A stretch of 64,000 nucleotides of DNA. Origin: a virus. A model generated the notes under the pieces. The model searched no databases, had not been told where the DNA came from, and saw only the letters and a program-made list of their open reading frames with translations. Shown piece after piece: positions 1-64,000 of this stretch. Positions within the stretch are counted from its first letter, which is position 1. The number at the start of each line of letters is the position of its first letter. A program made the translations under genes and the position numbers. The stretch is from the IMG/VR virus record IMGVR_UViG_3300014501_000003, positions 1 to 64,000 of that record; one strand, given 5' to 3'.

Positions 1-1368
1 GATGGCGGCTTGGCGGTCGTTGGCGACCGTGATCCGCGCCTGTGGATAGCTGGTGAGCGTGATGTAGCCTGGCGGAGGTACCGGTTCAAGCGTCAAGATG
101 GCAACGCGGAAGCCGACGCTCGCGGTGAGGCTACCCGCGGTGAGCTTGTGAGCCGTGAAGGTCGCTGCGAATCCCGCTGATGCCGAGAGCGCTGCATCGG
201 CGATCTTGCGGCCTGTAGTCGTGCTCCTCAGAGCGCCCGACACGGCCAACGTGCCAGCGCTCGCCTTGTGCGCCTGAAGCGCGTCCGCTAGACCAGCGCT
301 CATGGCCATCCCGCCATCTGCCTGCTTGTTGCCCACCGCCAGCGTGTCGAGTCCGAATCTCAGCAGCAGCGCTCCGCTGTACGATTCTTTCGCAGCTTCA
401 AATTTCCAACCCGAGTTGCCTGAGACGCTGGTGGAGTTGGCTCCTGCGTACCATTCTGCGCCGCCTTCTGCTGCGGAGTCTTTCAGTTCTAGGTAGTTGA
501 GTGCGACCACTCCCGAAGCTTTTGTGAGTTTCCAAGGTTTGCCCGCTTCGGTGCTTTCCATCTTGACGAGGCTGCCCGATTTGGCGTTCGTTGTGAGCGA
601 ACCCGTGATCGTCTGCGTGGTGCCTTGGGTGAACTTGGTGGCTTCCGCGTTACCTGCGGTACTGAGGGTCAGCGTGCCGAACGTGTTGCTGCCTGTGATC
701 GTGATGGCTGGGACGCCGAGGACGACCGTGCCGTAGGTCCCACCGCCTCCTGCGAAGGTTCCCGCTTTCCAAGCCCCGACGATTTCGATTGTCGCTTCCG
801 CCGCTTCGAGCGTGCCCGAAGCGAATTCCCAGAGGGCTGTCGTTGTGCCGCCGGTGATGACCACTGTGCTTTTGCCGAGGACCAGCTTGCCGGTGGCCAG
901 GCTTACTTTGCGCGCCTTCAGCGTGTTTCCGTTGGTGACGACTTCCCCGGCGCCAAATGCGATCAGTTCTTCTTCGCAGTTGACTTCTTCGAGGAGTTCC
1001 CACTTGCCACCTACGGCTCCGAAGGAGACTTTTTTGGGATGCTTTCCGCCTAGGCTGACTCGTTCAAATGTGCCCGAGGTCGAGACAAAGTTGAGGCGCA
1101 GGCCGCTCACACTCATCGAGGCGCCCAGTTTGATAGCCAGGCCACCGTTGCTCGTCGAGTAGCCGATCGCAAGAGTGGCTGTCGCTGCCAGGGTTTGCGT
1201 ATAGGCGCTTGCTTCGAGGCTGCGGCACTTGGCTTCGGCTGAGATCGTGATGGAGCCCGAACCGGCCCCAAGCACAACGTCGTCTTTTTCGCCAGGAACT
1301 ACGCCGCCTTCCCAGGCTGTCGTTTCGCTCCATTTGCCGCCCGCTGCGGAGGCTTCGATGGTCGCCAC
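1..1368 (-). CDS. Repeat-rich beta-helix-like, fibre-like protein; 3' end runs off the window (partial)
   Basis: Hand translation from GTG 1368 (next to the upstream TAG) is stop-free to position 1 (456 codons). High GC3, G/T/A/S-rich repeats (ITISAEA, VVITGGTT, ITITGSNT). Absent from the ORF track because there is no stop in the window. Confidence 0.6.
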   Translation of the reverse strand, partial: MATIEASAAGGKWSETTAWEGGVVPGEKDDVVLGAGSGSITISAEAKCRSLEASAYTQTLAATATLAIGYSTSNGGLAIKLGASMSVSGLRLNFVSTSGTFERVSLGGKHPKKVSFGAVGGKWELLEEVNCEEELIAFGAGEVVTNGNTLKARKVSLATGKLVLGKSTVVITGGTTTALWEFASGTLEAAEATIEIVGAWKAGTFAGGGGTYGTVVLGVPAITITGSNTFGTLTLSTAGNAEATKFTQGTTQTITGSLTTNAKSGSLVKMESTEAGKPWKLTKASGVVALNYLELKDSAAEGGAEWYAGANSTSVSGNSGWKFEAAKESYSGALLLRFGLDTLAVGNKQADGGMAMSAGLADALQAHKASAGTLAVSGALRSTTTGRKIADAALSASAGFAATFTAHKLTAGSLTASVGFRVAILTLEPVPPPGYITLTSYPQARITVANDRQAAI

Positions 1369-1370
1369 AA

Positions 1371-1985
1371 CTACGCAACCGGGTTAGCTTCGAGCTTGTC
1401 GCTCGTGACTTTGTATTCGCCTTCCCCGGTGAATTTCTCAGCGTGTTCGAGTTTCGCCACGGCGTAGACACCAGTGGCACCCGAACCCGCGGAGGCTTTT
1501 TCCCACCAGCCCGCATAGCCGACTTCTTCGCCCGCGGGCACTTTGATCGCCTCAGCGGCGGTGTCTTCGATTTCGCCGTATTCGGCGGTGCCCCAGGTGG
1601 CTTTCACGCGGGCGTAGGATCCGCCCGACAGCTCAACGAGCACGCCGAATTCGGTGGCGGTCGTGACTTCGTGACCTGCGACTTTGATCGCGGTGCCCGA
1701 TTCCTGCTCTGAGAGTTCAAAGCTGTTGGTCGCTTCCCCGACGACGTAGTAGGGGCGAGTGATGACCAGGGCACCCGTCACGCTGGCGGTGAGGGCCGTG
1801 CAGACGACGACCGCACCGTTGACGAAGCCTTTGGCTTTCGCGCCGGTCATATTGAAGACCGTGCCGTTGAGTGCGGTGGACGAGGTCACGGCGTAGGGCG
1901 TGGGGTTCTTGAACAGCCCCACGTAGGCCATCTTGCTCGTTGCGCCTTTCAGCGCTTCGTTCTTGCCGTAGGCGGTCAGGGGCAT
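1371..1985 (-). CDS. Hypothetical protein, 204 aa
   Basis: Track ORF. GGAGG lies 5-6 nt upstream of ATG 1985. Balanced composition. Confidence 0.75.
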   Translation of the reverse strand: MPLTAYGKNEALKGATSKMAYVGLFKNPTPYAVTSSTALNGTVFNMTGAKAKGFVNGAVVVCTALTASVTGALVITRPYYVVGEATNSFELSEQESGTAIKVAGHEVTTATEFGVLVELSGGSYARVKATWGTAEYGEIEDTAAEAIKVPAGEEVGYAGWWEKASAGSGATGVYAVAKLEHAEKFTGEGEYKVTSDKLEANPVA

Positions 1986-2006
1986 GCGTTCCTCCGTTCA
2001 AGGGTT

Positions 2007-2028
2007 CGCCGCCTACTGAGAGGCGGCG
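2007..2028 (-). terminator. GC hairpin between two minus-strand genes (possible terminator or attenuator)
   Basis: CGCCGCCT / AGGCGGCG 8-bp stem with a 6-nt loop, downstream of the stop at 2074. No clear U-tract. Confidence 0.3.
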
Positions 2029-2073
2029 CCGGCCGTCGCGCCGGTAAGAGGTGGCGCTAGCGGCTCAGCTCAG

Positions 2074-2370
2074 CTATTTGAGAAGCGATAGCGAGCGGCT
2101 GGGCTCGGTGCGCTTCTGGAACTGGGCGAGCTTCTCACCGAGGAACTCGCGCACCTTGGCTTGGTCGAGCACGAGTTTCGAGGCTCCGAGGGTGAGCGCG
2201 ATGCGGTCGCGATAGGTCGAGCGGCCGGTTTTCTCGAAGTGCTTGAGCAGGACGGGTGCGGCCTCCTCGAGCAAGGGCCTCAGGCGGTCGATTTCTCGCT
2301 TGGCGTGCTCCCATTGCTCTGCAGCCTCGGCGAGGGTGAGCTTGCGCTTCTGCACTCGGTCGGCGGTCAT
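2074..2370 (-). CDS. Hypothetical protein, 98 aa
   Basis: Track ORF 2074..2382. I prefer the internal ATG 2370, preceded by GGGGGA. Helical, charged composition. Confidence 0.7.
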   Translation of the reverse strand: MTADRVQKRKLTLAEAAEQWEHAKREIDRLRPLLEEAAPVLLKHFEKTGRSTYRDRIALTLGASKLVLDQAKVREFLGEKLAQFQKRTEPSRSLSLLK

Positions 2371-2404
2371 CGCATCCCCCAAGGGTCAAGGTCCGGTCGA
2401 GGGT

Positions 2405-2410
2405 TACAAT
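2405..2410 (+). promoter_or_regulatory. Candidate -10 box (TACAAT) in a divergent intergenic region
   Basis: TACAAT lies 32 nt upstream of ATG 2443 in the 60-nt gap between divergent genes. No convincing -35. Confidence 0.3.
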
Positions 2411-2442
2411 GATAGTGCAGACGACGCCTGAAACGAGGGAAT

Positions 2443-2679
2443 ATGAGCCGCTCGCCGAGCCATCCAGATTTGCTCGCGGGTCATGCCGTGGTGCGGCTCA
2501 AGACCGGCGAGTCGTTCGTCGGCGAGATGGTCTACGACGGCCGAGCGGTATCAGGGTCGATGAGCCTGCGCGTCATCGTGAACGGCGTCGTTGAGTACCG
2601 ACCTCCGAAACAGCGAACGGTCCCGACCCACGTCATCAGAGAAGTGGTCTGGGACGATGATGCTGTCCAGCGCGAGTGA
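2443..2679 (+). CDS. Hypothetical small protein, 78 aa
   Basis: Track ORF. GAGGGAAT precedes the ATG. Beta-rich composition. Confidence 0.6.
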   Translation: MSRSPSHPDLLAGHAVVRLKTGESFVGEMVYDGRAVSGSMSLRVIVNGVVEYRPPKQRTVPTHVIREVVWDDDAVQRE

Positions 2680-2721
2680 TAGAAGGTGTTTACACCTTCC
2701 CCTCGACTGATCGGAGACACG

Positions 2722-2952
2722 ATGCCCACAACCGAGCACGCCATCGAGAACGACTCGATCTTGAAGAAGCTCCTGAAAGGCCCGAAGACGCGCAAGCAAC
2801 TCGGCGTGACCCGCTACCGCCTACAGCAGCTCATGGCGGACAAGCTCGTCAAGAAAGGCGGAGAAGTCAAAGTCAAGGGCTCGGTCGCTCGGAAGGCCGT
2901 CGCCTACGAGTTGACCGCGAAGGGGCTCAAGCGGGCTCAGAAGCTCGCCTGA
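2722..2952 (+). CDS. Small winged-helix-like DNA-binding protein, 76 aa
   Basis: Track ORF 2686..2952. ATG 2722 has GGAG 5 nt upstream. KKLLKGPKTRKQLGVTRYRLQQLMADKLVKK resembles a wHTH. Confidence 0.6.
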   Translation: MPTTEHAIENDSILKKLLKGPKTRKQLGVTRYRLQQLMADKLVKKGGEVKVKGSVARKAVAYELTAKGLKRAQKLA

Positions 2953-3263
2953 TGCAGCGCGTAGCGATAGGCCAGCTCACGTTCCAAGCGGCGCCCGCGC
3001 GTCGCAAGACGGAGGTCCCGCTGATCTCAAGCGTCAGCGTCAGCGGGACCGTGATCGAGGCAGCGATGGTCGCGATGCAGCACGCTCTCGACTCCAAGGA
3101 ACCCGTCGTGCAGCTCGACCACGGCGAGGAGGTCGTGGTGTCGATCGCCACGCCGGAGGGCGAGGTCATCGGACAGGCACGCGGCACGGTCGGCGTCTCG
3201 TTCGCCGACAAGATGATCGAGGGCGTGGGATACACCGTGCGTCAGCACAAGGTGAAGCTGTAG
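2952..3263 (+). CDS. Hypothetical protein, 103 aa
   Basis: In-frame ATG 2952 overlaps the upstream stop (TGATG). The upstream part of track ORF 2676..3263 is Arg-rich and unlikely to be coding. Confidence 0.6.
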   Translation: MQRVAIGQLTFQAAPARRKTEVPLISSVSVSGTVIEAAMVAMQHALDSKEPVVQLDHGEEVVVSIATPEGEVIGQARGTVGVSFADKMIEGVGYTVRQHKVKL

Positions 3264-3265
3264 CC

Positions 3266-3892
3266 GTGAGCCGGACGATCGCGCTGCCCGACACGCTCTC
3301 GCTGCTGCTCGCGATCGAACGGGCCGGCGAGCAGAACCCCGGACCTCGCAGGGATGACAACTACGAGTACCGAGGGCCTGCGGGCTCGGCGGATGTCGAG
3401 CGCATCGCCGAACATCTCGGCTGGCGTCGCTGGTATGACGACGGGTGGCACGTCGAGGGCGAGTTCCCACCCGAGCGGATTCGAGCCGCATGCAAGCGTC
3501 TGCTACCCGATGAGCTGGTGTTCGAGCACCGGCCGAAGCACGGATGCGTCCACTATTCCGTGGCGCCCGAGGGCGAGCAGGAACTGGTGTACCGCGCCGA
3601 GGAGCTGCCCGAGTTGCCCGAGTCACCGGAACATCACCGCTGGCGCAAGGCTCGCGAGACCGCGCTGCGCAGCCTGCCGTCACTGAGGACCGCCGTGCGT
3701 ACCACCGCGCAGCGGGCGCACGGATGCGCCGACACGGACGACCTGGGCCAGCTTGTGCGACGGGTGCCGCTGGTCGGTGAGATGTATCGCAAGGGAGCGA
3801 CCTCGCGCGTGACCGTGGGCGATGACGTCGAGTGCGCCGTCGAACAGCTCATCGAAGCGCTGGAGGACATCCACGCAGAGGAGCCGTCGTAG
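3266..3892 (+). CDS. Hypothetical protein, 208 aa
   Basis: Track ORF with a GTG start 3 nt after the previous stop. Protein-like composition. Confidence 0.7.
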   Translation: MSRTIALPDTLSLLLAIERAGEQNPGPRRDDNYEYRGPAGSADVERIAEHLGWRRWYDDGWHVEGEFPPERIRAACKRLLPDELVFEHRPKHGCVHYSVAPEGEQELVYRAEELPELPESPEHHRWRKARETALRSLPSLRTAVRTTAQRAHGCADTDDLGQLVRRVPLVGEMYRKGATSRVTVGDDVECAVEQLIEALEDIHAEEPS

Positions 3893-3945
3893 CCGACCAA
3901 GCCTCCCTCGCTGATGACGCACGCGCCCGCCGAGACGAACGGATC

Positions 3946-4050
3946 GTGGCGCGCTTGGAGCAGATGCGCAACCTCGTGGCCGACTTAGAGGCTCGGCTTC
4001 CGGGGTGGCGACGGGAGATCGAGGGACTGCTGGCGGAGCTGCGGCGATGA
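3946..4050 (+). CDS. Possible small coiled-coil protein, 34 aa
   Basis: First canonical start (GTG) after the upstream stop, in the frame of track ORF 3832..4050. Heptad-like RLEQMRNLVADLEARL. Confidence 0.3.
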   Translation: MARLEQMRNLVADLEARLPGWRREIEGLLAELRR

Positions 4051-4202
4051 TCGAGCGCTGGCTGTGTTGGCTCAATCGCACCGGCAAGCAGACGGGCCTG
4101 CGCTTCGCTCTGTGGCGCTGGCGGGCAGCACACGAAGATCGCACGCGGCTCAAGCAGGAGGTTCGACGGCTGGAACGCCTACTCGCTGAGCTGCGCGGGT
4201 GA
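4047..4202 (+). CDS. Possible small protein, 51 aa
   Basis: ATGA overlap with the preceding small ORF. Hydrophobic N-terminus followed by a coiled coil. Confidence 0.4.
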   Translation: MIERWLCWLNRTGKQTGLRFALWRWRAAHEDRTRLKQEVRRLERLLAELRG

Positions 4203-4922
4203 TGGGCGTAGCTCGGATCCGGTGCCACTTGGCCGGGGCTCGTCTTGGTCATCGACGGGCGCTTGGCGGGCGGCACGATCCGACGCATCCAATATAGCGC
4301 CGCTGTCGAGAGCGAGTTCGGCCTGGAGCTTGAACAGCTCCTTGCGGATTAGGTTCGCGCGGTTGCCTGCCTTGACCGTGACCATCACATCGCGGCAGCG
4401 TTCGGCATCGGCTGCCATGCGCGAGACGAGCAGCTGGGCCGGCGTCAGGCGTTTCTCGCGTGCCGCTAAGCGGGCTCGAGCGAGATCCTCGGCCAGCGGC
4501 GCCAGGTACTCGGGATCTCCAGGCACGGATTGACGTGAGGCCACCGTCGTAAACCCGCCGTCGGCTGAGAGGTAGACCCCCGTGTCGTCGAAGGCTTCGC
4601 GCTCATCGCCGCGGATGAAGTGGATGATCCACGTCTCTGATTCGCGGTCGACCTGGCGCACGGTGATCGTGGTGGGCTTCGGGTCCCACCGTTGCACGCG
4701 GTCGATGAGCCATAGCACTGAGCGGGCGTGGGATGGCTGCTCGCCGGCGCGTGCCAGGAACCGCTCAAACGGGATCGGCGGGTAGAGGCGCTCGACTTTG
4801 CCCACGCGCGTCGGGCAGCGCTTGAGCTCTCCGAACTTGCCGTGCCTCACCGGGAGTTCCAGCAGGCGCTTGCGGACCTTGCGGTCCAAGATTGCATCGA
4901 GGTCGGCCTGCGAGACGATCAC
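4179..4922 (-). CDS. Hypothetical protein, 247 aa
   Basis: GTG 4922 forms a GTGA overlap with the stop of the upstream gene. The track ORF extends to 5006 through an Arg-rich stretch. Confidence 0.75.
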   Translation of the reverse strand: MIVSQADLDAILDRKVRKRLLELPVRHGKFGELKRCPTRVGKVERLYPPIPFERFLARAGEQPSHARSVLWLIDRVQRWDPKPTTITVRQVDRESETWIIHFIRGDEREAFDDTGVYLSADGGFTTVASRQSVPGDPEYLAPLAEDLARARLAAREKRLTPAQLLVSRMAADAERCRDVMVTVKAGNRANLIRKELFKLQAELALDSGAILDASDRAARQAPVDDQDEPRPSGTGSELRPSPAQLSE

Positions 4923-5476
4923 AGCTTGCTCGGGTCTATGACGTGCCAGGTTGTCGCCGCGCGGAGTCGAGCGACGCCGTCGGCACGCCGCGGCGACGGG
5001 TCCCACACCAGCTCACGGTCGTTCATCACGACGGCATGTAGACCCCACTGGATGCCAAGGAACCGCTCGTCCGGCTTGCCGTGGCACCACTCGCAGTCAG
5101 GGTCGCCACCGGGCGTGCGGTCAGCGCAGCCGCAGCCGCGCATGATCTCATCGGGGATGCGAGGGCTATGAACGCCAGCGATCCAGTATCCGAACTCGCG
5201 GTGATCGCCGAGCTCGGGCCAGTTGCGCCACCCCTCGCCCGTCTGGTCCCAGTCGTCCTCGATCTTCGTGAGCGACGTATGGACACACCGGAGCGCCGGG
5301 TACTGCTCGGTCGTCCACGTCATCAGGTCTTGGCCATAGCCGGTGCCGGTCGCATCGGCCTGACTGATCGGGATCTCGAAGATGGACGCGACGCACGCCG
5401 CGACGCAGTTGCCACGGCTCGGACCGAGCGGGTGATCGTCGGCCCGGTAGAACCGAGTCTGCTCGACAGGGATCAT
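4919..5476 (-). CDS. Hypothetical protein, possible papain-like Cys peptidase, 185 aa
   Basis: Track ORF. GNCVAACVASI (candidate Cys nucleophile) and GLHAVVMND (candidate His) are in papain-like order. Confidence 0.75.
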   Translation of the reverse strand: MIPVEQTRFYRADDHPLGPSRGNCVAACVASIFEIPISQADATGTGYGQDLMTWTTEQYPALRCVHTSLTKIEDDWDQTGEGWRNWPELGDHREFGYWIAGVHSPRIPDEIMRGCGCADRTPGGDPDCEWCHGKPDERFLGIQWGLHAVVMNDRELVWDPSPRRADGVARLRAATTWHVIDPSKL

Positions 5477-5514
5477 CGACCGTCCAGTATCGCCCGATGG
5501 CGGGGTTTACACCA

Positions 5515-6096
5515 TCACTGACGGCGCCCGCGCATCTTCGCCTTCAAGTCCTCATTGCGCACGCTGAGGTAGATCGCGGTGGTGCGAATGTCCGAGTGGC
5601 GCATCAACTCCTGCACGTCGCGGATCGTGAACCCCTCGCTAAGCAGCGTCGTGGCGAACGTGTGGCGGAGCTTGTGCGGCCACGCGTGCTCGATCTCGGC
5701 CTTGCGCGAGCGGCGGTCGATCATCGCCCACACTCGGCGCCGGTCCAATGGCTCGCCGCGCTGGGCCGAGCGGACGCACACGAACAGGTGGGGCTTGCCG
5801 GCGGCGTAGGCGCGGCGCGTTGCCTTCCAGCGCTCGAGCAGCTTGAGCGTCGTCTCGTCGACGTAGATCACGGCCTCCTTAGAGCCCTTCGTGATCTCCG
5901 GGCGCAGCCTGATCTCGCCCTCGCGCCAGTCCACGTCGCGCACGTACAGGCCGCAGACCTCCGAGACGCGCAGGCCCGCCCTGACCATGAGCTCCATCAT
6001 GCAGCGGTCGCGCAGGCCCGTCGGCGTGTCGAGGTTCGGCATCTCAAGCAGCTGCTCGAGTTCGGCCGAGAGTAGGGTTTTCGGGAGCCTGCGCAC
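5515..6096 (-). CDS. Tyrosine recombinase/integrase, catalytic domain only, 193 aa
   Basis: Carries RVSE (Arg), HKLRHTFAT (HxxR), MRHSD (His) and TAIYL (Tyr). No N-terminal core-binding domain is available in this frame. Confidence 0.9.
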   Translation of the reverse strand: MRRLPKTLLSAELEQLLEMPNLDTPTGLRDRCMMELMVRAGLRVSEVCGLYVRDVDWREGEIRLRPEITKGSKEAVIYVDETTLKLLERWKATRRAYAAGKPHLFVCVRSAQRGEPLDRRRVWAMIDRRSRKAEIEHAWPHKLRHTFATTLLSEGFTIRDVQELMRHSDIRTTAIYLSVRNEDLKAKMRGRRQ

Positions 6097-6162
6097 CCTT
6101 CCCGTTGTACCGTCTGAGCGGACATTTGCCCGGATGCCGGATCGCAGGGGTTCGGCGACGAT

Positions 6163-6235
6163 AGGGGAGACAAAGTCAACTCAGAATGTCCCCTGCATCG
6201 AGCGCCGGAAGGCGCGGAGCGGGGTTCCGTCCCCT
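6163..6235. promoter_or_regulatory. Short repeat cluster upstream of the recombinase gene (candidate binding sites)
   Basis: AGGGGAGACA (6163..6172) is inverted relative to TGTCCCCT (6187..6194). A direct copy CGTCCCCT lies at 6228..6235. GGGGTTC occurs twice (6147, 6221). Confidence 0.3.
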
Positions 6236-6283
6236 CTATTTAGCCGGGCCGGCTAGGGGGGTGCGGGGAGGTGTCGTGCGTAT

Positions 6284-8602
6284 TCACGCGGCCTTCGCCC
6301 GCTTGCGTTTGGCGGGTTTCGCCGCTGCCTTGCGACGGGGTTTCGCCGTAGGCTTGGTCGGCTCGAGGGGCGCGTCGAACAGCGACGGGACGATGTGGTT
6401 TGCCTCGGCGATGTTGCGCGCGGCCGTCTGCCAGTAGGAGCGCTTGAGCTCCACTCCGACGTATCGCCGGCCGAGTCCTACGGACACCACGCCTTCGGAG
6501 CCCACACCCGCGAACGGCGAGAGGATCAGATCGCCAGGTGCGCTCCACAGCTTGATCGCGCGCTCGATCACGCCGAGCTGTAGCGGGCACAGGTGGCGCT
6601 CGTCTCGCTCATCTCTCGCCGCCGAGACATTGAGCACGTCCGTCTCGCGGATGCCGCCGGGGTAGTCCGGGCCCGCTCGATACCAGACCGGCGCCGCCCA
6701 CTCGATCCACTCCTCGGGCGTGATCCAGCCGTCCGTGTTGCCGTAGCGCTCGGAGATTCCGGCGGCGATTGGTTGGGGGTTCTCGCCCGGCTTGCGGAAT
6801 TGCAGCAGGTAGTCGGCCTGCGCCATGCGCATGTTGGCCGAGTCCTTCGCGAGCGTCTTGAACAAGAGGCCCCGGTCCTTCGTGCGGATCGCCTTGACCT
6901 GCGGGTCCTTGTCGATGCAGACCTCGCCGTAGTAGGTCCAGCCGCCCGCTTCCATCGCGGCGATCGTCGCGCCGCGGAAGTCGCGCAGGCCGATCTCCTC
7001 GCCGTCGCGCTTGCGGGTCTGCGCCTGGGCCAGGTGGATCGCCACGGAGCGCCCGGGCATCGTCACGCGCAGGAGCTCGGGCACGAGGTAGCCGAAGTGC
7101 TCGATCATCTGCTCGACGGATTCGACGTTGCCCATGTCGCGCGCCTGGTCGGTGTAGACGTACATCGACGGGAAGGGCGGCGAGAACACCGTCAGGCCCA
7201 CGGAGTCGGGCTCGACCTCGGCGAGCCGCTCCACGCAGTCGCCGAGCATGAGCCGCCAGCCCTCGCCCTCGGCGTCGTCTGACTCATAGACGCCCTTCGC
7301 CAGGTGCTCGAGCGTGCGGTCGCTCATGGCTTGCAGCAGTTCCTCGGCCATCTGCTCTGCCCTCCGTTGCTTGGATTCGATGTTGCGGACCACCGCGCCC
7401 TCGACGTCGGCGGTGACGACGTAGACCTCGACGGGCCGTGTCTGCCCGAAGCGCCAGCAGCGGCGCACGGCCTGGTAGTAGCGCTCGAATGAGTCCGAGA
7501 GCCCGACGAACACCATGCGCGCGCAGCGCTGCCAGTTCATGCCGTGGCCGCAGATCGAGGGCTTTGAGACGAGCACCTGCACATCGCCGTCGGCGAAGCC
7601 GAGCAGCGCCGATTCCTTGTGCTCCTGCGAGTCCGCGCCCTTGACCTCGACCGCTCCGGGGATCAGCTTGGCCAGCTGCTCGGACTCGGAGTTGAGATCA
7701 CACCACAGCAGCCATTGCTCGCCCGGCTCTTTGGCGACCAGCGCGGCGGCGGCCTTGACGCGATCGTCGCGCGTGTCCGCTCGCGCTTTGCGGCGCTCGG
7801 AGAGCGTGCGCGCCTCGCCGCGGAACAGCGTCTCCGCCTCCTGCTCGTTCTCAGCCTCGACGCCGATCTGGTGGACGCTCAGCGGCGGGAGCTCATACAG
7901 CTCGTCGCCCTCCGGGAAGCCCACGTCGGAGGGCCGGCGCATCGCCATCGCCCATGAGGCGACCCAGCGCCAGAAGTCCGTCTCGGCGTGCCGCTTCATC
8001 CGCCACTTCTGCGTCGAGTTGCCGTCCTGCGTAAAGAACAGCGCCATCATCTCCTTCGCGCTCAGGACCGATAGGAACTCGGAGTGCTGGCCCAGCTCGA
8101 GGTAGTCGTTCGGCGCGGGCGTGGCCGTCGCGCAGAGCCGGTAGGGCAGCAGCGAGGCGAAGTCCGTCAGGTCCCGGCGGGTCTTGCCGTCGAAGCTCTT
8201 GAGGATCGAGGACTCGTCCAGCACGATCGCGCCGAAGTCTGCGGGGTCGAAGCGGTGCAGCCGGTCGTAGTTGGACACGGTGATGTAGCCCTCGGGCTCA
8301 CCGCCGGGCGAGTAGGCGGCCTCGGCGCCGACGTCGGATGCCTCACGGACGATCTGCTTGGAGACGGCCAGCGGCGCGAGCATGAGGACGGGTTTCGCCG
8401 GGACCGCCGTCGCCCACGCGAGCTCCATGCGGGTCTTGCCGGTGCCCGTGTCTGCGAACAGCGCCGAGCGGCCCCGCTTCAATGCCCGTTCCACGAGCAG
8501 GTGCTGCCACGGGAACAGGTCCCAGCGCGGCGCCTTGGCCTTGGCCTCAGCGACCGGCACCAGCGCGCGCATCTTCGACGCGACGAACTCCGCGTAGCTC
8601 AC
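6284..8602 (-). CDS. SNF2-family helicase fused to a beta-class N4/N6 DNA methyltransferase, 772 aa
   Basis: Helicase motifs: GTGKT, VLDESS, ATATP and QAVRRCWRFGQ. Methyltransferase motifs follow in the order SPPF then FAGVGSEG. Start taken as GTG 8602 (GTGA overlap). Confidence 0.9.
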   Translation of the reverse strand: MSYAEFVASKMRALVPVAEAKAKAPRWDLFPWQHLLVERALKRGRSALFADTGTGKTRMELAWATAVPAKPVLMLAPLAVSKQIVREASDVGAEAAYSPGGEPEGYITVSNYDRLHRFDPADFGAIVLDESSILKSFDGKTRRDLTDFASLLPYRLCATATPAPNDYLELGQHSEFLSVLSAKEMMALFFTQDGNSTQKWRMKRHAETDFWRWVASWAMAMRRPSDVGFPEGDELYELPPLSVHQIGVEAENEQEAETLFRGEARTLSERRKARADTRDDRVKAAAALVAKEPGEQWLLWCDLNSESEQLAKLIPGAVEVKGADSQEHKESALLGFADGDVQVLVSKPSICGHGMNWQRCARMVFVGLSDSFERYYQAVRRCWRFGQTRPVEVYVVTADVEGAVVRNIESKQRRAEQMAEELLQAMSDRTLEHLAKGVYESDDAEGEGWRLMLGDCVERLAEVEPDSVGLTVFSPPFPSMYVYTDQARDMGNVESVEQMIEHFGYLVPELLRVTMPGRSVAIHLAQAQTRKRDGEEIGLRDFRGATIAAMEAGGWTYYGEVCIDKDPQVKAIRTKDRGLLFKTLAKDSANMRMAQADYLLQFRKPGENPQPIAAGISERYGNTDGWITPEEWIEWAAPVWYRAGPDYPGGIRETDVLNVSAARDERDERHLCPLQLGVIERAIKLWSAPGDLILSPFAGVGSEGVVSVGLGRRYVGVELKRSYWQTAARNIAEANHIVPSLFDAPLEPTKPTAKPRRKAAAKPAKRKRAKAA

Positions 8603-9003
8603 GCGCGCTCGCCATACGTCTTGTCGAGCCAGTAGGTGAGCCCGTTCGTCGCCGCCCATAACTCAGTCTCGGCAGGGATCGCGGACCGGGGGATGCGCAG
8701 CGTCTTGGTCTGATCGAGGGCGAGATGGTGACGCTTGCACGCGGGCCGCCAAACAGCGGGTGCCCAGAGAATCAGCTTGGAGCGGGACACCTCGCGGCGG
8801 ATCACCTGCTCGCGGATCAAGTGCGCCCGTTCCATCCGGCCGGAGCAGGAGACGCCCGGAGCGAACTGAGCCAACCAGCACGCCGGGATCTCCTCGGGCA
8901 GAGCACCGAACACGTACAGCGTCTCCCTCTCTCGCTTCCCCTCGCGCTCGGGCTTGGGGACGGGGAGGACGTGGGCCTTGGCTTGGTCGCTGGTGGTGGT
9001 CAT
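8599..9003 (-). CDS. Hypothetical protein, 134 aa
   Basis: Track ORF with 4-nt overlaps to both neighbours. Cys/His-containing (CSGRMERAHLI, CKRHH). Confidence 0.7.
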   Translation of the reverse strand: MTTTSDQAKAHVLPVPKPEREGKRERETLYVFGALPEEIPACWLAQFAPGVSCSGRMERAHLIREQVIRREVSRSKLILWAPAVWRPACKRHHLALDQTKTLRIPRSAIPAETELWAATNGLTYWLDKTYGERA

Positions 9004-9314
9004 CGCAGCTTCACAAGGTCAGCGATGGTCGTGATGAGCTTGTCGTCGGCATCCGCTAGGCGCTCGCAGAGATCCTCCGGTATGCGATCCGAGTACAGGA
9101 ACGCGGCTGCGGCGAGGGTGTCGCGGATGCCGACCCTCGCGCACTTCTCGGCGTGGACGCGCGAGCGCTCCTGATCCACCACGACGAACGCATCCTCCGC
9201 TGTCCGTCCCTCTTGCCAAGACTCGATCCTCAGCGCAAGATCATCGACCGGCACGACAAGCCATGCTCGGCCTCGCTCGCCTGCCTTGGCAGTGTGGGAG
9301 GGGGTGGGGGTCAC
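9000..9314 (-). CDS. Hypothetical protein, 104 aa
   Basis: GTG 9314 forms a GTGA overlap with the upstream stop. The track ORF extends further through an Arg-rich segment. Confidence 0.65.
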   Translation of the reverse strand: MTPTPSHTAKAGERGRAWLVVPVDDLALRIESWQEGRTAEDAFVVVDQERSRVHAEKCARVGIRDTLAAAAFLYSDRIPEDLCERLADADDKLITTIADLVKLR

Positions 9315-9760
9315 GCGGCGGCGACCTCCCAGCGGAATCGTTCCTGCGGGTCGCCGGGATCGCGCGGGCGCGTCGGAGTGGTCCACTCGCGGCCTTTGAC
9401 CTCAGCCACGATGCGCAGACCAGCAGCGCGCAGGCTCGCGCCGCTCTCCGATTGCAGGGTGTAGGTGACGAGCTTCGTGTAGCCGAGCGCCCGAGCTGCG
9501 CGCCAGCAAGCGCCATACAGGAACGAGCAGGCGTTGGGTGTGCCCGTCGTGCAGAGCCGTAGAACCTCGACCGTCCATCCATCCTGTAGGCCGCCAGCGA
9601 CCGGACGCCCGACGATCGCCACTCCCACCAGCTCATCGCCAAGCGCCGCCCCGAGCGCGAAGCGGTAGCCGACCGTGACCTTGGAGTGTCGGTGATGACG
9701 TTCGACGTAGGCGTTGGCCTCGTCGCGCATCATCGGCACGATCCGCAGTCGCTCGCTCAC
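9311..9760 (-). CDS. GNAT-fold-like acetyltransferase candidate, 149 aa
   Basis: GTG 9760 is coupled (GTGA) to a 50-codon mini-ORF. VGVAIVGRP ... NACSFLYGACWRAARALGY ... SGASLRAAG resembles a GNAT core. Confidence 0.6.
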   Translation of the reverse strand: MSERLRIVPMMRDEANAYVERHHRHSKVTVGYRFALGAALGDELVGVAIVGRPVAGGLQDGWTVEVLRLCTTGTPNACSFLYGACWRAARALGYTKLVTYTLQSESGASLRAAGLRIVAEVKGREWTTPTRPRDPGDPQERFRWEVAAA

Positions 9761-9778
9761 CCCCTCGCCGCCCTCTCG
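9757..9778 (-). repeat. Gene-junction motif, copy 1
   Basis: The minus strand reads GAGAGGGCGGCGAGGGGGTGA, ending the 50-aa ORF with RAARG-stop and overlapping the next GTG. Confidence 0.6.
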
Positions 9779-9909
9779 TGAGCTTGCTCCGAGACGATCC
9801 GGCAGAGAGCGAGGAATCCGAGGTAGGCGAGATAGATCGTGGGGGCATCGGCGTACCTCCAGAGCCAGAGCTCCGCATATGTCGCTTGGATGGCGAGGTC
9901 GCCGCTCAT
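9757..9909 (-). CDS. Small membrane-like protein, 50 aa (below the track cutoff)
   Basis: ATGA overlap at 9906..9909 and GTGA overlap at 9757..9760 bridge an apparent gap. Has a hydrophobic core and ends RAARG-stop. Confidence 0.5.
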   Translation of the reverse strand: MSGDLAIQATYAELWLWRYADAPTIYLAYLGFLALCRIVSEQAHERAARG

Positions 9910-10502
9910 GCCACGCGCTCAAGTGCCAGCAGCTCATCCAGCCGCGCCTCGACCTCGGGGCGCTCAAGCTCCTGCCCGAGATACACGCTCGCGTAGTACC
10001 CGGCCACGTAGGGGCGGAACCACTCGGAGTGCGACCACGGCCATATGCGGTGCATCTGGACCTTGCCTTGGATCTGCAGATGGCAGCGTTGGCAGAGCGC
10101 GGCGAGGTTCCACCAGCGGCAGTTGGCCTTGTTCATGTCGAGGTGGTGGACGGTGAGGATGCGCCAGGCCGCCTCGATGCGGCACGTCGGGTAGGCGTTG
10201 CGGATGTCGGCGAGCTTGGCAAGGGGGTCGAAGGGTCCTTCGCGCAGCACGTCGCCATCGGGGGTAATCAACCGGAACGGGCCGTCGTGCTCGCACCGCT
10301 CGTCGCAAGCCGACCACTCGCCGGCACCCTTGGCGTACGGATGAAGGCAGCGAATGCAGCGGTGTGCGGCTTCGATCCGCACCACCTCCTTGATCCCCGC
10401 GTCCGCGCCGTCCCCCAGCGGCCCAAGATCCGCGCGATGCCACTCGGGCGGGTAGCCATCCGGGCCAAGCTCATCCGGCGCGTAGACGCGGAACACGCTC
10501 AT
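9906..10502 (-). CDS. HNH endonuclease, 198 aa
   Basis: VHHLDMNKANCRWWNLAALCQRCHLQ plus N-terminal Cys pairs. ATG 10502 sits in an ATGA overlap. Confidence 0.85.
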   Translation of the reverse strand: MSVFRVYAPDELGPDGYPPEWHRADLGPLGDGADAGIKEVVRIEAAHRCIRCLHPYAKGAGEWSACDERCEHDGPFRLITPDGDVLREGPFDPLAKLADIRNAYPTCRIEAAWRILTVHHLDMNKANCRWWNLAALCQRCHLQIQGKVQMHRIWPWSHSEWFRPYVAGYYASVYLGQELERPEVEARLDELLALERVA

Positions 10503-10708
10503 CGCGCCTGCACCACGAACCGATCCACCGGAGCATCCGCCAACCCGTTCTCCCACTCCGCCTGCCGTACAGCCACGCCCTCGTCCTCATAGGGTCCTGC
10601 AACGGGGAGTCCTGTCCTTGAGTTAACGACGTAGAAGCCGGGGCGTTGGCTTCGCTGGGCGAGCTGGGCCATCGCTGCGCGGTTCGCCCCTTCGCTTGCG
10701 GGCCTCAT
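10499..10708 (-). CDS. Hypothetical protein, 69 aa
   Basis: ATG 10708 forms an ATGA overlap with the upstream stop. Confidence 0.6.
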   Translation of the reverse strand: MRPASEGANRAAMAQLAQRSQRPGFYVVNSRTGLPVAGPYEDEGVAVRQAEWENGLADAPVDRFVVQAR

Positions 10709-10911
10709 CGAACGCTCCATGTGCCGGTCGGATGACGGCGGGCGTGGGGCGAGCGGGCGAGCGCGGCAGCTACGGCCTGGTAGGAGACGGGTTTGTATTT
10801 CTCTGATAGCTCCCTGGCGATCTCGCGAGGGAAGGATTGGCCGAGTCTGACCAGAGAACCGACGACCATGTTGTCGAAGCCCGGACCATCGGCGAGGGAG
10901 CGTTCGCTCAC
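10705..10911 (-). CDS. Small helix-turn-helix-like protein, 68 aa
   Basis: Track ORF with GTGA coupling. FPREIARELSEKYKPVSYQAVAAALAR. Confidence 0.65.
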   Translation of the reverse strand: MSERSLADGPGFDNMVVGSLVRLGQSFPREIARELSEKYKPVSYQAVAAALARSPHARRHPTGTWSVR

Positions 10912-11222
10912 CGCTCGACCTCATACTCGTGATCCTCTACAGCCTCGGGTGAGAGCCCCCGTTCGTCATCCCACACGACAAGAGGAAGGTCTAGCGATGG
11001 ATCATGGGAGACGACCACCCCGCGTGCCCACCGTCGGTGCCCCTCCCCATCACACACGGAGCGAGTGCGGGACTCCACGCGGGTACCGGTGGGGATGCGG
11101 CGGCGGAGGCCGAGCTTCTGTATTCGTTCGCGGTCGGCGGCGGCCTTGAGCGTGCGGTTGAACTCCTCGCGGCTCGGGGTGAAGTGGGCTCCCTCGCGGG
11201 AGAATGAGGCGGAGGGGGTCAC
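10908..11222 (-). CDS. Hypothetical protein, 104 aa
   Basis: Track ORF with 4-nt overlaps on both sides. Confidence 0.65.
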   Translation of the reverse strand: MTPSASFSREGAHFTPSREEFNRTLKAAADRERIQKLGLRRRIPTGTRVESRTRSVCDGEGHRRWARGVVVSHDPSLDLPLVVWDDERGLSPEAVEDHEYEVER

Positions 11223-11413
11223 GACACGGCCTCGCGCAGATCGTCCAGGCTGACGGTGATCGATTCAAGGCCGCTTTGTGTCGGGTTGCCGAGACGCACG
11301 CGCCCGTCGTCCAAGAGCGTGACGCCGACCTTGCCGCGCCACGTCTCGGTCCGGTCGAACTGGCCGACGCTCGCTATCTCCGCGTCGATCTGGACCGTGC
11401 GCTCAACGCTCAC
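11219..11413 (-). CDS. Hypothetical protein, 64 aa
   Basis: GTG 11413 sits in a GTGA overlap immediately after a junction-motif copy. Confidence 0.55.
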   Translation of the reverse strand: MSVERTVQIDAEIASVGQFDRTETWRGKVGVTLLDDGRVRLGNPTQSGLESITVSLDDLREAVS

Positions 11414-11430
11414 CCTCTCACCGCCCGCCG
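11410..11430 (-). repeat. Gene-junction motif, copy 2
   Basis: CGGGCGGTGAGAGGGTGA followed by GCGTTGAG. The ORF ends RAVRG-stop. Confidence 0.6.
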
Positions 11431-11592
11431 CTTGATCGTCAGTTGGACGGTGCCCGACTTCGGCCACACCTGCTGCGAGGAGATGTGCCAGTCCTGGGCG
11501 GTGAACACGAGGTATTTGTCCGCATCAAGGTCGCGGCGCTCGACCTCCTGTCCATCTTCGTAGATGGGGTATCCACTTAGATGGCCCGTCAT
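11410..11592 (-). CDS. Hypothetical protein, 60 aa
   Basis: ATG 11592 sits in an ATGA overlap. The protein ends RRAVRG-stop. Confidence 0.6.
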   Translation of the reverse strand: MTGHLSGYPIYEDGQEVERRDLDADKYLVFTAQDWHISSQQVWPKSGTVQLTIKRRAVRG

Positions 11593-11843
11593 GGGGACCG
11601 TTCCCGTCCCATAAACCAGTCCGCTACGGCTCGACCCTTCGGCTTCCACTCTTCGCCTCCAGGCGTAAAGACGCGCACGCTGCGGCCTGTGCGGGAAGCA
11701 TAGATGTGCAGTTCCTTCCCAGCGTCGCTCTTGATCGAGACGCATACACGCCCGTCGGGCAGCGAAGTTGCACGCTGGACTAGTAGCGCCCCGAATTGGA
11801 AGCCATATTGCGTGTGCGAGCCCCGGTTTTTCTCCCGGCTCAC
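11589..11843 (-). CDS. Hypothetical protein, 84 aa
   Basis: GTG 11843 sits in a GTGA overlap. Confidence 0.6.
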   Translation of the reverse strand: MSREKNRGSHTQYGFQFGALLVQRATSLPDGRVCVSIKSDAGKELHIYASRTGRSVRVFTPGGEEWKPKGRAVADWFMGRERSP

Positions 11844-12259
11844 GGGACCAGCTCCTCGACGCGAAGATGCAGGGCGCGAGTCTCGCGGCAGAGCCACGCG
11901 TCGCACTCCCCAAAAGGCTCGATGTGCTGCGGTGAGCCGTCGCGGCGGTGGACCATCTCGGCCAGCTCCCAGCCCCACACGTCCAGCTCACGCAAGAGCG
12001 TAAAGGCGCTTTTCAGCTCGCCCGTCATCGCTTCGATGTCTCGAAGTCGCGCCTGGTATTTCGCCTCCCAGCCGTCCCACTCGCGGTGCAAGCGCTCGTC
12101 AAGCGCGTCATAGGCCGCTGCGTCTACTACCTCGGCCCCGACGCTAACCTCGGGACCGACCAAGATGATGCCGCCCGTGAGTGGTTCCGGTTTTGCTAGG
12201 TCGAACCGTGGCAGCGATGCCACCGTCCATCGCGATACTTGGTTGCCTGTATCAGACAC
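11840..12259 (-). CDS. Hypothetical protein, 139 aa
   Basis: Track ORF with acidic, Trp-rich, protein-like composition. Confidence 0.7.
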   Translation of the reverse strand: MSDTGNQVSRWTVASLPRFDLAKPEPLTGGIILVGPEVSVGAEVVDAAAYDALDERLHREWDGWEAKYQARLRDIEAMTGELKSAFTLLRELDVWGWELAEMVHRRDGSPQHIEPFGECDAWLCRETRALHLRVEELVP

Positions 12260-12479
12260 CTTGCGCCCTCTCCACCGACTCCTTCAGCACACGGCGTCCC
12301 ACAACAGTCAGCCGCCACACCGGCAGTCGGCCCACATCCATCGGCGAGACGAGATGTTTGCTCGCTAGTTCGCGAGCTACGACGTACTCCTCGCCCGCAT
12401 TGCCTGCGTACTCATCGCCAAGGTTGATCGACTCTAAGAGCGCAAGCTGCTTCGATGTGAGGATTGTGAGCGGGGTCAT
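12252..12479 (-). CDS. Hypothetical protein, 75 aa
   Basis: Track ORF. ATG sits in an ATGA overlap. Confidence 0.65.
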   Translation of the reverse strand: MTPLTILTSKQLALLESINLGDEYAGNAGEEYVVARELASKHLVSPMDVGRLPVWRLTVVGRRVLKESVERAQGV

Positions 12480-12709
12480 CGCTCAAGGTCCCGCGCGTAG
12501 CGAGCTGCGATCCGCCAGTCTTCGGTCGGTTGAGTCTGCTCCCCCTCCGCGTAAGGCAGCTCGACCTCCTCAACGACGATAAAACGCTCGCTCTTCCGCC
12601 GCATCGGGAGCGGCTCATAGGCTGCGATTGCGAGGCTCTTTAGATCAAGCAGGAACCGCCGTGGCGGTTTACGACCGGACGGACTAGTGGTTGCCCGGGG
12701 ATCACGCAC
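12476..12709 (-). CDS. Hypothetical protein, start uncertain
   Basis: The confident core starts at ATG 12604 (MRRKSERFIVVEEVELPY...). Upstream candidates are GTG 12709 and TTG 12724, but GC3 is low there. Confidence 0.45.
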   Translation of the reverse strand: MRDPRATTSPSGRKPPRRFLLDLKSLAIAAYEPLPMRRKSERFIVVEEVELPYAEGEQTQPTEDWRIAARYARDLER

Positions 12710-12899
12710 TAGCCTGTGCTCCAAACGGATAGCGACCGGCGATAAGGGCCTGAAGCTCGTCTAAAACCCTTTCGTACTCGGCTTCGGTGCCGCCACGATA
12801 GATTGACGCACAGTCTTCGCAGCGGCGCATGATACGTTCATCCATCTCGTGTAGGGCGATCCACTCAGCTTCGGTGAGGGAGCGGCCTACGCCGTTCAT
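12702..12899 (-). CDS. Hypothetical protein, 65 aa
   Basis: ATG 12899 forms an ATGA overlap with a 21-codon mini-ORF. Confidence 0.6.
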   Translation of the reverse strand: MNGVGRSLTEAEWIALHEMDERIMRRCEDCASIYRGGTEAEYERVLDELQALIAGRYPFGAQASA

Positions 12900-12961
12900 G
12901 CCGCACTCCGGGCCATCAAAGTGGATACCCCATCTTCGTAGACCACGACCTCGACGCTCAC
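12896..12961 (-). CDS. 21-codon bridging mini-ORF
   Basis: GTGA overlap at 12958..12961 and ATGA overlap at 12896..12899 keep the coupling chain unbroken. Confidence 0.3.
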   Translation of the reverse strand: MSVEVVVYEDGVSTLMARSAA

Positions 12962-12990
12962 CCCCGCACCGCCCGATTCCGCGACTCGGG
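12958..12990 (-). repeat. Gene-junction motif, copy 3
   Basis: GAGTCGCGGAATCGGGCGGTGCGGGGGTGA followed by GCGTCGAG. The ORF ends SRNRAVRG-stop. Confidence 0.65.
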
Positions 12991-13182
12991 AAGCTCTCCA
13001 GCCTGACGCGCGATCCGATCAATGAACTGCTGGCGCCACCAGTCCCATTCGGGCTCGTCGGGGATGTCGCTGGGGCGCAGATCAAGCAGGACGGTCACGA
13101 CGTCTTCCAGGGCGCGGCGGTCCATCTCGCCGCTCATGCGCATCGCCTTGCTGCTCGCGGGGCCGTGCGAGTAGACGCCCAT
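12958..13182 (-). CDS. Hypothetical protein, 74 aa
   Basis: Track ORF. TGATG junction with the upstream gene. Ends SRNRAVRG-stop. Confidence 0.65.
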   Translation of the reverse strand: MGVYSHGPASSKAMRMSGEMDRRALEDVVTVLLDLRPSDIPDEPEWDWWRQQFIDRIARQAGELPESRNRAVRG

Positions 13183-13210
13183 CAGCCCCTCACCGCCCGA
13201 TTACGACTCG
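13182..13210 (-). repeat. Gene-junction motif, copy 4
   Basis: GAGTCGTAATCGGGCGGTGAGGGGCTGA. The ORF ends SRNRAVRG-stop and TGATG starts the next gene. Confidence 0.65.
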
Positions 13211-14081
13211 CACACGCACTCTCTACCGGCCGGTTCGCCCGGAACCATGCGAGCCCCGCGTCTACCCGCCAGTCCTCATGGTCGGCTATTGCTGAGTGCT
13301 GCTCTAGGTTCCAGTCTCCGGAGGCAGGGAGGACGATCACGCGGCGATGGGAGGCGGGCTCGGCGCCGGACTGGACCGCGGCACGCTCGTATAGGTTCAC
13401 GCCCCAATGCGCGTGCGGATAGATGGCGCCGTTGGCCTGCGTCTTGAACTCGTCCGTCTCGAGAAGGCCGCCGATGATGGCGCGCATGTCGAGCCGGCCG
13501 GCGTAGCCGTCGTCCGGGTTCACGACCAACTGCTCGATCGCCACCGGCTCGGGTTTCAACTTGAGGATCGCCTTCACCCACGAGCGCAGGTAGCCCCGGT
13601 GCTCCTCGGGATGGTCCAGCAGCTTCGGCGGCTCGCCCGTGAGCATGTAGTCCTCGTTTACGGCGTGTACGTCGAGGCCGCGGTCGGCGGCGCGTTTCGT
13701 CGCGGCTCGCGCGCCGAGGCCCTGCTCGCGCACGACGGCGATCGCGTGCTCTGCCCGGCTCGTCTCGGTCAGCATCCCCGCCTTGAACGCCAGAAGCGCG
13801 CCTTCGATCCCGCGTTCCTCAGACCAGTGCGGCACGCCGTCCTTCGGGCAGATGCAGTCGCAGATCCGGCTCACCGAGGGCAGGCGCACCCCCCGCTCAC
13901 CGCTTGGCGTCCACACGTACTCGCGGTAGGGGCGCACACGGGGGATCCCGTCGCGGGTCAGCCAGCCTGCCGGGGCCTCGCGGTAGATGACCTCGCCGCC
14001 GGGGACCTCGCGCGTGCGCTCAACCTCCCAGGCTCCGGGGGTCTGCGAGGGGTCGGAGACGAGGGCGAGGTCAGGTGACAT
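13182..14081 (-). CDS. PD-(D/E)XK (RecB/Cas4-like) nuclease candidate, 299 aa
   Basis: GRLDMRAI ... ETDEFKT fits the D...(D/E)xK pattern. ATG 14081 chosen as start. Ends SRNRAVRG-stop. Confidence 0.7.
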   Translation of the reverse strand: MSPDLALVSDPSQTPGAWEVERTREVPGGEVIYREAPAGWLTRDGIPRVRPYREYVWTPSGERGVRLPSVSRICDCICPKDGVPHWSEERGIEGALLAFKAGMLTETSRAEHAIAVVREQGLGARAATKRAADRGLDVHAVNEDYMLTGEPPKLLDHPEEHRGYLRSWVKAILKLKPEPVAIEQLVVNPDDGYAGRLDMRAIIGGLLETDEFKTQANGAIYPHAHWGVNLYERAAVQSGAEPASHRRVIVLPASGDWNLEQHSAIADHEDWRVDAGLAWFRANRPVESACASRNRAVRG

Positions 14082-14364
14082 CGGACACCACCGGACAGGT
14101 CGCGAAGTGTGGATGCGTGCTGACGTAATCCGGCGCAGGGCCGCCGCAGCACTGCAACGGGCTGCGCTCGGCACCGTGGACGATGGTCATCGCGACACGC
14201 TCGCCCCAGGCCGCAACGAACACGTTCTCGATCCGTTCGTCGTCGCCTTCCAATCGCGGCGCGGCCAGCTCGGCGGCGTCCTCTGCGGTCGGCGCCCCGA
14301 CAATGACGCACTCGGTGTTGCCGCCCGACGGCTCATCGAACTGCGTGACGATCCACCGCTTCAT
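14071..14364 (-). CDS. Hypothetical protein, 97 aa
   Basis: ATG 14364 forms an ATGA overlap with a 43-codon mini-ORF. Confidence 0.6.
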   Translation of the reverse strand: MKRWIVTQFDEPSGGNTECVIVGAPTAEDAAELAAPRLEGDDERIENVFVAAWGERVAMTIVHGAERSPLQCCGGPAPDYVSTHPHFATCPVVSDVT

Positions 14365-14492
14365 CGCGCCCGCACCTGTAGCCCCGCTACCTGCTCGATC
14401 TGCACTCCGGGGATCTCTCTGACCCCGGCTTTCGCGCCAACCGTCGAGAGCAGGCTCGACTCGCCGCGAATGTCGCCTTGCTCGCCACTCAT
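14361..14492 (-). CDS. Small protein, 43 aa (below the track cutoff)
   Basis: ATGA overlaps at both ends (14489..14492 and 14361..14364) fill an apparent 124-nt gap. Confidence 0.5.
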   Translation of the reverse strand: MSGEQGDIRGESSLLSTVGAKAGVREIPGVQIEQVAGLQVRAR

Positions 14493-14800
14493 GTCCGGCC
14501 CGCCATATGCTCTGCCAACGCTCGCCGGTCCTCATCGGAGATTTCAGCAGGCGTCACGGGCTCGGGCCGTGCTTTGGCGGGCCTCTTGCGCTTCGGTGGG
14601 GTGACGTACCAGTCCCAGGCATCGACGGATGAGCCCTTGACGGTGACGACTGAGCTACTTCCCGCTCGCCAGCCCTTTTTGGACAGCTTGAAGGTCCGGT
14701 GTGACTCGGGGGCGATGGCCTTGGCGAACTCCCCTCGGTTGACGCTGCCGTACAGCCAGACGCCCGCCACCAGCACGGCGATCTTGCCGCGGAGGGTCAC
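14489..14800 (-). CDS. Membrane-anchored hypothetical protein, 103 aa
   Basis: Track ORF with an N-terminal hydrophobic helix (IAVLVAGVWLYG). Confidence 0.65.
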   Translation of the reverse strand: MTLRGKIAVLVAGVWLYGSVNRGEFAKAIAPESHRTFKLSKKGWRAGSSSVVTVKGSSVDAWDWYVTPPKRKRPAKARPEPVTPAEISDEDRRALAEHMAGRT

Positions 14801-15072
14801 GGCTTGCCCGCTTCGTCGAGCGTGATCGTCTGCACCTCGGCCAGCTCGTGCACCCGCAGATACCCCCCGTGCTCAAGCGTGACCTGCTGCAAGGTGCGCG
14901 TGTAGTCGCCGGGTGTCCAAGCCTGGGAGACACAGGTTGCTCGCCGGCGGGTGACCCGGTGGCATGGGCTGACCTTGATCGTGGCGTGCTGGCCGTGCCA
15001 GTAGTCGCGTTCGGTCGTCTCTACCGCCTTGTGGGCCGCGGCGAGCGAGAGGATTGCGAGGGCTAGGATCAC
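14797..15072 (-). CDS. Signal/TM-bearing hypothetical protein, 91 aa
   Basis: Track ORF with N-terminus MILALAILSLAAA. Confidence 0.65.
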   Translation of the reverse strand: MILALAILSLAAAHKAVETTERDYWHGQHATIKVSPCHRVTRRRATCVSQAWTPGDYTRTLQQVTLEHGGYLRVHELAEVQTITLDEAGKP

Positions 15073-15176
15073 GGGCGCGATAGGCTCTGCACGGGCGACT
15101 CGGCCGGGGGGGCAGCCGACACCGCGGAGGAATTGGCGGCGGGGTGATCGCCGCCCGTGCAGATTTGGTCAGTCAT
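15069..15176 (-). CDS. Possible 35-aa bridging mini-ORF
   Basis: ATG 15176 overlaps the upstream stop and its TGA overlaps GTG 15072. GC3 is high, but the region also folds (inverted repeat 15087..15097 / 15152..15162). Confidence 0.35.
   Translation of the reverse strand: MTDQICTGGDHPAANSSAVSAAPPAESPVQSLSRP
15135..15155 (-). other. GC hairpin nested in an 11-bp long-range inverted repeat
   Basis: GGCGGCG / CGCCGCC 7-bp stem with a 7-nt loop. The outer arms CTGCACGGGCG / CGCCCGTGCAG are perfect. Confidence 0.35.
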
Positions 15177-15501
15177 CGGTCATGCCGATGCCGTTGAGGT
15201 CAGCGAGTTGGATCAGCCGCTCGGTGTAGTCGTCATTCCACTCGTCTTTGAGGGCGACGAACGCGGGGCTCGCGATCCGCTGGGCGATCTCATCCTGCAG
15301 GTCGATGGTCAAGCTCACGCCGTCGTCGGTGCGCTCCGATCCCACGACCTTGCCGACGGGCTCGCCGTCGAAGTTGACCCTCACCGGCATCCCCTTGGCC
15401 TGCGCGGCGAAGCGGTCCAGGCACTCGGGTGAGAAGATGTAGTGGACGGGGCTCGCCGGGTGCGACTCCGTGGCCAGCTTGACTTGGATGCTCACGCGCA
15501 C
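15169..15501 (-). CDS. Hypothetical protein, 110 aa
   Basis: Track ORF with protein-like composition. Confidence 0.7.
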   Translation of the reverse strand: MRVSIQVKLATESHPASPVHYIFSPECLDRFAAQAKGMPVRVNFDGEPVGKVVGSERTDDGVSLTIDLQDEIAQRIASPAFVALKDEWNDDYTERLIQLADLNGIGMTDD

Positions 15502-15827
15502 GCCCCCGTGAAGTGCTCAAGGTGCCTGCGCGCATCCTCCTGAGAGTGCCGTTCGGCGTGGTGCCATGGACGGCGATGCTCCCGCCCGGCCTCGGCCAGT
15601 ACGCCCGGCCAGTCGATCTCCACCGTCTCGCAGACAAGGTGGGCATGGTAGTCGCAGGTCGGTACCGCGCCGATGAGCCAGTTTGCGTCCATCGCGCATA
15701 GCTCCGTGCGGTCCTCGAGCGGGGCGTCGGCCTCGGGCGTGCCCGGCAGCACCGGCACCCCGCAGCCGATGGTGCCCGTGATCGGGAGCGGGGTGAACTG
15801 GATCTCGGTCACCTCGGCCATTGCCAC
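15492..15827 (-). CDS. Hypothetical protein, 111 aa
   Basis: Track ORF, Cys/His-containing. Confidence 0.7.
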   Translation of the reverse strand: MAMAEVTEIQFTPLPITGTIGCGVPVLPGTPEADAPLEDRTELCAMDANWLIGAVPTCDYHAHLVCETVEIDWPGVLAEAGREHRRPWHHAERHSQEDARRHLEHFTGACA

Positions 15828-15949
15828 TCATCCTCATCGTGTGGAGGCGGCGTGTTCTGATCGGCTCGGCGGCGCACTCGGGCGCCGAACGCGAGCACGA
15901 TGGCGATGTACGCCAGAACGCAGAGGGCGATGATGAGGGGGAGGCTCAC
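15809..15949 (-). CDS. Small single-pass membrane protein, 46 aa (below the track cutoff)
   Basis: GTG 15949 sits in a GTGA overlap. Translates VSLPLIIALCVLAYIAIVLAFGARVRRR... Confidence 0.5.
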   Translation of the reverse strand: MSLPLIIALCVLAYIAIVLAFGARVRRRADQNTPPPHDEDEWQWPR

Positions 15950-16176
15950 AACGCGCTGGCTTCCCCGCTCCGCGAGTAGCGCTTGGCGTGGTGCAGCCGC
16001 GTGGCTACCTCGTCGATCTCGTCCGGGTCTAGTGCGACGCGCTGGCGCTTGCCGTCGTAGGTCCCCTCAAGGATCACGACCATCCCCGGTGCCGCGTGGA
16101 TGTCGTGGCTCGCGCACTCGTAGCTGCGCGACTCGACATCGGGGTCGTTCCACCAGTGGGCGAGAGGGAGGCTCAC
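15946..16176 (-). CDS. Hypothetical protein, 76 aa
   Basis: Track ORF. Confidence 0.65.
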   Translation of the reverse strand: MSLPLAHWWNDPDVESRSYECASHDIHAAPGMVVILEGTYDGKRQRVALDPDEIDEVATRLHHAKRYSRSGEASAL

Positions 16177-16364
16177 AACGCCCTCTTAGTGATCTCCCGC
16201 CCGAGCCTATCCCGGCGGATCGTGACATGCTGCTGGACGGGCGCGAGCGGCCGACCGCACTTGCCGCACTCATCGCCATTCCGCCACGGGCGCTCGCACT
16301 CGCAGCCCTTGAGCTTCGCGTCCGCGTAGAGCGCTGGGCCGTAGTTCTCGTGGCCTGTGCTCAT
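16173..16364 (-). CDS. Small Cys-rich protein, 63 aa
   Basis: ATG 16364 sits in an ATGA overlap. CECERPWRNGDECGKC resembles a zinc ribbon. Confidence 0.6.
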   Translation of the reverse strand: MSTGHENYGPALYADAKLKGCECERPWRNGDECGKCGRPLAPVQQHVTIRRDRLGREITKRAL

Positions 16365-16600
16365 GCGCGCTCCCAATCCCCGACCGCTCCGACCGTGCGG
16401 GAAGCGATGAACAGTCCCCTTGCGCGGACGACCGAGACTATGTCGTCCGTCCGCACCGTCCGCTGCCGAGTGATTCTCAGCGCCGTCAGCCACGCCTCAG
16501 CCTCCTCGCTGCTACGGAGGCCGGTCGTCTCGACCTGCGGCGGTTCTATGCCGGGAAGACGGTAGAGGATCGCGTACTCCGTATGCTCGCTCTCGGCCAT
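16361..16600 (-). CDS. Hypothetical protein, 79 aa
   Basis: ATG 16600 sits in an ATGA overlap. Confidence 0.6.
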   Translation of the reverse strand: MAESEHTEYAILYRLPGIEPPQVETTGLRSSEEAEAWLTALRITRQRTVRTDDIVSVVRARGLFIASRTVGAVGDWERA

Positions 16601-16812
16601 CAGGCCTCCCCCTCCGGTGGCCACAACTCCGCCACGCTCACACCCAACGCCTTAGCGATCCTCCGCTGATTGCCAGAGGTGGGGATGTTGACCCCTCGCC
16701 GCCATCGGGACACCTGGGAGACGTTGACGCCGAGCTGGGCGGCGAGCCATTTGCCGGTGCGCCTCTCAGCCTTCAATGCCTCGTCGAGCGGGGTTGTCGT
16801 GACGTTCCTCAT
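16600..16812 (-). CDS. XRE/Cro-like helix-turn-helix regulator, 70 aa
   Basis: KWLAAQLGVNVSQVSRWRRGVNIPTSGNQRRIAKALGV is a classic HTH_XRE pattern. Confidence 0.85.
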   Translation of the reverse strand: MRNVTTTPLDEALKAERRTGKWLAAQLGVNVSQVSRWRRGVNIPTSGNQRRIAKALGVSVAELWPPEGEA

Positions 16813-17108
16813 CGGTCCATCGCGTTTCGCCAGAGTCGGTCCACGACCGCGGTCAAGTGCTCGTCTGTCAGCCGCTGCGCCACCTGCTCCCGAATCTCGT
16901 CAGCGTGGGCGTGAACCTCCTGAGTGACCGCTGCGGCGACCTGCTGCTTGACGATCTGCCCGACCACGCCGCCGTCGAGGTAGCCTTTGCCGAGGGCCTT
17001 TTCGACCTCCTCCGCGACGCGCTTGCGAAGTGTCTCGCCGAGCACAGAGTCCACGATCGCCTTCGTCACGGCCCCCGCGACCTGCTCCTCGCTGAGCTTT
17101 ACGTCCAT
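16809..17108 (-). CDS. Hypothetical protein, 99 aa, first gene of the leftward early operon
   Basis: Track ORF. Its ATG lies 6 nt downstream of a -10 box. Confidence 0.7.
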   Translation of the reverse strand: MDVKLSEEQVAGAVTKAIVDSVLGETLRKRVAEEVEKALGKGYLDGGVVGQIVKQQVAAAVTQEVHAHADEIREQVAQRLTDEHLTAVVDRLWRNAMDR

Positions 17109-17114
17109 GCCGCC

Positions 17115-17144
17115 ACGCTACACGCTCCCCCGGCGCTATGTCAA
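17115..17144 (-). promoter_or_regulatory. Sigma-70/SigA-type promoter giving a leaderless transcript
   Basis: On the minus strand: TTGACA (17144..17139), an 18-nt spacer, then TAGCGT (17120..17115), then 6 nt to ATG 17108. No SD. Confidence 0.5.
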
Positions 17145-17186
17145 TAAGGATTGACGCAATATAGTCCGCTGTTTGCGGGGTTCGGG

Positions 17187-17224
17187 CAAAAGAAAAGCCG
17201 CCCCCGGATTGCTCCGAGGGCGGC
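17187..17224 (-). terminator. Rho-independent terminator
   Basis: On the minus strand: GCCGCCCTCGG-AGCAAT-CCGGGGGCGGC (11 bp, one G.U pair) followed by TTTTCTTTTG, 50 nt after the stop at 17275. Confidence 0.7.
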
Positions 17225-17274
17225 AGGAGGAGAGGCGTGCGTCCGTGCAGGACCGACGCTATCGGATCACACGG

Positions 17275-17670
17275 TCACGCCTTGCATTCCCACTGACCGG
17301 CACCGGCGCCACCGTCCCAGATGCGGGCGGCGACGGCAGACTGTTCGGTCCGCGAGTGTCGCCATGCTTCGTCGGGTGGCGAGCCGCCGTACGCGCTCCA
17401 CGTCGAGTCGATGATCTGATAAAAACCCGACGCCGTGGCACCGTTCGGCGGTTCGTCGATGCCTTTCGACTCGCACATCACGACGGCTTCGGGGATGGCC
17501 CAGCTCGATGCGGCGTGGGCGACGGGCGGGTGCCAGGCGAGATGGTGCGCGCGGCCCTCGGCTCGCATCACCCGCCGGTCGCACCGCTGCCCTCGACAGC
17601 CGGGCTGGTGTGGGAGCTTCTGCGCCTCAGCCGTGAAGGCCGAGGGGAGTACGGCAGCGACGATGAGCAA
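17275..17670 (-). CDS. Secreted Rpf/transglycosylase-like wall hydrolase
   Basis: VVMCESKGIDEPPNGATASGFYQIIDSTWSAYGG resembles an Rpf-type transglycosylase domain. TTG 17670 is the first canonical start; the frame stays open to ATC 17688. Confidence 0.8.
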   Translation of the reverse strand: MLIVAAVLPSAFTAEAQKLPHQPGCRGQRCDRRVMRAEGRAHHLAWHPPVAHAASSWAIPEAVVMCESKGIDEPPNGATASGFYQIIDSTWSAYGGSPPDEAWRHSRTEQSAVAARIWDGGAGAGQWECKA

Positions 17671-17748
17671 CAGCAGTAGGCGTCTGATACACGTTGCCTC
17701 CTCTTACGTTGAGCCAAGGCGTTAGGCCAAGGCAGGACACGCACACGC

Positions 17749-17949
17749 TCATTGAGCGGACTGCGAACCTACCCGCACCGTCGGAGGGATGTCAACCCCC
17801 GACTCCGCTCGCTGCGGCCTTTCCAGGTCGCTCACGTCCACATCATCCGCGGCATGGGAGGGTCCGCAGATGTCGTCCACTCGGCGCTTCAGGTCGGTCC
17901 ACGGGCGCTGCGCGTTGCGCCGGTCCATCTCTCGCTGTCGCCTGTCCAT
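17749..17949 (-). CDS. Hypothetical basic protein, 66 aa
   Basis: Internal ATG 17949 is preceded by AAGGAGG 6 nt upstream. Confidence 0.55.
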   Translation of the reverse strand: MDRRQREMDRRNAQRPWTDLKRRVDDICGPSHAADDVDVSDLERPQRAESGVDIPPTVRVGSQSAQ

Positions 17950-18083
17950 GGTGCCCTCCTTGGCTTTGGTTTGTGTGCCGAGACCGCCGCAGGAGGAGAC
18001 CCGAACGATCTCGGCCTGACCATCATCGACGGTGGTGCGGCGGGCCATGAGGGGGCTCGACGGATGTACTAGCCCGAGAACGA

Positions 18084-18122
18084 CAAGAGCCCCGCCCGAC
18101 CGAAGTCAGTGCGGGGCTCTTG
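18084..18122 (-). terminator. Intrinsic terminator-like hairpin
   Basis: Perfect 12-bp stem CAAGAGCCCCGC / GCGGGGCTCTTG with a 15-nt loop, 39 nt after the stop at 18161. Followed by U-rich UCGUUCU. Confidence 0.6.
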
Positions 18123-18160
18123 TGGACGGCCAGCGGCCAGGAGGGAAGCCGGGATTGTAT

Positions 18161-19006
18161 TCAGATCAGCGCGATGTACTCCTCGAGCACCGCCTCGGAC
18201 GCGCCCTCGTAGTCCTTGCCCGTGACCTTGGAGATTCTGTCGGGCGAGAGGTACGCCCAGCACTCGAACATGCGCCCGGTGCGGAACGCTTCGAGAAGGT
18301 TGATCGGCCGCGACCACGTGACCCCGACAACTTCGCCAGCGGTCGGGTGACCGACCAGCGGGACGCAATGGTCCTCGCCTTCGTTCGCGCCTTCGTTGCC
18401 CCACTGGGCGTGTCCGGCGGGGAGCTTCGCGTCGAAGGTTTCCTCGTTCTCGCTGTTGACCGCGATCCCCGCTGGGCAGGCGTCGAAGTTGCGGATCGCA
18501 AACAGCAGCTCGTTGAGGTTCGACACGTCGACTTTCGCGAAGAGGCCGATCGTGTGGACCGACCCGTTGGCGACCGTGGTCCCGACCTTCGCGTCGTGTT
18601 CGAGACGCGAGCGGATTTCGAGGCCGTTGTCGTTGGCGCCCGTCTCCGGGTCATAGGCCGGTTCGCCCGTGAACTCATAGACCGCGATGTAGAGCTTGAT
18701 CGCCGTTTCCGCATCACCGACGATCGCGTGGGCTTCGGCTGGTGACATGCCCGCATCGACCAGCATGCACTTGAGCTCGTTGATCCGCGCCGCCGCCACG
18801 CAGTTGCCGGCGCCCCGCTGCGCCGCGGCCCAGGTCACGGGCAGCACTTCGCCCGGTACCCGCGGCCCGTTGCCGTTCATGTACCAGTTGGCGTAGGTGT
18901 TGCCGTGCCCCCAGCCGAACGCGGGCTCGACGGTCGGGATCGTGTGGTTCGCGAGCAGGAAGTCCCGGTCGTCCGCCTTGCTCGGGATGCAGCCCTTGAG
19001 GGCCAT
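18161..19006 (-). CDS. Papain-like (C1-type) cysteine peptidase, probable endolysin component, 281 aa
   Basis: AGNCVAAARINE (Cys), EDHCVPLVGH (His) and VTWSRP are in papain order. Adjacent to the holin-like gene. Confidence 0.75.
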   Translation of the reverse strand: MALKGCIPSKADDRDFLLANHTIPTVEPAFGWGHGNTYANWYMNGNGPRVPGEVLPVTWAAAQRGAGNCVAAARINELKCMLVDAGMSPAEAHAIVGDAETAIKLYIAVYEFTGEPAYDPETGANDNGLEIRSRLEHDAKVGTTVANGSVHTIGLFAKVDVSNLNELLFAIRNFDACPAGIAVNSENEETFDAKLPAGHAQWGNEGANEGEDHCVPLVGHPTAGEVVGVTWSRPINLLEAFRTGRMFECWAYLSPDRISKVTGKDYEGASEAVLEEYIALI

Positions 19007-19435
19007 CTACTTCGCCGCGCCTTTCGCCTTCGTGCCCGTGCCCGTTTCGACCTTGCCGGGCGCGGGCGGGGCGTTGTGTATGTGGACCTCCACGGGTGGG
19101 CTCGGCGCGACGGTGCCGAACGACAAGGGCAGGTCGGCCGCCGGGGTGCGCGCCGCCTCGGTGTTCGCTTCGGCGGTGAGGATGGCCGCCCGCGCTGCGA
19201 TCTGTGCTTTCGCTGGTGGCGAGTACTTCCCGAGCAGGATGTGATGCGAGGTCAACCACCCCGAGCCCGTGACGATGACGAACACGCCCAGCTCATCGAG
19301 ATCCGTGGTGGCCGTGGCCGAGGAGATGCCAAAGACGTTCAGGACGCCCTTGGATGCCAGCCATGCCGCACCGGCCCCTGCGATGGCCGGGATGACGGTC
19401 CCGACTAGGAACTGCTTGATCGCTTCGGTGTTCAC
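19007..19435 (-). CDS. Holin-like membrane protein, 142 aa
   Basis: GTG 19435 is preceded by AGGAGG and sits in a GTGA overlap. Two hydrophobic helices and a Pro/Ala/Lys tail. Confidence 0.65.
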   Translation of the reverse strand: MNTEAIKQFLVGTVIPAIAGAGAAWLASKGVLNVFGISSATATTDLDELGVFVIVTGSGWLTSHHILLGKYSPPAKAQIAARAAILTAEANTEAARTPAADLPLSFGTVAPSPPVEVHIHNAPPAPGKVETGTGTKAKGAAK

Positions 19436-20100
19436 GGTGCCTCCTGTCGTTGATGCGTGGCCCAAGCCACAAGATCGGCAATAAAGATCGAGGCAATCGT
19501 AGCCTTGAGAGATATGTCCTCGGTGCTGCGGGCGAGCGCGAGCTGCGCAGCCGCCGGATCGCGGCGATGATAAGCGGCGAGGACCCGCTCGCGCTCACAC
19601 ACGCGACAAGTTCGGCCACCAGTAGGACGCCAGCGAGTATTCGCCTCATCGAACAGGTGCCCGTGGATGCAGTGCGTCAGGGCCGCCCGTTCGCCGCGGC
19701 GGTGGTTCTCTTGGTTGGTCACTGGGTCAAGGTGCGCGGGGTTGACGCAGGCGCGGTTCCGGCACAAGTGGTCGAGCTGGAGGCCGGCGGGAATAGCGCC
19801 CCGGACAAGCTCGAATGCGAAGCGGTGGGCCGAGACTCGATGTTGCCCAGGGTGGAAGTGGCCGTAGCCGTCCTTGTCGGGTGGGCCGCCCCAGACCCAG
19901 CACGGACCCAGCGCGGGACGGTGCGCGGGGACTGGCCCGTTCTTGTCGACCTTGCTCCAGAAGCGTTGCTCGGTCGGAGGTCGACCGAGGATTGCCGTCG
20001 GGTTGCCCGTGCGCTGCCAGCGTGCGTAATGCACACGGCACCATCCCCGGGCCACGCTGGGCGCATCGCACCCGTCAACGCTGCAGGTACCCTTCGCCAC
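19432..20100 (-). CDS. HNH endonuclease, 222 aa
   Basis: LQLDHLCRNRACVNPAHLDPVTNQENHRR, with an N-terminal CxxC. Confidence 0.9.
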   Translation of the reverse strand: MAKGTCSVDGCDAPSVARGWCRVHYARWQRTGNPTAILGRPPTEQRFWSKVDKNGPVPAHRPALGPCWVWGGPPDKDGYGHFHPGQHRVSAHRFAFELVRGAIPAGLQLDHLCRNRACVNPAHLDPVTNQENHRRGERAALTHCIHGHLFDEANTRWRPTGGRTCRVCERERVLAAYHRRDPAAAQLALARSTEDISLKATIASIFIADLVAWATHQRQEAP

Positions 20101-20165
20101 GTCTGCACGCTCCGCTCGTGTAGGCCATGCCCCCGGCTGTTGGCTCAGCGCGGGGGTGCTTTTCA
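20101..20165 (-). repeat. Copy A of a ~65-nt repeat upstream of an HNH gene
   Basis: The 40-nt core 20126..20165 matches 43122..43161 at 38/40, and the flanks are also similar. Contains a GCCCCCG/CGGGGGC hairpin. Confidence 0.8.
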
Positions 20166-20167
20166 GC

Positions 20168-20332
20168 CTATTCTACGGGGTGCGCCTGATGGCGTCGGCA
20201 ACGACCAGACGGCGACAATTCTTGCCTCCAGCACGATTTCACGTTGCAGCTTATGTGCAGCCGTAGCCCGAACACGCCGAGCACCACGACCGCCAGCTCG
20301 ATCACTTCCGTCCAGGTCGCGCAGAACCTCAT
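20168..20332 (-). CDS. Possible small membrane protein, 54 aa
   Basis: ATG 20332 sits in an ATGA overlap. TM segment VIELAVVVLGVFGL. GC3 drops toward the end. Confidence 0.4.
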   Translation of the reverse strand: MRFCATWTEVIELAVVVLGVFGLRLHISCNVKSCWRQELSPSGRCRRHQAHPVE

Positions 20333-20757
20333 GCGGGCTCGGGGAACGAGATACCAGCGGCGCGCAGGGCACCTTCCAGCACCGTGAGCCGTGCGCGCAG
20401 CAGGGCGGATTCGTCGGGCAGCAGGCGCTTGCAGACGTGCGTCCAGAAACGGGTTCCGACGTAGGAGGTTCCCATGATGACCGCGATCGTCGCGAGCGAC
20501 AGTAGCGTCCAGCCGTGGAGCACGATCTGGCCGACGCCGAACAGGGTCGTGAGGATGACCGCCGCGTCGTTGCCCGCGTCGAGCAGGCCCGCGAGGTGTC
20601 CGCGGCCACGGTTCTCGGCGACCGTCATCAGCACACCAGTCGCGTCCTTCGCGGCCATGCTCAGACAGGCCCACAGCAGGACCACGGGGGTACCGATGCC
20701 GACCGCGCTCGCCACGAGCATCGTGTGGGCGACGAGCTGCTGCTGGAGCGGGCTCAC
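20329..20757 (-). CDS. Polytopic membrane protein (about 4 TM), 142 aa
   Basis: Track ORF with four hydrophobic segments. Confidence 0.7.
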   Translation of the reverse strand: MSPLQQQLVAHTMLVASAVGIGTPVVLLWACLSMAAKDATGVLMTVAENRGRGHLAGLLDAGNDAAVILTTLFGVGQIVLHGWTLLSLATIAVIMGTSYVGTRFWTHVCKRLLPDESALLRARLTVLEGALRAAGISFPEPA

Positions 20758-21089
20758 GCGCCCGACTGCTCATGGTGGCGCGCAATGTCCTCGGCGGTGA
20801 TCCCCGAGCCCTTCTCCTGCGCGTGGGGGTGGTGCCGGCGGCAGGCGCGGTGTCCGGTGCCCGCGACGGGATGCCCGATGCGATGGCACGGCCTGGGCGC
20901 TTCGACGTGGCATTCCAGATGCTTGCGGGTGCGCCAGAAGGCGACAGCGACCCCGGTGATGAGCGTGAGCTCGCCGAGGTCGGAGCCGATGCCCGACCAG
21001 AAGTTGTAGGAACGACAGCGGGCGACTTCATGGGCGGTCCCCGCGCACTGGCCCAACGGATGCCAGAACATCGACAGGAACGCGAGCAT
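20754..21089 (-). CDS. Cys/His-rich membrane protein, 111 aa
   Basis: ATG 21089 lies in a TGATG junction. Confidence 0.6.
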   Translation of the reverse strand: MLAFLSMFWHPLGQCAGTAHEVARCRSYNFWSGIGSDLGELTLITGVAVAFWRTRKHLECHVEAPRPCHRIGHPVAGTGHRACRRHHPHAQEKGSGITAEDIARHHEQSGA

Positions 21090-21478
21090 CAGACGTGCCC
21101 GGTGGAAAGCAGCGCCGAGAGTACGGCAGCGAGGATGATCGCGGCGATAGCACCGACCGCGAGCCACAGGTCCCGGCGGGATGCCGCAGTCTTCGCCAGC
21201 GCGGAGGCGACCGTCTCGCCCGTCTCGATCTTCCCCTTCACATCCAAGACGCCCTGTTTGACACCCGCCAGCTCCCGGTTGGTTGCCTCCTGGGCCCGGG
21301 CTGAGCGCTCGATGCTGCCGTTGAGGGCCTTGAAGTGCCGGTCGTGATCGTCAAGGCGCCCGTCTACCTCCTGCTCCCGGCGCCCCCGCTTGTATGCGCG
21401 CTCGACCGCACGGTCTGCTTGGTGAGAAGCGAGGTCGGTGGCCTTGGCCTCGCGCTCCTGGTCGGTCTCGGGTACCAA
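21089..21478 (-). CDS. Coiled-coil protein with a C-terminal TM anchor, 129 aa
   Basis: Track ORF. C-terminus LWLAVGAIAAIILAAVLSALL. Confidence 0.7.
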   Translation of the reverse strand: MVPETDQEREAKATDLASHQADRAVERAYKRGRREQEVDGRLDDHDRHFKALNGSIERSARAQEATNRELAGVKQGVLDVKGKIETGETVASALAKTAASRRDLWLAVGAIAAIILAAVLSALLSTGHV

Positions 21479-21489
21479 GATAGCTCCCC

Positions 21490-22077
21490 TCAGCCGTGCA
21501 GGATCAGGGCGACGATGGTGGAGATAACGGCTGCCAGGAGGATGACGCTCACGCCCGCTATGCCGATCATCGACGCGGTGATCTCTGCGCCGCGCCGCTG
21601 GGCGCCGATGTTCTGATTCGAGCGGTCCTGGAGGGTACGCAAGTTCTCCGGCCCCACGTCGATACGGCTGCGCAGGTCGCTCAGATCCTTGGTCAACTGA
21701 TCGGTGGTGACCTTGGCCGCCGTGAGGGCCGTAGCCGTTTCGTCCTTCACCGTCCCAAGGGACTTGTCCAGTTCGGTGCGCGTGGCCACCTCGCCCTTGA
21801 GGAGGTCTAGTGCCTCGCGGAAATCCTTGTTCTCCACGAACCGCAGCGCCACGGCATCTTCAAACAGGATCTGGGCCGTGTTGCGTTGATCCTGAGCCGT
21901 GACCAACTCGCCCCGAAGGGCGGTCAGGTTTTCGGTGAGCCGCGTAACCTGCGTCGCCGACTCCTCGTCGAGGCGCCGGATCTCGCCTTGCCACAGCTCC
22001 TTCTGTGCCGCCAGCTCGCGGTCGTGCATCTCCCGGAGCTGGTCGGGCGTCCAGCTAACTCCTCCGTTTCCGGACAT
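21490..22077 (-). CDS. Coiled-coil protein with a C-terminal TM anchor, 195 aa
   Basis: Track ORF. Long heptad region, C-terminus [23 protein letters not shown]. Confidence 0.75.
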
Positions 22078-23383
22078 CGGACCTCCTTGTCAGCGCCGCA
22101 GACGGGGAACGGCGAACAGCAGAACGATCACGGCCACCAAGATCAGCAACAGCGGCGAGAGCGCCACGGTTCCCCGCGAACGAGCCGATCTCGGTCAGGG
22201 CTGGGCTACCGACGGCGCTTGAGCCTTCACCGGAGACGACGCCCCAGTTACCGGAGTCGTTGTGCGACTGGTACCACCATATCCCGGCGACGTAGGGCAG
22301 GCCCGTGAACTCCCCGTAGGCTTCCTTGATGTCCTGCACACGCACGGTTTCAGTCGGGGCCGACGTGTTGGGGCCGTTCAGTTCGATCCCGTACTCGGTC
22401 AGGTAGTAGGTCGCGTGGGCGAAGCCCTCGGACACCGCATAGGCGTGCTGTTCTTCGAGGCCCCTTGGCCCTTCCCAGCCGTTGCGGCTTTCATGGGCGA
22501 AGCCGTATGGGTGGTCGGAGAAGGCATCGACGAGCGTCGTCAGCTTGGGCTCGGCCGTCACGGCTTCTTTCGTCCAGGTGTTGCTCCCGCCGTCGAAGAT
22601 CAGCGTGACGTGCTCGGCCGCTGCGGCTTCGTGGAGCGACACGTACATTTCCGCGTACTTCGCCCCGTTCTGAGAGCCGCCCTTGAGGTACATCTCGTTG
22701 CCGACTTCCAGCAGCGTGTAGCCGTCGCCCGCGAGCGTCTTTACTTCCGCCAGGGCCGAGGATGTCCACGAGGCGAGGTTCACCCCGGATAGCGGCGAGC
22801 CATCGCTGGTGTTGCCGACTATCGCTGTGGACGTGGCCGGGTTCCCACCATCGGCAGCGATCCACGTTGCCTGCCCCGTGCCTTCGATCCGGCCCGAGTG
22901 GATGCCGGCGGCCTCTAGCACTTTCGCGGTGCCCGGACCCCAGCCGACGAAGTCGTTGGAGCCGATGATGACGGGCCCGGCGGTGCCCGTCGATCCAGTG
23001 GTGCCTGTGGTCCCGGTCGTGCCCGTCGAGCCCGTCGATCCAGTCGTGCCTGTGCTGCCTGTGGAGCCTGTCGTGCCCGTTGGTCCTGTGGAGGTGGTTG
23101 AGCCCGTCGTGCCGCCCGCGCCCGTTGGACCCGTCGCGCCCGTGACACCGCGAGGCCCAGTCGCCCCCGTAGCGCCAACCGGCCCAGTCGCGCCAGTAGC
23201 GCCAACCGGACCCGTGGGACCCGTCGGCCCCGCCGTTCCTCCGCCCGGTGCGCAGGTGACATGCACTTCGGTCGTGCCTGTAACGGTGCAGCCTTCGAGG
23301 GTGATCGTGACGGATGCGGCCTGCGCGCTCGATGCGAACAGGCCCAATGCTAGGAGTGCGATGAGGATTGAGACGCTGCGCAT
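22055..23383 (-). CDS. Secreted collagen-like repeat protein with a clan GH-A glycoside hydrolase domain, 442 aa
   Basis: AAGGAGG precedes ATG 23383. Signal peptide ends SSAQA-A. About 30 GXY triplets. LLEVGNEMY and YLTEYG resemble the GH-A acid/base and nucleophile motifs. Confidence 0.85.
22973..23245 (-). repeat. Collagen-like GXY coding repeat
   Basis: 9-nt periodic GGN-NCN-NNN runs encode [16 protein letters not shown]...[10 protein letters not shown]. Confidence 0.9.
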
Positions 23384-23429
23384 GGGCAGCCTCCTTCTCT
23401 TATGCGATCCTTCGCGGTTTAGAGCGCGG

Positions 23430-23891
23430 TCACGGGTGCCGCGCGTTGAACGCGGCCACCCAATCCGGCGATGCCGTGAACCACCCGACGGTGGTCCCGG
23501 GCACCTGCGCCGCCCACAGGCGAACGGGGCGGCCGGGCAGCGTGAACATGAGGAAGCAATGGTGGATCGCGGGCGTGTCGAGCACGCGCACCGAAACGTA
23601 CTGGCCGACCCCGGGCTCGCCGTAGGTCTCAAGCTCCTCCGTGTCGAGCGCTTCCTGGTGGCCGAGCACGCCAGCGCGCCAGAGGACCGCGGAGACCGCG
23701 CTCGAGCACGCGTAGCCCGGCTCTGAGGGTTCGAGCGGCGAGACCTTCTGCGGCGGGTTCGTCGGCGGGAGTTCCCTCCCGTCGAGCGGTCCGACCCCGT
23801 AGCCCCCGTAGTAGCGGTAGGGCAGGTGCAGCCCTGAGAGGTGTTCGGCCCAGCTTTCCGCCCACTCGGCCTGCTGGAGGGTCATGGTCAT
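23430..23891 (-). CDS. NlpC/P60- or CHAP-like peptidase candidate, 153 aa
   Basis: ATG 23891 sits in an ATGA overlap. [13 protein letters not shown] (Cys) and AIHHCFLMF (His). Confidence 0.6.
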
Positions 23892-24820
23892 GCGAGGTCC
23901 CTTCTCAGCTTGGCGATCTGCGCGTCCTCGACGCGTCCGTGCGCGCTCACTCGGTTGCCGGCGGCCTTCCAGCCCCGGCATTTCGGGCCAGCGCGGTGCG
24001 CCTTCAGGGCCGGATAGCAGTCGTGGCTCGCCAGTTTCGTGCGGAGGTGGACGATCTGCCGGCGCAGCGCGGCCAGCTCCCGCTCGTGGCCGGCAAGCTG
24101 AGCCTCAAGCTGAGCGTGAGTCGGCGCGGGCGCCGGCCGTTCCACCACCTGCAGCAGCTCCCCCTCGCGCACCCGCCGGTCATACAGCCCCTGGAGGAAC
24201 GAGCCCCCGGCGTAGGAGTAGCGGCGGATGTAGATTGCGGCCGAGTACCACGCGTGAGCGCGCACGAGCGAGGCCAGCGTGCAGCAGATGTCCCCGGGGC
24301 CGACGTTCCAGGCCAGGTCCCCGAGGGCGTCGACCTGCTTGTGGGAGAGGTTGACGCCGAGGCGCCGCACCGGGGCGAGGTACTGCGTGTCCATCAGGTA
24401 GCGGAGGTTCGCGAGCGCCTGGGCTTTCGTGATGCAGCGCCCGCCGAAGTTGCCCGACCAGTCGGTTTCCCCATAGCCCCGTGTCCAGACGTGGCCGTAG
24501 GGATCCCAATACGGGCAGTAGACCCGTTCGGGCACGTTCTCGAAGCCGCCGGTGAGTTCGGCGCCGAAGGTATCGAGTTGGATCTGCCCGCCGATCAGCG
24601 TCAACGGCGGCGTGCCGGCGACGTAGCGGCTCATATCCTTGCCGCGCGCGCCCTCCGGGACGATCGCCGAGCATGGGGGGCCTGCTTGCTGGCAGGCCGC
24701 CGGAGCGAGGTTTAGCGTGCCCGCCGGCCGAGGAGGAGACGGCGCGCTGGGAGGAGACGCGCCACAGCCGACGAGCACGATGGATGCCGCGAGGGCGGCG
24801 AAGATCGACAGGCGCTTCAT
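23888..24820 (-). CDS. Lipoprotein GH24-type lysozyme with a coiled-coil tail, 310 aa
   Basis: Lipobox LVGC. GGFENVPERVYCPYWDPYGHVWTRGYGET fits the E...D...T pattern of phage lysozymes. Confidence 0.8.
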   Translation of the reverse strand: MKRLSIFAALAASIVLVGCGASPPSAPSPPRPAGTLNLAPAACQQAGPPCSAIVPEGARGKDMSRYVAGTPPLTLIGGQIQLDTFGAELTGGFENVPERVYCPYWDPYGHVWTRGYGETDWSGNFGGRCITKAQALANLRYLMDTQYLAPVRRLGVNLSHKQVDALGDLAWNVGPGDICCTLASLVRAHAWYSAAIYIRRYSYAGGSFLQGLYDRRVREGELLQVVERPAPAPTHAQLEAQLAGHERELAALRRQIVHLRTKLASHDCYPALKAHRAGPKCRGWKAAGNRVSAHGRVEDAQIAKLRRDLA

Positions 24821-25005
24821 GCTCGTGCCCCCTTGCGAATCGTGCCGTACTCGTCACGCTCATATGGGCGATCGTCGCGGGAGTGCGTCGCGGCGCGCAC
24901 GGTCAGCGGGCGGCGCTTCTGCCAGCCCTGCTCATCGCGCGAAGCCTGCGTGGCCGACTGCCGATGGCGCACCCGTGGCACGCCGTAGTTCGCTGGCTTC
25001 GGCAT
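24817..25005 (-). CDS. Small basic protein, 62 aa
   Basis: ATG 25005 is preceded by GAGAGGGGGG. Its stop overlaps the lysozyme ATG. Confidence 0.5.
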   Translation of the reverse strand: MPKPANYGVPRVRHRQSATQASRDEQGWQKRRPLTVRAATHSRDDRPYERDEYGTIRKGARA

Positions 25006-25027
25006 CGTGACCCCCCTCTCGGCGGTA

Positions 25028-25061
25028 GTCGCCCCCGCTCCATCCAGAGAACGGGGGCGAC
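25028..25061 (-). terminator. Strong GC hairpin (terminator or processing site)
   Basis: Perfect 10-bp stem GTCGCCCCCG / CGGGGGCGAC with a 14-nt loop, 19 nt after the stop at 25080. No U-tract. Confidence 0.45.
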
Positions 25062-25079
25062 CGCCAGCTCTACTCAGTG

Positions 25080-25652
25080 CTACGCGGTCGGGACCGCCAC
25101 TCCGGTGAAGACCGTCCAGACGCCTGCCTGTTCGCCGGTCGGCGCGCCGCCCACGGCGTCCGCGTCGAAGTACCACAGCGGGACCGCGGGGACTTCTGCC
25201 ACGGCGGGGACAGCCGGGACTTCGGCGGCGCCGGTTTCCGGGTCGGCCGGGACCGCCGGCACTTCAGCGACGGCCGGGACGGCGGGGACCTCGAAGCCCG
25301 AGGCCGTCCAGCCTTCTGTCGAGCCTTCGACGTCGTGGACGTAGACCGGCTTGTCGGGCGCAGCCGAGGGCTTGCCCGGGTCCTCGCCTTTCACGGCCGT
25401 GTCGGCTGCGTCGACGTCCAGGGCCAGCGCGTCGACCGCGTCCTTGATCGGGCCGAGGTCAGCGGCGGTGATCGTGCCGCCCGCGGCCTCCTTGGCGATC
25501 AGATCGGCGATCGTCTGGTTCGTGTCGGAGGCGAAGGTGTTGAAAGCGGTGCTGAGGGTGGTGACGGCCTCTTGGAGTTCCGCCACAGTCGCTTCGGTCA
25601 TCGTCTGTCTCTTTTCTAGCGCCGCGAAGCGCTTCTCGTGGTCAAAGGCCAT
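25080..25652 (-). CDS. Hypothetical protein with EVPAVPAV repeats, 190 aa
   Basis: Track ORF. Coiled-coil N-terminus and a repeated AEVPAVPAV motif. Confidence 0.75.
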   Translation of the reverse strand: MAFDHEKRFAALEKRQTMTEATVAELQEAVTTLSTAFNTFASDTNQTIADLIAKEAAGGTITAADLGPIKDAVDALALDVDAADTAVKGEDPGKPSAAPDKPVYVHDVEGSTEGWTASGFEVPAVPAVAEVPAVPADPETGAAEVPAVPAVAEVPAVPLWYFDADAVGGAPTGEQAGVWTVFTGVAVPTA

Positions 25653-25688
25653 CGGTGTTCAGGCTATCAGTGGTGCGAAGCTAAGGCT

Positions 25689-25985
25689 ATGGATCAGGTT
25701 GAGCTTCACGTCTGCTTCCACTGTGGCGGGGAGTTGGTCTACCCGCTCGACTGGTCGGAGGAGGGTCGGAGCTGGCGCATCACGCTTCGCTGCCCCGAGT
25801 GCGAGTCCGAACGCGAAGGCGTGTTTACGGCGCGGGAGGTGGAACGCTTCGATGACGAGCTGGACCGCGGCTCGCATGCGCTGCGCAGCGACCTGGACCG
25901 GATGACGCGCGTGAACATGAGCGAGGAGATCGAGCGCTTCGAGGAGGCGCTGGACGCGGGCTGGATCACGCCCGAGGACTTCTGA
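25689..25985 (+). CDS. Zinc-ribbon protein, 98 aa
   Basis: ATG 25689 follows AAGG. CFHCGG ... CPEC. Confidence 0.65.
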   Translation: MDQVELHVCFHCGGELVYPLDWSEEGRSWRITLRCPECESEREGVFTAREVERFDDELDRGSHALRSDLDRMTRVNMSEEIERFEEALDAGWITPEDF

Positions 25986-26009
25986 GGCGGTTGCCCGCAC
26001 AAGGAAATG

Positions 26010-26038
26010 TTGACAAGTTGACGGGGCGGGTGTAGTGT
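26010..26038 (+). promoter_or_regulatory. Near-consensus promoter facing the plus-strand island
   Basis: TTGACA (26010..26015), a 17-nt spacer, then TAGTGT (26033..26038). A second TTGACG overlaps at 26018. Confidence 0.55.
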
Positions 26039-26111
26039 CGCCAGAGAAGACGAAAAGCGCCCGACGGACAGAACGGGAACCGCCGGGCGCAGGCCACCAC
26101 GAGATAGGGTC

Positions 26112-26336
26112 GTGATGACGGACACCAAGGTATCAGCAGCCGGAACGTACATCGAGCGGTTGCGCACGCTCGATGACGATGAGCTGAGCGAGGAGGCAGG
26201 CTACCTCGCCGCTGCCGTGCAAGACCCGCCGCAGCACACCGACGCCGCGCTGAGTCCCGAGCGGCGCGCGATGCTTGTGGAGGTCGAGCGCGCGTGGCGT
26301 GAGCGCGGTGCCCATCACAGGGCCTGGGGACACTAA
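26112..26336 (+). CDS. Hypothetical acidic protein, 74 aa
   Basis: Track ORF. GTG 26112 and ATG 26115 are both possible starts. Confidence 0.6.
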   Translation: MMTDTKVSAAGTYIERLRTLDDDELSEEAGYLAAAVQDPPQHTDAALSPERRAMLVEVERAWRERGAHHRAWGH

Positions 26337-26535
26337 TGGCCCGCTGTGCAGGGACTTCCCGAGTTGCGCACATATCCACAGGCCCTACTACTACTGAGCC
26401 TTCACAGAGAATGGGTGGAGCGGTGCCGGTAGGGAGCGCAGAGAGAGCGGGGGAGCCCTCCGCACAGGTTCATCACGGCCGGAGTTTGCGGGATCAGCAC
26501 TGGCGCGCGGCGCTGCGCGGCGCTAGCCTCGCCCG

Positions 26536-26850
26536 ATGGGAGGGCAGTCCTACGCAAGCCTCGGCCCCGAGCAGAAAGCCCGCGCCATCGCCCGCGGCAA
26601 GCTCAACCTCGCGGTCTACCACGGGCGGGTCAAGCGCCAGCCGTGCGAAGCGAGTACGGAGAGCGGCGAAGTGTGCGGAGCCCAGCCCGCCGAAGCCCAC
26701 CATGAGGACTACTCAAAGCCGCTGGAGGTCGAGTGGCTATGCCCGACACACCACAGAGAGCGTGAGCGCGTCAAGCGTGCCACGATCCAACGAGAGGAGT
26801 TAGGGAGATGCGCAAGCACATCAGCTATGCCAGCGTCACAGCGACCGTAG
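26536..26850 (+). CDS. Small HNH-motif protein, 104 aa
   Basis: AEAHHEDYSKPLEVEWLCPTHHRE is a short HNH signature. Confidence 0.75.
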   Translation: MGGQSYASLGPEQKARAIARGKLNLAVYHGRVKRQPCEASTESGEVCGAQPAEAHHEDYSKPLEVEWLCPTHHRERERVKRATIQREELGRCASTSAMPASQRP

Positions 26851-27296
26851 CGCTGGTGTTCGCAATGACCGGCACAGGCATCGCCGCGAGCCGCTATTTC
26901 ATCACGTCCACGTCGCAGATCAAGCCGAGCGTGGTCAGGCAGCTTGAGGCGAGCCACATCGTCGCCGCAACCAAGACAGTCGTCGGCACGCCGGGGTCGC
27001 AGGGACCGGCGGGGGCCAACGGCGCACAGGGGCCGCCGGGAAGCAACGCAACCCTCGGCGAACCCATCGAAGTCAAGGTCGAAGACACGGGGGAAATAGG
27101 CGCGTATGCCGAAGCGCTCTGTCCCGTGGGAGACGTTTTCCTGTTCGGCAAGGGCCACGTGAAGGGCACGCCCGCCTTGGAACAGGAAGCGAAGGTGGAC
27201 ACGAAAGGCCGCGTGGGCTGGTTCGTGAGTGCGGTCGGCACCACCGGGACGTTCACGGTGTCGGCGACCGCTTACTGCGTGAAGGGGGCATCGTGA
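26808..27296 (+). CDS. Membrane/secreted protein with a short collagen-like stretch, 162 aa
   Basis: GAGAGGAG precedes the ATG. TM segment TATVALVFAMTG, then GTPGSQGPAGANGAQGPPG. Confidence 0.75.
   Translation: MRKHISYASVTATVALVFAMTGTGIAASRYFITSTSQIKPSVVRQLEASHIVAATKTVVGTPGSQGPAGANGAQGPPGSNATLGEPIEVKVEDTGEIGAYAEALCPVGDVFLFGKGHVKGTPALEQEAKVDTKGRVGWFVSAVGTTGTFTVSATAYCVKGAS
26985..27047 (+). repeat. Seven GXY collagen-like triplets
   Basis: Encodes GTPGSQGPAGANGAQGPPGSN. Confidence 0.8.
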
Positions 27297-27520
27297 CGAG
27301 TCGGGACCAAAGCGACACGAAGGGCGACCACCAGATCGCGCTCTGCGACGGAAGCGACACGCGGAAACGCGGGCTGCTGCGCGCTGATCGCGGACCGATC
27401 AAGCTCGTGCCAGCAGCAGCCCGCGAGGTCTGGACAAAGCGTCCCTCGCTGACGCCCAAGCAAGCTCAGGCCGTCATCGCCGAAGCCAAGGCGCGAATCG
27501 CGGCGAGGCGCAAGCGATGA
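27293..27520 (+). CDS. Hypothetical basic protein, 75 aa
   Basis: Track ORF with GTGA coupling. Confidence 0.55.
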   Translation: MTSRDQSDTKGDHQIALCDGSDTRKRGLLRADRGPIKLVPAAAREVWTKRPSLTPKQAQAVIAEAKARIAARRKR

Positions 27521-27573
27521 CGCAACCGCAGGAAAGCGACAGAACTTGGAACACCAACAAGGGAGAGGGAACA

Positions 27574-28203
27574 ATGACGAAGGTATGGACACCACTACTG
27601 ATCCTCGCGGCCATGCTGCTGAGCGCAGCACCGGCGGCGGCGGAAACGGCGCAAGAAGTCAGCGAACATAGCTGCACCTATGTCACGTATGTAGGCGTCC
27701 GCTACTACACCTGCCCTGAAGGCGAAATCTCGCTGGCGCAGGCAGAGCTGGACCTCGCACGGCTGACGCAATACGCGCCAGGGCTGACCAGCACGCTCGA
27801 AGCGGGGCTCGGCGCGAAGACGACGGCTTGGTGGTTCAACTATCACACCGGGCTCTTTATGATCCGTATGCCCGAATACGCGAGCGAAGCCACGGGAAAC
27901 AAGCTCGATGAAGAAATCAACTCACGATTCGCGGGATGGATTCCAGAAGGGCTGATGCAGTGGTCCTCGAACAACTGGGATGACGCGCGAATCGCGGCGA
28001 ACAAAGCCACGCTGGAAACGGGCTACAACCAGAAGCTCACAAAATACGTGGCTGAAGGGCTCGTCAAAATCGAAGTGGACCTGAAAGACAACGGGCTCAG
28101 GTGGGTTCCTGAATTTGCCAAGCTCACCACCGCGCAGGAGAGCTACATCTACACGGCGTGTGCGGTCACGGGCTATCTCACAAATGGCTTCTGTCGCATC
28201 TAG
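27574..28203 (+). CDS. Secreted Cys-containing protein, 209 aa
   Basis: GGGAGAGGG precedes ATG 27574. Signal peptide ends AAPAAA-E. Locally lower GC. Confidence 0.75.
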   Translation: MTKVWTPLLILAAMLLSAAPAAAETAQEVSEHSCTYVTYVGVRYYTCPEGEISLAQAELDLARLTQYAPGLTSTLEAGLGAKTTAWWFNYHTGLFMIRMPEYASEATGNKLDEEINSRFAGWIPEGLMQWSSNNWDDARIAANKATLETGYNQKLTKYVAEGLVKIEVDLKDNGLRWVPEFAKLTTAQESYIYTACAVTGYLTNGFCRI

Positions 28204-28210
28204 GGACGCT

Positions 28211-28249
28211 GAGCAGCCGCCGGGGCCTGTAGGTGTCCCGGCGGCGCTC
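28211..28249 (+). terminator. GC hairpin after the secreted-protein gene
   Basis: GCCGCCGGG / CCCGGCGGC 9-bp stem with a 12-nt loop, 8 nt after the stop. No U-tract. Confidence 0.4.
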
Positions 28250-28425
28250 AGGAAAGCTGCGGCGAAACGCGCGTACCGGCAGGCCCACCGGGCGGCTTAC
28301 AACACCAACAAACGCCGGGTCTACCGCATAGACCATCCGAACTGGGCGACAAGGACATTCCCCGGATGACTGACCTCAGCCCCAGACGAGCAGCGGTGGC
28401 AATCCACGACCCGAAGGACTGACCA

Positions 28426-29799
28426 ATGACCAAGCTCGCCACCCTCACCGCCGCCGTTTTCCTCACGCTCTCAGCCTCAGCTCTGGCGAGTCCGGTCAAG
28501 AGCTATGTCCTACACCACCCGAAGCACGAGAACTGCCGGGTCCACTATGTGCGGAAGGTCGAGAAGGTCCGACTCGGCAAGCATCACCGCGGGCGCCGGG
28601 TGCGCGAGACGGTCTGCGTGTATGTCGCGCCGAAGCCCGCCGTCGTGAAAGCGCCGGCCGCTCCCGCGATCATCGCCCCGAGCATCACCGCCCCGCCGAG
28701 CGCTGCCGCCCCGAAGCCGTCGTTCACGCTCCACGCCAAGCTCGACCCGAGCTTCACGCAGAACGCCGGGAACCCGCTGGCCGTGACCTACGACTACTCG
28801 GCCTCCGCCAACAAGCTCACCGATGGCGTGAGCCAAGGCGAACCGAGCCTCCCGTCCGGCGTGCTCGAGCTGTACTCCGAAGGGCTCCTCGCCTGCTCGA
28901 TGGACGTGGGCGGAGCCACGGGGGAAGGCCAGTGCCCGGTCACCTACGGGTCCTACGGGACGCACACGGTCATCGTGGAGTACCTCTCCGGCGAAGCCTC
29001 CGGGACCACGGGCGATGAAGCCGAGCGCATCGAGCCGCCGGACGTGACGGTGCAGAAGGTCTGGACCGCGGGCGCGGCGAGCATGACGATCACGAAGGAC
29101 ACCGCGAGCGTAAAGCTGAGCGCGCCGAGCTTCGACGGGGCGACGAGCGTGGGCCTGACAGACAACCTCGGCGACACCTGCGTGGCCGCCGTCTCGGGCA
29201 CACAGGCCACCTGCTCGATGACCGTCTCGGGCGAACCCTCGGGACTCACCGTCAGCTACCCGGGCGGGACCACAACCCGCCACACCGAAGCGTTCGCTCC
29301 CGGTGGGGAACGCGAAGTGACCGAAGAATGGGCACCACAGACCGTCCCCGTCACACCCTCCGTCACCGCCTATCGGGCGACTGTGGCGTGGTCGAGCTGG
29401 ACAATCGGCAATAGCGGATCGAGCAAGGACCACGGCACCGGGAACCCACCCGACCCGATCCATGTCGAAGCGGGCGAACTACTGACCCTCGACTCGCAGG
29501 CCATCGGCGACTACCCCGGCGATGACGAAAACAGCCCCCTCGGCTACCTCGCCTACACCGTCGAAGGCCCCGGCGCAGTCACCACCCGCAACGAGCTCTA
29601 CAACCCCGGCTCGGAAGAAACCTTCATCACGGGCAGCGAAGATTGCTCGGCCGCGCGCAACTACCTCGGCTCGGCTACGGCGTTCTGCGGGCTGACGTTC
29701 TCAGTGCCGGGCACGTACATCGTCCGCTTGTCCTTCACGAGCGAAGACGAAAACTACTTTGACCGGAGCGGGCCGAGTGCGACGGTGGACGTGGGCTAG
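28426..29799 (+). CDS. Secreted Ig-like/beta-sandwich repeat protein, 457 aa
   Basis: Track ORF. Signal peptide ends SASALA-S, followed by a Pro/Ala linker and then T/S/G-rich beta-type segments. Confidence 0.8.
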   Translation: MTKLATLTAAVFLTLSASALASPVKSYVLHHPKHENCRVHYVRKVEKVRLGKHHRGRRVRETVCVYVAPKPAVVKAPAAPAIIAPSITAPPSAAAPKPSFTLHAKLDPSFTQNAGNPLAVTYDYSASANKLTDGVSQGEPSLPSGVLELYSEGLLACSMDVGGATGEGQCPVTYGSYGTHTVIVEYLSGEASGTTGDEAERIEPPDVTVQKVWTAGAASMTITKDTASVKLSAPSFDGATSVGLTDNLGDTCVAAVSGTQATCSMTVSGEPSGLTVSYPGGTTTRHTEAFAPGGEREVTEEWAPQTVPVTPSVTAYRATVAWSSWTIGNSGSSKDHGTGNPPDPIHVEAGELLTLDSQAIGDYPGDDENSPLGYLAYTVEGPGAVTTRNELYNPGSEETFITGSEDCSAARNYLGSATAFCGLTFSVPGTYIVRLSFTSEDENYFDRSGPSATVDVG

Positions 29800-30620
29800 A
29801 GTTCGAGGTAGTTCGAGTAAAGAAATTCCACCGAGCCGACGGACGCTTCAAGCTTCCACTTCTTTCCAGCGGGGCACGGGAATTCCCACCCACCCCACCC
29901 GCTCGCAACGACGTTCTTTGTATTGAGCAGAACACCGCCGACGTATAGGTTGAGGACCGTCGTTTCGGCGTGAACCTGGGCGCTGAGCATCACAAAGGTC
30001 GGGCGACTCGCGCTCGGTTCGTATTCCGTGGGCGAGCTGCGTACCACCCGTGCTCCGTAGGCATGGCCGATCCCGCTTGCCATCGTGCCAGCGCCTGGGC
30101 CAGCGACCGTCGCCACGTTTTCAATGTCCCCCGAGACGACCGACACCGCTTTCGCCGGCACCAGCACATAAGCCAGCACCATGCTCGACGCGGGCACCGC
30201 ACCCGCACCTTTTTTGTTCGCAAGCGTCGCCCCGGATTCCGCTGTGCCGGTGATGACTGCGACGGAGAAGGTCTGCGTGCTTCCGGCGTACGCCTTGTCC
30301 GTAACCTGCGCGATGATCGTGTCGATTCGCGGGTTTGATTCCGAGGAGGCCGCGATTGCCAGGGCCGTCGAGGATTCCACCCGGCAGTAGTAGCCCGACT
30401 GCGTGGCCGAGCTCGTGCCTGGGACCCATGCCTCCCCAGTGCCGACGAGGACCTGCATCCCGGAGCCTGCCGTGACCTGCATGTCGGTCGAGCCAACGAG
30501 GCCCCCGGCGATCGAGGCGATGGATGCGCCGCGCTGGAGCAGGGTGCCGAACGCGCGGCGTAGGACCACGGCGCCGTAGGTGGATTCTTGCTCGAAGCCG
30601 GGAGGGGATTCGACGGCCAT
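29796..30620 (-). CDS. Minor tail / fibre-associated protein, 274 aa
   Basis: Track ORF. G/S/T/A-rich beta composition, last gene of the tail module. Confidence 0.75.
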   Translation of the reverse strand: MAVESPPGFEQESTYGAVVLRRAFGTLLQRGASIASIAGGLVGSTDMQVTAGSGMQVLVGTGEAWVPGTSSATQSGYYCRVESSTALAIAASSESNPRIDTIIAQVTDKAYAGSTQTFSVAVITGTAESGATLANKKGAGAVPASSMVLAYVLVPAKAVSVVSGDIENVATVAGPGAGTMASGIGHAYGARVVRSSPTEYEPSASRPTFVMLSAQVHAETTVLNLYVGGVLLNTKNVVASGWGGWEFPCPAGKKWKLEASVGSVEFLYSNYLEL

Positions 30621-30946
30621 CAGGCGGCCCTCGCCTTCAGCTCGTCGATCTCGGCCCGCATCTCCGCGAGCGTCGCCGCGAGCTTCATCTCATCTGAGGC
30701 CTCTGCGGGCGGGGGTGTCTCGTGATGGAGTCGGAGTGAGTAGCCGAGGGTCTGAGCGCATGCGGCTACGGCGTCGAGCTGGTCCTCATCGGCGAGGACT
30801 GTGACGAACGCGATGGGCGGTCCCTCGACGGGCGGGAAGCCGTGGTCATCGACGGTGCGCTGCACCTCGAAGCCCTGGGAGGCGAGCGCGGTGCGGACCT
30901 GGGGCTCTGAGGATCGCGGGCCTGAGACAACGATGGTGGTGCTCAT
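30620..30946 (-). CDS. Hypothetical protein, 108 aa
   Basis: Track ORF. Confidence 0.65.
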   Translation of the reverse strand: MSTTIVVSGPRSSEPQVRTALASQGFEVQRTVDDHGFPPVEGPPIAFVTVLADEDQLDAVAACAQTLGYSLRLHHETPPPAEASDEMKLAATLAEMRAEIDELKARAA

Positions 30947-31233
30947 TGCTCTGCCCTCACGATCGTGCCGTCGTCTTCGATGTAGTCAGCCGGGGTCATG
31001 CGGTACTTCGGGTTGATGACTGTTTCGCGCCAGAAGTCCCGCGCCCCCTGTGCCTTGCTCAGCTCATCGTGGACATCGGCCAGCGCCTGTTCAAGTTCGG
31101 CGTTCCTCTGCAAGAGCGCCTGTGCTCGGGCGTCCAGCTCGCGTCGGGTCCGTAGGTCGCCGTCGGAGATCTTCCGCGCCAAGGGCTTCACGCCCGGCGG
31201 TGTCTTGCGCGGTGTGCGCTTGCGGGTGGTCAT
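30943..31233 (-). CDS. Hypothetical coiled-coil protein, 96 aa
   Basis: Track ORF. Confidence 0.65.
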   Translation of the reverse strand: MTTRKRTPRKTPPGVKPLARKISDGDLRTRRELDARAQALLQRNAELEQALADVHDELSKAQGARDFWRETVINPKYRMTPADYIEDDGTIVRAEQ

Positions 31234-31436
31234 TCGGGAGCCGCGATTTCGATGGTTTCGCGTCGATGTGTACGGTAGGCGTAGTTCAGAAGCGCGTGGA
31301 TCAAGAGGTTCATCTGCGGGGCCGTGACTTCACCCACGGGAAGTTCCGCACCCGTTAGAGCGCAGATCGCGGGGACGTAGGCTTCCACGGCTACGGGTTT
31401 GATTTTGACGACGGGTGAGAGTTCTCCCTGTGCCAT
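31230..31436 (-). CDS. Hypothetical protein, 68 aa
   Basis: Track ORF. Confidence 0.6.
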   Translation of the reverse strand: MAQGELSPVVKIKPVAVEAYVPAICALTGAELPVGEVTAPQMNLLIHALLNYAYRTHRRETIEIAAPE

Positions 31437-31693
31437 CAGTCCAGCAGCTCCGAGAAGTCGCGCGCTGCCATGGTCAGCTCGAAACCGGTCACGCTGAAGG
31501 TAATGCTCCGACCACTTCCGTCCTCGGCCTCAAAGTGCTGCCCATCGAAGGTGCCGATCGCCAACTCGTCAAGCCAAGCGGCGGCTCGGTCACGCAGCGC
31601 CTCACGGGAGCCGATGACGCTGACACCAAGGTTCTCCGTCAGGCGCAGTTCGTTCCCCTCCGTATCCTTTATGCGAATCAGTGTGCGACGCAT
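31436..31693 (-). CDS. Hypothetical protein, 85 aa
   Basis: Track ORF. Confidence 0.65.
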   Translation of the reverse strand: MRRTLIRIKDTEGNELRLTENLGVSVIGSREALRDRAAAWLDELAIGTFDGQHFEAEDGSGRSITFSVTGFELTMAARDFSELLD

Positions 31694-31702
31694 TCTGACC
31701 TC

Positions 31703-33529
31703 CTATGCGGGCTCGAAGATGATGTAGCCGACTTCTGAGGTGTCCGTCACGACTCCGGTTTCGATCACGAATTCTTTTGCCGCCGTGATGGTAGTCGTGT
31801 AGCCCGAGATGACGGTGACGGTGCCGAGTTTGATGCAAAAGACAATGATCTTCGAGCTGGCCGTAACCGAAGTATTGGCGACGGCCACTTTGCCCGCCGT
31901 TAGTTTCGCCGTCCCCATCTTGGCGTTCGAGCCTTCCTTGACGCGAAAGCCTGAGCCGGCTTTGTTCGCGGCGATGTTGCCCGCCACATCCATCGTATAG
32001 GTCGCCGCTTCGTTGGCCCCGATCTTGACGTTGCCGACGTGGCGCATTTCAACGCTCGTGCCTACGCTGCGCAGGCTGAGGTTCGTCGTAGCCTTTTTGA
32101 GGTCTTCGACATCGACCGCTACGGACGTCGTCAGGGTTCCCGATGCCCCTATCGCGTCTTCCATCAAGAGGCCGCGATAAGTGCTGATCGTCCAACCCGC
32201 CCCGGTGGTGAACGTGAGGCCAGAGCGCACGGTGCTCACTTGCCCGCTGCCTGTGCCTGACCCGCCGAGGAGCACGGGTTTAGAGCCGACTGCTATCGGG
32301 TGCCAGCCGGTCGACGTCGTTTCTTCAGCGGGTTCCAATTCCGGTCGTGAGTTCAGAGCTATCGCAGGGGTCATCGCAAAGCTTCCAAGTGCGACCAATC
32401 TCACGGCGCTCACGAAAAGCTGCGTGCTGCCTTCCGCGGATGGTGCCCCTTCGTACTTCACTTCGCCTGTGATGAACTTCATTCGGAGGAGCGCGCCCGC
32501 GACCATCGTCATGTTCAACGGTGCCCTGAGAACGTTGGTGGTGCTCAGGCCCGTGCGTTCTTCGGTGTAGAGTTCAATCGCCGGTCCAGAGGTAGGATTG
32601 AATTCCTTACGTCCCGAGATCGACTGTGCGCCCGCGAGCTTGACGACCGTCGTGAGCGCCAACTTTGAGTCTTCGATTCCAGCCGCCGCTTTTACCATCG
32701 CGTTCGTGAGCGAGGCCGCTTTGACCTTGAACGCGGCGCCCGAGAGTTCGAGCCCTTCCCCGGCGGTGTAGCTTTTGATTTCCCCGAGTTTGGTCTGGAC
32801 TTCAGCGGACAGCTTGAGTTTGGTGACGGCTTCGTTTTCGATCTTGATCGTCGTCACGGCGGCGGCGGCCAGCAGCGCCGTAGTGATACCTTCGGCTTTG
32901 ACCTTGAATTCCGAGCCCGAGAGTTCGAGCCCTGTCCCTGCGGTGTAGCTGCCGCCACCACCAGCCACCCATTCCAATCCGCTACCGCTCGCCGTGTAGC
33001 CGAGGACTTTGCCCGCAGCACCTACGCCTTCGACTTTGAGGTAGGGCCGCGTCAGTTCGCCTTCTTTGAGCTTCGCCGCCGCGATCGTTGCCGATGCGAT
33101 CTTTTCCCCGGTGATCGAGACGTTCGCATACTTGCTCGTGGTGATGGTGCCTTCGGCGATGTAGGCGCCGGTGACTCCGAGTGCTTCGAGTTCGACGTTG
33201 ACCCCGGTGATCGCCAGCGGTTTGCTCGCGGTCGTCACTCCGCCTCCGCCGCCTCCGCCGCCCCCCGTGACCTGGACCCATTTGCCTTCGTGGTAGACCG
33301 CGATCCCCCAGCCCGAGAGGCCGGTGCTTTCCCCGCTCGGCCCGTGGGCGATGTTCCCGAGGATCGCGATCGGAACGCCCCGGGCCGCTTCACCGCCGCT
33401 ACCGGGGGAGCCCTTCGGGTATTCATAGATGTATTCCGTGCCGCCCGAGGCGTTCGCGGTCGAGAGGTTCCTGAGCCCCGCGAGCCAGTTCTGGGGTTTC
33501 TGAGCGACCGGCCTTGCGTAGTTCGGCAT
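31703..33529 (-). CDS. Tail fibre / minor tail protein, 608 aa
   Basis: Poly-Gly run plus a repeated module YTAG(T/E)GLELSG(S/A)(E/A)FKVKA. Confidence 0.85.
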   Translation of the reverse strand: MPNYARPVAQKPQNWLAGLRNLSTANASGGTEYIYEYPKGSPGSGGEAARGVPIAILGNIAHGPSGESTGLSGWGIAVYHEGKWVQVTGGGGGGGGGVTTASKPLAITGVNVELEALGVTGAYIAEGTITTSKYANVSITGEKIASATIAAAKLKEGELTRPYLKVEGVGAAGKVLGYTASGSGLEWVAGGGGSYTAGTGLELSGSEFKVKAEGITTALLAAAAVTTIKIENEAVTKLKLSAEVQTKLGEIKSYTAGEGLELSGAAFKVKAASLTNAMVKAAAGIEDSKLALTTVVKLAGAQSISGRKEFNPTSGPAIELYTEERTGLSTTNVLRAPLNMTMVAGALLRMKFITGEVKYEGAPSAEGSTQLFVSAVRLVALGSFAMTPAIALNSRPELEPAEETTSTGWHPIAVGSKPVLLGGSGTGSGQVSTVRSGLTFTTGAGWTISTYRGLLMEDAIGASGTLTTSVAVDVEDLKKATTNLSLRSVGTSVEMRHVGNVKIGANEAATYTMDVAGNIAANKAGSGFRVKEGSNAKMGTAKLTAGKVAVANTSVTASSKIIVFCIKLGTVTVISGYTTTITAAKEFVIETGVVTDTSEVGYIIFEPA

Positions 33530-33539
33530 CGGCCCCTCC

Positions 33540-34922
33540 CTAGATCATCGGCGCGATGGCCTGAGTGAAGGGGGGAGCCGCCATCGCCAGCTTCACCACG
33601 GCATCGCCCTGGTCGAGCACTTCGACGTTGTACCCGGTGATCCGCCACTCCTGATCCATGCCAGCCGGGAAGCGCGGGTCGTACACTTCACCCCGGTCGT
33701 TCAAGGCGGGGATCAGCACCTGCACGTCTTCGCCCTCGATGAACGAGCCGAGCGGCAGGTTCGGGTCATTGATCCCGAGCGTGATCGACGGCGTGACCGG
33801 CGCATAGCTATAGAGCGCCAGGTCCGAGAGTCCGGTCTGCTGCAGGATTTGCATGATGTTCTGCGACTGAATGTTCGCCCGCGAGAAGATCCGCTCCCAG
33901 ACCGCGTAGCCCTGTTCTTGTGCGAACGTGTTTTCCGAGACGCTGATCGCCCCGGTCCCGCCGAGCTCATACACCCGGTTGGCGGTTTCTGAGCCCTGCT
34001 CCGGGAACGAGTAGCTGCGCGCGGTCGTCACGTCGATGAGCAGGCTGTTCTGTTCGACCGTGCGCCCCCGCCGCGGGTAGCTCAAGTTGATCGTCCCGAC
34101 CGGCGGCGAGGGGGAGCCTGCCGAGTAGGCGATGTCGACGGCGTAGTCGAACCCGACGCCGAGCCCGAGCTGTGAGAGCTGGTTGACGATCGTGTCCACC
34201 ATCTGCATCGACGGGTATGGGTAGCTCACCGCCACCCAGTCCGTCGACGAGGCCACCGGCAGAGATGGGGTCGCGCCGTTCAACATCACCGTCATCCCGC
34301 CGAGCGGGTTGCCGTGGCCGATGCTCAGCCCGCCCGCGTAGCCCAGCACGTCCTCGATGATCTGGCAGGCGATCAGGCTCGCGTCGAACGGCGTGGCGGT
34401 CCAGAGCGCCATCTTTTCGGATTCGCTCGGGTTGCCCGTGTGACCCGCGATCCCGCTGTAAGGAGGCGATGAGTAGTCGGTCGCCTGGACGCGGTGCTGG
34501 AAGTAGGCCCACGTCTCAGAGCAGGTGATTTCAAGGGTGCCCGTGGTGCTCGAGCCGGAGCTTTCCGTCTTCGGTTCGCGCGGCAGCACCACGCCGCCCC
34601 ACAGGGCTGCGCCTCCGTAGTCGGCGACGATGAACGAGCGGTTCGGGATTGTGTTCTGTAGCGGGAACGTCTTCTGCACCCGTGGGTCTGAAAGGTCCAG
34701 CGTGCCTTTGAGGGTGCCCGGGCTGTTGAGCTGTTTGCCCCAGGTGACGGTCCGCAAGGGGAGCTGGCCCTGGAACGCGCCGGTGAGGAAGTCGAAGGCG
34801 TAGTAGGAGAACGGCTCGACCGGCGCCTTGATGGGCGTGGGGACGACTTCCGGTGGCGTTTCCGGTGGTTCTTCGTACCCGATCAGGAACCCGGCGTACG
34901 TTTCTGGGCCGAAGACCGGCAT
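33540..34922 (-). CDS. Minor tail protein (Tal/baseplate-hub-like), 460 aa
   Basis: Track ORF. Call rests on size and position in the tail module. Confidence 0.8.
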   Translation of the reverse strand: MPVFGPETYAGFLIGYEEPPETPPEVVPTPIKAPVEPFSYYAFDFLTGAFQGQLPLRTVTWGKQLNSPGTLKGTLDLSDPRVQKTFPLQNTIPNRSFIVADYGGAALWGGVVLPREPKTESSGSSTTGTLEITCSETWAYFQHRVQATDYSSPPYSGIAGHTGNPSESEKMALWTATPFDASLIACQIIEDVLGYAGGLSIGHGNPLGGMTVMLNGATPSLPVASSTDWVAVSYPYPSMQMVDTIVNQLSQLGLGVGFDYAVDIAYSAGSPSPPVGTINLSYPRRGRTVEQNSLLIDVTTARSYSFPEQGSETANRVYELGGTGAISVSENTFAQEQGYAVWERIFSRANIQSQNIMQILQQTGLSDLALYSYAPVTPSITLGINDPNLPLGSFIEGEDVQVLIPALNDRGEVYDPRFPAGMDQEWRITGYNVEVLDQGDAVVKLAMAAPPFTQAIAPMI

Positions 34923-34925
34923 GGT

Positions 34926-35183
34926 CTACTTGCGCCGCGGTTTGGGTTTCTGGCGCCGCGCTTTCTGGAGCTCCACCTTCCGGGCTGCGGGAGTCTTGGT
35001 CGCCTCCTTCATCTCTTCGGCGTGGCGCTCCTCCATTGCCTTCTGCAGGTCGAAGGTCGCGTAGTCCTTGGCCTCCATCACGAAGGACATCCGAATCGGC
35101 CTCTCGAACTCGCCTTCCGTGAAGACGCCGTGGGCCTGGATTTCGACTGCGGTGAGACGTGGCTTCTCGGGTTTGGATGTCAT
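34926..35183 (-). CDS. Hypothetical protein, 85 aa
   Basis: ATG 35183 lies in a TAATG junction. Confidence 0.6.
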   Translation of the reverse strand: MTSKPEKPRLTAVEIQAHGVFTEGEFERPIRMSFVMEAKDYATFDLQKAMEERHAEEMKEATKTPAARKVELQKARRQKPKPRRK

Positions 35184-36394
35184 TAGCAGAGCCCCAGTTC
35201 GTGTAGATATTCGATGAGGGCTTTCGCGCTCGCTTCGGCCGTGATGGTTTGGTGAACGACCGGTGTCGCGTTGAAGAACCCGAGCTTCAGGCCGCTTTCC
35301 GCTCCCCTGATCCATGCTGTCGTGGCGTTGTTGGCGATGAATAGTTCGTTGGAGCCTGTCGCGGCCTTGCCAGCTTCGTAGCCGACGAACACGTTGCCCG
35401 ACCCGGTTTTGTTTTCGTACCCCGCGTGGAAGCCGAGCGCCGTGTTGTTGCTGCCGGTCGTGTTGCTTTTCAATGCCTGCGTGCCCGATGCCGTGTTGCC
35501 TTCGCCGGAAGTCAGCTGGTAGAGGACGCGGTTGCCCACGCCCGTGTTGTTCGGCCCAGTCAGTTCGCCACTACTCATCGCGGCTGCTCCTACGGCCGTG
35601 TTCGCGTTCGCGGCTTCTCCTTCCATGCCCCCGAACACTTTCCAACCCATGCCGACGTTTTCGTTGCCGCCGGTCGCATTCTTCATACCTTCGTGGCCGA
35701 TGACCACGTTGGCGGTGGCAGTCAGAGCAAACTGCATCACGTTGCGGCCCATGACCGTGTTGCTCGTTCCTGTCGTGAGGCTATACAGCGCGTTCTGCCC
35801 CACCGCAGTGTGCGCACCTGCTTCCACATGCGATAGGGCTCCTTGCCCTATCGCCACCATCCCGACGACGACGGCTGTGGTGTACTCCATCGCTCCGGTT
35901 CCCACCGCGACGTTGCCTTCGCCTTCTTTATGACTCCGTGCAGCATAGGCCCCTATGAAGGTGTTCTCACGGCCGGTGGTGTTGTTTTCGCCTGCGTATG
36001 CACCGATGGCAGTCGTGTGTTCCGCCGTATGGTAGAAAAGCGCGTAGGCGCCCACGGCGGTGTTGCTGCCAACCCCCGATAGGTTCCCCCCGCTGATACC
36101 GGCCGTTTCGTTCTGAAGGGCACTTGCTCCCACAGCCGTGTTAGCGTAGGACGAAGTTAGGGACCCCAGCGCATTGAGCCCGTGGCCGGTGTTCAGTTCA
36201 GCAGTCGTCAGTGACGGCAGCGTCGAGCCGATGCTAAGGTTGTTTTTCGCGTCTAGAGCATGGTAGGCAGATCCCAGCTTGGCGCCAGCTTCCGCCGTCG
36301 TCGCGGCTGCCCCGATACCCGCCTGCATGTGGTTGATGTAGGCAGCGGTGGCTTTGGTGACGTTTTCTGTCGCCGGCTGTTCTACATAGGGCAC
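35183..36394 (-). CDS. Tail fibre protein with YadA/Hep_Hag-like NTAVG repeats, 403 aa
   Basis: More than 10 copies of the N-T-A-(V/I/L)-G-x-x-A-(L/M) motif. Confidence 0.85.
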   Translation of the reverse strand: MPYVEQPATENVTKATAAYINHMQAGIGAAATTAEAGAKLGSAYHALDAKNNLSIGSTLPSLTTAELNTGHGLNALGSLTSSYANTAVGASALQNETAGISGGNLSGVGSNTAVGAYALFYHTAEHTTAIGAYAGENNTTGRENTFIGAYAARSHKEGEGNVAVGTGAMEYTTAVVVGMVAIGQGALSHVEAGAHTAVGQNALYSLTTGTSNTVMGRNVMQFALTATANVVIGHEGMKNATGGNENVGMGWKVFGGMEGEAANANTAVGAAAMSSGELTGPNNTGVGNRVLYQLTSGEGNTASGTQALKSNTTGSNNTALGFHAGYENKTGSGNVFVGYEAGKAATGSNELFIANNATTAWIRGAESGLKLGFFNATPVVHQTITAEASAKALIEYLHELGLC

Positions 36395-36404
36395 CGCTCA
36401 CCTC

Positions 36405-37301
36405 CTAGGTGATGTAGGCGCTAGCCCACTGCACCGACAGTTTGCCTTCGCTCGTGGCGGCGAGGAACTGGATGTTTGAGGTCCGTTCGGCTGCGAGCGT
36501 GAACCACTGCGACCCATAGACGAGCGTTCCCAGACGTGTCGATCCGACGGTGGCCCCGGGCCCATAGTAGGTCGCGGTGTGCAGATCCGTGTCGATCACA
36601 AGCTTTGCGCCAAAGGCGATCGGCAGGTTGAACGTGAGGTTCGGTGAGCCTTCCGCGGTGACGTTCGTGATCGACGGGTCTTCGCACGGGCCTTCCACGA
36701 TCAGCAGCGGGCGTGTCTCGATGTTCCCCGCGTTCGTGACCGACAGCGAGCCTGCGACTGAGCCGCCGCCGAAGTTCAGGTTGAAGCTCATCGGGAGCGA
36801 GAACCCCGCCGTTTTACTCGGCGGCACGACCGATGCCTGCTGCGTCTGCGCATACAAGCGCGGGTCATCCGCGGCCCACAGCAGGGCCACCTTGCCGAGC
36901 TTCCCCAGGGAGAGCTGGATTTCGCGCGGCATCTGACGCTTACGCACCCTCGCCATGCAGGCCAGCGTGCCCCACCCCGGCAGGTTTACGAACAGCGGCG
37001 TGTCTTCGGAGCCGCCGGGGATCGTCGCGTTGGCGAGGGCAGCTTCGGCCGCTTCAAACGTGCCGGTCAGATTGTGCAGATCCCCCGTGAGGCTCGGTTC
37101 ACGGCCGGCCATCACGTCCAGCCCACGGAACATGCCGTGATCACGCGGGCGCCCGGAGTCCCCGGAGCGGACGGCGGGCATGTCGAGGCCCTGCCATTCG
37201 CGAATCTCGAGGTTGGTGCCCTGTCCGAACGTGTAGCCGCCGAAGCTGGCCTGGTATCCGGCCAGCGTGGGCCAGAGGGTGCCGTACGGTACGAAGCTCA
37301 C
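36405..37301 (-). CDS. Distal tail protein (Dit-like), 298 aa
   Basis: Immediately downstream of the tape measure, with the typical size. Confidence 0.75.
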   Translation of the reverse strand: MSFVPYGTLWPTLAGYQASFGGYTFGQGTNLEIREWQGLDMPAVRSGDSGRPRDHGMFRGLDVMAGREPSLTGDLHNLTGTFEAAEAALANATIPGGSEDTPLFVNLPGWGTLACMARVRKRQMPREIQLSLGKLGKVALLWAADDPRLYAQTQQASVVPPSKTAGFSLPMSFNLNFGGGSVAGSLSVTNAGNIETRPLLIVEGPCEDPSITNVTAEGSPNLTFNLPIAFGAKLVIDTDLHTATYYGPGATVGSTRLGTLVYGSQWFTLAAERTSNIQFLAATSEGKLSVQWASAYIT

Positions 37302-37310
37302 GGGGACCCC

Positions 37311-40300
37311 CTAGACGGGCAGCTGGTGTGTCAACGCCCAGGTCAGCTCGGTCGCGTTTGCTTGTGCGTTGTTCATATCGAGGCCGTACTGATTGACCAC
37401 CAGGCCCGAGCCGGCGTATTGAGTCGTCGCCTTCTCCTTGGTGACGCTCACTTCTCTTTCCTTCGCCGCCTCACGCTGAGCTGCGGTGTCTTCGATCTGG
37501 GTGAGGTTCTGCTGGGCCTGCGCGAGCTGTGCCGCACCTTCACCCTTCGCTCTGGCGAGGTTCTGTTCAGCCTGTTTGATCGCGTTGCTCCACGATTCGG
37601 TGGTGCGGGTCAGTTCGTTGGACGCGGCGTTGATAGCGGCTTCCGCAGCCGGGTTGACTTCCGCTTTCAGGTGGTGTTCCGCCCCCGCCACCAGCATGCC
37701 GGCTTCGCCTTCTGCCTGGTGGAGCTTGGCAGCCGCCGCCTCTTCCTTTTGCTTGCCCCCACCCGTGGCGGCGAGCACCTTCAGCTCGGCGTTCCCGATG
37801 AGCTGATCCGCATGGGATTGCGCGCGGTCCACTTCTTCCTGCGCGATCTGGATCTTCTGGTCCTGCGCGACCGTTACTGCATCGACATGCGCCAGCGCCG
37901 ATGCCTCCTGCGCGTCCGCCATCGCCTTGTCCTGGTCGACGGTCTGTTCGTCCAAGGCTGTGACCTGCTGCCAGTTGACGGCGAGCTGCGCGTCTTCACG
38001 CTGAGCCTGCGCGATCTGCTGGTCGTAGCTCGCCTTCATTTCGTCGAGCTGCACTTCCTCCTTCTGAGCGATCAGGTTCAGCCCATACAAACCCCGCTCA
38101 CCAAGGATCGAGACTTCGATGTTCGTCTGGTCCTTGATCCCCGTGACGACTTCGTTAGACGCGGCAGCCATCACCTTCGACTGATCTTCGATGCTCTGGG
38201 TCAGCGCGGAGAACGAGTCCGACATCGACTGCGTGGCGTCAGCGATAGCTTGCCCTGCGGCTTTCATCGCATCGGTCTGCTGCGCTTGGCTGGCCTTGAC
38301 GACGTTTAGCTGGTCGGTGGCGGTGTGTTCGAGCTGGGTGGTCTGATCTTTCTGCTCGGTCGCCTGGACTTTCAACTGTTCCCCGAGCTTCGTCTCCTCG
38401 GTTGAAACCATCTCTGAGGCGAGGGTGGCGAGGGCCAGCTTGTGGGCGGCGACGAGTTTCGAGGCGAGCTCCTCAAGCTTCTTCTGGTGCGTCGCGTTCA
38501 GCGCGTTGACAAGCGCCTGCTCCTGCTTGCCGGCGACCGACTGGGATGCGCTCTTGGTGAGCGCCGCCGTGAGCTGGGTCATCGGCTTGCCGCCGGTGGA
38601 ACCCGCTTCCGCATCGTGTAGGGCCATTTCGGGGATCGTCGGCCCCGCGCCGAAGCGTACGCCGTGGCGGGTGACGGGTTTGCCGGTCTGGGCCGTGGTG
38701 GAGACGCCGAGGGAGCGCTCGATCGCGGCGGGCGTCGAGGACTGGATGTTGGCTTCGTATTTCTTGACGAGTCCTTCGGCCTTTTCGCCGAGTTTCACCA
38801 GAGCTTCTGCTGCCTTTTTCGCAGCCGCTTCGGCCTTAGTCGCCGCCGTTTTAGCGGCCGATTCCGCTTTGCTCTGCGCTTTTTCCTTGGCTTTTTCTTC
38901 TTTGGAGACAGCCTTGGCGTTGGAGGTTTCGTTCATCAGGCCCGAGATGCCCGAGGACCCGCTGCCCGTGCCCGCGCTGGCCTTGCCGCCGCCGGAGTGT
39001 GCGTAGGCTTCGGCGGCCGCCTGTTCGCGTTGGTGCAGATGAGCGGTGCCCTCTTCCGGCGTTCCGTACCCCGGTTCGCCCGGCCGGGAACCTGCCGGAA
39101 CCTCAAACTCTTTCTCGATGAAGCGAGCTGCTTCGGCGGGGTTCTTGGCGCTCTTGAGCTGCGCGATCTGAGACGGGGAGAGGCGCCTCAGTACCTCTTC
39201 CGATTGCCCCGCAACGCTCAACCCCGCCACCTGTTCCGCCCCCGCCGAACCCAAGCCGGATTGCTGATACAGGCCACCGCCCTTATCGCTCGGAGTGTCG
39301 CCCGACTCCAGCTGCGCGTTGCCGGCGAATCCTGCTGCGGCGGCGGGCGAAAAGCCCTTGCTCTCCCAGAACTTGAGGATTTCACTCTCGACCCCGACGC
39401 TCCCGCCGATCCCCATCGCTCGGTTCTGCGCTTTCTGGAGGTTGGGTGAGAGTGGTTCGTTGAGGTTGCCTTCCTTGCCTGCCGTGCCACCAGCGCCCGA
39501 GAGTTCCTTGATCTTGCCGAGATGGACGAGCCCGAGCGTGAGTTTTTCGACAACGCTCATGGCTTTGTTCAGGGCGGCGATGACCGCGTTGGCCATTTCC
39601 TGCGCCGCGATTTCGAGGCCCTTCATCACGGTTTTCCAGTGCTGCTCAAGCTCCACGGCCGCAACGCCGACGCCGACAAGCACAAGCCCGACTCCGGTCG
39701 CCCCGAGCGCCGCATCGACTCCCGCCGCCGTCGTGTCGGCGCTTGCGACGATTCCAGTGCCAGCCGCCTTGATCTCACCCGCCGTCATTCCGTAGGAGGA
39801 GGCCAGCGCGACGTTGTTCGCCTCCATCTCCTCGTTCGCGGCGAGCTGTGCCGCAGCCGTGGTCTGCGAGGTAGAGCCGATCAGCCCCATTTTCGTCAGG
39901 ATGCTCGGGACGGTCTGCGCAATCGACGAGCCGAACGTGGTTAGACCTTTCACCATTTCCCGCGTGCCGGTGACGAACTGTGTCGCCTTCTGGTAGGCGA
40001 ACACCGACACGGCTGCCCCGAGCACTGAGGTGATGACGCCGCCGAGGATCATGCAGGCTTCCTTGTGCTTGGTTAGCCAGGTGATGCCTTCGGCCAGCGT
40101 CTTCGCGACGGCTGTGAGCTTCGGGATCAGGACCAGCCCGAGATCCCCGCCCAACGTCTCGACTGCGGCCTTCGCGGTGTCGAACTCGCCGCGCAGGGTC
40201 TTGGCCTGGATTGCCGCGGCCTGCTGAGCCGTCCCCGTTTTCGTCGCCGCGTCTGTGGCCTTCTGATATGCGGGCACTCCCGACTGGATGACGGAGCCCA

Positions 40301-41354
40301 TGATCTGATAGGCCCCGGCTCCGAACAGCGTCTTCTCGGCGAAGATCTGCTGCTGCTGGGAGAGCCCCGCGAGCTTCGGTCCGAGCTGGGCGATCACGCC
40401 CGACATGCCGATGAACTTGCCCTGGGAGTTGAAGATGTTGACGCCCAACGCCTTGAGCACGTTGTCGGTTTTTTCGGAGCCCCCGACGAGCGTGGTCATC
40501 GCGGTGTTGACGACCTGGATGCCACGGGAGCCCGTGACCCCGTGCTCACCGAGGGACACCATCAGCCCGCCCATGTCCGAGAGGGTCGGTGAGAGGGTGC
40601 CGAGCCGGGCGTGCAGTTTGTCGATCGCCGTCGCCAGCGAGCTGATCGGCACGTCCAAGCGGGTCGAGACGTTGTAGAGCGTGTCCGCCGTCCCCGCCGC
40701 CTGTCCCGCTGACATGTGGAACGCCTGCATCACGGCCCCGAGCGATGCGGTGGTGCTCGCCAGTTCGCCCTGCACCGCCGTGTTCAGCTGCGTGGCCGAG
40801 GACATGACCTTCATCGCTTCGGCTGTCCCCAGCGCATGGCCCTCGGTCGCCTGCAACTGGCCAGCCACCCCGGCGTAGGCGGACTCCATCTGCATCCCCG
40901 AGGACTCGAACTGCCCGGCCGTCCCGCCGAACGCCGCCGTGAGCGCTTTCACAGCCTTCGTCGACTGCCCCGTCGCACCCTGGATCTTCGCCTGGGCCGA
41001 TTCGTACTGCAGCCCCATTTTCACGGCCTCGACACCGACACCTACTGCCATCGCTCCACCAGCGAGGAGGGTGGCCTTGCCGAGCTCCCCCATGACCGAG
41101 GTGAGCTTGCCCGTCTTCGTCGTGGCTTCGTCGAGATGCTTGCCCGCTGTCGAGAGCCCGGCGGCGAACGGGATGCCCATCCCTTCGGCTTTCTTGCCGA
41201 GCTTCTCCAGGGCGTTCCCGGCCTTGGTCGACCCCGAGTTGAACGAGTCGCCGATCGTGTCGGATGCGCCCTTCGCCACTAGGCCCGCCCGCTCGAGGCT
41301 GGCCTCCAGGCCCCGGCTGTCGCCGAGGATCTCGATCGTGACCGTGCGTGCCAT
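37311..41354 (-). CDS. Tape measure protein, 1347 aa
   Basis: Very long A/G/Q/E-rich helical ORF with TM-like segments, in the canonical position. Confidence 0.95.
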   Translation of the reverse strand: MARTVTIEILGDSRGLEASLERAGLVAKGASDTIGDSFNSGSTKAGNALEKLGKKAEGMGIPFAAGLSTAGKHLDEATTKTGKLTSVMGELGKATLLAGGAMAVGVGVEAVKMGLQYESAQAKIQGATGQSTKAVKALTAAFGGTAGQFESSGMQMESAYAGVAGQLQATEGHALGTAEAMKVMSSATQLNTAVQGELASTTASLGAVMQAFHMSAGQAAGTADTLYNVSTRLDVPISSLATAIDKLHARLGTLSPTLSDMGGLMVSLGEHGVTGSRGIQVVNTAMTTLVGGSEKTDNVLKALGVNIFNSQGKFIGMSGVIAQLGPKLAGLSQQQQIFAEKTLFGAGAYQIMGSVIQSGVPAYQKATDAATKTGTAQQAAAIQAKTLRGEFDTAKAAVETLGGDLGLVLIPKLTAVAKTLAEGITWLTKHKEACMILGGVITSVLGAAVSVFAYQKATQFVTGTREMVKGLTTFGSSIAQTVPSILTKMGLIGSTSQTTAAAQLAANEEMEANNVALASSYGMTAGEIKAAGTGIVASADTTAAGVDAALGATGVGLVLVGVGVAAVELEQHWKTVMKGLEIAAQEMANAVIAALNKAMSVVEKLTLGLVHLGKIKELSGAGGTAGKEGNLNEPLSPNLQKAQNRAMGIGGSVGVESEILKFWESKGFSPAAAAGFAGNAQLESGDTPSDKGGGLYQQSGLGSAGAEQVAGLSVAGQSEEVLRRLSPSQIAQLKSAKNPAEAARFIEKEFEVPAGSRPGEPGYGTPEEGTAHLHQREQAAAEAYAHSGGGKASAGTGSGSSGISGLMNETSNAKAVSKEEKAKEKAQSKAESAAKTAATKAEAAAKKAAEALVKLGEKAEGLVKKYEANIQSSTPAAIERSLGVSTTAQTGKPVTRHGVRFGAGPTIPEMALHDAEAGSTGGKPMTQLTAALTKSASQSVAGKQEQALVNALNATHQKKLEELASKLVAAHKLALATLASEMVSTEETKLGEQLKVQATEQKDQTTQLEHTATDQLNVVKASQAQQTDAMKAAGQAIADATQSMSDSFSALTQSIEDQSKVMAAASNEVVTGIKDQTNIEVSILGERGLYGLNLIAQKEEVQLDEMKASYDQQIAQAQREDAQLAVNWQQVTALDEQTVDQDKAMADAQEASALAHVDAVTVAQDQKIQIAQEEVDRAQSHADQLIGNAELKVLAATGGGKQKEEAAAAKLHQAEGEAGMLVAGAEHHLKAEVNPAAEAAINAASNELTRTTESWSNAIKQAEQNLARAKGEGAAQLAQAQQNLTQIEDTAAQREAAKEREVSVTKEKATTQYAGSGLVVNQYGLDMNNAQANATELTWALTHQLPV

Positions 41355-41831
41355 CTACAGCCTCCCGTCCAGCGCGCGCTCCACGGCCTCGGCGACCGCG
41401 TTCTCGATCGCCTCGGCTACCTCACCTTCATGGGCGGCGAGTGCGGGTGCAAGGAACGGCCGCGATGGCTGATCGACCCACGTATCCCCGCCGAAGACCG
41501 GATGCCGGAAGGTCCCGCTCCGCCCGTGGTTCTCCAACGGTGCCGCGTCTTCGGCCTGTTCGCCACCAGCCACGACCTTCACGTTCCCGCCGCTCGTCAC
41601 CCGCACTTTGATCGAGCCGGGGATCCGCGATGAGAACGATGCGCGGCTCTTGGCATCATCCGCGACGATCTGCCCAGCGGCTTTGAGCGCCACTCTTGCG
41701 CCCTTCCACGCCGCCGGCGCCGCGAGACGTAGATCGGCGGCGAGGCGGGATAGCGCTTTCGTGTCGCAGACGATCGAGACGCCGGTCTTCGACGTGCCGG
41801 GTGCGCTCGCTTTCGTGTACGTCGCGGGCAT
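41355..41831 (-). CDS. HK97 gp10-like tail-completion family protein, 158 aa
   Basis: FRHPVFGGDTWVDQPSRPFLAPAL resembles the gp10-family C-terminal motif. Sits in an unusual position just upstream of the tape measure. Confidence 0.65.
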   Translation of the reverse strand: MPATYTKASAPGTSKTGVSIVCDTKALSRLAADLRLAAPAAWKGARVALKAAGQIVADDAKSRASFSSRIPGSIKVRVTSGGNVKVVAGGEQAEDAAPLENHGRSGTFRHPVFGGDTWVDQPSRPFLAPALAAHEGEVAEAIENAVAEAVERALDGRL

Positions 41832-41832
41832 C

Positions 41833-42344
41833 TCACATCCCTCCCGGTGTCTTCAGGATCGACTCAGCGATGTCGATCGCGGCAAGGAAGTCGATCCACC
41901 ACAGCTGCTCTATGTCTCGGAGCTGCCAGCGGAAGGCTGCGGCGATGGTCCATCGGTGCTCTCCCCAGAGTTCGGCGGGGTCTCCGTTGATGCGGGGGTC
42001 GGGGGCGCTGTACTGGGCGAGACCTCCGTAGGGCCCGGCTTCTCGGCCTCCTCCTCATCGGGCGTGCTGAGCCACAGGTTGAGCGTGAAGTTCCCGTCCA
42101 TCTTCTGTGGTTCGGGGACTTCGGTCTCACCCGCCGCGCGCCGGGCGATCCAGACCGCGCACAATGCCGCATCGGGGTCCCCCTCGAAGAACGCCTCGAT
42201 GAAGTTGTTGTAGCGGCCGAGCGCCGGCTCCTCGCCGCGTTTCGGATACCACTGCTTGATGTGGTGCAGCGCCTCGACCGTCACCATCGTTGCGTCGAAG
42301 GCGTACTCCTTGTCGTCTACCTTGATAAGCCACTGCTGGGCCAT
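41833..42344 (-). CDS. Tail assembly chaperone, -1 frameshifted long form
   Basis: The -1 frame is open from 42053 to 41833 and encodes a protein-like extension (...DPRINGDPAELWGEHRWTIAAAFRWQLRDIEQLWWIDFLAAIDIAESILKTPGGM). Confidence 0.55.
41910..42344 (-). CDS. Tail assembly chaperone, short form, 144 aa
   Basis: GGAAGGAG precedes the ATG. Acidic, S/T/P-rich tail. Position upstream of the tape measure. Confidence 0.75.
   Translation of the reverse strand: MAQQWLIKVDDKEYAFDATMVTVEALHHIKQWYPKRGEEPALGRYNNFIEAFFEGDPDAALCAVWIARRAAGETEVPEPQKMDGNFTLNLWLSTPDEEEAEKPGPTEVSPSTAPPTPASTETPPNSGESTDGPSPQPSAGSSET
42030..42036 (-). promoter_or_regulatory. Candidate -1 slippery heptamer G GGC CCT
   Basis: Fits X XXY YYZ in the chaperone zero frame (CCG GGC CCT), inside the window where both frames are open. 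Confidence 0.5.
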
Positions 42345-42385
42345 CGGTGCTCCTTCCGCCCCACACCGGGCGGCTTTCAGTTGAC

Positions 42386-42411
42386 GCGGCGACCGGGTGT
42401 GCAGTCGCCGC
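42386..42411 (-). other. GC hairpin downstream of the HNH insert
   Basis: GCGGCGAC / GTCGCCGC perfect 8-bp stem with a 10-nt loop. Confidence 0.3.
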
Positions 42412-42441
42412 GCTCAGCCCCCTCGCCAGGGGCCAAGTTGC

Positions 42442-43095
42442 TTAGGTCAGGCCAGCGCCCGGAAACGGCCAGATGGCCTGCTTCCGGCGATTGCAGGGCA
42501 CGCACGCGGGACGAAGGTTCGCGTGACAGTGCGTGCCGCCGTGCTTCAAGGGCTTGACGTGATCGAACTCCGTGGCCTCGGCGCCGCACATCCAACAGCG
42601 ACCGCCGTAGAAGTCCCAGCGCGCCGCGAGGCCAACGGCCGTGACCGTGCCGCGTGGCATCTGCTTCTTGACCGCTCGGCGGCGATACTGGATCGCCTTG
42701 CGCGCCATTGGATTGCGTTTGCGTTCGCGGCGATCCTTCTCGCGCCACTTCTCGGGATTCGCCGCGCGGTCAGCGCGCGCCCATGCTTCCTTCGCCGCCT
42801 TGCGCTTTGCGTTCTGCTCAGGCGCCCGGGCACGGCCAAGGGCACGACTCGCCTCCACGTCACGCCAGTAGGCGGCCTTGACGCGTGCTTTGACGAGTCC
42901 GAGATTGGCCGCGCGATAGGCGCGCGCGGCGGCCTTGATCTGCTCCCGTTTCGCTTCGTAGCGCGCGCGGTTGTAGTCGCTAAAGCAGGCACGACACCAG
43001 TGGTGCCGACCGTCCGCACTCCGCTTGCTGCGGTTGAATGCTTCGAGTGGCTTGCGTTTGCCACACCGCCGACACCGCTTGCTACCGTCCGCCAT
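42442..43095 (-). CDS. HNH endonuclease, 217 aa, between the major tail and chaperone genes
   Basis: EFDHVKPLKHGGTHCHANLRPACVPCNRRK, with N-terminal CRRC...CRAC. Confidence 0.9.
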   Translation of the reverse strand: MADGSKRCRRCGKRKPLEAFNRSKRSADGRHHWCRACFSDYNRARYEAKREQIKAAARAYRAANLGLVKARVKAAYWRDVEASRALGRARAPEQNAKRKAAKEAWARADRAANPEKWREKDRRERKRNPMARKAIQYRRRAVKKQMPRGTVTAVGLAARWDFYGGRCWMCGAEATEFDHVKPLKHGGTHCHANLRPACVPCNRRKQAIWPFPGAGLT

Positions 43096-43161
43096 GTCCT
43101 ACACGCTCCTAACGTGTGGATCATGCCCCCGGCTGTTTGCTCAGCGCGGGGGCGCTTTTCA
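43096..43161 (-). repeat. Copy B of the ~65-nt repeat upstream of an HNH gene
   Basis: See copy A. The hairpin 43125..43153 follows the major tail stop. Confidence 0.8.
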
Positions 43162-43177
43162 CCTTCGATTGTACCGA

Positions 43178-44248
43178 TTAGAAGGAAGTATCTCCCGTAG
43201 TCAATTCCGCCGACACGACCGCTTCGTTCGTCGCGTTGATGGTCGCTTTGGCCGCGAAGGTCGTTTTCAGAAGGTCCGGCCCGTCGATCGGGAACTCCGC
43301 GCCGGACATGATGAAGACGTTCGGCATCTTGAAGAGGAACAGGTTGGGTTTGCCCGAGGTGCCGATGTTCGCCCCGGTCGCCTGAGCGATGATTTCCTGG
43401 GCTTCGTTTTTGAGGAACGTTTCCAGCACGTTCTTCGCGGCTTCGGTGTTATCGCATTCGCAGGAGACGCCGATGTCCACCAGCCCGTTTGACACCGGGA
43501 GCGACTTTTCGTTTTCCCCGAGGTACCAGCGGTCGGTGGCCAGCTTGTGCTCGAGCGTGACCGTCATCTTTCGCACGCCCGCGAGCGCTGCGGTTCCGCC
43601 GGGGTTGCCGATCTTGAATTCCGAGGAGCCTTCGTTCATCGCGAACGGCACGCCGTTGGTGGTGAACGTCGGCAGCGTCGGGTTGGCGTTGGGTGCGACG
43701 TGGCGGAAGTCGATGTCGTAGCTGTAGGAGCACAGCCCCATGCGGTCGAACACGAACTCCGCCTTGGTCGGGATGCCGGCGGTGTAGCGCCAGCCGACGT
43801 TTTCGGAGTTCGTGTACGGCAGGCCGACTTCGATGTCCAGGAACGTGGATTCTTTCGCGGCGTCGTGGGACTCGGGGGCTTCGAGGTTGATCCCTTTGAT
43901 GCCCGTTCCCGTGAAGAGCTGGTAGGCGGCTCCTGTGCCCGACTCTTTCAGCGTGCCGTTCGACCCGAACGCGCTCACGAGCAGCAGCGCCTGGGCAGTC
44001 GTCATCACGTCGCCGGTGAGCGTCGCTTTGGCGTCGATGCCCATCTTGACGAGCGCCGAGCCGATGTCCGCGATGCGGCCAGCTGCCAGATACGGGCCGC
44101 CCTGCACCTTGTGCGGGTCCCAGGTCGGCTTGAACGTCTTGAAGTACAGCGTCCGGGGTGAGCCCGTGACGAACGCTTCGTTGTATTCTTTGTGCCGCGC
44201 GACGGTGGCCCATGCGCCGAGCCCCGAGCCGGAAGTGAAAGTAGTCAC
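43178..44248 (-). CDS. Major tail (tube) protein, 356 aa
   Basis: Call rests on position upstream of the chaperone and tape measure, size, and beta-rich composition. GTG start in a GTGA overlap. Confidence 0.8.
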   Translation of the reverse strand: MTTFTSGSGLGAWATVARHKEYNEAFVTGSPRTLYFKTFKPTWDPHKVQGGPYLAAGRIADIGSALVKMGIDAKATLTGDVMTTAQALLLVSAFGSNGTLKESGTGAAYQLFTGTGIKGINLEAPESHDAAKESTFLDIEVGLPYTNSENVGWRYTAGIPTKAEFVFDRMGLCSYSYDIDFRHVAPNANPTLPTFTTNGVPFAMNEGSSEFKIGNPGGTAALAGVRKMTVTLEHKLATDRWYLGENEKSLPVSNGLVDIGVSCECDNTEAAKNVLETFLKNEAQEIIAQATGANIGTSGKPNLFLFKMPNVFIMSGAEFPIDGPDLLKTTFAAKATINATNEAVVSAELTTGDTSF

Positions 44249-44478
44249 TCTGCTGCTCCTTGGTTATCCGGCACCGCCGGGGTTTGTGTGTCACGTCTCT
44301 GCTTGAACGCCAGCTCGGCCGCTAGGCCCGCTCGCGGGTCCTGCGCCGACCAGCGGCCGGTGTTCAGCAACTGCTCGGCGGTGTCTGCGTCGAAGTCGCC
44401 TCCGTCGCCGGGGCGGACCGCCGGGTTGTTGGCGCCGCCGACTACCTCCGGTGAGTGGCTCACGTTGTAGAGCCGCAT
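44245..44478 (-). CDS. Hypothetical protein, 77 aa
   Basis: AAGGGGG precedes ATG 44478. Confidence 0.6.
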   Translation of the reverse strand: MRLYNVSHSPEVVGGANNPAVRPGDGGDFDADTAEQLLNTGRWSAQDPRAGLAAELAFKQRRDTQTPAVPDNQGAAE

Positions 44479-44489
44479 GTCGGCCCCCT

Positions 44490-45032
44490 TCACCAGTGAT
44501 GATGCGTCGCGTGCCCGCTCTTGTCGGGCGCGTTCCCGTGCATGTGCCACGGCCGCGTTATGGCTCGGTGCACCGAGCGCTCAAGGTCTTGCCACTTCGC
44601 ACAGCGCAGCGGCTCGATCCGCGCCTGCGCGGTGATCTTCACGAGCCCGATCGCGGACCAGTCGGCCCACTCCTCGCCGCCCTGCAAGTGGTGCGCCCAG
44701 TCTCCGGTGCCTGCGGCGATGATCCCCTCGGAGTGGCCCGTGGTGATCCAGTGGCACTCGTAGACCCATGAGCAGAGCGGGTGCGGGCAGGCCACGAGCT
44801 CGTCCAGGTGCGCGTCTGAGACCTCGATGTCGTGCTCGACGTTGACGATCGTGAGGTCTGAGTCCCAGAGGGCCTCAAGCGCTATCGCGTAGTCGAAGTC
44901 GCCGCGGCACAACGCGGGCTGGACCGGATAGCGGCTTGAGTGGAAGTGCCCCTCGCCCTCAAGGTGGGAGGCGAGGACGACTACCCGAGCTGGGGACTCG
45001 GAGAGATGATCGCCTTGAACGTCAGCGCCCAA
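44490..45032 (-). CDS. VEHD-family paralogue 2 (unknown function), start uncertain
   Basis: VVVLASHLEGEGHF, TIVNVEHDIEV, CPHPLC and GEEWADWSAIGLVKI are shared with 56044..56526. TTG 45032 follows GGGGAGGGG. No canonical start near the conserved N-terminus. Confidence 0.6.
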   Translation of the reverse strand: MGADVQGDHLSESPARVVVLASHLEGEGHFHSSRYPVQPALCRGDFDYAIALEALWDSDLTIVNVEHDIEVSDAHLDELVACPHPLCSWVYECHWITTGHSEGIIAAGTGDWAHHLQGGEEWADWSAIGLVKITAQARIEPLRCAKWQDLERSVHRAITRPWHMHGNAPDKSGHATHHHW

Positions 45033-45517
45033 TCGATCACCCCTCCCCAGCCGCCGGGTTGACCGGCGATGATGTCGAGCCCTGCGGTGTAGTCGGCCTG
45101 GATCGGGAACATGACCTGCGCGCTCGGGCCCGTGGTGCCGAAGGTCGGCTGATTTCGGTTGGCGATGGCGGGGCCCGCCACACATTCGCCGAACAGCTCG
45201 AAGGTCTGCGCCATCACTTCGGCCGCGAGTTCGGCTGCGCGCGCCGGTTCCGTGGCTGGCGGGGTTTCGCCGGTGAAGTAGCTCGCTTTCCCCTGGATCT
45301 CGTATTCCTCCGCGAGCTGGATCGGGATGGCGTGCCAGTCATACCGAGGTCCCTTGATCGGGCCGACGATGATGTAGCGGGCGGGCTCGAACTGGGCGAG
45401 CGCGCCGGGGAACACGCTCACGGGCTTGGACTGTTCCTCGGCGGCTTCGCGGACGAGCTTCAAGAGGCCCGCGTAGATGCCGGGGACCGAGGAGACGAAG
45501 GCGGTCGGTTCGGTCAC
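44981..45517 (-). CDS. Head-tail joining or tail terminator-like protein, 178 aa
   Basis: GTG 45517 sits in a GTGA overlap. The call is based on position only. Confidence 0.65.
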   Translation of the reverse strand: MTEPTAFVSSVPGIYAGLLKLVREAAEEQSKPVSVFPGALAQFEPARYIIVGPIKGPRYDWHAIPIQLAEEYEIQGKASYFTGETPPATEPARAAELAAEVMAQTFELFGECVAGPAIANRNQPTFGTTGPSAQVMFPIQADYTAGLDIIAGQPGGWGGVIDWALTFKAIISPSPQLG

Positions 45518-46164
45518 CCGATGCCTACCTGCGTGTAGTTGTTGAGCCGGGCTTTGACCTCGGGCAGCATCCCCGGCAGCAGGCCCGGCTCGACCTCCCC
45601 GTGCTCGCCGACCATCTGCGGAGCCCCGCCGCGTGACGCCTGCTGCTCCTTGCGCCACTCGTGCGCGATCTGTTTCAGCGTGGCGTTGCGGATCGGCGGC
45701 GGGAGCGGGTCATAGCCCGCGGTCCACACCACCTCGATGTTTCGCAGGCCGGGGAAGAACGGGCGCGGCACGAGCCCCTGGAAGGACCGCACGATGTAGC
45801 CCCGCAGCGGGTCGATCGTGAACATTTCGTTCGAGCCCTGGTGCTCGGGGGTCTGTTCTTCGAGGACGTGTTCGCCGTTGACGCCCCAGAACTCAGCGAC
45901 ACGCTGCACGCTCTGGATCGGGTAGTAGGGCAGCATCAGCGTGTTGCCGCTCCACACCGAGAAGCGTTTGGCGAACAGCGTCGGGGCGAACGGGCGGCCG
46001 AGCTCGTCTTGGAGCCACCAGCACACGTCGTCGACGACTTCCTTGAGCTTCGTCTCTTCGCCCGCGACCGGGACGTCGCCCATCTGTAGCCAACTCTTTA
46101 CGTCCAGGTCCACGTCAAGGTAAGTGGTCCACTGCGGGCTACCGTCGTAGTTGTACGTGGTCAT
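45514..46164 (-). CDS. Head-tail adaptor/connector-like protein, 216 aa
   Basis: ATG 46164 follows GGGGGTGG. The call is based on position. Confidence 0.65.
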   Translation of the reverse strand: MTTYNYDGSPQWTTYLDVDLDVKSWLQMGDVPVAGEETKLKEVVDDVCWWLQDELGRPFAPTLFAKRFSVWSGNTLMLPYYPIQSVQRVAEFWGVNGEHVLEEQTPEHQGSNEMFTIDPLRGYIVRSFQGLVPRPFFPGLRNIEVVWTAGYDPLPPPIRNATLKQIAHEWRKEQQASRGGAPQMVGEHGEVEPGLLPGMLPEVKARLNNYTQVGIG

Positions 46165-46177
46165 CGCCACCCCCGAG

Positions 46178-46183
46178 TAGACT
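46178..46183 (+). promoter_or_regulatory. -10-like TAGACT, 7 nt upstream of the EndoVII ATG
   Basis: TAnnnT hexamer with no SD between it and the start. Confidence 0.35.
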
Positions 46184-46190
46184 CCGCAGG

Positions 46191-46736
46191 ATGATGTCGA
46201 AGGCATGTTCGGAGTGCGGCGACTCCTTCTCGCTGACCTCCGGCCGCCGTCTGACATGCAGCGAGCGGTGCGCCGGCAAGCGGCACTACCGCTTGCGCTG
46301 CGAGCGCCATCCGCTCGTGCGGCCTACGCTCACGCCGCAGCCGTGCATCGAGTGCGGAACGATCTTCCAGCCGACGGTCCCGAACCGGAAATACTGCTCG
46401 AAGGTCTGTAGCAGGAAGGTGGCGAGCCGCGCTATCGAGAAACGCCTCGGCGGCTCGCGCGCTCGGACGCTGTGGTTCAACTACAAACTGACGCTGGCTG
46501 CGTTCGACGCGCTGCTGGCCGCCCAGGGCGGCGTCTGCGCAATCTGTGGCAGTGACGATCCGGGGGCGGCGAACTGGTGCGTCGATCACGACCATGCCTG
46601 CTGCCCGACGAAGGGTCGGTGCTGCGGCAAGTGCGTCCGGGGCCTGCTCTGCGACATGTGCAACCGCACTCTCGGCACCGCCAAGGACGACCCCGACCGC
46701 CTCCGCAAAGCGGCGGCCTACCTGGAGCGCGGCTAG
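46191..46736 (+). CDS. Endonuclease VII-type nuclease with N-terminal zinc ribbons, 181 aa
   Basis: CAICGSDDPGAANWCVDHDHACCPTKGRCCGKCVRGLLCDMCN matches the EndoVII pattern. Confidence 0.85.
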   Translation: MMSKACSECGDSFSLTSGRRLTCSERCAGKRHYRLRCERHPLVRPTLTPQPCIECGTIFQPTVPNRKYCSKVCSRKVASRAIEKRLGGSRARTLWFNYKLTLAAFDALLAAQGGVCAICGSDDPGAANWCVDHDHACCPTKGRCCGKCVRGLLCDMCNRTLGTAKDDPDRLRKAAAYLERG

Positions 46737-46741
46737 CCCCC

Positions 46742-47077
46742 TCATCCGCCGGGGGTTTCTTTCGGGAGCAGCGAGCCGAGGTCGGTCGCGCCGGGGCCGA
46801 CCGGCACGGTGATCCAGAACGTCTCGGGCGACGCGCCGGTGATGCGGAAGTCCACTCGGTACTGACTGTCGCCCGGGGCCGTGCCCGTGTCTACGTTGGA
46901 GGGGAGTTCGACGGAGAGTTCGCCGGTGCCGCTCAGGGCGGCGGAGACGGGGCCGGGCACGATCGTTTCGGCACCGTTCGTGATCCGCTTCGAGAGCGTG
47001 AACTCGATCGCGCCGGAGGCCGCCGCGCCGCTGGGTTCGGTCAGCTTGTGAGTGATCGTCCTCTTGGTGAAAGCGAT
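46742..47077 (-). CDS. Beta-sandwich-like structural protein, 111 aa, proposed ATC start
   Basis: Track ORF starts at GTG 46960. The frame is open and protein-like a further 39 codons up to ATC 47077, which lies 6 nt after GGAGG. Confidence 0.5.
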   Translation of the reverse strand: MAFTKRTITHKLTEPSGAAASGAIEFTLSKRITNGAETIVPGPVSAALSGTGELSVELPSNVDTGTAPGDSQYRVDFRITGASPETFWITVPVGPGATDLGSLLPKETPGG

Positions 47078-47090
47078 GACGCACCTCCGT

Positions 47091-47096
47091 TAGACT
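47091..47096 (+). promoter_or_regulatory. -10-like TAGACT, 6 nt upstream of GTG 47103
   Basis: Same hexamer as upstream of the EndoVII gene. Confidence 0.35.
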
Positions 47097-47102
47097 CGGC
47101 GC

Positions 47103-47255
47103 GTGACCTACCGCGACGTGACCTACTACATGGTCGGGCTGGTGATCGGGGCGCTCATGTACAGCGGCGCGACATGGCACCGCCTCGTGGCCCTCGCCAT
47201 CGTCGGCCTCATCTGCTTCGGTTGGGTCTACTTCCGCCGCCGCGCTAAGTCGTGA
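47103..47255 (+). CDS. Small two-TM membrane protein, 50 aa (below the track cutoff)
   Basis: Hand translation gives VTYRDVTYYMVGLVIGALMYSGATWHRLVALAIVGLICFGWVYFRRRAKS. GTGA-coupled to the next ORF. Confidence 0.45.
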   Translation: MTYRDVTYYMVGLVIGALMYSGATWHRLVALAIVGLICFGWVYFRRRAKS

Positions 47256-47452
47256 GCATCCTGCGAATCAAGACCGATGAGGCAATCCGCGAGCGCTACG
47301 GCCCAGAGCCGAGCCCGTACGCCGACTGGCCGCAGACCTTGCGCTGTCAGCAGATCGAAGCCGCCAACGCGATGCGCGAGCTAGTCACGCAGCTCCTGAC
47401 GGTCTTTGCTCACGCCCTTCGCCGCGCCCTTCCTTCCAGCTCGACCCCATAG
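47252..47452 (+). CDS. Hypothetical protein, 66 aa
   Basis: Track ORF. Its 3' end overlaps the convergent glycosyltransferase gene. Confidence 0.4.
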   Translation: MSILRIKTDEAIRERYGPEPSPYADWPQTLRCQQIEAANAMRELVTQLLTVFAHALRRALPSSSTP

Positions 47453-48035
47453 GCCCCACCTCTGCCCGCTCCAAGTAGTAGGCGTCCTCGGCGTCGGGCT
47501 CTCGGACGTACCACGATCCGTGGCGGGCGAGATAGGGTGCCCCGGTCCTGATCGCCTCGTACTCGAACTCTGCACCGGGGCGGTAGAGGGCGAACGTCGT
47601 GTCGATCAGCGAGTCGAAGACTCCGGGCGACGTTTCACGCGAAACCAACTGGCGCTCCCAGCCCTTGCTCGGGAACTCCACGTCGTCCAGATAGAGCCCC
47701 AGCCCTGCCTTGGAGTAGCCGGGGTGAGCGTCGAGTAGAGCCTGAAGGTGGGCCACGGCATCGAGGGGGCAGGAGTCCAGTGGCACGATGTCCGGGTCCG
47801 TGAGGACGAACGGCTCATCGGGCACCATCTCGGCCTCCCACAGCGCCCTGGAGCCGAGGTTGTTGCCGAGCCAGCGGACCTCGTGGCGGGTACCCGCTAG
47901 GTACCTCAGCAGCGGCATGTAGGTCGAGGCGTTGTCGAGGAACACGATCCGGTGGCCTGCGCGCTCAAGCCACTCGACCAGCTTGCGGAGATCCCGCAGG
48001 CGATCCCTTACCGTGATGTAGACGGTGATGTCCAC
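47385..48035 (-). CDS. GT-A fold glycosyltransferase, 216 aa
   Basis: ITVYITVRDR, RIVFLDNAST and LTDPDIVP (DxD). GTG 48035 chosen as start. Confidence 0.75.
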   Translation of the reverse strand: MDITVYITVRDRLRDLRKLVEWLERAGHRIVFLDNASTYMPLLRYLAGTRHEVRWLGNNLGSRALWEAEMVPDEPFVLTDPDIVPLDSCPLDAVAHLQALLDAHPGYSKAGLGLYLDDVEFPSKGWERQLVSRETSPGVFDSLIDTTFALYRPGAEFEYEAIRTGAPYLARHGSWYVREPDAEDAYYLERAEVGPMGSSWKEGRGEGREQRPSGAA

Positions 48036-48742
48036 AGGTGCCGGCGGCTTCGATAGAGAGCCCGGTCGGCCTCCATCGTCGCGTGCCCTTTGCGGTAGGT
48101 GGCGTCCATCTCGCCCTTGCCTGCGGCGGGGTGCTGGTGCTCCACGATCGCTCCGTCGGCGCGCATGAGCTTCCCGCGCGAGCGCGCGACCTCCCAGCAC
48201 TCAGAATCGCTGTAGTTGTGGTCATAGCCCGGGTAGATCACGACGCCGGGCACGTCCACACACCCCGACTGCTCCTCGATGTAGCGGCGGGAGACGAGCG
48301 CGTTCGTGCCATTCGCGTTGTGCAGGTCGTTGACCACGACCACGCCCTCGACCCTGCGCATGGTGCTCAGCGCCGCTGCGAGCCATCCTCGCTGGAACAG
48401 CACGTCATCTGCGCCGAGGAACACGTACGGGGCCTCGGTGGCGTGGAACAGGCGATTGATCCGGTTCGGCCAGGTGTCCCCGTCATCGCGCAGGAACGCG
48501 GCCCCGTGGCGTTCGAGCTCGTCCACGGTGGGCTGATCGGAGGCGGCGAAGACGACGCGGTGGGGCTCGGTCGTGGCGTCGGCGATGTTCGCCAGCAGGG
48601 GTTTGATCCGGTGCGGGCGGTCGAGGACCGGGATCAGGATCGCCGTGCTCAGTTCGTGACGTTCCGCGTCGCACGGCCGTGGGTGCGCAGCGCTTGGGGC
48701 ACACACACAAACCTGGCATCCATGTCCAGGAACTTGAGCCAT
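48008..48742 (-). CDS. GT-A fold glycosyltransferase, start uncertain
   Basis: AILIPVLDRP and FLGADDVLF. ATG 48742 follows GGAGG but GC3 is low there. Alternatives are GTG 48706 and CTG 48652. Confidence 0.7.
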   Translation of the reverse strand: MAQVPGHGCQVCVCAPSAAHPRPCDAERHELSTAILIPVLDRPHRIKPLLANIADATTEPHRVVFAASDQPTVDELERHGAAFLRDDGDTWPNRINRLFHATEAPYVFLGADDVLFQRGWLAAALSTMRRVEGVVVVNDLHNANGTNALVSRRYIEEQSGCVDVPGVVIYPGYDHNYSDSECWEVARSRGKLMRADGAIVEHQHPAAGKGEMDATYRKGHATMEADRALYRSRRHLWTSPSTSR

Positions 48743-49188
48743 AGCAAATAGTCCTCCACGATGTGCGAGACCGGATAGCCGCCCGCCCGCCGGAGCGTCT
48801 CGGTGCGGATGCACGCCTCCCCGTCGATGTAGTTATCGCCGCTGCGCAGCCGCTCGGCATCGAAAGGTCCCCAGGAGTGGGGGTGCCCGCGGCAGTAGGA
48901 GTAGACGACATCGGCGCCGTCGAGGTGCTGGGCCATGAGCTCCAGATACTCGGGGTCGAACGTGTCGTCATCGTCGAGGACCGCGATCCACTCTGTCTCG
49001 ATGGCGGCGAGGATCGCGTTGCGCTGGCGGGCGACGTGTTCGCAGCCGAAGCGGTCGGGCTCCTCGACCCGCACCAGCCACGGCACCGGGCCGATGGTCT
49101 GGGCTCTCACCGATGCGCCGGCCTTCGCCAGCAGCTCGTGGCGCTCAGGAATCGAGACTGTGACGACCGTGAAAGGGGATCGGGTCAC
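48649..49188 (-). CDS. GT2 glycosyltransferase, 179 aa
   Basis: GGAGG lies 6 nt before GTG 49188. TVVTVSIPERHELL and IAVLDDDDTF. Confidence 0.85.
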   Translation of the reverse strand: MTRSPFTVVTVSIPERHELLAKAGASVRAQTIGPVPWLVRVEEPDRFGCEHVARQRNAILAAIETEWIAVLDDDDTFDPEYLELMAQHLDGADVVYSYCRGHPHSWGPFDAERLRSGDNYIDGEACIRTETLRRAGGYPVSHIVEDYLLWLKFLDMDARFVCVPQALRTHGRATRNVTN

Positions 49189-49855
49189 GGACCACCTCCG
49201 CGGCCTGCATCTCGTTCCAGGCGGCTCGCAGCTCCTCATCGCCGGAGCCGTCCAGGCGGGTCATATGTGCGCCGTCGCCGCGCGCCCGGCCCACCGGATC
49301 GAGCGTGGCGCAGCGTTCGCGCACCTTGCGCTTGAAGTGCTCAAAGCCGCGGAACTGGTAGTGGCGGACTTCGAGCAGTCCCCATGTTCCGCCGGGGAGG
49401 CTCACGTCATGGTTGCCGGGAGCGATGTGCGCCTCCTCGGTCCAGCGGTAGGCGACCTTCGGCAGTCGCTCCGGTGCCGCGTACTTCAGCTCCCAGGTCT
49501 GGTGGTGCCAGAGCTGGGCGTAGAGCTTGCCGCCAACACCGAGCGCGAGGGCCTGTGCGATGGGTTTGCCGCCCGTGGCGAACCAAAACTCGTCAGCATC
49601 GAACGGGAGTATCCACTCGGTGCCCGCCTCGGCTGCCAGGTAGTCGATCCAGTAGGGCTGGCGATGGACGGGCTCGTCATCGACAAGCCTGGTGACGCGC
49701 CCGGTTTCCCGTTCCAGCCGCCGCAGAATGTCCGTGGTGCCGTCCGTTGAGGCATCGGCGATCAGGAGCTTGTCCACGCCGCCTGCGAGCAGGCACCGGA
49801 CGGACGCCTCGATGATGTCGGCCTCGTTGCGGACGGTGGAGACGGCTGCGATCAC
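49145..49855 (-). CDS. GT2-like glycosyltransferase, 236 aa
   Basis: VRNEADIIE, LLIADASTDGT and LPFDADEF. GGGAGG precedes GTG 49855. Confidence 0.85.
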   Translation of the reverse strand: MIAAVSTVRNEADIIEASVRCLLAGGVDKLLIADASTDGTTDILRRLERETGRVTRLVDDEPVHRQPYWIDYLAAEAGTEWILPFDADEFWFATGGKPIAQALALGVGGKLYAQLWHHQTWELKYAAPERLPKVAYRWTEEAHIAPGNHDVSLPGGTWGLLEVRHYQFRGFEHFKRKVRERCATLDPVGRARGDGAHMTRLDGSGDEELRAAWNEMQAAEVVRDPIPFHGRHSLDS

Positions 49856-49872
49856 GACGTGCCTCCCGGCCT

Positions 49873-49878
49873 TATGCT
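49873..49878 (+). promoter_or_regulatory. -10-like TATGCT, 6 nt upstream of ATG 49885
   Basis: TAnnnT hexamer with no SD. Confidence 0.35.
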
Positions 49879-49884
49879 TCGACG

Positions 49885-50295
49885 ATGAGCAGGATGGCCG
49901 CGTTCTACGGTGGCCCTTGGCATCAAGAGGAACACTCCGTGCCGGAGCCGATGCCGTTCGACATCCGCGTGCCGCTGCCCGTTGAGCCGATGGTGTTCGT
50001 CTCCCCGGAGCCGCCGCTGGCCCCTGATCTCCTGCTGCGCGTCGCGCGCTATGAGCGCCGCCGCCGCGAGCCCGCGTGGGTCTACGTCTGCGTGGACGAC
50101 GGGCACCCGCTGCCGAAGTGGACCATCGCTGTCATCACGCCGTGGGATGGCGAGGAAGGTGACGAACTCTTCGAGAACGTGGCGACCATCAGCGCGCGCA
50201 CCGCCGAGCACGCCGAACGCATCTACGGCAATCAGCACCCCTATGACCGGGACTACTGCTTCGTGTACGCGCGACCGCTGGGAGAACCCTGGTGA
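49885..50295 (+). CDS. Hypothetical protein, 136 aa, opposite strand inside the glycosyltransferase block
   Basis: Track ORF with high GC3. Confidence 0.65.
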   Translation: MSRMAAFYGGPWHQEEHSVPEPMPFDIRVPLPVEPMVFVSPEPPLAPDLLLRVARYERRRREPAWVYVCVDDGHPLPKWTIAVITPWDGEEGDELFENVATISARTAEHAERIYGNQHPYDRDYCFVYARPLGEPW

Positions 50296-50304
50296 CTAAC
50301 GGCC

Positions 50305-50991
50305 CTACGGCACCGCCACGAAGTGCTCCATGCCCCCGAGCGTCCCTTCGACGTGGGAGAACCCATCGAACCACGCGGGGTCAACGGGGCTCGGCCACCA
50401 TGGCTCATGCGTGGAGAGGTGCAGCGGGATGCCGCGCTCGGCGAGGAACGGCGCGACCGTCTCCAACACCAGCGCCTCCATGCCCTCGATGTCCATCTTC
50501 ACCAGACAGCAGTCCTCGATCGAGTAGTTCTCGAACAGCCGCTCGAGCGTGAAGCACGGCACCGTCTCCGTGGCCTCTGAGGCCTCATAGCGGATCACCG
50601 AGGACATGGCGGTCGCCCAGCCCTGCGGGTGGCTTGAGAGCTCGCAGGTGCCGTTGTAGTCGGCCAGGGCTCCATGGACGCAGCGGACCTTGCCGGGGAC
50701 GTTCCGCTCGACGTGGCGGGAGAGGAACTCGAAGGCCACTCGGTCGGGCTCTACGGCCACCACGTCGGCCCCGCGCTCTGCGCAGCCCATCGAGTGAGCA
50801 CCGATGCAGGCCCCGAGGTCCACGAACGTCGAGCCGGGCCTCACGAAGCGGTCCAGCACCTCAAGCGTGTCGTTCTCCCAGTTCTCGGCCTCCCACTGTT
50901 TCCAGAAGCCGGGGAACGGGCCTTCGGTGTAGGGAGCGGTCGGGGTGGGTTCGTCCACCTCCCAGGTCATGCCGCGTCGGGTGACGATCAC
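50305..50991 (-). CDS. FkbM-family SAM-dependent methyltransferase, 228 aa
   Basis: FVDLGACIGAHS and LVKMDIEGME. GTG 50991 is GTGA-coupled to a mini-ORF. Confidence 0.8.
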   Translation of the reverse strand: MIVTRRGMTWEVDEPTPTAPYTEGPFPGFWKQWEAENWENDTLEVLDRFVRPGSTFVDLGACIGAHSMGCAERGADVVAVEPDRVAFEFLSRHVERNVPGKVRCVHGALADYNGTCELSSHPQGWATAMSSVIRYEASEATETVPCFTLERLFENYSIEDCCLVKMDIEGMEALVLETVAPFLAERGIPLHLSTHEPWWPSPVDPAWFDGFSHVEGTLGGMEHFVAVP

Positions 50992-51119
50992 TCCAATATC
51001 CAGCGGATGCCGCGTCGGTGGCCATAGCCGGTTGGCATTGTGAGCCAGACGACATGCGTCGCGCCCGTCCAGTTGGCCTGCGAGCCTGCGATTGGCGTGT
51101 CGAGCCGCGTGCTGTTCAC
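50988..51119 (-). CDS. Small protein, 43 aa (below the track cutoff)
   Basis: GTGA overlaps at both ends. Translates VNSTRLDTPIAGSQANWTGATHVVWLTMPTGYGHRRGIRWILE. Confidence 0.45.
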   Translation of the reverse strand: MNSTRLDTPIAGSQANWTGATHVVWLTMPTGYGHRRGIRWILE

Positions 51120-51766
51120 TCCATCCACCCCGCCATCCTCTCATGGCCGATGTGCTCGACCCTCGGCTCATCCTCGATCCGTCCGAGGTAGCCGAAGCGG
51201 TAGCCGTGCTCGAGCAGCGTGTCGGTCACGTTGGGCTCTGAGAGCGGGCGCCCGCTCCTCAATGCCAGTTGGATCACCCGCGCGGGGATCAGCGAGGGGT
51301 TCGTCGTGAAGTTCGTCTCATGCTCGATCCACCCGTCGCGCTGGATGAACTCGCCGGGTTTGGTCTGCATGAAGCCGCCGGCCGCCTGCTCCTCGGCGTT
51401 GACGGGCTGGCGCTTCAGGGCGAGCTGGGCGATGTGCGGATGGGCGTCGAGCAGGCTCGCCATCGCCATCAGGTCCACGGGCTCGTTGTAGGTGAAGTCA
51501 TCCTCGGCGTGGAAGACGTACTCGGCGCCGGAGCGGATCACCTCGCGCCACACGGACTCGACGGCGGCGGCAAAGCCACGGCGCTGCTCGTGCACGAGGC
51601 TCGTGTAGTCCACATATCGCATCACGGCGGCGAAGTCCGGGTCGCCCGAGTCATCGACCATGACGCATTCATCGGGCCACGGGTCCAGCGACGCGCGCAG
51701 GCTCTCCACCGCTCGCTCTAGGCACTCCTCGCGCCCGTCCGTGGTGACGGCGAGGGCGAAGCTCAC
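51116..51766 (-). CDS. GT-A fold glycosyltransferase, 216 aa
   Basis: VSFALAVTTDGR, VMVDDSGD and FHAEDDF. GTG 51766 sits in a GTGA overlap. Confidence 0.75.
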   Translation of the reverse strand: MSFALAVTTDGREECLERAVESLRASLDPWPDECVMVDDSGDPDFAAVMRYVDYTSLVHEQRRGFAAAVESVWREVIRSGAEYVFHAEDDFTYNEPVDLMAMASLLDAHPHIAQLALKRQPVNAEEQAAGGFMQTKPGEFIQRDGWIEHETNFTTNPSLIPARVIQLALRSGRPLSEPNVTDTLLEHGYRFGYLGRIEDEPRVEHIGHERMAGWME

Positions 51767-51879
51767 CGTCGCCTCACCCGCCCACAGCGCCCACAGCGCA
51801 TGTAGGAGCGGAGCCACGGCTCGTCATAGTGGACGCCGATGAGACAGAGCAGGTGGCCGAGGAGGCGCAGGCATCTCAC
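51763..51879 (-). CDS. Small Cys-containing protein, 38 aa (below the track cutoff)
   Basis: GTGA overlaps at both ends. Confidence 0.4.
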   Translation of the reverse strand: MRCLRLLGHLLCLIGVHYDEPWLRSYMRCGRCGRVRRR

Positions 51880-52019
51880 GCGCCCCAGACCTTCGGCCTT
51901 GGCGGCAGTCCCCGCGCGCGATCAATCACGCGGTACAGATCGACCTTCAGATCATGTTCACGCGCGAGCCGGGCGCGTTCCGCCTTCGTCCGCTTGAGGC
52001 CCTTCGCCTTGCGCTTCAC
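51876..52019 (-). CDS. Small basic protein, 47 aa
   Basis: GTG 52019 sits in a GTGA overlap. Translates VKRKAKGLKRTKAERARLAREHDLKVDLYRVIDRAR... Confidence 0.45.
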   Translation of the reverse strand: MKRKAKGLKRTKAERARLAREHDLKVDLYRVIDRARGLPPRPKVWGA

Positions 52020-52153
52020 GGCTCGATGACGGCCTGCTTGCCGCCGATCTTGATTGCGCACTGACCGCAGTAGGGCAGTTTGCGACCGTCGAGGAAGGTG
52101 ATGACTTTGCGGGCCTCGCGCTCGCAGGTGCCAGTCGAGCACGGTGGCCTCAC
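52016..52153 (-). CDS. Small zinc-ribbon-like protein, 45 aa (below the track cutoff)
   Basis: GTG 52153 sits in a GTGA overlap. CSTGTC ... CGQC. Confidence 0.45.
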   Translation of the reverse strand: MRPPCSTGTCEREARKVITFLDGRKLPYCGQCAIKIGGKQAVIEP

Positions 52154-52680
52154 CGCCAACACCCATGCGCCGGCCCGACCTTCCACGGCGAAGCGGGCGA
52201 GTCCTCATCCCTCAAGTGCTCCAACGGTGGCCCGTGAACGTGCATGATCTCGCCTCCGGGGTTCAGGACGTGGGATTGGAGCCAAGAGTCTAGGCGGCAC
52301 CAGTGCTTCGGAGGATGATCCTCATCGCTCAGCTCGCCGACCACGTCGAGCGCGTCGGGATAGCGGGCGATCAGCCCGGCCGAGAACTTCGCACACGACA
52401 GGCCCGCATACACCCGGCCGACGTAGGGCACTTGGTAGGAGCACCACGGCTCGTGACACTCCACAAGGGCATCGAGGGTGCCGGGGCGGACCACCACGTC
52501 GTGCTCGACGCAAATGAAGGTGCGCCTGTTTGCCCACAGGCTTGCCAGCAGCTCCCAATACGCCTCATCTGAGCCGGACACATCTACGAAGGCCACATCC
52601 CACCCTGCCAGTGCCTCGACTACCTCGGAGCGGAGGGGAGGGACGTAGGGGCAGGCGATGGTGGTTTCGTGGCCTCTCAC
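52150..52680 (-). CDS. VEHD-family paralogue 3 (unknown function), 176 aa
   Basis: TFICVEHDVVV, CHEPWC, LSCAKF and MHVHG are collinear with the other two paralogues. Confidence 0.7.
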   Translation of the reverse strand: MRGHETTIACPYVPPLRSEVVEALAGWDVAFVDVSGSDEAYWELLASLWANRRTFICVEHDVVVRPGTLDALVECHEPWCSYQVPYVGRVYAGLSCAKFSAGLIARYPDALDVVGELSDEDHPPKHWCRLDSWLQSHVLNPGGEIMHVHGPPLEHLRDEDSPASPWKVGPAHGCWR

Positions 52681-53078
52681 TTCCGCGCCTCAAGCACGGC
52701 CCGCCAAGGGTCGAGGTCGGCCAGGTGCGCCGCCATCGCCAGCTCGAACTCGTCGAGCGTGATGTGCTCGTCGAGGTACAGGCCCTTGACCCAATCGGCG
52801 GTCGGGTCGTCATCGTCGCTGGCCACAGTCTCCCGGCGGGGTAGCCAGGCGTGGCGGCTGCGGACCACCGACACTAGGCCCGCGCCGATCAGCGCCACGG
52901 CGAACGGCCCCATCCATATGAGCAGGGCGATGACACCGGGTGTGCCGATGTGTTGGTTGACTCCGTGACCCACTTCCGTCGAGCTCGCCACAGCGCCGAA
53001 GCCCACCGCGCCGCCCACGAGCCAGCCGACGGCCAGAGCCACACCGAACTCGCCCAGGTTTCGCCACTCGCGCCTCAC
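52677..53078 (-). CDS. Membrane protein (2-3 TM), 133 aa
   Basis: Track ORF with hydrophobic segments. Confidence 0.7.
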   Translation of the reverse strand: MRREWRNLGEFGVALAVGWLVGGAVGFGAVASSTEVGHGVNQHIGTPGVIALLIWMGPFAVALIGAGLVSVVRSRHAWLPRRETVASDDDDPTADWVKGLYLDEHITLDEFELAMAAHLADLDPWRAVLEARK

Positions 53079-53146
53079 ACCACGAACAGGCTAGCGGCGG
53101 GCCAGTCGGGGGAGGGCGACGGTGGTTTCGTGGCCCCTGTCAGACA
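53079..53146 (-). pseudogene. Chimeric remnant: 5' end of a VEHD-type gene fused to the 3' end of a 54366-type gene
   Basis: 53116..53138 matches 52655..52677 at about 21/23 positions (encodes RGHETTVALP versus RGHETTIACP). 53075..53110 aligns with 54366..54398 at 27/33 positions with a 3-nt indel (PDWPAASLFVV-stop versus PGWPAANLFV-stop). Confidence 0.55.
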
Positions 53147-54369
53147 TGCAGCGTGATCGTGACCTCTGCGCGGAGTCCCGGGTGGATGACGCTCAGCCGG
53201 ACTTCCGTGCTCACCGGCTGGACGTACTGCCCCTGTAGGCCGCCCACGTAGTACGCCATCGGGGCCGCGCCCATGTTCATATCCATGCCCCGGATCATGC
53301 CCCGCTCTAGCCAGGGGACCAGCTCGCGGACCCGCCGTTCGAGGCCGGTGCCGTAGTGCCCGCCCCAATTGTCGGGGAACAGCGGCTCGTGTTTCTCGGG
53401 GCCGAGCAGCCACGCCTCGGCTTCGGCGTGCAGGATTTCAGGGACCGGCTCAGCGCCAAGCTCGCGCGCCAGCGCCTCTGCGTCCTCCCAGCGGTCGAGC
53501 ACGCGGACGCCGTACTCCTCGGCGAGAAGGTCTAGGCCCGCGAGCCCTCCCGCCATCTCGACAGCCTGCATCGAAGCGCCGCACCGGTAACACGAAAGCC
53601 TCGCGCCGTTGACCGACCACGCGTGCGGGCAGTTGCGGTCAACGTCATCAACGCGTGACCTGTCGATGATGCCGACAAGCTCGGCGGTTTCCGCGCGCCA
53701 GCCGTCTGGGTGGATGATCAGGTTGCCGTACCCGATCACGACCGCGCCGACGGCGTAGGCGCCCACGCTGCCCGCGATGGCCTCCGGAGTCGAGTGGGCG
53801 TAGAGCCCGCAGGCGCAGTCCTCTTGCGGCGCGTTGTGTGCGGCAACCGTGGTGGCGACGCACTTCGCGCGCTGGGGCTCGCGCGTGATCGGCCAGCTCG
53901 CTTCGACGCCCGTCGATTTGAGTGGCCCCGTGCCGTCCCACTTGAACGCGCGGTAGCCGATGGCTGGCGCTTGGAGCTGGGCGGTCACGCGGGGACGGGC
54001 TCGGGCTTGCGCACGGGCTCCGCGGGCTCCGGGAGCACGAGCGGCTCCCGCTTCGGAGCCGGAGCGACCGCTGGCACCGTTCCCGGCTTGAGTCCCATGC
54101 CGCGATTCTACGCCCGTGGCCCGTCGCAGGTCTTGCTCGATGATGTCCACGATCACGCCATGCTGCCCCACGTCGCTGACGAGCTGAAGCGAGATCGCCT
54201 CGCCGACCACCGTCCCATTGGGCAGCCGCTTCCACGCCACCACCTGCGCGCGTGCCTGCGACCCGCCGAATCGGTAGGCCAGCGCACTCGGCACCTCGGC
54301 GGGCGTCTCCGCGAGCCGAATCCCTCGCTTGCCCAGCACTCGCCGCAACTCTGCCGTTGCATGGCTCAC
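53140..54369 (-). CDS. Hypothetical protein, 409 aa
   Basis: Track ORF with a GTG start in a GTGA overlap. Confidence 0.75.
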   Translation of the reverse strand: MSHATAELRRVLGKRGIRLAETPAEVPSALAYRFGGSQARAQVVAWKRLPNGTVVGEAISLQLVSDVGQHGVIVDIIEQDLRRATGVESRHGTQAGNGASGRSGSEAGAARAPGARGARAQARARPRVTAQLQAPAIGYRAFKWDGTGPLKSTGVEASWPITREPQRAKCVATTVAAHNAPQEDCACGLYAHSTPEAIAGSVGAYAVGAVVIGYGNLIIHPDGWRAETAELVGIIDRSRVDDVDRNCPHAWSVNGARLSCYRCGASMQAVEMAGGLAGLDLLAEEYGVRVLDRWEDAEALARELGAEPVPEILHAEAEAWLLGPEKHEPLFPDNWGGHYGTGLERRVRELVPWLERGMIRGMDMNMGAAPMAYYVGGLQGQYVQPVSTEVRLSVIHPGLRAEVTITLHV

Positions 54370-54971
54370 ACGAACAAGTTAGCCGCTGGCCAGCCGGGAT
54401 TCAGGTCGAGGACTCGCGGCTCCCCCATCCCGATCCACCGCTCCGCATCGAACCGACTCCTACTCGGGGGCTCCGGGAGAGAGCGCAGGTAGTCACACCG
54501 CGCCATCCAGAAGTTGCCCCCGAAGAACGGGGTCCTGATCGCATTGGGGAAGGCGTCGGGGGTCAGCCAGTGGCAGCCCACCGCGTCGTAGGACTCCAAG
54601 GCTTCGAGGTTGGAGCGCCAGTTGTCGATCACCCGCAGGCACATCGACCTTCGCCAGTCCGCCCGGAACTTCGTCACGTCTGAACTTCCCTTGGTATGCG
54701 CGTACATGCAGGCGCCGTCATTGGTCTGAACCCACTCGCGCAGGGCGTTGATCGTGACCTGCTCGTAGCCCTCGTCAGCTTCGGCGGCGACGGTCACATC
54801 GGGGAGCGGGCTGAAGGCGTCTGCGGCTGCTTCTCGCCAGAACTTCTCACCGACGAGGCCGAGATAGACCGGGCCGGTGAACTCCGCTTTCAGGAGCGTG
54901 TCGACCTGTTCTAGGACGGGCTCTGTCCAGTCTCCGTCAGCGAAAATATGGTAAAAATGCGATAGATGCAC
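54366..54971 (-). CDS. Hypothetical protein (YAHTKG / FGGNFW motifs), 201 aa
   Basis: GTG 54971 (or TTG 54977) avoids the antisense overlap with the plus-strand HNH-like gene. Confidence 0.65.
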   Translation of the reverse strand: MHLSHFYHIFADGDWTEPVLEQVDTLLKAEFTGPVYLGLVGEKFWREAAADAFSPLPDVTVAAEADEGYEQVTINALREWVQTNDGACMYAHTKGSSDVTKFRADWRRSMCLRVIDNWRSNLEALESYDAVGCHWLTPDAFPNAIRTPFFGGNFWMARCDYLRSLPEPPSRSRFDAERWIGMGEPRVLDLNPGWPAANLFV

Positions 54972-54980
54972 CGTCAACCG

Positions 54981-54989
54981 TGATATGAT
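54981..54989 (+). promoter_or_regulatory. Extended -10-like TGATATGAT, 6 nt upstream of ATG 54996
   Basis: TGn plus TATGAT in a local AT-rich patch. No SD. Confidence 0.4.
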
Positions 54990-54995
54990 TGTGTC

Positions 54996-55592
54996 ATGCC
55001 CAAAGAGCTTGACGTGATGGGCCACCGGTTCGGTCGGCTGATTGCCATTCGGAAGATCACGCCCCCCGGAACGCGCAGTAAGTGGGAGTGCCGATGTGAC
55101 TGTGGCGCCATCACCATTGCAGCGCTCTCGCACCTACGAGGGGGACAGACTCGCTCATGTGGTTGCCTCCGTCGTGAGGTTTCAGTAGCCCTGTTCACAA
55201 GGATCGGACGCCAAAACGCCGGCAAGCGCGTCAAACACGGCCACGCGCCTTACAGCCGCAAACGCTCCCCTACCTATGGGAGCTGGTCCGCGATCAAAAC
55301 ACGCTGCCTCAACCCCAACGCCACGGACTACGAGAGGTACGGCGGGAGTGGAATCAAACTCTGCGAGCGCTGGCTCAAGTTCGAGAACTTCCTGGCCGAC
55401 ATGGGCGAGGCACCGGGGCCGGGCTACCAAGTCCACCGCAAGGACTCGGCGCGCGGCTATGAACCGGGCAACTGCGAATGGCTCACGAAGGGCGCCCACT
55501 CTACGTTGCACGGCAAGGAACGCGCCGCGAGGGGCGAACTCGGCCAAGGCCCGCGCGATCCCGTGACTGGTCGCTTCACTCGGGGCGCTTGA
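54996..55592 (+). CDS. Zn-ribbon + HNH_3-like homing-endonuclease-like protein, paralogue A, 198 aa
   Basis: FGRLIAI, CRCDCG, SCGC, YGGSGIKLCERW, ADMGEAPGPGY and GNCEW are shared with 57095..57706 and 60986..61492. Confidence 0.8.
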   Translation: MPKELDVMGHRFGRLIAIRKITPPGTRSKWECRCDCGAITIAALSHLRGGQTRSCGCLRREVSVALFTRIGRQNAGKRVKHGHAPYSRKRSPTYGSWSAIKTRCLNPNATDYERYGGSGIKLCERWLKFENFLADMGEAPGPGYQVHRKDSARGYEPGNCEWLTKGAHSTLHGKERAARGELGQGPRDPVTGRFTRGA

Positions 55593-56034
55593 CTGGCCAC
55601 GCCTTCGGGTAGCAGCGCTGGACGATCCGCCATCCGAGCTGGTGCTGGCAGGCGTGGATGCCGTCCACGAACTCGCGCAGTTCGTCGGGGTGGCGGCGGT
55701 CGAGCTGGCCGAAGGCGTTGACTGCGGCGACAAGGTGGCCGCTGACCTCACGCTCGGGGGCGGTCAGGCCATCCACGAACGCCAGATCGTCCTCCGGTGG
55801 CGACCGGAACGCGCCCGTGTCGGCCACCGGCTCCGCTGACTCGGCAAAGAACGCGCGGTCGGAGTCGCGCTGGCCCTGCGCTTCGGCCGCCGAGTAGTCG
55901 CTCTCCTGCACGCGGGACTGGAAGTAGGGCATGAGCCCGGCGGCAAGCTCCGTCGCCCGCTCCAACTTCTCGATGAGCGCGTCGACCTCCGTCGAGTCGA
56001 TCCCGATCTTGATCGTTGAAGTAGTCCGCGCCAT
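55576..56034 (-). CDS. Hypothetical protein, 152 aa
   Basis: Track ORF. Confidence 0.7.
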   Translation of the reverse strand: MARTTSTIKIGIDSTEVDALIEKLERATELAAGLMPYFQSRVQESDYSAAEAQGQRDSDRAFFAESAEPVADTGAFRSPPEDDLAFVDGLTAPEREVSGHLVAAVNAFGQLDRRHPDELREFVDGIHACQHQLGWRIVQRCYPKAWPVKRPE

Positions 56035-56043
56035 GCCCGCAGC

Positions 56044-56526
56044 TTATACGTGATGATGAGCCGTGGCCGGCCAATGCACATGGACCTGCTGCTGCACCGA
56101 GGCGAACACCGCGATGTCCACGAACTGCCATGTGCTCTCAGGCAACGGCCGAACCCGAACCTCCGGCGCGATCTTGCAGAACCCGATCCCCCCGAAGTCC
56201 GCCCACTCCTCGCCCTCCTCGATCCACACTCCTCCACACGGGGGCTGTCTGCCGGTGCGGTGTGACCAGTGCGGCCCTCCCGAGACGGCGTTGAGCCAGT
56301 AGGCGTGCGTGCAGAAGGGCTCGGGGCAGTCGAGCAGGGTTTGGATCAGGTCGTCTGAGCACTCCATGTCGTGCTCGACGTTGACGATCGTCTTGTCGGA
56401 CTCCCACCACTCGGCGACTCCGGCGCAGTAGGACTCGGGCTCGACGCACTCGATCGGCCAGACCTCGAAGCGCTCGGACTCGAAGTGGCCTGCACCGGGG
56501 AGATGCGAGGCGAGGACGACGGTCAC
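56044..56526 (-). CDS. VEHD-family paralogue 1 (unknown function), 160 aa
   Basis: MTVVLASHLPGAGHF, TIVNVEHDMEC, CPEPFC, GEEWADFGGIGFCKI and HVHW...HHHV. Confidence 0.7.
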   Translation of the reverse strand: MTVVLASHLPGAGHFESERFEVWPIECVEPESYCAGVAEWWESDKTIVNVEHDMECSDDLIQTLLDCPEPFCTHAYWLNAVSGGPHWSHRTGRQPPCGGVWIEEGEEWADFGGIGFCKIAPEVRVRPLPESTWQFVDIAVFASVQQQVHVHWPATAHHHV

Positions 56527-56750
56527 ACGGGCGGTGCGCAGCGCGGGTGGTAGACGCGGGTCGGGTGGTCATCCGCAATGACGGTGCCCATCGTCCATCC
56601 TTCGCACTCGATTGCGCCGGGCGGCAATGACCAGAAGCCGGGGACGCAGACCTTCTCCTCCTCAAAGCTCAGCCGCTTCCCGCACCCGGAGCAGACATCG
56701 GGCATCGCCAGCACGCCCGTCTTGCCCACCGGCAGAGTCTCCGTGTCCAT
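56523..56750 (-). CDS. Zinc-ribbon protein, 75 aa
   Basis: Track ORF with CSGCGK. Confidence 0.65.
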   Translation of the reverse strand: MDTETLPVGKTGVLAMPDVCSGCGKRLSFEEEKVCVPGFWSLPPGAIECEGWTMGTVIADDHPTRVYHPRCAPPV

Positions 56751-57098
56751 CTAGCGAGTCTCCCTCACGACCGACTCGACCTCGACCAGCTCGCCGCCAC
56801 GATTGACGAAGTGGCGAAGCGTCCTCGCCCCGACCGGGCAGAGATAGAGTTCGCCCGCGTGGGCCTCCGGGCCCCGCCGGCAGTTCAAGCAGCAGCCGCC
56901 CGTCTCATCCGGCGTCCATCGCTTGCGCATATCCGCGCCCATCTCCGACACCATCTGGTCGTGAACCTCCCGCTCATGCGCCGGATCGGGTCCGGCCGCA
57001 CGTAGCTGAGCCGAGACGCGCGCCCCGCCCTCTCCCTCGTTGATCCCGATACCTCGCGGGGTCTTGATCTGCTCGGGCGGTAGGGGCTGCGGGGTCAC
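56751..57098 (-). CDS. Hypothetical protein, 115 aa
   Basis: Track ORF with CCLNC...C. Confidence 0.65.
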   Translation of the reverse strand: MTPQPLPPEQIKTPRGIGINEGEGGARVSAQLRAAGPDPAHEREVHDQMVSEMGADMRKRWTPDETGGCCLNCRRGPEAHAGELYLCPVGARTLRHFVNRGGELVEVESVVRETR

Positions 57099-57706
57099 GG
57101 CTTCTCCTGTTCCATGTCGGCTCGCACGAGCGTCACGAGCTCGGCTCGCGTCATCCCGAGCGCTTTGGCCACCGCGGCAAGGCTGATCGCCGGGCGTCGC
57201 TGTCGGCTGTTTCGTACCTGCTCAGACCGTGTCGCCCATCGGCAGTTTCCCGGTTCGTAGTCGCCGTCGTTGTCGATGCGGTCGAGTGTGTACTCAGGGC
57301 CAGGCTTCTCGCCCATATCGGTGAGAAAGTTCGGGAAGCCATCTGGTCCCTGCCAGCGCTCGCAGACAGTGATCCCGCGGCCGCCGTAGTTCTCCCACGA
57401 TGGGTCCCTTTGGTTTCTACAGCGCGCACGCATGAGCGTCCACGTCATGTAGAGCGGATGTCTTGACTTGCGGAACGCATAGCCGTGAACGCGCGGCCCG
57501 CTCGGAAGGTTTCGCTGCGATGTCTGCCGTACGAGACACCCACACGACCGCGTGTGTCCGTTCGCCAGATGGTTAGCGGCGACCACCGTCGTCTTTCCGC
57601 AGGAGCAGAGGCATCGCCAAGCTGTTTGCGTGCCGATATTCGCCACGCGCTCCTGCACGGTCAACCGTCCGAACTGCTGTCCGGCTTGATCGATAAATGC
57701 TCCCAT
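57095..57706 (-). CDS. Zn-ribbon + HNH_3-like homing-endonuclease-like protein, paralogue B, 203 aa
   Basis: [63 protein letters not shown]. Confidence 0.8.
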   Translation of the reverse strand: MGAFIDQAGQQFGRLTVQERVANIGTQTAWRCLCSCGKTTVVAANHLANGHTRSCGCLVRQTSQRNLPSGPRVHGYAFRKSRHPLYMTWTLMRARCRNQRDPSWENYGGRGITVCERWQGPDGFPNFLTDMGEKPGPEYTLDRIDNDGDYEPGNCRWATRSEQVRNSRQRRPAISLAAVAKALGMTRAELVTLVRADMEQEKP

Positions 57707-57713
57707 CCAACGC

Positions 57714-57719
57714 AGTATA
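57714..57719 (-). promoter_or_regulatory. -10-like TATACT, 7 nt upstream of ATG 57706
   Basis: Lies in the AT-rich 31-nt spacer after the capsid B stop. No SD. Confidence 0.35.
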
Positions 57720-57737
57720 TAGCGGCACCGGATAGCT

Positions 57738-59084
57738 TTATTTCAGGGCCGACGTATATCCAGCTCCCCTGATGACCGCCGTTCCAGCCGCATGCCGGGT
57801 GACACACGCAGCGTACTCGCGCAGGTTGAGGATCGTCCGCAACGTATCGCCCTTGGCTTCGAGGAACACGCTCAGCACCGGCTCGTCCTCCATTACGATG
57901 ATGGCGTCGCCGGGCGAGGACACGAGCAGCGGCGTCTGTGTCGTGGTTCCAAAAAGTGGCAGGTTGTCATCGGTCATCCAGAGCACGCCGCCAGGAAGAA
58001 CAGTGCCGGTGAACCGCGACCACTTCGGCATCTTGTTGTCTTCGTCGTGGTCGTCAGCGTCTGCGGCGAGCGGGAAGCCGGGGACGAACTGCGGGACGAC
58101 GATCGGGCGTTCCTGTTTGTCGAGCTGGCTTGTCGCGTGGGAGTAGAGGTCCGAGGTCGTGAACAGGTGCGTCGGGCGCAGCCGCGTGCCGGCGGTGTCG
58201 GTGATTTCCTCGCGGGCCGTCGCCAGGTCTTCGTACAGCCCGCCCGTCGTGTAGGAGGACTTGCCGCTGACCGCGTTGCCCTTGCTGATCGCCTGGTTCA
58301 GCACGTACAGGTCCACTTCGGCATCCAACTGCTGCTGTAGCTGTTTGCCGATGATGACGTCGGTGGCGCCGCCGCCCGAGCCGCCCCGGTCGTGTAGCTG
58401 CTGGGTGCCGGTGATCTGCCCGGTGATCGTCGCGACTGTCGCTGACGGTTCGAGTTCGGTGGCCGGCTCGGTTTCCGCCACTGAGCCGCCCTCGGTCTGC
58501 TGGCCCACTTTCGGCCCCGTGCTGAAGTAGGGCACGTACACTTTCATGCCGAACGCCGGGAGCGGCAGGAGGATGCACTGGTCGGTGAACGATCGTGCGG
58601 CGCCGCGGAACGGTGCCCACTGGTCGAACAGGAAGGCAGGAGTCACGAACGGCGCGGCTTCGCCGGGCGAGCTCGCCGAGATGCCCCCGTCGGTGCCGAA
58701 GCCGCGGATCTCGTTCAGCAGTCTCGTCGCCCGCCGCTGGTCTTCCTCGGCATCGCCGGTGCGGACGCGAGCGCGGATGATCCGTTCGGCGCGCTGGCCC
58801 TCCTTCGAGCCCCGTGCCATCTCTGAGCCGAGTTCCTTTTCATAGCGGATCAGCCGCTGGCGGGCGTCGAGGGTGCCGGGGAAGTCGGGCTGCGCCGCGG
58901 ACACCACGTCGGCATAGAAGGAGTGGCGCGAGCGTAGGCCGTAGGTGGGCGGCTCGTGGGTGACGCTGGCGTCGCTCTGCGCCTTCTCGCGTTCCGCCTT
59001 CTCGCGCTCGCGTGCCAGCCGCTCGCCGATGATCCGGTCAACCTCAGCCTGCTGCGCAGGCGTAAACACCACGTCGCTCATCAT
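57738..59084 (-). CDS. HK97-fold major capsid protein paralogue B, 448 aa
   Basis: GGAGG precedes the ATG. GTDGGISASSPGEAAPFVTPAF, FTDQC, FGMKVYVP, QQLHDRGG, RPTHLF and GTTTQ are collinear with capsid A. Confidence 0.85.
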   Translation of the reverse strand: MMSDVVFTPAQQAEVDRIIGERLAREREKAEREKAQSDASVTHEPPTYGLRSRHSFYADVVSAAQPDFPGTLDARQRLIRYEKELGSEMARGSKEGQRAERIIRARVRTGDAEEDQRRATRLLNEIRGFGTDGGISASSPGEAAPFVTPAFLFDQWAPFRGAARSFTDQCILLPLPAFGMKVYVPYFSTGPKVGQQTEGGSVAETEPATELEPSATVATITGQITGTQQLHDRGGSGGGATDVIIGKQLQQQLDAEVDLYVLNQAISKGNAVSGKSSYTTGGLYEDLATAREEITDTAGTRLRPTHLFTTSDLYSHATSQLDKQERPIVVPQFVPGFPLAADADDHDEDNKMPKWSRFTGTVLPGGVLWMTDDNLPLFGTTTQTPLLVSSPGDAIIVMEDEPVLSVFLEAKGDTLRTILNLREYAACVTRHAAGTAVIRGAGYTSALK

Positions 59085-59145
59085 GTCCTCCGTTGGGGGA
59101 GTAGGTCCGACGCTTTGGAGCGCGCGTCGTCAGCGCGAAGTTGGA

Positions 59146-59173
59146 GGCGAGCGCCCCCGAAGGGACGCCCGCC
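59146..59173 (-). terminator. Hairpin with a UUCG tetraloop after capsid A
   Basis: On the minus strand GGCGGGCGTCCC-TTCG-GGGGCGCTCGCC (10/12 pairs), 10 nt after the stop at 59183. Confidence 0.45.
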
Positions 59174-59182
59174 AGAGGTCGC

Positions 59183-60847
59183 CTAGTTGGTGTAGGTGAC
59201 CGCTTTCATGCCTTCACCGTTGATCGCCGCCACGCCTTCGGCGTAGCGCTTGATCGCGGTGCCATACGAGTACTGCTGGAGAATTACCTGGAGGGTGTTG
59301 GCTTTGGTCTGTGGAATCGTCCGGGGAGTGATTGCCCCCTCGAACACCCACAGCTCCGACAGACACCCGACGATTGCCTGGTCGTTCGTCGTGGTGCCCT
59401 GGTCCGGGATGTTCTCGTCCGTGAACACCGGCAGCCCGACGAATTTGTAACCCGTCGCGCCCTCGATGCCCTCGTCACCTGATGCCGAACCTGCCGCCGC
59501 CGCGTTGAACGGCCCGGCGTAGTCCGGCACGATCAGCGAACGGCCAGTCGTGTCGGTCACCGCCGCCATGTACTCCCAGCGGGTCGGCCGCACGAACAGG
59601 TGCGTCGGGTTCAGCACGGTACCCGCGAGAGTGCGGATGTCGGCCTTCGCTTTCGCGATCTGCCCGTAGAACCCACCGGCTTTGGCTTCGCCCGCCGCCG
59701 AGACTTCCGTGAGCACGAATTTGCCGGCGTTGCCTTTCCAGTTGTTGACTTTGGCTTCGGCCAGCGCGATTTCCAGGCAGTACACGTCGAAGTTCAACGC
59801 GTAGTTGCGCATCAGCTGATCGAAGATCAGTTTGTCGAACGCGAAGCCAGGGCCTGCCCGATCGAGCAGCTGCTGTGAGACGACGACCTGCCCGGCGAAC
59901 GTTTTCAACGCCCCCGAGAGGTAGCCCGCAGTCGGTGCCAGATCGGCGATCGTGGTGGAGCCCGCGGACTCCGTGGTCGCTGTTACTTCGGCGCCGCCCG
60001 TGACGTGTGGGATGTAGACGTACATCCCATATGGCGGGAGCTGTTCTTTCTGGCACTGGTCTGCGAACGCCCGGCCGAATTCACGGTAGGGCGCGTAGTC
60101 GCCGACTTTGAACACGGGGGTCACGAACGCCGAGCCTTCACCCGGTGCTGTGGCCGACGCGCCTCCGTCGGTGCCGACTGCGGTTGCACGCAGCTCGGGC
60201 TTGTCCTCGATCGCCATGCGGCCGCGCTGGTCGAACTCCTTCATCCGAGCCGCTGTGGCTGCCTGGTCCTCGCCGCGGATCGTTTCGCGGATCTGCTTCT
60301 CGGCCGAGCGTCCGAACGGCGTGCGCTGGGCGTACTCCTTCTCGACCTGATGCGCCCATTCGGTCAGACGCTTCGAGGACCCGTGGTCATAGTCCCCGGC
60401 GAACAGCGCTTTGCAGCGGAGTGCCAGGTCCATGTAGAACGAGTTCGGCGAACGCTCACCGTCGGCCGCGACGCCGTAGACCGGCCGGTCGCCTTCGATG
60501 ACCTCCACGTCGGCGATCGAGTCCACCGAGCGGATGTGCTCGCGGGACTCGGCGATCGCCTTCGCGTCCTTCGCCCGCTGCGTCTCTTCCTTGATGCGCT
60601 TGCGGATGGTCTTTACTTCCTTGCGGATCGGCTTCAGGTCCTCGTCGGCCGAGTCGATCTCCGTGCGCAGCTCGTCGCAGCGCGCGGTCTCTTTCTCGTC
60701 TGCGTCGCGGTCCTCGCCTTTGTCGTTGGTGAGGCCCTCGACGATCTTGCGGAACTCCGCTTCCGACCCGTCACGGCGCGTGACCAACTCGTCACGGCGT
60801 GTCTGGGCGGCCTCGGCGTTCTCCACGAGCTCTGCTAGAGCGCTCAT
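59183..60847 (-). CDS. HK97-fold major capsid protein paralogue A with an N-terminal delta/scaffold-like coiled coil, 554 aa
   Basis: ATG 60847 follows AAGGACAAGG. GTDGGASATAPGEGSAFVTPVF, FADQC, YGMYVYIP, QQLLDRAG and NPTHLF. Confidence 0.9.
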   Translation of the reverse strand: MSALAELVENAEAAQTRRDELVTRRDGSEAEFRKIVEGLTNDKGEDRDADEKETARCDELRTEIDSADEDLKPIRKEVKTIRKRIKEETQRAKDAKAIAESREHIRSVDSIADVEVIEGDRPVYGVAADGERSPNSFYMDLALRCKALFAGDYDHGSSKRLTEWAHQVEKEYAQRTPFGRSAEKQIRETIRGEDQAATAARMKEFDQRGRMAIEDKPELRATAVGTDGGASATAPGEGSAFVTPVFKVGDYAPYREFGRAFADQCQKEQLPPYGMYVYIPHVTGGAEVTATTESAGSTTIADLAPTAGYLSGALKTFAGQVVVSQQLLDRAGPGFAFDKLIFDQLMRNYALNFDVYCLEIALAEAKVNNWKGNAGKFVLTEVSAAGEAKAGGFYGQIAKAKADIRTLAGTVLNPTHLFVRPTRWEYMAAVTDTTGRSLIVPDYAGPFNAAAAGSASGDEGIEGATGYKFVGLPVFTDENIPDQGTTTNDQAIVGCLSELWVFEGAITPRTIPQTKANTLQVILQQYSYGTAIKRYAEGVAAINGEGMKAVTYTN

Positions 60848-60967
60848 GTGCCTTGTCCTTTCGTGTGGGTTTTGTGTTCCCCACGCGATCCCGAACCGCA
60901 CTCCGGACATTGCCAGCAGTACTCGGCTTTTCGCCTTTCCTCGACCTAGCAGGGTGACCGTCGTGCG

Positions 60968-60976
60968 TGGTACTAT
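60968..60976 (+). promoter_or_regulatory. Extended -10-like TGGTACTAT, 9 nt upstream of ATG 60986
   Basis: TGn plus TACTAT. No SD. Confidence 0.4.
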
Positions 60977-60985
60977 CGTGGTCTG

Positions 60986-61492
60986 ATGTCTTGGCAAGAC
61001 AAGGTCATTGCGCCCGGCACCGTGCTCGATCACTGGACCGTGATTGGTCTTTCCAGCGAGAGGCATCGTCGCTATCGCATGTACATGTGCCGCTGCGTGT
61101 GCGGCACCGAACGCGTGGTGCGGAGCGATCAGTTGCTAGCGGGGCGGTCCCGCAGTTGCGGCTGCAAACGTCCGGCCGAGCGCAAGCGGCGCGCTCTCAG
61201 CGGGCCGAGCCTGCGAAGCCATTCCCTCTACAAGACTTGGTCTGATATGCGCTATCGGTGCCAGAACCCGAAGCACAAGAGCTACGCCTACTACGGCGGG
61301 CGCGGGATCACGGTGTGCGATCGGTGGCAGGTCTTCGCCAACTTCCTAGCCGATATGGGCGAGCGGCCGGAGGGCCTGACGCTGGATCGCCGCGACAACG
61401 ACGGCCCCTACTCGCCCGAGAACTGCCGATGGGCGACGCGGAAGGAACAGGCCGGAAATCGGCGCTCGCCCGAGATGCGCGGGCGCCGATAG
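60986..61492 (+). CDS. Zn-ribbon + HNH_3-like homing-endonuclease-like protein, paralogue C, 168 aa
   Basis: [56 protein letters not shown]. Confidence 0.8.
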
Positions 61493-61699
61493 GTGGAGTA
61501 CGTCTGGCTGGACGACATCGCGCCCGAGGTCGAGGTCGACTATGAGCACCACGCGCGGTGCGAGCGCGAGGTCATCGGCCCCGCGCTGGAACGTCTCGGC
61601 TACAGGCTCAGCGGGCCGTGGTTCACGGGTGACGGCGATTCGTTCGGGCCGCTGACCCGCTGCATCCGCACGGACAAGGTCATCGTCGTCTATGGCTGA
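61493..61699 (+). CDS. Hypothetical protein, 68 aa
   Basis: Track ORF with GTG directly after the upstream TAG. Confidence 0.6.
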   Translation: MEYVWLDDIAPEVEVDYEHHARCEREVIGPALERLGYRLSGPWFTGDGDSFGPLTRCIRTDKVIVVYG

Positions 61700-61781
61700 C
61701 AGCGCACATGGCGCGCGGTGGGACTAACTGCGTGTCGAGGCTTTGACGGTGCCTCAGCCGTAAGTGGGATGCTTTGGGGCG

Positions 61782-61994
61782 ATGAGCCTTGCCATAGCGC
61801 TGATCGACGCCGCGACCAACTGCGAGCGGGACGGCGCGAGCGCGCTCCTGACGCTGCGCTCGGGGCGCGAGATCAGCGGCAAGTTGGACAAGCGGGTCGG
61901 CGGCTCGCTCACGGTGCACGTCAAACTCAGCGACGGCGGATGGAGCGCGGTGCTGGTCGATGAGATCGCGGCCGTCACGGCGGTCCCGGCATGA
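61782..61994 (+). CDS. Hypothetical protein, 70 aa
   Basis: Internal ATG 61782 of track ORF 61764..61994. Confidence 0.6.
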   Translation: MSLAIALIDAATNCERDGASALLTLRSGREISGKLDKRVGGSLTVHVKLSDGGWSAVLVDEIAAVTAVPA

Positions 61995-62284
61995 GCGTGA
62001 GTCGGCACATCCCCGATCGGTGCGTGACCTTCAAGTACGTTGCGGGCAGCCCCGATCAGCACAACCCGCGCATCGATCGAGTCGTTCGGAGGCCGCCGGG
62101 CCGTGTCCGCCGACTGCTGCGCCTTCGCCCGCGGGTGTTCGTCCTTCGCGGCGTCCCAACGCCGGGCGCGGAACTCCGCAACCTTCTCGGCGCACCGCTG
62201 CCGCGCTCTGGTGACGAAATCCTGTGCAACGTGATCGTTCCGCCCCGCTCCAGTGCGGGCTCGAACACGATTAGCCTCTGCTAG
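61991..62284 (+). CDS. Doubtful ORF, 97 aa
   Basis: ATGA-coupled to the previous gene, but its second half is Arg-rich. The antisense frame looks equally protein-like. Confidence 0.3.
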   Translation: MSVSRHIPDRCVTFKYVAGSPDQHNPRIDRVVRRPPGRVRRLLRLRPRVFVLRGVPTPGAELRNLLGAPLPRSGDEILCNVIVPPRSSAGSNTISLC

Positions 62285-63597
62285 GCCGCGACCTTCGACC
62301 GCTTACCTTTCTTGGAGCGCGCCTCCAACTGGAGTCGCAGCGTCGAAGCCTTGGTCGAGCGGATCGGCTCGCCGTCTTCTGCTGAGCGGGTGCCGTCGGC
62401 AGCGAGCGCGGTTTCGGTCGACTCGGACTCGGCGGCGTCTTCGGCGATCAGTTCGGCCGGGTCGTAGCCCGCCGCTTCGAGAACACCGTGGATCGACTTC
62501 GCGGCCTCGACGAGCTGGCCCTGGTGGGCCTTGGAGAGCACCTTGCCGGCGCGCTCCTCGTGGCCCTGGAGGATCGCCAGAATGTCCGCCAGCTCCTCCG
62601 CAGACATGCGTCCGGCGCGCAGGTCGACCTCGAAGCGCCGCAGGCGCGCGCGGGACTCGACGGGCATCTCGAGCGCCATGCGCCGGGCGATCTCAAGGCT
62701 TGTGCTTGGCGAGCAGGGGTATGTAACCCCAGAGACATCGAGCAGGTCGTCGAGGCCGTACACGTCGCGGGTTTCCAGGCCGTCGGATATGCCCCACTTG
62801 TCGCGGCCCACGATCATGCCGACGCTCATCTGTGTCATGTCTTTTCGCTCGACCGCGATTGCGAAGTCGTTCGCGAGCTGCTGGCGGGCGTCGAGCGTCG
62901 CCTCGAACGTCAACGCCTGCGGCGTGTCGAGAAGCTGGAGAGTGCCAGCGGTCGTGCGCGCCATCGCGAGCCCTTCGTGGTTCAGCAGCAGCCGGCAGTC
63001 CACGCCGCGCTTGAGCACGTCCGATGCGCAGCCGGGGTGCATCCGCTCCTCGAACTCGCCGAAAGCGTCGCGGACGATGTACGGCGCGTCGTAGACGATC
63101 GGCTGGCCGGTGATCTTGAGCTCGTTGGTGTTGGACGCCTCGCGGACCTCGAGACTCGCGAGGTCGAAGTGGCGCAGCTCGCGACCAAGCGGCACCGCGC
63201 GCCGACGTTCCTTGCGCCGGCGAGTGGTCTGCGTGTCGGCGGCGGACTTGCTTTCCACCGGCTTGTAGGTGTGGTGGACCTGGACCTCCTGCGGCTTGCC
63301 CAGCTTGACGCTCCCGTCATCCTGCACCGTGTAGGGCACCTGGAAGGTCTTGCCGCCCGATTCGTAGGTCGCGGTGTCGTCGTCGAAGTCGCGCAGGTAG
63401 GCGCTGAGCTTGCCCGCGTCCGGCAGGTCCCGGATCGCCGCTTCGATGGCGTGCACCGTGTCCGCGTGGCTCGGCCCGCTTCGGTGCTCGGCGTCCCACG
63501 CCGCTGCGCGCTCCTCAGTCTCGGCGTTCTCCGGCACGACCTCATCGGCGCGCTGCTCCTCCTCGGCGTCGGCCAGCGTCTGCTCATCGGTGTCCAC
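62281..63597 (-). CDS. HK97-family prohead protease with N- and C-terminal extensions, 438 aa
   Basis: ITGQPIVYDAPYIV, VDCRLLLNHEGLAMARTTAGTLQLLD and LTFEATL. AGGAGG precedes GTG 63597. Confidence 0.9.
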   Translation of the reverse strand: MDTDEQTLADAEEEQRADEVVPENAETEERAAAWDAEHRSGPSHADTVHAIEAAIRDLPDAGKLSAYLRDFDDDTATYESGGKTFQVPYTVQDDGSVKLGKPQEVQVHHTYKPVESKSAADTQTTRRRKERRRAVPLGRELRHFDLASLEVREASNTNELKITGQPIVYDAPYIVRDAFGEFEERMHPGCASDVLKRGVDCRLLLNHEGLAMARTTAGTLQLLDTPQALTFEATLDARQQLANDFAIAVERKDMTQMSVGMIVGRDKWGISDGLETRDVYGLDDLLDVSGVTYPCSPSTSLEIARRMALEMPVESRARLRRFEVDLRAGRMSAEELADILAILQGHEERAGKVLSKAHQGQLVEAAKSIHGVLEAAGYDPAELIAEDAAESESTETALAADGTRSAEDGEPIRSTKASTLRLQLEARSKKGKRSKVAA

Positions 63598-63615
63598 GGT
63601 GACCTCCTGGGGTCG

Positions 63616-64000
63616 TCACGACTTCTTGAGCGCCTTGGCTGCAGCCTTGGCGTCTTTCTTAGGTTTGTCGTCGCCGGGCGGCTCGACATACTGGAACGTC
63701 ACCGGGCACACTTCGATGATCTCCGGGCCGAACTCCACGCGGTCGTCGAAGCAGAAGAACGCGCCGAGGTGCTTGAGCGCCTTCGCCTTCCCTGCGCCAT
63801 CTTCCTTGGGGTCCACGATCACGATCTCGTCGTAGGGCACACCCAGCTCGGCGAGCAGCGTTTCGCGTGTGTGCTTCGGGCCGTGGCCGGTGAGGATCAC
63901 GACATGATCCCCGAGCGCTTTGATCGCTTCGGCGAGCCGGCGGAACTGCGCCGGGGCCGCGGTGATCGTGTCGTCCACGTCCATCACGAACGTGTAGGGC
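63616..64000 (-). CDS. HAD-superfamily hydrolase-like protein, 5' end probably beyond the window
   Basis: FVMDVDDTIT is a DxDxT motif I, and the frame is open to the window edge. FCFDDR could be motif IV. Confidence 0.65.
   Translation of the reverse strand, partial: PYTFVMDVDDTITAAPAQFRRLAEAIKALGDHVVILTGHGPKHTRETLLAELGVPYDEIVIVDPKEDGAGKAKALKHLGAFFCFDDRVEFGPEIIEVCPVTFQYVEPPGDDKPKKDAKAAAKALKKS

Follow-up and report, generated by a model that had tools for sequence, protein, structure and literature searches.

In phage lambda, the moron lom is a neighbour of the tail genes and the moron bor of the lysis genes; the concept of morons of the HK97 type is reportedly that of Hendrix and colleagues. 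CwpV of Clostridioides difficile is chromosomal and phase-variable, carries CWB2 wall-binding repeats and confers phage resistance. The prophage-expressed defence genes of actinobacteriophages (e.g. Gordonia phage CarolAnn) specify mostly cytoplasmic or membrane systems and lie near the immunity region, and Ltp is encoded in a lysogeny module. Ltp, a lipoprotein of the Gram-positive temperate phage TP-J34, acts in superinfection exclusion (PMC11480721). Llp of T5 and Cor of T1 and related coliphages are receptor-blocking exclusion lipoproteins encoded beside receptor-binding genes (PMC9586334).

In this work we analysed a phage DNA stretch of 64,000 nucleotides (the window) that contains an island of seven plus-strand ORFs (I1 to I7, 25689–29799). 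On balance we favour the view that the island is an autonomously transcribed accessory (moron-like) operon that would remodel the cell surface, perhaps for exclusion; such a moron-like cassette is of a known general kind, and its proteins are uncharacterised. All seven ORFs described in the initial annotation as interrupting the leftward late genes are present, and they do lie between tail and lysis genes: on the right the island abuts a 274-aa tail-module gene (29796–30620, minus strand; virion structural protein phrog_3398, 1e-13), followed by tail fibre, minor tail protein and tape measure genes, and on the left are a gene for a 190-aa protein and then a Phage_lysozyme gene. GC3 is of coding type (0.75–0.87) in six of the seven ORFs and 0.72 in I6, with 0.75 in the 608-aa tail-fibre gene. 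The lower GC noted for parts of the island is found in I6 (58% vs 66%) but is confined to it, the minimum (0.557, at 27800–28199) lying inside this gene. The claim of three exported proteins also stands, as I4, I6 and I7, alone among the island ORFs, have a hydrophobic N-terminal region with an AXA site. These regions are Sec-type signal peptides, with cleavage predicted between MTKLATLTAAVFLTLSASALA and S in I7 and between MTKVWTPLLILAAMLLSAAPAAA and E in I6, and with an end at VALVFAMTGTGIA, before A, in I4. I2, I3 and I5 are non-exported genes within the island.

The phage is probably a temperate siphovirus of soil Solirubrobacteraceae (actinobacteria). It encodes a tyrosine recombinase (1.7e-40) and a Cro/CI-type HTH protein, and a 153.8-kb Solirubrobacteraceae MAG contig appears to contain an embedded relative. 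The recombinase is only 193 aa long. The prophage context initially assumed does not apply to this record, in which the source contig was assembled as a complete free circle of ~71.4 kb and not in an integrated state.

Like the lambdoid morons, the island consists of extra genes that lie within the late region or at its end, have a promoter of their own and code for envelope or exported proteins; part of it (I4–I6) is missing from close relatives and one gene, I6, deviates in GC. Unlike them, it is a six-gene operon on the opposite strand with no terminator after its last gene, it resides in a monoderm actinobacterial host, and it shows no sequence similarity to them; lambdoid morons are sporadic, whereas the promoter, leader and last gene of the island are kept across deeply diverged relatives. 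The moron reading of the initial annotation is thus upheld for the separate unit, the export cargo and the recent I4–I6 insertion, but not for I7, which is not sporadic (five of five phage lineages), nor for the non-exported genes that the island also holds.

The TTGACA-17-TAGTGT promoter (26010–26038, plus strand), a motif match, is real, as the same site is conserved together with a hairpin leader in two divergent relatives, L003 and L015. Both hexamers are kept there (TTGACA..TAGCGT in L003, TTGACA..TAGTGT in L015) in diverged flanks, and promoter and leader persist although the adjacent 274-aa protein is 78% and 28% identical, respectively. A third relative, L024, has a TTGACA-N18-TAACCT site that ends 6 nt upstream of its first island gene. 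The motif TTGACA-N16-18-TANNNT occurs three times in the whole window, for 0.14 expected, and not twice as was initially counted; the third match is at 17766 on the minus strand. With a relaxed threshold, 26010–26038 is the sole promoter-like site in 25500–29800, and a stricter, TATAAT-based sigma-70 scan scored zero sites at the island. The promoter is of the actinobacterial housekeeping-sigma (host) type, a type common to the two early-region promoters of the window; none of the 13-mers of the island promoter region recurs at these early promoters with up to one mismatch, so no shared operator is evident. Strand switch, single promoter-like site, conservation of promoter and leader in L003 and L015 and the TTGACA promoter proper to L024 together argue for a separate transcription unit. 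The zinc-ribbon gene I1 had been counted in this unit; the ORF is real but lies upstream of the promoter, so that six genes follow the promoter and I1 is outside the promoter-driven unit.

The leader hairpin (GCGCCCG..CGGGCGC, 26057–26090, no strand assigned) was found by folding, with -30.4 kcal/mol and z -3.27 for the minus-strand fold and z -1.8 for the plus-strand fold. Its outer 7-bp stem is invariant across the window, L003 and L015, and its inner 3–4 bp vary yet still pair. A terminator scan also flagged a minus-strand site here, and TTTTCGTCTTCTC after the hairpin on the minus strand makes it look like an intrinsic terminator of leftward transcription. It has no match in Rfam.

I1 (98 aa, 25689–25985, plus strand, GC3 0.87) is acidic, with two CxxC pairs and weak Pfam zinc-ribbon matches. 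A chromosomal Solirubrobacteraceae gene adjoining tatC matches it at 73% identity, and genes in two further MAGs do so at 56–58%. In relatives its position is occupied by other genes: L003 has a Zn-finger gene there, and L015 one of the sigma-70 family. The six remaining genes form a mosaic of an older unit and a window-specific insertion. The ancestral unit comprises the promoter, the leader, the small acidic protein I2, the HNH gene I3, which is sporadic among relatives, and the Ig-like protein I7, and the insertion comprises the collagen-like anchored protein I4, the basic I5 and the near-orphan Cys protein I6. I2 (73 aa, 26115–26336, plus strand), acidic and predicted to be cytoplasmic, is the first gene after the promoter and has homologues at the same position in L003 (42%) and L015, where its ATG and the preceding 'TCG(T/G)GATGAC' are conserved; it matches no family in profile and PADLOC/PHROG searches. 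I3 (26536–26850, plus strand) is a short HNH endonuclease by PHROG profiles (phrog_2340 'endonuclease', 1e-12; phrog_11793, 4e-11). It is 64% identical to a 138-aa HNH protein of L003 over residues 9–78 only, the downstream insertion having taken the place of its C-terminal part, and neither tblastn nor the ORF lists revealed a counterpart in L015, L024 or L012. The public gene annotation lacks this ORF and calls a minus-strand ORF there.

I4 (162 aa, 26808–27296, plus strand) is predicted to be exported or anchored. A signal/anchor and the motif 'YFITSTSQIKPSV' are present, along with seven G-X-Y triplets (Pfam Collagen score 20.2 bits, under the cutoff), and the C-terminal ~80 aa form a domain that contains a Cys pair. 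The N-terminal motif and collagen repeats are common to more than 319 relatives, many of them on megabase contigs and two from named Solirubrobacteraceae; related phages have no counterpart. I5 (75 aa, pI 11.2, 27293–27520, plus strand), whose start overlaps the I4 stop, has no homologue in any fetched locus. For I6 (209 aa, four conserved Cys, 27574–28203, plus strand), both the homologue and the Shine-Dalgarno sequence AAGGGAGAGGG fix the start. Its own database entry aside, a search of 5.8 billion clusters yielded a single homologue of I6 (P0040, 48%), and a full HMMER scan of 1.84 billion representatives added two marginal matches (E ~5e-4); its AF2 model is unusable (pLDDT 51). P0040 lies directly 3' of an I4 homologue in L027–L029, loci in which I5 is missing from the I4–I6 pair, and the pair is found elsewhere with 76% and 68% nucleotide identity. 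Straight after the I6 stop is a hairpin (28209–28251, plus strand; -38 kcal/mol, z -3.16; none of 200 shuffles folds as well); it lacks a U-tract and probably denotes the 3' boundary of the inserted cassette. Absence from related phages, occurrence of the pair elsewhere, low GC in I6, this hairpin and the truncated HNH gene all support a recent insertion of I4–I6. Further downstream, the 18 nt at 28365–28382 are identical to the beginning of the L027 ORF that comes after the I6 homologue; they open an 18-codon plus-strand ORF (MTDLSP..., 28365–28422), ending 3 nt before I7, which on this single short match might be a remnant of a gene brought in with the cassette. The 222-bp gap between I6 and I7 yielded no promoter. 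The hairpin after I6 could halt transcription short of I7.

I7 (457 aa, 28426–29799, plus strand) starts with a signal peptide and continues with a basic mini-domain rich in His, Lys and Arg (residues 22–70, pI 10.5), a Pro/Ala linker (71–99) and three beta-sandwich regions of acidic character. Two Cys are found in the mini-domain and in every beta-sandwich region, and conserved Cys are retained in I7 as in I6. The family comprises 38 relatives, none with a precomputed Pfam domain (0/38); the hydrophobic N-terminal signal region is found in 17 of 17 aligned relatives, the two N-terminal modules are conserved, in contrast to a variable C-terminus. AF2 gives an all-beta model, with a pLDDT of 69 overall and above 90 across much of the C-terminal domain, and Foldseek retrieved generic Ig/FnIII arrays only, the best being those of SbsB, 3lso and PrgB (TM scores 0.15–0.25). 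The conserved domain (residues ~100–204) has the sequence pattern of Big_3_5 (PF16640), which was matched below threshold by 3 of 17 relatives (best E 0.0013) and not by I7 of the window, and profile searches detected no known anchoring, binding, enzymatic or tail domain or family in I7. In design logic I7 resembles CwpV, as a conserved N-terminal module, here putatively for envelope attachment, precedes variable C-terminal repeats; CwpV differs in being chromosomal and phase-variable and in its CWB2 repeats, and I7 has no sequence relation to it. As with Ltp, phage proteins exported by Sec would exert their effect on the outer side of the membrane in a Gram-positive cell; unlike Ltp, a lipoprotein with HTH-repeat domains, I4, I6 and I7 have no lipobox, no similarity to it and a location in the late region. 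The stops of I7 and of the convergent 274-aa gene overlap as CTAG (29796–29799), and the same 4-nt convergent overlap exists in L003, L024 and L015; no convincing terminator hairpin was found at this junction.

The I7 family is confined to mobile elements of Solirubrobacterales type, of two kinds. I7 adjoins the last tail gene, at an identical site, in all five phage lineages examined, its homologue being convergent with that of the 274-aa gene in L003, L024, L012/L025 and L015. It is also present in the integrase-bearing elements L001/L019, L007, L011, L013/L026, L014 and L016, small elements that have in common a tyrosine integrase (63–90% identity) and an HTH_17 gene and that match none of the tail or lysis proteins of this phage. 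I7 is therefore not a tail component, and these observations support the view that I7 is accessory cargo. I7 is about as conserved (48–69%) as the tail proteins (31–85%). Presence in five of five lineages with tail-like conservation is a pattern that would also fit a core phage function.

In the operon model that we favour, host RNA polymerase would start at TTGACA-17-TAGTGT and read rightward, opposing the late genes, through the hairpin leader, I2, the selfish HNH gene and the inserted I4-I5-I6, in that order, and I7 would be reached past the post-I6 hairpin or from an unrecognised start. The timing of this transcription may be lysogenic, early-lytic or constitutive. I4, I6 and I7 would be exported by the Sec pathway. 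We infer from its charge that the basic mini-domain may hold I7 on the anionic Gram-positive envelope, the Pro/Ala linker projecting the acidic Ig-like array outward. I4 would represent, in a short phage-borne version, an anchored collagen-like family also present on Solirubrobacteraceae chromosomes, and would work with its conserved partner I6. The outcome would be an altered surface on the element-carrying cell, which would most likely serve to exclude competing phages or mobile elements or to mask receptors, with adhesion as an alternative. Such accessory genes acting against other phages would recall those of CarolAnn and other actinobacterial temperate phages; no homology to these prophage defence genes was detected by PADLOC and family searches, and no island gene matched exclusion or defence families in PHROGs and PADLOC.

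A core late function, with I7 as a virion or lysis component such as a tail decoration or an envelope-degrading accessory, would agree with its site next to the last tail gene and near the lysis genes in each of the five phage lineages, and with the frequency of Ig-like domains on virions. We hold it to be highly improbable, as I7 is on the opposite strand under its own host-type promoter, its Sec signal peptide is conserved and its four structured regions contain two Cys apiece, and as it matches no enzymatic or tail family and has homologues in the integrative elements described above. The exported proteins could instead be adhesins or matrix proteins, with an Ig-like array and a collagen-like stalk, that aid attachment of the lysogen to soil particles, biofilms or plant surfaces and have no role between phages. 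The best Foldseek matches are to S-layer, surface-anchored and adhesin arrays, the large family of I4 has members on megabase, presumably chromosomal, contigs, and I7 is borne by different kinds of elements; but this explanation is quite unlikely, given that the fold matches are generic, that profile searches recognised no binding or anchoring domain, and that the fixed site of I7 beside tail genes in five phage lineages is left unexplained.

The island might also act in the lytic cycle, as an early operon like T5 llp whose products stop the infected cell and its debris from adsorbing sibling or competing phages, and be silent or irrelevant in lysogens. Because the island promoter is of the type that also drives the phage early genes, matching the two early-region promoters, early lytic expression is equally possible. 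The genome was recovered as a free circle, the I7 gene is beside tail and receptor-binding genes in every relative, as llp is beside pb5 in T5 (PMC9586334), and, as with Llp and Cor, an exported protein is thus linked to such genes. The window island has no lipoprotein, unlike Llp and Cor, and I7 is a 457-aa Ig-like array without sequence match to these lipoproteins of ~60 aa and is also carried by non-phage elements. To our knowledge, an FhuA-type outer-membrane TonB-dependent receptor is not to be expected in a monoderm actinobacterial host. We consider this lytic role unlikely, since I7 homologues are also cargo of the small integrative elements without a match to the tail or lysis proteins of this phage, where the benefit must come in the integrated state, and since I7 and the 274-aa protein do not vary together at their C-termini: compared with L003, I7 aligns over its full length and the 274-aa protein over residues 1–176 only, and compared with L012 the situation is reversed. 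Small lipoproteins do occur in the islands of relatives, in L024, which also has a TM protein, and in L012, which is in keeping both with the accessory-cargo reading of the island and with a role like that of Llp. Also in line with accessory cargo, the element L007 encodes, two genes upstream of its I7 homologue, a DUF3761 protein (weak Pfam match) to which the L012 lipoprotein is 53% identical.

The region between the tail fibre and lysis genes carries seven plus-strand ORFs (25689–29799), which the initial annotation described as a promoter-driven moron or lysogenic-conversion island of secreted proteins. All seven are present: I1, a zinc-ribbon protein (25689–25985), I2, an acidic protein of 73 aa (26115–26336), I3, an HNH protein (26536–26850), I4, a collagen-like protein (26808–27296), I5, a basic protein of 75 aa (27293–27520), I6, a Cys-containing protein of 209 aa (27574–28203), and I7, an Ig-like protein of 457 aa (28426–29799). 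GC3 is 0.75–0.87 in six of them and 0.72 in I6, and the low GC ascribed to parts of the island is a property of I6 (58%, the lowest of the island) but not of the other genes (65–68%). The promoter TTGACA-17-TAGTGT at 26010–26038 is as described; however, six genes lie behind it, as I1 is upstream, and it is one of three such sites in the window rather than one of two. A hydrophobic N-terminus followed by an AXA-type site was found, by sequence inspection and hydropathy scan, only in I4, I6 and I7, in agreement with the three exported proteins first proposed, and the signal region is also found in their homologues. The n-h-c pattern with small residues at −3/−1 predicts Sec-type export of these three products, which all have conserved or paired Cys, I4 being either cleaved or anchored.

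The public gene call skipped the I3 ORF and took a minus-strand ORF there instead. I3 has no match in Pfam or NCBIfam; it matches phrog_2340 ‘endonuclease’ at 1e-12, contains the motif AHHEDYSKPLEVEWLCPTHH and is 64% identical to the HNH gene at the corresponding place in a related phage (L003), compared with which its C-terminus is truncated. The start of I6 was placed at 27574 and not at 27517, because this is where its one clear homologue starts and because the two become similar again, at nucleotide level, from the ribosome-binding site AAGGGAGAGGG onward. Nothing informative was found for I2, I5, I6 and I7 in Pfam, NCBIfam, PHROGs or PADLOC, none of the seven proteins matched PADLOC or an exclusion family of PHROGs (Ltp, Llp/Cor, Sie and the PADLOC systems were considered), Rfam gave no match on 25000–30500, and none of 50,697 GenBank phages was matched by the island in blastn.

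Several features suggest that the six genes behind the promoter are transcribed apart from the late operon, as expected of a moron: they lie on the opposite strand, the promoter pattern is enriched, and the predicted promoter is kept in two relatives, L003 (TTGACAAGTTG..GAGTAGCGT) and L015 (TTGACAAG..GTGTAGTGT). Three matches to TTGACA-N16-18-TANNNT were counted in the window, with 0.14 expected; besides the island promoter these are two minus-strand sites of the early region (17115 and 17766). With a relaxed threshold the island promoter is the sole promoter-like site on the plus strand of 25500–29800, none being found in the gap that precedes I7 (28204–28425) or on the minus strand of 25500–26200, and the hypothesis of a separate promoter for I7 or for the lysis genes was dropped for this reason. 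The promoter is followed by a leader hairpin (26057–26090) whose 7-bp GC stem, GCGCCCG/CGGGCGC, is invariant in the window, L003 and L015, while the inner three to four pairs differ yet still pair in the three sequences (CGG/CCG, GCGA/TCGC, CGAA/TTCG); past the stem all three have ‘AGGCCACC(C)ACGA’ and then the I2 homologue. In another related phage, L024, there are 6 nt between the end of a different TTGACA promoter and the gene of a small lipoprotein, suggesting an island transcript with little or no leader. The position just before the promoter is occupied by the zinc-ribbon gene in the window, a zinc-finger gene in L003 and, immediately upstream of the promoter in L015, a sigma-70 family gene (8584–9333, plus strand; region 2, 2.5e-12; region 4, 1.2e-12).

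At the other end of the island, a hairpin of −38 kcal/mol lacking a U-tract follows the I6 stop, and no terminator was found after I7. The stop codon of I7 overlaps by 4 nt (CTAG) that of the convergent gene for a 274-aa tail-module protein (29796–30620, minus strand), not only in the window (29796–29799) but also in L003 (11437–11440), L024 (9215–9218) and L015 (10957–10960), so that there is no intergenic space for terminators; in L012, a further relative, the two genes are separated by a 10-nt gap. Of the two strands, it is the minus strand on which the leader hairpin folds more stably (−30.4 kcal/mol, z −3.3), and there it is followed by a T-rich tail in the three lineages that have it (window, L003 and L015).

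The window has a GC content of 66% and its genes are nearly all on the minus strand. In the listed gene order, prohead protease and capsid come first, followed by the tape measure protein (37311–41354), a minor tail protein (33540–34922), the tail fibre (31703–33529) and the 274-aa virion protein, then the plus-strand island, and beyond it, on the lysis side, a 190-aa protein (25080–25652), the Phage_lysozyme endolysin (23888–24820), more leftward genes and finally the early genes. A survey of the locus, as initially advised, showed an I7 gene at this place in all five phage or prophage lineages compared (the window, L003/L004/L023, L024, L012/L025 and L015), in each case convergent with a homologue of the 274-aa gene, and with a lysozyme-type endolysin gene a few kilobases to its left in four of the five, the corresponding L024 gene having no such assignment. 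Identities to the window of 28–78% for the 274-aa protein, 31–85% for the minor tail protein, 26–64% for the tape measure protein and 48–69% over the aligned part for I7 show, at the level of protein comparison, that the five lineages are deeply diverged. The other genes vary: I4-I5-I6 are found only in the window, the HNH gene only in the window and L003, and the L012 island begins with another small lipoprotein; most of the variable genes encode exported or membrane proteins. The site thus appears to be a conserved, separately transcribed slot that always ends in an I7-family gene. The reading as a moron or putative lysogenic-conversion cassette is supported in part: the island appears autonomous, accessory and in part recently acquired, but I7 itself is conserved in the phage group and not sporadic.

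The recent part is internal. Nucleotide similarity to L003 extends from the promoter to the HNH domain (26010–26768) and is found again within I7 (28709–29799), the HNH C-terminus as in L003 being replaced in the window, and I4, I5 and I6 have no counterpart in any related phage locus compared. Short contigs from other metagenomes (L027–L029) have homologues of I4 and I6 (76% and 68% nucleotide identity) next to each other in that order, with no I5 between them, and the beginning of the gene that comes next in that other element is matched exactly over 18 nt in the window, in a truncated 18-codon ORF just before I7. From these alignments the window island is a mosaic with a recent internal insertion. 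I4 belongs, as a short member, to a family of over 319 proteins, of which many are encoded on megabase contigs and two are named Solirubrobacteraceae; the family layout comprises a signal or anchor sequence, ‘YLITSTSQIKPSVL’, triplets of collagen type and a C-terminus that varies. I4 has seven G-X-Y triplets and scores 20.2 bits, below the cutoff of 27.2, with Pfam Collagen (PF01391), a domain carried by most of its longer relatives. I6 is a near-orphan with one clear homologue besides itself; a HMMER scan of 1.84 billion representatives added just two marginal ones (E ~5e-4), a PDB sequence profile search was empty, and its predicted structure is unusable (pLDDT 51).

For I7, AlphaFold gives an all-beta model (overall pLDDT 69, with values exceeding 90 over much of the C-terminal domain). 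A search of 5.8 billion clusters yielded 38 relatives of I7, none of which is named or has a Pfam domain. In the alignment a conserved signal region precedes a basic mini-domain, also conserved, that contains a Cys pair (‘KQYVLKHPKHEHCRAHYV..VRETVCVYVAPK’); then come a linker of Pro/Ala/Thr, a beta-sandwich domain that is conserved and has the Big_3_5 pattern, and a C-terminal part that varies. The mini-domain of the window's I7 has a pI of 10.5, and each of the three regions that follow it has two Cys and a pI of 4.1–4.4. The Big_3_5 assignment (PF16640) stays below the gathering threshold, as I7 itself has no match and 3 of 17 relatives match weakly (E ≥ 0.0013). A PDB sequence profile search was empty, and Foldseek with the whole model against PDB and BFVD gave only generic multi-Ig/FnIII arrays with low TM scores (S-layer SbsB, a Corynebacterium diphtheriae membrane-anchored protein, PrgB Ig-like domains, phage Ig-like proteins), from which function cannot be read.

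Outside phages, I7 homologues are found in small integrative elements. Those of L001/L019, L011, L013/L026, L014 and L016, all from Solirubrobacterales MAGs, share a tyrosine integrase (63–90% identity), in most cases along with an HTH_17 gene, and in each of them the I7-family gene is close to one end; the integrase of L007 is a different one, and L018 and L020 have an integrase within 10 kb. Other cargo includes Replic_Relax in L001 and AAA_25 with HicAB in L026. None of these elements matches the tail or lysis proteins of the window phage, which excludes a role of I7 as an ordinary tail component, one of the outcomes that would have overturned the initial proposal; the signal peptide and the opposite strand likewise speak against a virion protein. 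A second exported protein may travel with I7 between the two kinds of element, as judged from the L012 lipoprotein (9677–9904), which is 53% identical to a weak-DUF3761 protein encoded in L007 (8738–9229) two genes upstream of the I7 homologue. A functional tie between I1 and I7, which lie within 10 kb of each other in three MAGs, was rejected, because the I1 homologue, a gene beside tatC encoding a protein 73% identical to I1, is chromosomal and outside the integrative element.

Expression from a prophage had been proposed, and the state of the genome in the source sample is different. An ENA contig, k141_5064082 (71,507 bp; L005, L008, L010), has the identical sequence, circularly permuted relative to the window: with two independent anchor genes, window coordinate w maps to 79614−w and to 8248−w, a difference of 71,366, which is 71,507 minus the assembler's k-mer overlap of 141. 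This indicates a closed circle, a complete genome of about 71.4 kb of which the window is 64 kb, present as a free circle and not as an integrated prophage; the remaining ~7.4 kb contain the portal gene and several unannotated ORFs of up to 565 aa. The gene content is nevertheless that predicted for a temperate phage, with a tyrosine recombinase (Phage_integrase, 5515–6096, 1.7e-40, but only 193 aa) and a Cro/CI-type HTH protein (HTH_3). In addition, L012 lies in a Solirubrobacteraceae MAG contig of 153.8 kb and matches L025, a 53.6-kb viral contig of IMG/VR, at 100% identity over 16.9 kb, which suggests that relatives integrate. Host lineage was taken from relatives of the island proteins: in a profile search of genome contigs with an alignment of seven I7 sequences, 10 of 12 loci were in Solirubrobacteraceae or Solirubrobacterales MAGs, and the other two in one MAG of Acidimicrobiaceae and one of unclassified Actinomycetota. 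Solirubrobacterales are Actinomycetota that abound in soil; our literature search found nothing specific on their phage systems.

The separate unit with its conserved promoter, the three exported products, the presence of I7 as cargo of two kinds of element and the recent insertion lead us to propose that the island would be transcribed by host RNA polymerase, independently of the late programme, and that its products would alter the surface of the carrier cell. The charge layout of I7 suggests that the basic mini-domain might be held on the anionic Gram-positive wall, with the proline-rich linker as a spacer and the acidic Ig array directed outward. Its carriage by phages and integrative elements alike, and its position beside tail genes in phages, make exclusion or receptor masking against incoming elements the most economical function; adhesion is the main alternative. 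That I7 co-varies with the C-terminus of the adjacent 274-aa tail protein, which a cognate receptor blocker should do, was rejected because the similarity patterns are opposite in L003 and L012. As to timing, one of the two early promoters, which have the same consensus as that of the island, is immediately upstream of its gene's ATG, and the shared consensus means that the island could be on early in lytic growth, as is T5 llp, which also sits beside a receptor-binding gene (PMC9586334). An operator common to island and early promoters was dropped, as they share no 13-mer with at most one mismatch; this is compatible with expression in lysogens and does not prove it.

The missing terminator between I7 and the convergent tail gene, and the greater stability of the leader hairpin on the minus strand, with its T-rich tail, raise the suspicion that transcription of the late genes continues antisense across the island and terminates at the hairpin; that island and late transcription are mutually antagonistic is speculation. 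We regard as unlikely the full scheme in which I7 founds a new protein family, Ig-like and tethered to the envelope at the cell surface, that is cargo common to small integrative elements and siphoviruses of Solirubrobacterales, acts by surface exclusion as a general shield against incoming phages and mobile DNA, and is wired in phages to the late operon by a promoter–leader module whose hairpin doubles as terminator of antisense late transcripts in a mutual switch-off. If the exclusion role proved true, it would add a Gram-positive Ig-like surface exclusion protein common to two kinds of mobile element. Moron or accessory cassettes are a well-known category, but these proteins are uncharacterised and the host clade is unstudied; the locus provides a concrete example of what Solirubrobacterales mobile elements export to the cell surface, I7 represents an uncharacterised family (38 members, no Pfam domain) moving between phages and integrative elements, and the conserved host-type promoter and leader might serve for expression work in the clade.

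The endolysins of the window (23888–24820, minus strand, PF00959, ..LVGC), L012 (7739–8692, minus strand, ..IVAGC) and L015 (7631–8626, minus strand, ..VSAGC) start with lipoprotein-type signal peptides, suggesting an exported, lipid-anchored lysin; that of L012 is a 30%-identical homologue of the window protein and that of L015 has no match to it. Downstream of the lysis genes and outside the island, a 442-aa protein (22055–23383, minus strand; 46% identical to an L024 gene product) combines a Sec signal peptide with a long G-X-Y region of collagen type and ends in a domain of ~270 aa; the 87-nt tRNA-Glu(CTC) called by ARAGORN in the 3′ part of this ORF (22104–22190, minus strand) is probably a false positive. 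The tail fibre ends in a K1-lyase_C (PF24146)/phrog_24355 module and is conserved in L003 only over its first ~88 residues, which suggests that its receptor-binding part has been swapped. A second HNH endonuclease (PF01844, 9e-8; 42442–43095, minus strand) is encoded within the structural genes, on the side of the capsid genes that faces the tail genes. The structural block also contains three family-2 glycosyltransferase ORFs and an FkbM-type methyltransferase (48649–49239, 49145–49855, 50305–51171 and 51116–51817, all on the minus strand), a gene content that suggests glycosylation of virion proteins.

Follow-up and report, generated by a model that had tools for sequence, protein, structure and literature searches.

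Three small, related genes lie scattered among the virion structural genes of the virus recorded as IMG/VR IMGVR_UViG_3300014501_000003, and the question is what kind of protein they encode and what such a protein would do among genes for capsid and tail. The window analysed here comprises 64,000 nucleotides, positions 1 to 64,000 of that record. A sequence-only reading of this DNA described the three genes as copies of a family that it could not place, named two possibilities, a small nucleotide-sugar enzyme of GT-A-like type and a metal-dependent enzyme, and suggested a functional link to a nearby block of glycosyltransferase genes.

Organization of the locus

The three ORFs are present on the minus strand where the sequence-only reading had placed them, and a six-frame profile search identified exactly three copies in the window, designated here A, B and C. 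The features of the region, in descending coordinates, are as follows.

59183..61066, minus strand: major capsid protein, HK97 type, 627 aa (PF05065 at E 1.5e-4, short of the curated cut-off)
57738..59084, minus strand: second capsid paralogue, 448 aa (PHROG 2263, major head protein)
56044..56526, minus strand: copy C, 160 aa from GTG 56526; E51-H52-D53 codons at 56368..56376
54366..55133, minus strand: p255, conserved unknown protein (homologues with PF27674, DUF8361, in relatives)
52150..52680, minus strand: copy B, 176 aa from GTG 52680; E59-H60-D61 codons at 52498..52506
51116..51817, minus strand: GT2 (Pfam), glycan-building block
50305..51171, minus strand: FkbM methyltransferase (Pfam), glycan-building block
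49145..49855, minus strand: GT2 (Pfam), glycan-building block
48649..49239, minus strand: GT2 (Pfam), glycan-building block
48008..48814, minus strand: glycosyltransferase (PHROG), glycan-building block
47385..48200, minus strand: p271, conserved unknown protein, glycan-building block
45514..46257, minus strand: head-tail adaptor (PHROG 442), upstream of copy A
44981..45658, minus strand: connector protein p225, in conserved order upstream of copy A
44490..45032, minus strand: copy A, 180 aa from TTG 45032; E66-H67-D68 codons at 44829..44837
43178..44248, minus strand: tail-tube protein, 356 aa (PHROG 290; homologues with PF18906, Phage_tube_2), downstream of copy A

The second capsid paralogue, which is 33% identical to the capsid protein (E 3e-53), opens an island of roughly 12 kb and usually directly precedes copy C. 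The glycan-building block (47385..51817, minus strand) sits between B and A, and copy A itself is placed between the connector gene and a small ORF that is followed by the tail-tube gene. Homologues of the major capsid protein in the related loci L012, L013 and L023 are annotated Phage_capsid, and p255 matches the DUF8361-annotated genes of L001, L002, L011 and L021 with phmmer E values from 1e-65 to 1e-112.

Overlaps and start sites indicate that A, B and C are translationally coupled within a late operon: the starts of B and C each overlap the stop codon of the preceding gene by 4 nt, and the TTG start of copy A has GGAGG 9 nt 5' of it. An alternative start of copy A at 45185, which would give the longest ORF, is improbable because homologues begin near VVLASHL. 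The third-position GC of the three genes (0.80-0.86) is as expected for real genes in a genome of 66% GC.

Relationship of the three copies

Copies A and C align over 166 residues with 39% identity (E 3e-33), and copy B matches each of them over only about 45 residues around VEHD...C..P.C (E 2e-7 with A and 5e-7 with C). Profile comparisons extend this relationship considerably. A profile of 105 A/C-type homologues, with no B-type sequence included, recovered B as two collinear segments (E 2.3e-12); the reverse search, with a profile of B-type sequences only, recovered A at 4e-7 and C at 2.6e-5; and when the A/C and B alignments were compared by HHalign, 119 columns aligned with a probability of 98.2% (E 3.2e-14). 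The proposed relatedness of the copies therefore stands well above chance, and on this sequence evidence A, B and C are to be regarded as true, old paralogues. Copy B is the most diverged of the three and has a longer C-terminal tail.

The collinear motifs previously ascribed to all three copies hold in part. All three copies share the TIVNVEHD / TFICVEHD motif, C(P/H)xP(x)C and a C-terminus rich in His, whereas GEEWAD..IG..KI is confined to A and C and the aligned position in B reads GLSCAKFSAGLI. The run of 14 identical nucleotides reported near the N-termini of two copies is real and belongs to A and C (GTCGTCCTCGCCTC); a longer identical run of 26 nt between the same two genes spans TIVNVEHD.

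Reach of the family in databases

The inability of the earlier reading to place the family is borne out by the profile libraries. In Pfam, neither the three copies (E up to 1) nor 97 distant members (E up to 0.01) had a match, and no PHROG or NCBIfam model matches any of the three copies. Comparison of the family with the four neighbouring GT2-type genes by HHalign gave a probability below 1%, and no significant profile match places it among the GT2-type families of Pfam or CAZy. A profile search of PDB sequences returned UvrA as its sole result, a chance match. Among 50,697 GenBank phage records, tblastn found no match to the family, no cultured phage carrying it was found, and the 13 kb region had no nucleotide match. 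Its metagenomic membership is large, amounting to 1,878 clusters when grouped at 50% identity. In one member, P0198, two B-like domains are naturally fused in tandem. By sequence comparison this is a new, unnamed family, a sequence orphan with no sequence-level link to known glycosyltransferase families.

Predicted fold

The GT-A fold is that of nucleotide-diphospho-sugar transferases. The AlphaFold2 model of copy C had a pLDDT of 96.2 and a pTM of 0.91, and that of copy B a pLDDT of 75.5. In Foldseek searches of the PDB, the top match of copy C was A197 of Sulfolobus turreted icosahedral virus (PDB 2C0N; E 1.1e-4, TMq 0.62, 169 columns), followed by the glycosyltransferase domains of LH3/ColGalT1 (PDB 8ZGC, 6FXM) as second-best structural match (TMq 0.60 for C and 0.43 for B), mimivirus R699 and GlfT2; the Foldseek probability was 1.00 for A197, LH3, ColGalT1 and R699, at TMq of about 0.6. 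The copy B model matched the WrtF fucosyltransferase, LH3, chondroitin synthase and A197. In BFVD, copy C had 17 matches at E <= 1e-3, most of them viral proteins annotated as glycosyltransferases.

At the level of prediction, both C and B have the GT-A topology, a single Rossmann-like alpha/beta/alpha domain. We are confident that copy C is predicted to adopt the GT-A glycosyltransferase fold; the model of B agrees with lower confidence, and the fold assignment of the family rests on these predicted structures. The proposal of a GT-A-like nucleotide-sugar enzyme thus gains support from the copy C model, the A197 match and the viral glycosyltransferases of BFVD. TM-scores of about 0.6 with 8-15% identity are typical of a common fold, not of a common function.

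Sugar nucleotidyltransferases have the same fold class, and 1tzf, 1wvc, RmlA, GlmU, IspD and UGPases are also among the Foldseek matches of C and B. It is improbable, in our judgement, that the three proteins are small sugar-1-phosphate nucleotidyltransferases or cytidylyltransferases, which would make the activated donor for the adjoining GT2 enzymes and transfer nothing to an acceptor. These matches ranked lower (TMq 0.38-0.50 vs 0.60-0.62 for glycosyltransferases), and all annotated BFVD matches to E about 2e-3 were glycosyltransferase-type, the first diphosphorylase appearing at rank 33. The A- and C-type proteins do carry LPGEGHFRS directly after strand 1, slightly resembling the G-x-G-x-R loop, but this G-x-G-x-x-R-like loop has no counterpart in B or the distant members and hence is no feature of the family, which does not combine such a loop with a best structural match among nucleotidyltransferases.

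Conserved residues and proposed chemistry

No variation among the three subfamilies is seen in the columns E, D, C, W, H and H. The conserved pattern comprises E-x-D where a beta-strand ends on its C-terminal side, the pair C-x4-C, a late-helix Trp and a C-terminal H-x-H-x5-H. In 115 sequences both acidic residues of E-H-D are invariant; in the 97 distant members D, both Cys and one His are invariant, and E and the other two His nearly so. The corresponding residues of copy C are the C67/C72 pair and C-terminal H149-x-H151...H157, and in its model EHD comes immediately after strand 46-50, with VHVH making up strand 148-151. The D-x-D-type motif at the end of a core strand is present in the family as the variant E-x-D. 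These invariant acidic, Cys and His residues would suit a predicted metal-dependent sugar-nucleotide transferase, and they also fit the metal-dependent enzyme that had been named as the second possibility.

In the chemistry that we propose, with the geometry of the metal site deduced from sequence and secondary structure only, E-x-D would replace the DxD motif and, together with one C-terminal His, hold a divalent cation (Mn2+ or Mg2+) that would bind a host sugar nucleotide through its diphosphate. A second metal site, structural in role, may be made up of both Cys and the remaining His, and the base is possibly the acidic residue in the W..(L/V)(D/E) helix. In LH3, Mn2+ is held by two Asp and a distal His, the same arrangement as proposed here. 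LH3, a human lysyl hydroxylase, and ColGalT1 are protein-modifying GT-A enzymes crystallised with Mn2+ and a UDP-sugar (PDB entry titles); unlike the window proteins, to which it has 8-12% identity, the LH3 domain is part of a large multi-domain eukaryotic enzyme and its acceptor is hydroxylysine in collagen.

Like the family, A197 is a viral GT-A protein of small size built from a single domain. Its published description gives it a DXD loop, a helix bearing a catalytic Asp, and a Mn site, and the two are alike in having an acidic metal motif in a loop and an acidic residue in a late helix (PMC4187194). A197 has been proposed to glycosylate the virus coat protein, a putative activity, as is that of the window family. 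The differences are also considerable: A197 and copy C have 12% identity and no sequence-level relationship, the window proteins are shorter (160-180 vs 197 residues), have E-H-D in place of D-x-D and add the C-x4-C pair and the H-x-H-x5-H tail, and they belong to a high-GC bacterial tailed phage whereas A197 belongs to an archaeal virus. The GT2-type families of Pfam (PF00535, PF13704 and relatives) share with the window proteins the fold class, an acidic motif at the equivalent strand end and the same operon, but the window family is about 60-100 residues shorter.

The very small size and scant acceptor-binding surface would also be compatible with catalytically inactive GT-A-like proteins serving as assembly chaperones, specificity adaptors or partners of GT2 enzymes or virion proteins, or binding metal for unrelated chemistry. 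The P0198 fusion hints at a dimer function, and A197, the closest structural match, is itself without proven activity. We regard inactivity as unlikely, as E-x-D, Cys and His are conserved over 1,878 clusters to about 20% identity, and such conservation would be expected where an active or metal site has been retained rather than in a degenerate pseudoenzyme.

Conservation of slots in related loci

The slot of each paralogue within the virion operon is conserved across related phages. Copy C follows the second capsid paralogue, copy B stands at the head of a variable block of GT2, methyltransferase and epimerase genes, and copy A lies just upstream of the tail-tube gene in the order adaptor, p225, A, small ORF, tube. 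Copy A occupies this fixed slot in L001, L011-L015, L018, L019 and L023, and p255 lies between C and B in all relatives having both, with the exception of L022, which has no p255. Fixed slots adjoining structural genes would also suit an inactive assembly protein, but the gene is accessory, being missing at the A slot in the close relatives L002, L021 and L022, which argues against an essential role in assembly.

Genes for GT2 enzymes, methyltransferases, epimerases or acetyltransferases are found in the same structural module in 11 of the 15 non-redundant related loci. Homologues of the glycan-building block occur in the same order in L002, L007, L008 and L009; the block is replaced by epimerase, GDSL and hexapeptide acetyltransferase genes in L001, L011, L021 and L023, and additions at the A slot are a methyltransferase (L014) and a GT2-like gene (L015, L017). 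Within 10 kb flanks, copy A in L012 and L013, and C plus B in L022, stand alone with no other recognisable glycosyltransferase. The link to the glycosyltransferase block suspected from the window is thus supported by the frequent presence of sugar genes, but it is not obligatory. Epimerase and dehydratase genes in relatives need activated sugars, as nucleotidyltransferases would supply; three paralogues in fixed slots by structural genes are nevertheless a poor fit to donor-making, as is copy A without a nearby transferase in L012 and L013.

Location also bears on the glycosylation of phage DNA bases, for example hydroxymethylated pyrimidines, as a protection against host restriction. Phage GT-A-fold enzymes that add sugars to 5hmC are known and abundant in metagenomes, and the DNA-modifying glycosyltransferases known so far have genes of 5mYOX/TET, thymidylate-synthase-like or C5-methyltransferase type as neighbours (bioRxiv 10.1101/2023.12.21.572611). 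The window does encode a helicase fused to an N6/N4 DNA methylase (6284..8659), but Pfam identified none of those three partner types in the 40 window proteins scanned, the window itself being part of a 71.5 kb contig. The three genes and their relatives lie between capsid, connector and tail-tube genes and not in a replication module, and we consider a role in DNA modification very improbable.

Functional interpretation

The glycosylation genes of cluster O mycobacteriophages sit among virion genes. An O-methyltransferase and three glycosyltransferases are responsible for modifying these phages' capsid and tail tube, as summarised in PMC11600133, citing Freeman 2023. As far as that summary describes the Corndog/Che8-type sets (clusters O and F), glycosyltransferase and methyltransferase genes are present both there and in the window. 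The window resembles the actinophages in its sugar genes: the interval from capsid to adaptor genes holds three GT2 genes recognised by Pfam, an FkbM methyltransferase and a glycosyltransferase recognised by PHROG. It differs in its minimal GT-A proteins, homologues of which were absent from the GenBank phages searched, the mycobacteriophage systems being described with conventional-size GT2-type enzymes only.

The position of C and B after the capsid genes suggests the capsid as target, and that of A before the tube gene suggests the tail tube. A comparison of tail-tube proteins between phages with and without copy A gave no distinguishing feature. On balance we favour the reading, which we hold to be probable, that A, B and C constitute a new family of minimal GT-A enzymes, orphan by sequence, whose role is most likely glycosylation of the virion. 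Such enzymes would move a sugar onto a virion protein late in infection. Because the family is sometimes the sole glycosyltransferase-like gene of the structural module and the surrounding sugar genes are variable, we propose that these small enzymes may add the first sugar, which the variable block would then extend and decorate.

Three paralogous genes in the structural operon

The window covers 64 kb of a high GC (about 66%) tailed-phage genome, and a six-frame profile search of it identifies exactly three copies of a small gene family, designated A, B and C. All three are present at the coordinates given by a sequence-only reading and lie on the minus strand.

Members of the family in the window
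44490..45032, minus: A, 180 aa, TTG start at 45032 with GGAGG 9 nt upstream
52150..52680, minus: B, 176 aa, GTG start, 4-nt overlap with the stop codon of the preceding gene
56044..56526, minus: C, 160 aa, GTG start, 4-nt overlap with the stop codon of the preceding gene

The third-position GC of the three genes (0.80-0.86) is like that of the remaining operon genes. An alternative start for A at 45185 was rejected, as it creates an overlap of ~200 nt with the upstream gene and homologues begin near VVLASHL.

A and C are similar over their full length (E 3e-33, 39% identity), and B matches A (E 2e-7) and C (E 5e-7) over an aligned span of only about 45 residues in both cases. A profile of 105 A/C-type homologues from which all B-type sequences were excluded recovers B (E 2.3e-12) as two collinear segments, and a B-only profile recovers A at 4e-7 and C at 2.6e-5. 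Comparison of the A/C and B alignments with HHalign gives 98.2% probability (E 3.2e-14) over 119 columns. The similarity is well beyond chance level and the triplication is confirmed. The collinear motifs quoted in the sequence-only reading were found, except that GEEWAD..IG..KI is common to A and C only, with GLSCAKFSAGLI at this position in B. A and C also share the reported N-terminal stretch of 14 identical nucleotides, together with a 26-nt identical run over TIVNVEHD.

An abundant family without annotation

Profile searches do not assign these proteins to a known unrelated family, as scans of A, B and C against Pfam, PHROG and NCBIfam matched none. A Pfam scan of 97 distant members gave no match, and a profile search of all PDB sequences returned only a chance 'vvvEHD' match to UvrA (E 1.5). 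Neither tblastn of 50,697 GenBank phage records, using C, B and three distant members as queries, nor megablast of the 13 kb region 44000..57000 against GenBank phages (nucleotide level) produced a match, and a scan of GTDB genomes with A-type patterns gave 0 confirmed loci. Metagenomic collections contain many members: 182 matches among clusters at 90% identity, all labelled 'hypothetical', and, for clustering at 50% identity, 1,878 cluster representatives with E <= 1e-3 (469 with E <= 1e-10). The closest 120 members comprise 73 A-like, 34 C-like and 13 B-like proteins. On the 5.6 kb contig of locus L024, a distant member (P0262) and a gene for a protein-primed family B DNA polymerase (PF03175) are neighbors in the region 1786..5143; the wider family therefore extends beyond the present type of actinophage. 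As Pfam, PHROG and NCBIfam do not detect the family, it is at present annotated everywhere as 'hypothetical'.

Two Trp residues are invariant in all three subfamilies, as are both acidic residues of an E-H-D motif, the leading Cys of C-x4-C and two His of the C-terminal H-x-H-x5-H. Almost the same degree of conservation is seen for the central His of E-H-D, the other Cys and the initial His of H-x-H. Members at about 20-30% identity retain (I/V)EHD, C..x..C and WH(V/I)HWPxVxHxH. An inactive adaptor or chaperone would be an unlikely description of such proteins, as strict conservation of acidic, Cys and His residues in very distant members points to a working site.

Predicted fold and candidate active site

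The AlphaFold2 model of C, based on a 115-sequence alignment, has a pLDDT of 96.2 and a pTM of 0.91. The best Foldseek match in the PDB is A197 of the archaeal virus STIV (E 1.1e-4, TMq 0.62), followed by glycosyltransferase portions of human LH3/ColGalT1, a complex (TMq 0.60); further matches include mimivirus R699 (TMq 0.62), GlfT2 and B4GALNT1. Among predicted viral structures there are 17 matches at E <= 1e-3, most of them annotated as glycosyltransferase or GT-A-type domain. The B model, built from its own alignment, is of lower confidence (pLDDT 75.5) and matches the same fold region as C in WrtF fucosyltransferase, LH3, chondroitin synthase and A197. These comparisons support the possibility, raised by the sequence-only reading beside that of a metal-dependent enzyme, that the family represents a small GT-A-like nucleotide-sugar enzyme, and we consider a GT-A fold very probable for the modeled proteins.

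In GT-A enzymes, the D-x-D motif that binds metal and diphosphate is located at the end of a particular strand, and E-H-D occupies the equivalent position in the C model, immediately after strand 46-50. The V-H-V-H segment forms strand 148-151, so H149 and H151 face the same side. The conserved W..(L/V)(D/E) motif in helix 133-142 is a candidate counterpart of the helix Asp of A197.

Sugar nucleotidyltransferases have the same fold, and A and C carry a G-x-G-x-x-R-like loop after strand 1 that could indicate such an activity. This loop is absent from B and from distant members, and sugar nucleotidyltransferases score below glycosyltransferases in the PDB matches of C (TMq 0.38-0.50), which makes a nucleotidyltransferase role quite improbable. 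HHalign comparison of the family with alignments of the neighboring GT2 genes gave probabilities below 1%, and comparison with p271 and p255, two window products of otherwise unnamed function, was not significant (best p271, E 0.066, with VEHD aligned to TDPD).

Organization of the operon

The operon is listed from high to low coordinates, which is the reading order of the minus strand. C and B lie in an island of roughly 12 kb that begins with a capsid paralogue, and A occupies a separate slot. Products named by length (p133, p152 and the like) are otherwise unnamed.

Structural operon of the window
62281..63597, minus: prohead protease, first of the listed operon
59183..61066, minus: capsid protein, PF05065-like
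57738..59084, minus: 448-aa capsid paralogue
57095..57706, minus: homing-type nuclease, HNH-type, then two small ORFs and C
after C: p152
54996..55592, plus: homing-type nuclease, HNH-type, between p152 and p255
54366..55133, minus: p255, then p409, membrane-like p133 and B
51116..51817, minus: GT2, next after B
50305..51171, minus: FkbM methyltransferase
49145..49855, minus: GT2
48649..49239, minus: GT2
48008..48814, minus: glycosyltransferase (PHROG)
47385..48200, minus: p271
46191..46736, plus: endonuclease VII gene, homing-type
45514..46257, minus: head-tail adaptor, then p225, A and a small ORF (44245..44478)
43178..44248, minus: tail tube, after the small ORF downstream of A
42442..43095, minus: homing-type nuclease, HNH-type
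37311..41354, minus: tape measure, last of the listed operon

The 448-aa protein and the capsid protein are encoded in tandem and share 33% identity over about 450 residues (E 3e-53); the paralogue could be an additional subunit of the capsid, such as a penton or decoration-like protein. The structural operon is broken up by four homing-type nuclease genes, of which two have the opposite orientation, and the HNH genes at 57095..57706 and 54996..55592 are paralogues (44% identity, E 3e-47). Within the glycosyltransferase block, a plus-strand ORF of 136 aa (49885..50295) has a gene-like third-position GC of 0.85 and no family match. The p409 product (53140..54369, minus) contains a long Ala/Arg/Gly-rich low-complexity stretch; among the loci fetched for comparison its only homologue is in L001 (= L004, L016), with the match split across two overlapping ORFs.

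Phage GT-A enzymes that glycosylate DNA bases exist, and such a role was considered for A, B and C. The known examples cluster with 5mYOX or thymidylate-synthase-like genes (bioRxiv 10.1101/2023.12.21.572611), none of which occurs among 40 window proteins scanned, and A, B and C are located among structural genes; we regard this function as highly improbable. DNA-hypermodification genes were sought in the rest of the window, where only a helicase/N6/N4 methylase fusion and a lysozyme were found. The fusion protein (6284..8659, minus) is 791 aa long, and its two domains are a helicase C-terminal domain and an N6/N4 DNA methylase.

Gene order in related loci

Pattern scans of metagenomes and IMG/VR yielded few loci, and the synteny survey is therefore based on 25 related loci, about 15 of them non-redundant, onto which all window operon genes were mapped. 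The order around C and B is capsid, capsid paralogue, (small ORFs), C, (p152), p255/DUF8361, B, variable block, p271 and adaptor. The variable block consists of GT2s and FkbM in L002, L007, L008 and L009, of an epimerase, a GDSL esterase and a hexapeptide acetyltransferase in L001, of two epimerases in L011 and of one in L021. The island of L022 contains the capsid paralogue, C and B only, with no recognizable glycosyltransferase. The capsid paralogue is missing from L012-L014 and L023; where it is present a C-type copy follows, except in L015. The p255 gene, a homologue of PF27674 (DUF8361) genes, lies between C and B wherever both occur, except in L022, and p271, which carries the TDPD motif, is always the final gene before the adaptor. 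The p255 and p271 genes, both conserved, frame the island and may encode further unrecognized sugar-handling enzymes. In one related phage, the island includes a Cpn10/GroES-like gene, flanked by the C-type copy and the DUF8361 gene (L002 8381..8668; also L003 2034..2321).

The slot of A is constant, with the order p225, A, a 70-89 aa ORF and tail tube (window, L001, L011-L015, L018, L019, L023). In some relatives this slot holds further genes: L014 has a methyltransferase there, L017 a GT2-like gene, and L015 both a GT2-like gene and a hexapeptide acetyltransferase. The close relatives L002, L021 and L022 keep the flanking genes without A, which argues that A is accessory, and a role as a structural connector protein was rejected on these grounds. 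In L012, a prophage with an integrase on an 857 kb contig, and in L013, A is present with no island and no other recognizable glycosyltransferase within 10 kb. The link to the glycosyltransferase block that had been suggested from the window holds in part: genes of sugar chemistry share the module with the family in 11 of the 15 non-redundant loci, but A can occur alone (L012, L013), as can C with B (L022).

Proposed function

We propose that A, B and C are probably active glycosyltransferases; that they modify virion proteins is a plausible but more tentative suggestion, slightly short of an even chance. The reaction would be a metal-dependent transfer from host sugar nucleotides, in which E-x-D and one C-terminal His would hold Mn2+ or Mg2+ and the diphosphate, and the two Cys and remaining His could form a second, structural site. 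The enzymes would act late, on virion proteins. As the family occurs on its own in some loci and its neighboring enzymes differ among phages, these mini-enzymes may add the first sugar, which the variable block would then extend, methylate or acetylate.

Judged by gene position, C and B may act on the capsid and A on the tail tube. Tail-tube proteins of phages with and without A showed no linked C-terminal extension and no sequence feature that tracks with A. A metagenomic member on a single 2 kb contig (P0198; L025 107..1405) is a 432 aa protein with two B-like domains in tandem, separated by a linker of about 100 residues, a fusion that hints that B-type proteins might act as dimers.

A bolder version of this proposal, which we consider rather unlikely, is that the family constitutes a distinct, self-sufficient 'priming' class of protein glycosyltransferases, the smallest GT-A enzymes known, with one paralogue per adjacent virion protein and two metal sites. 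C and B would then serve the duplicated capsid proteins and A the tail tube; the catalytic E-x-D/His site would be accompanied by a structural Cys2-His site, and the variable cassettes of GT2, methyltransferase and epimerase genes would do no more than build on the first sugar.

Relation to known systems and significance

To our knowledge, sugar coats of phage particles have hitherto been ascribed to conventional glycosyltransferases. The GT-A fold and general role proposed here are unsurprising beside a GT2 block. The family belongs to none of the sequence-defined glycosyltransferase families tested, and its specific traits are a putative E-H-D variant of the metal motif, an invariant C-x4-C pair and an H-x-H-x5-H tail. 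It appears, from the models, to be a new sequence-orphan family within the GT-A superfamily, triplicated in the present phage.

A197 is described as combining a DXD loop and a Mn site with a catalytic helix Asp, and as an uncharacterized candidate enzyme for coat-protein glycosylation (PMC4187194); the window proteins resemble it as predicted minimal viral GT-A proteins and are smaller. The GT-A domain of LH3, which is Mn-dependent and protein-modifying, offers a possible likeness in how the family works. In mycobacteriophages, according to the part of PMC11600133 that cites Freeman 2023, capsid and tube proteins are substrates of three glycosyltransferases and an O-methyltransferase, and sugar coats alter antibody recognition of therapeutic mycobacteriophages. 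The window gene set is similar to these virion-glycosylation clusters. The hosts of phages that carry the family are probably Nocardioidaceae-like soil actinobacteria.

The family is noteworthy because it is abundant, wholly unannotated and very compact, and because its placement makes substrate choice testable. If active, these proteins would form a glycosyltransferase family that is both new and very compact, with potential as a CAZy family and as a useful minimal scaffold, and would illustrate how fold prediction can rescue annotation in the phage 'dark matter' that profile methods miss. They would also provide a marker to predict virion glycosylation in uncultured phages and a simple system, with one small enzyme beside its likely substrate gene, for studying glycosylation target choice in phages. 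Should the bolder 'priming' proposal hold, the glycan coat of a large group of uncultured soil actinophages might be predictable from gene order.
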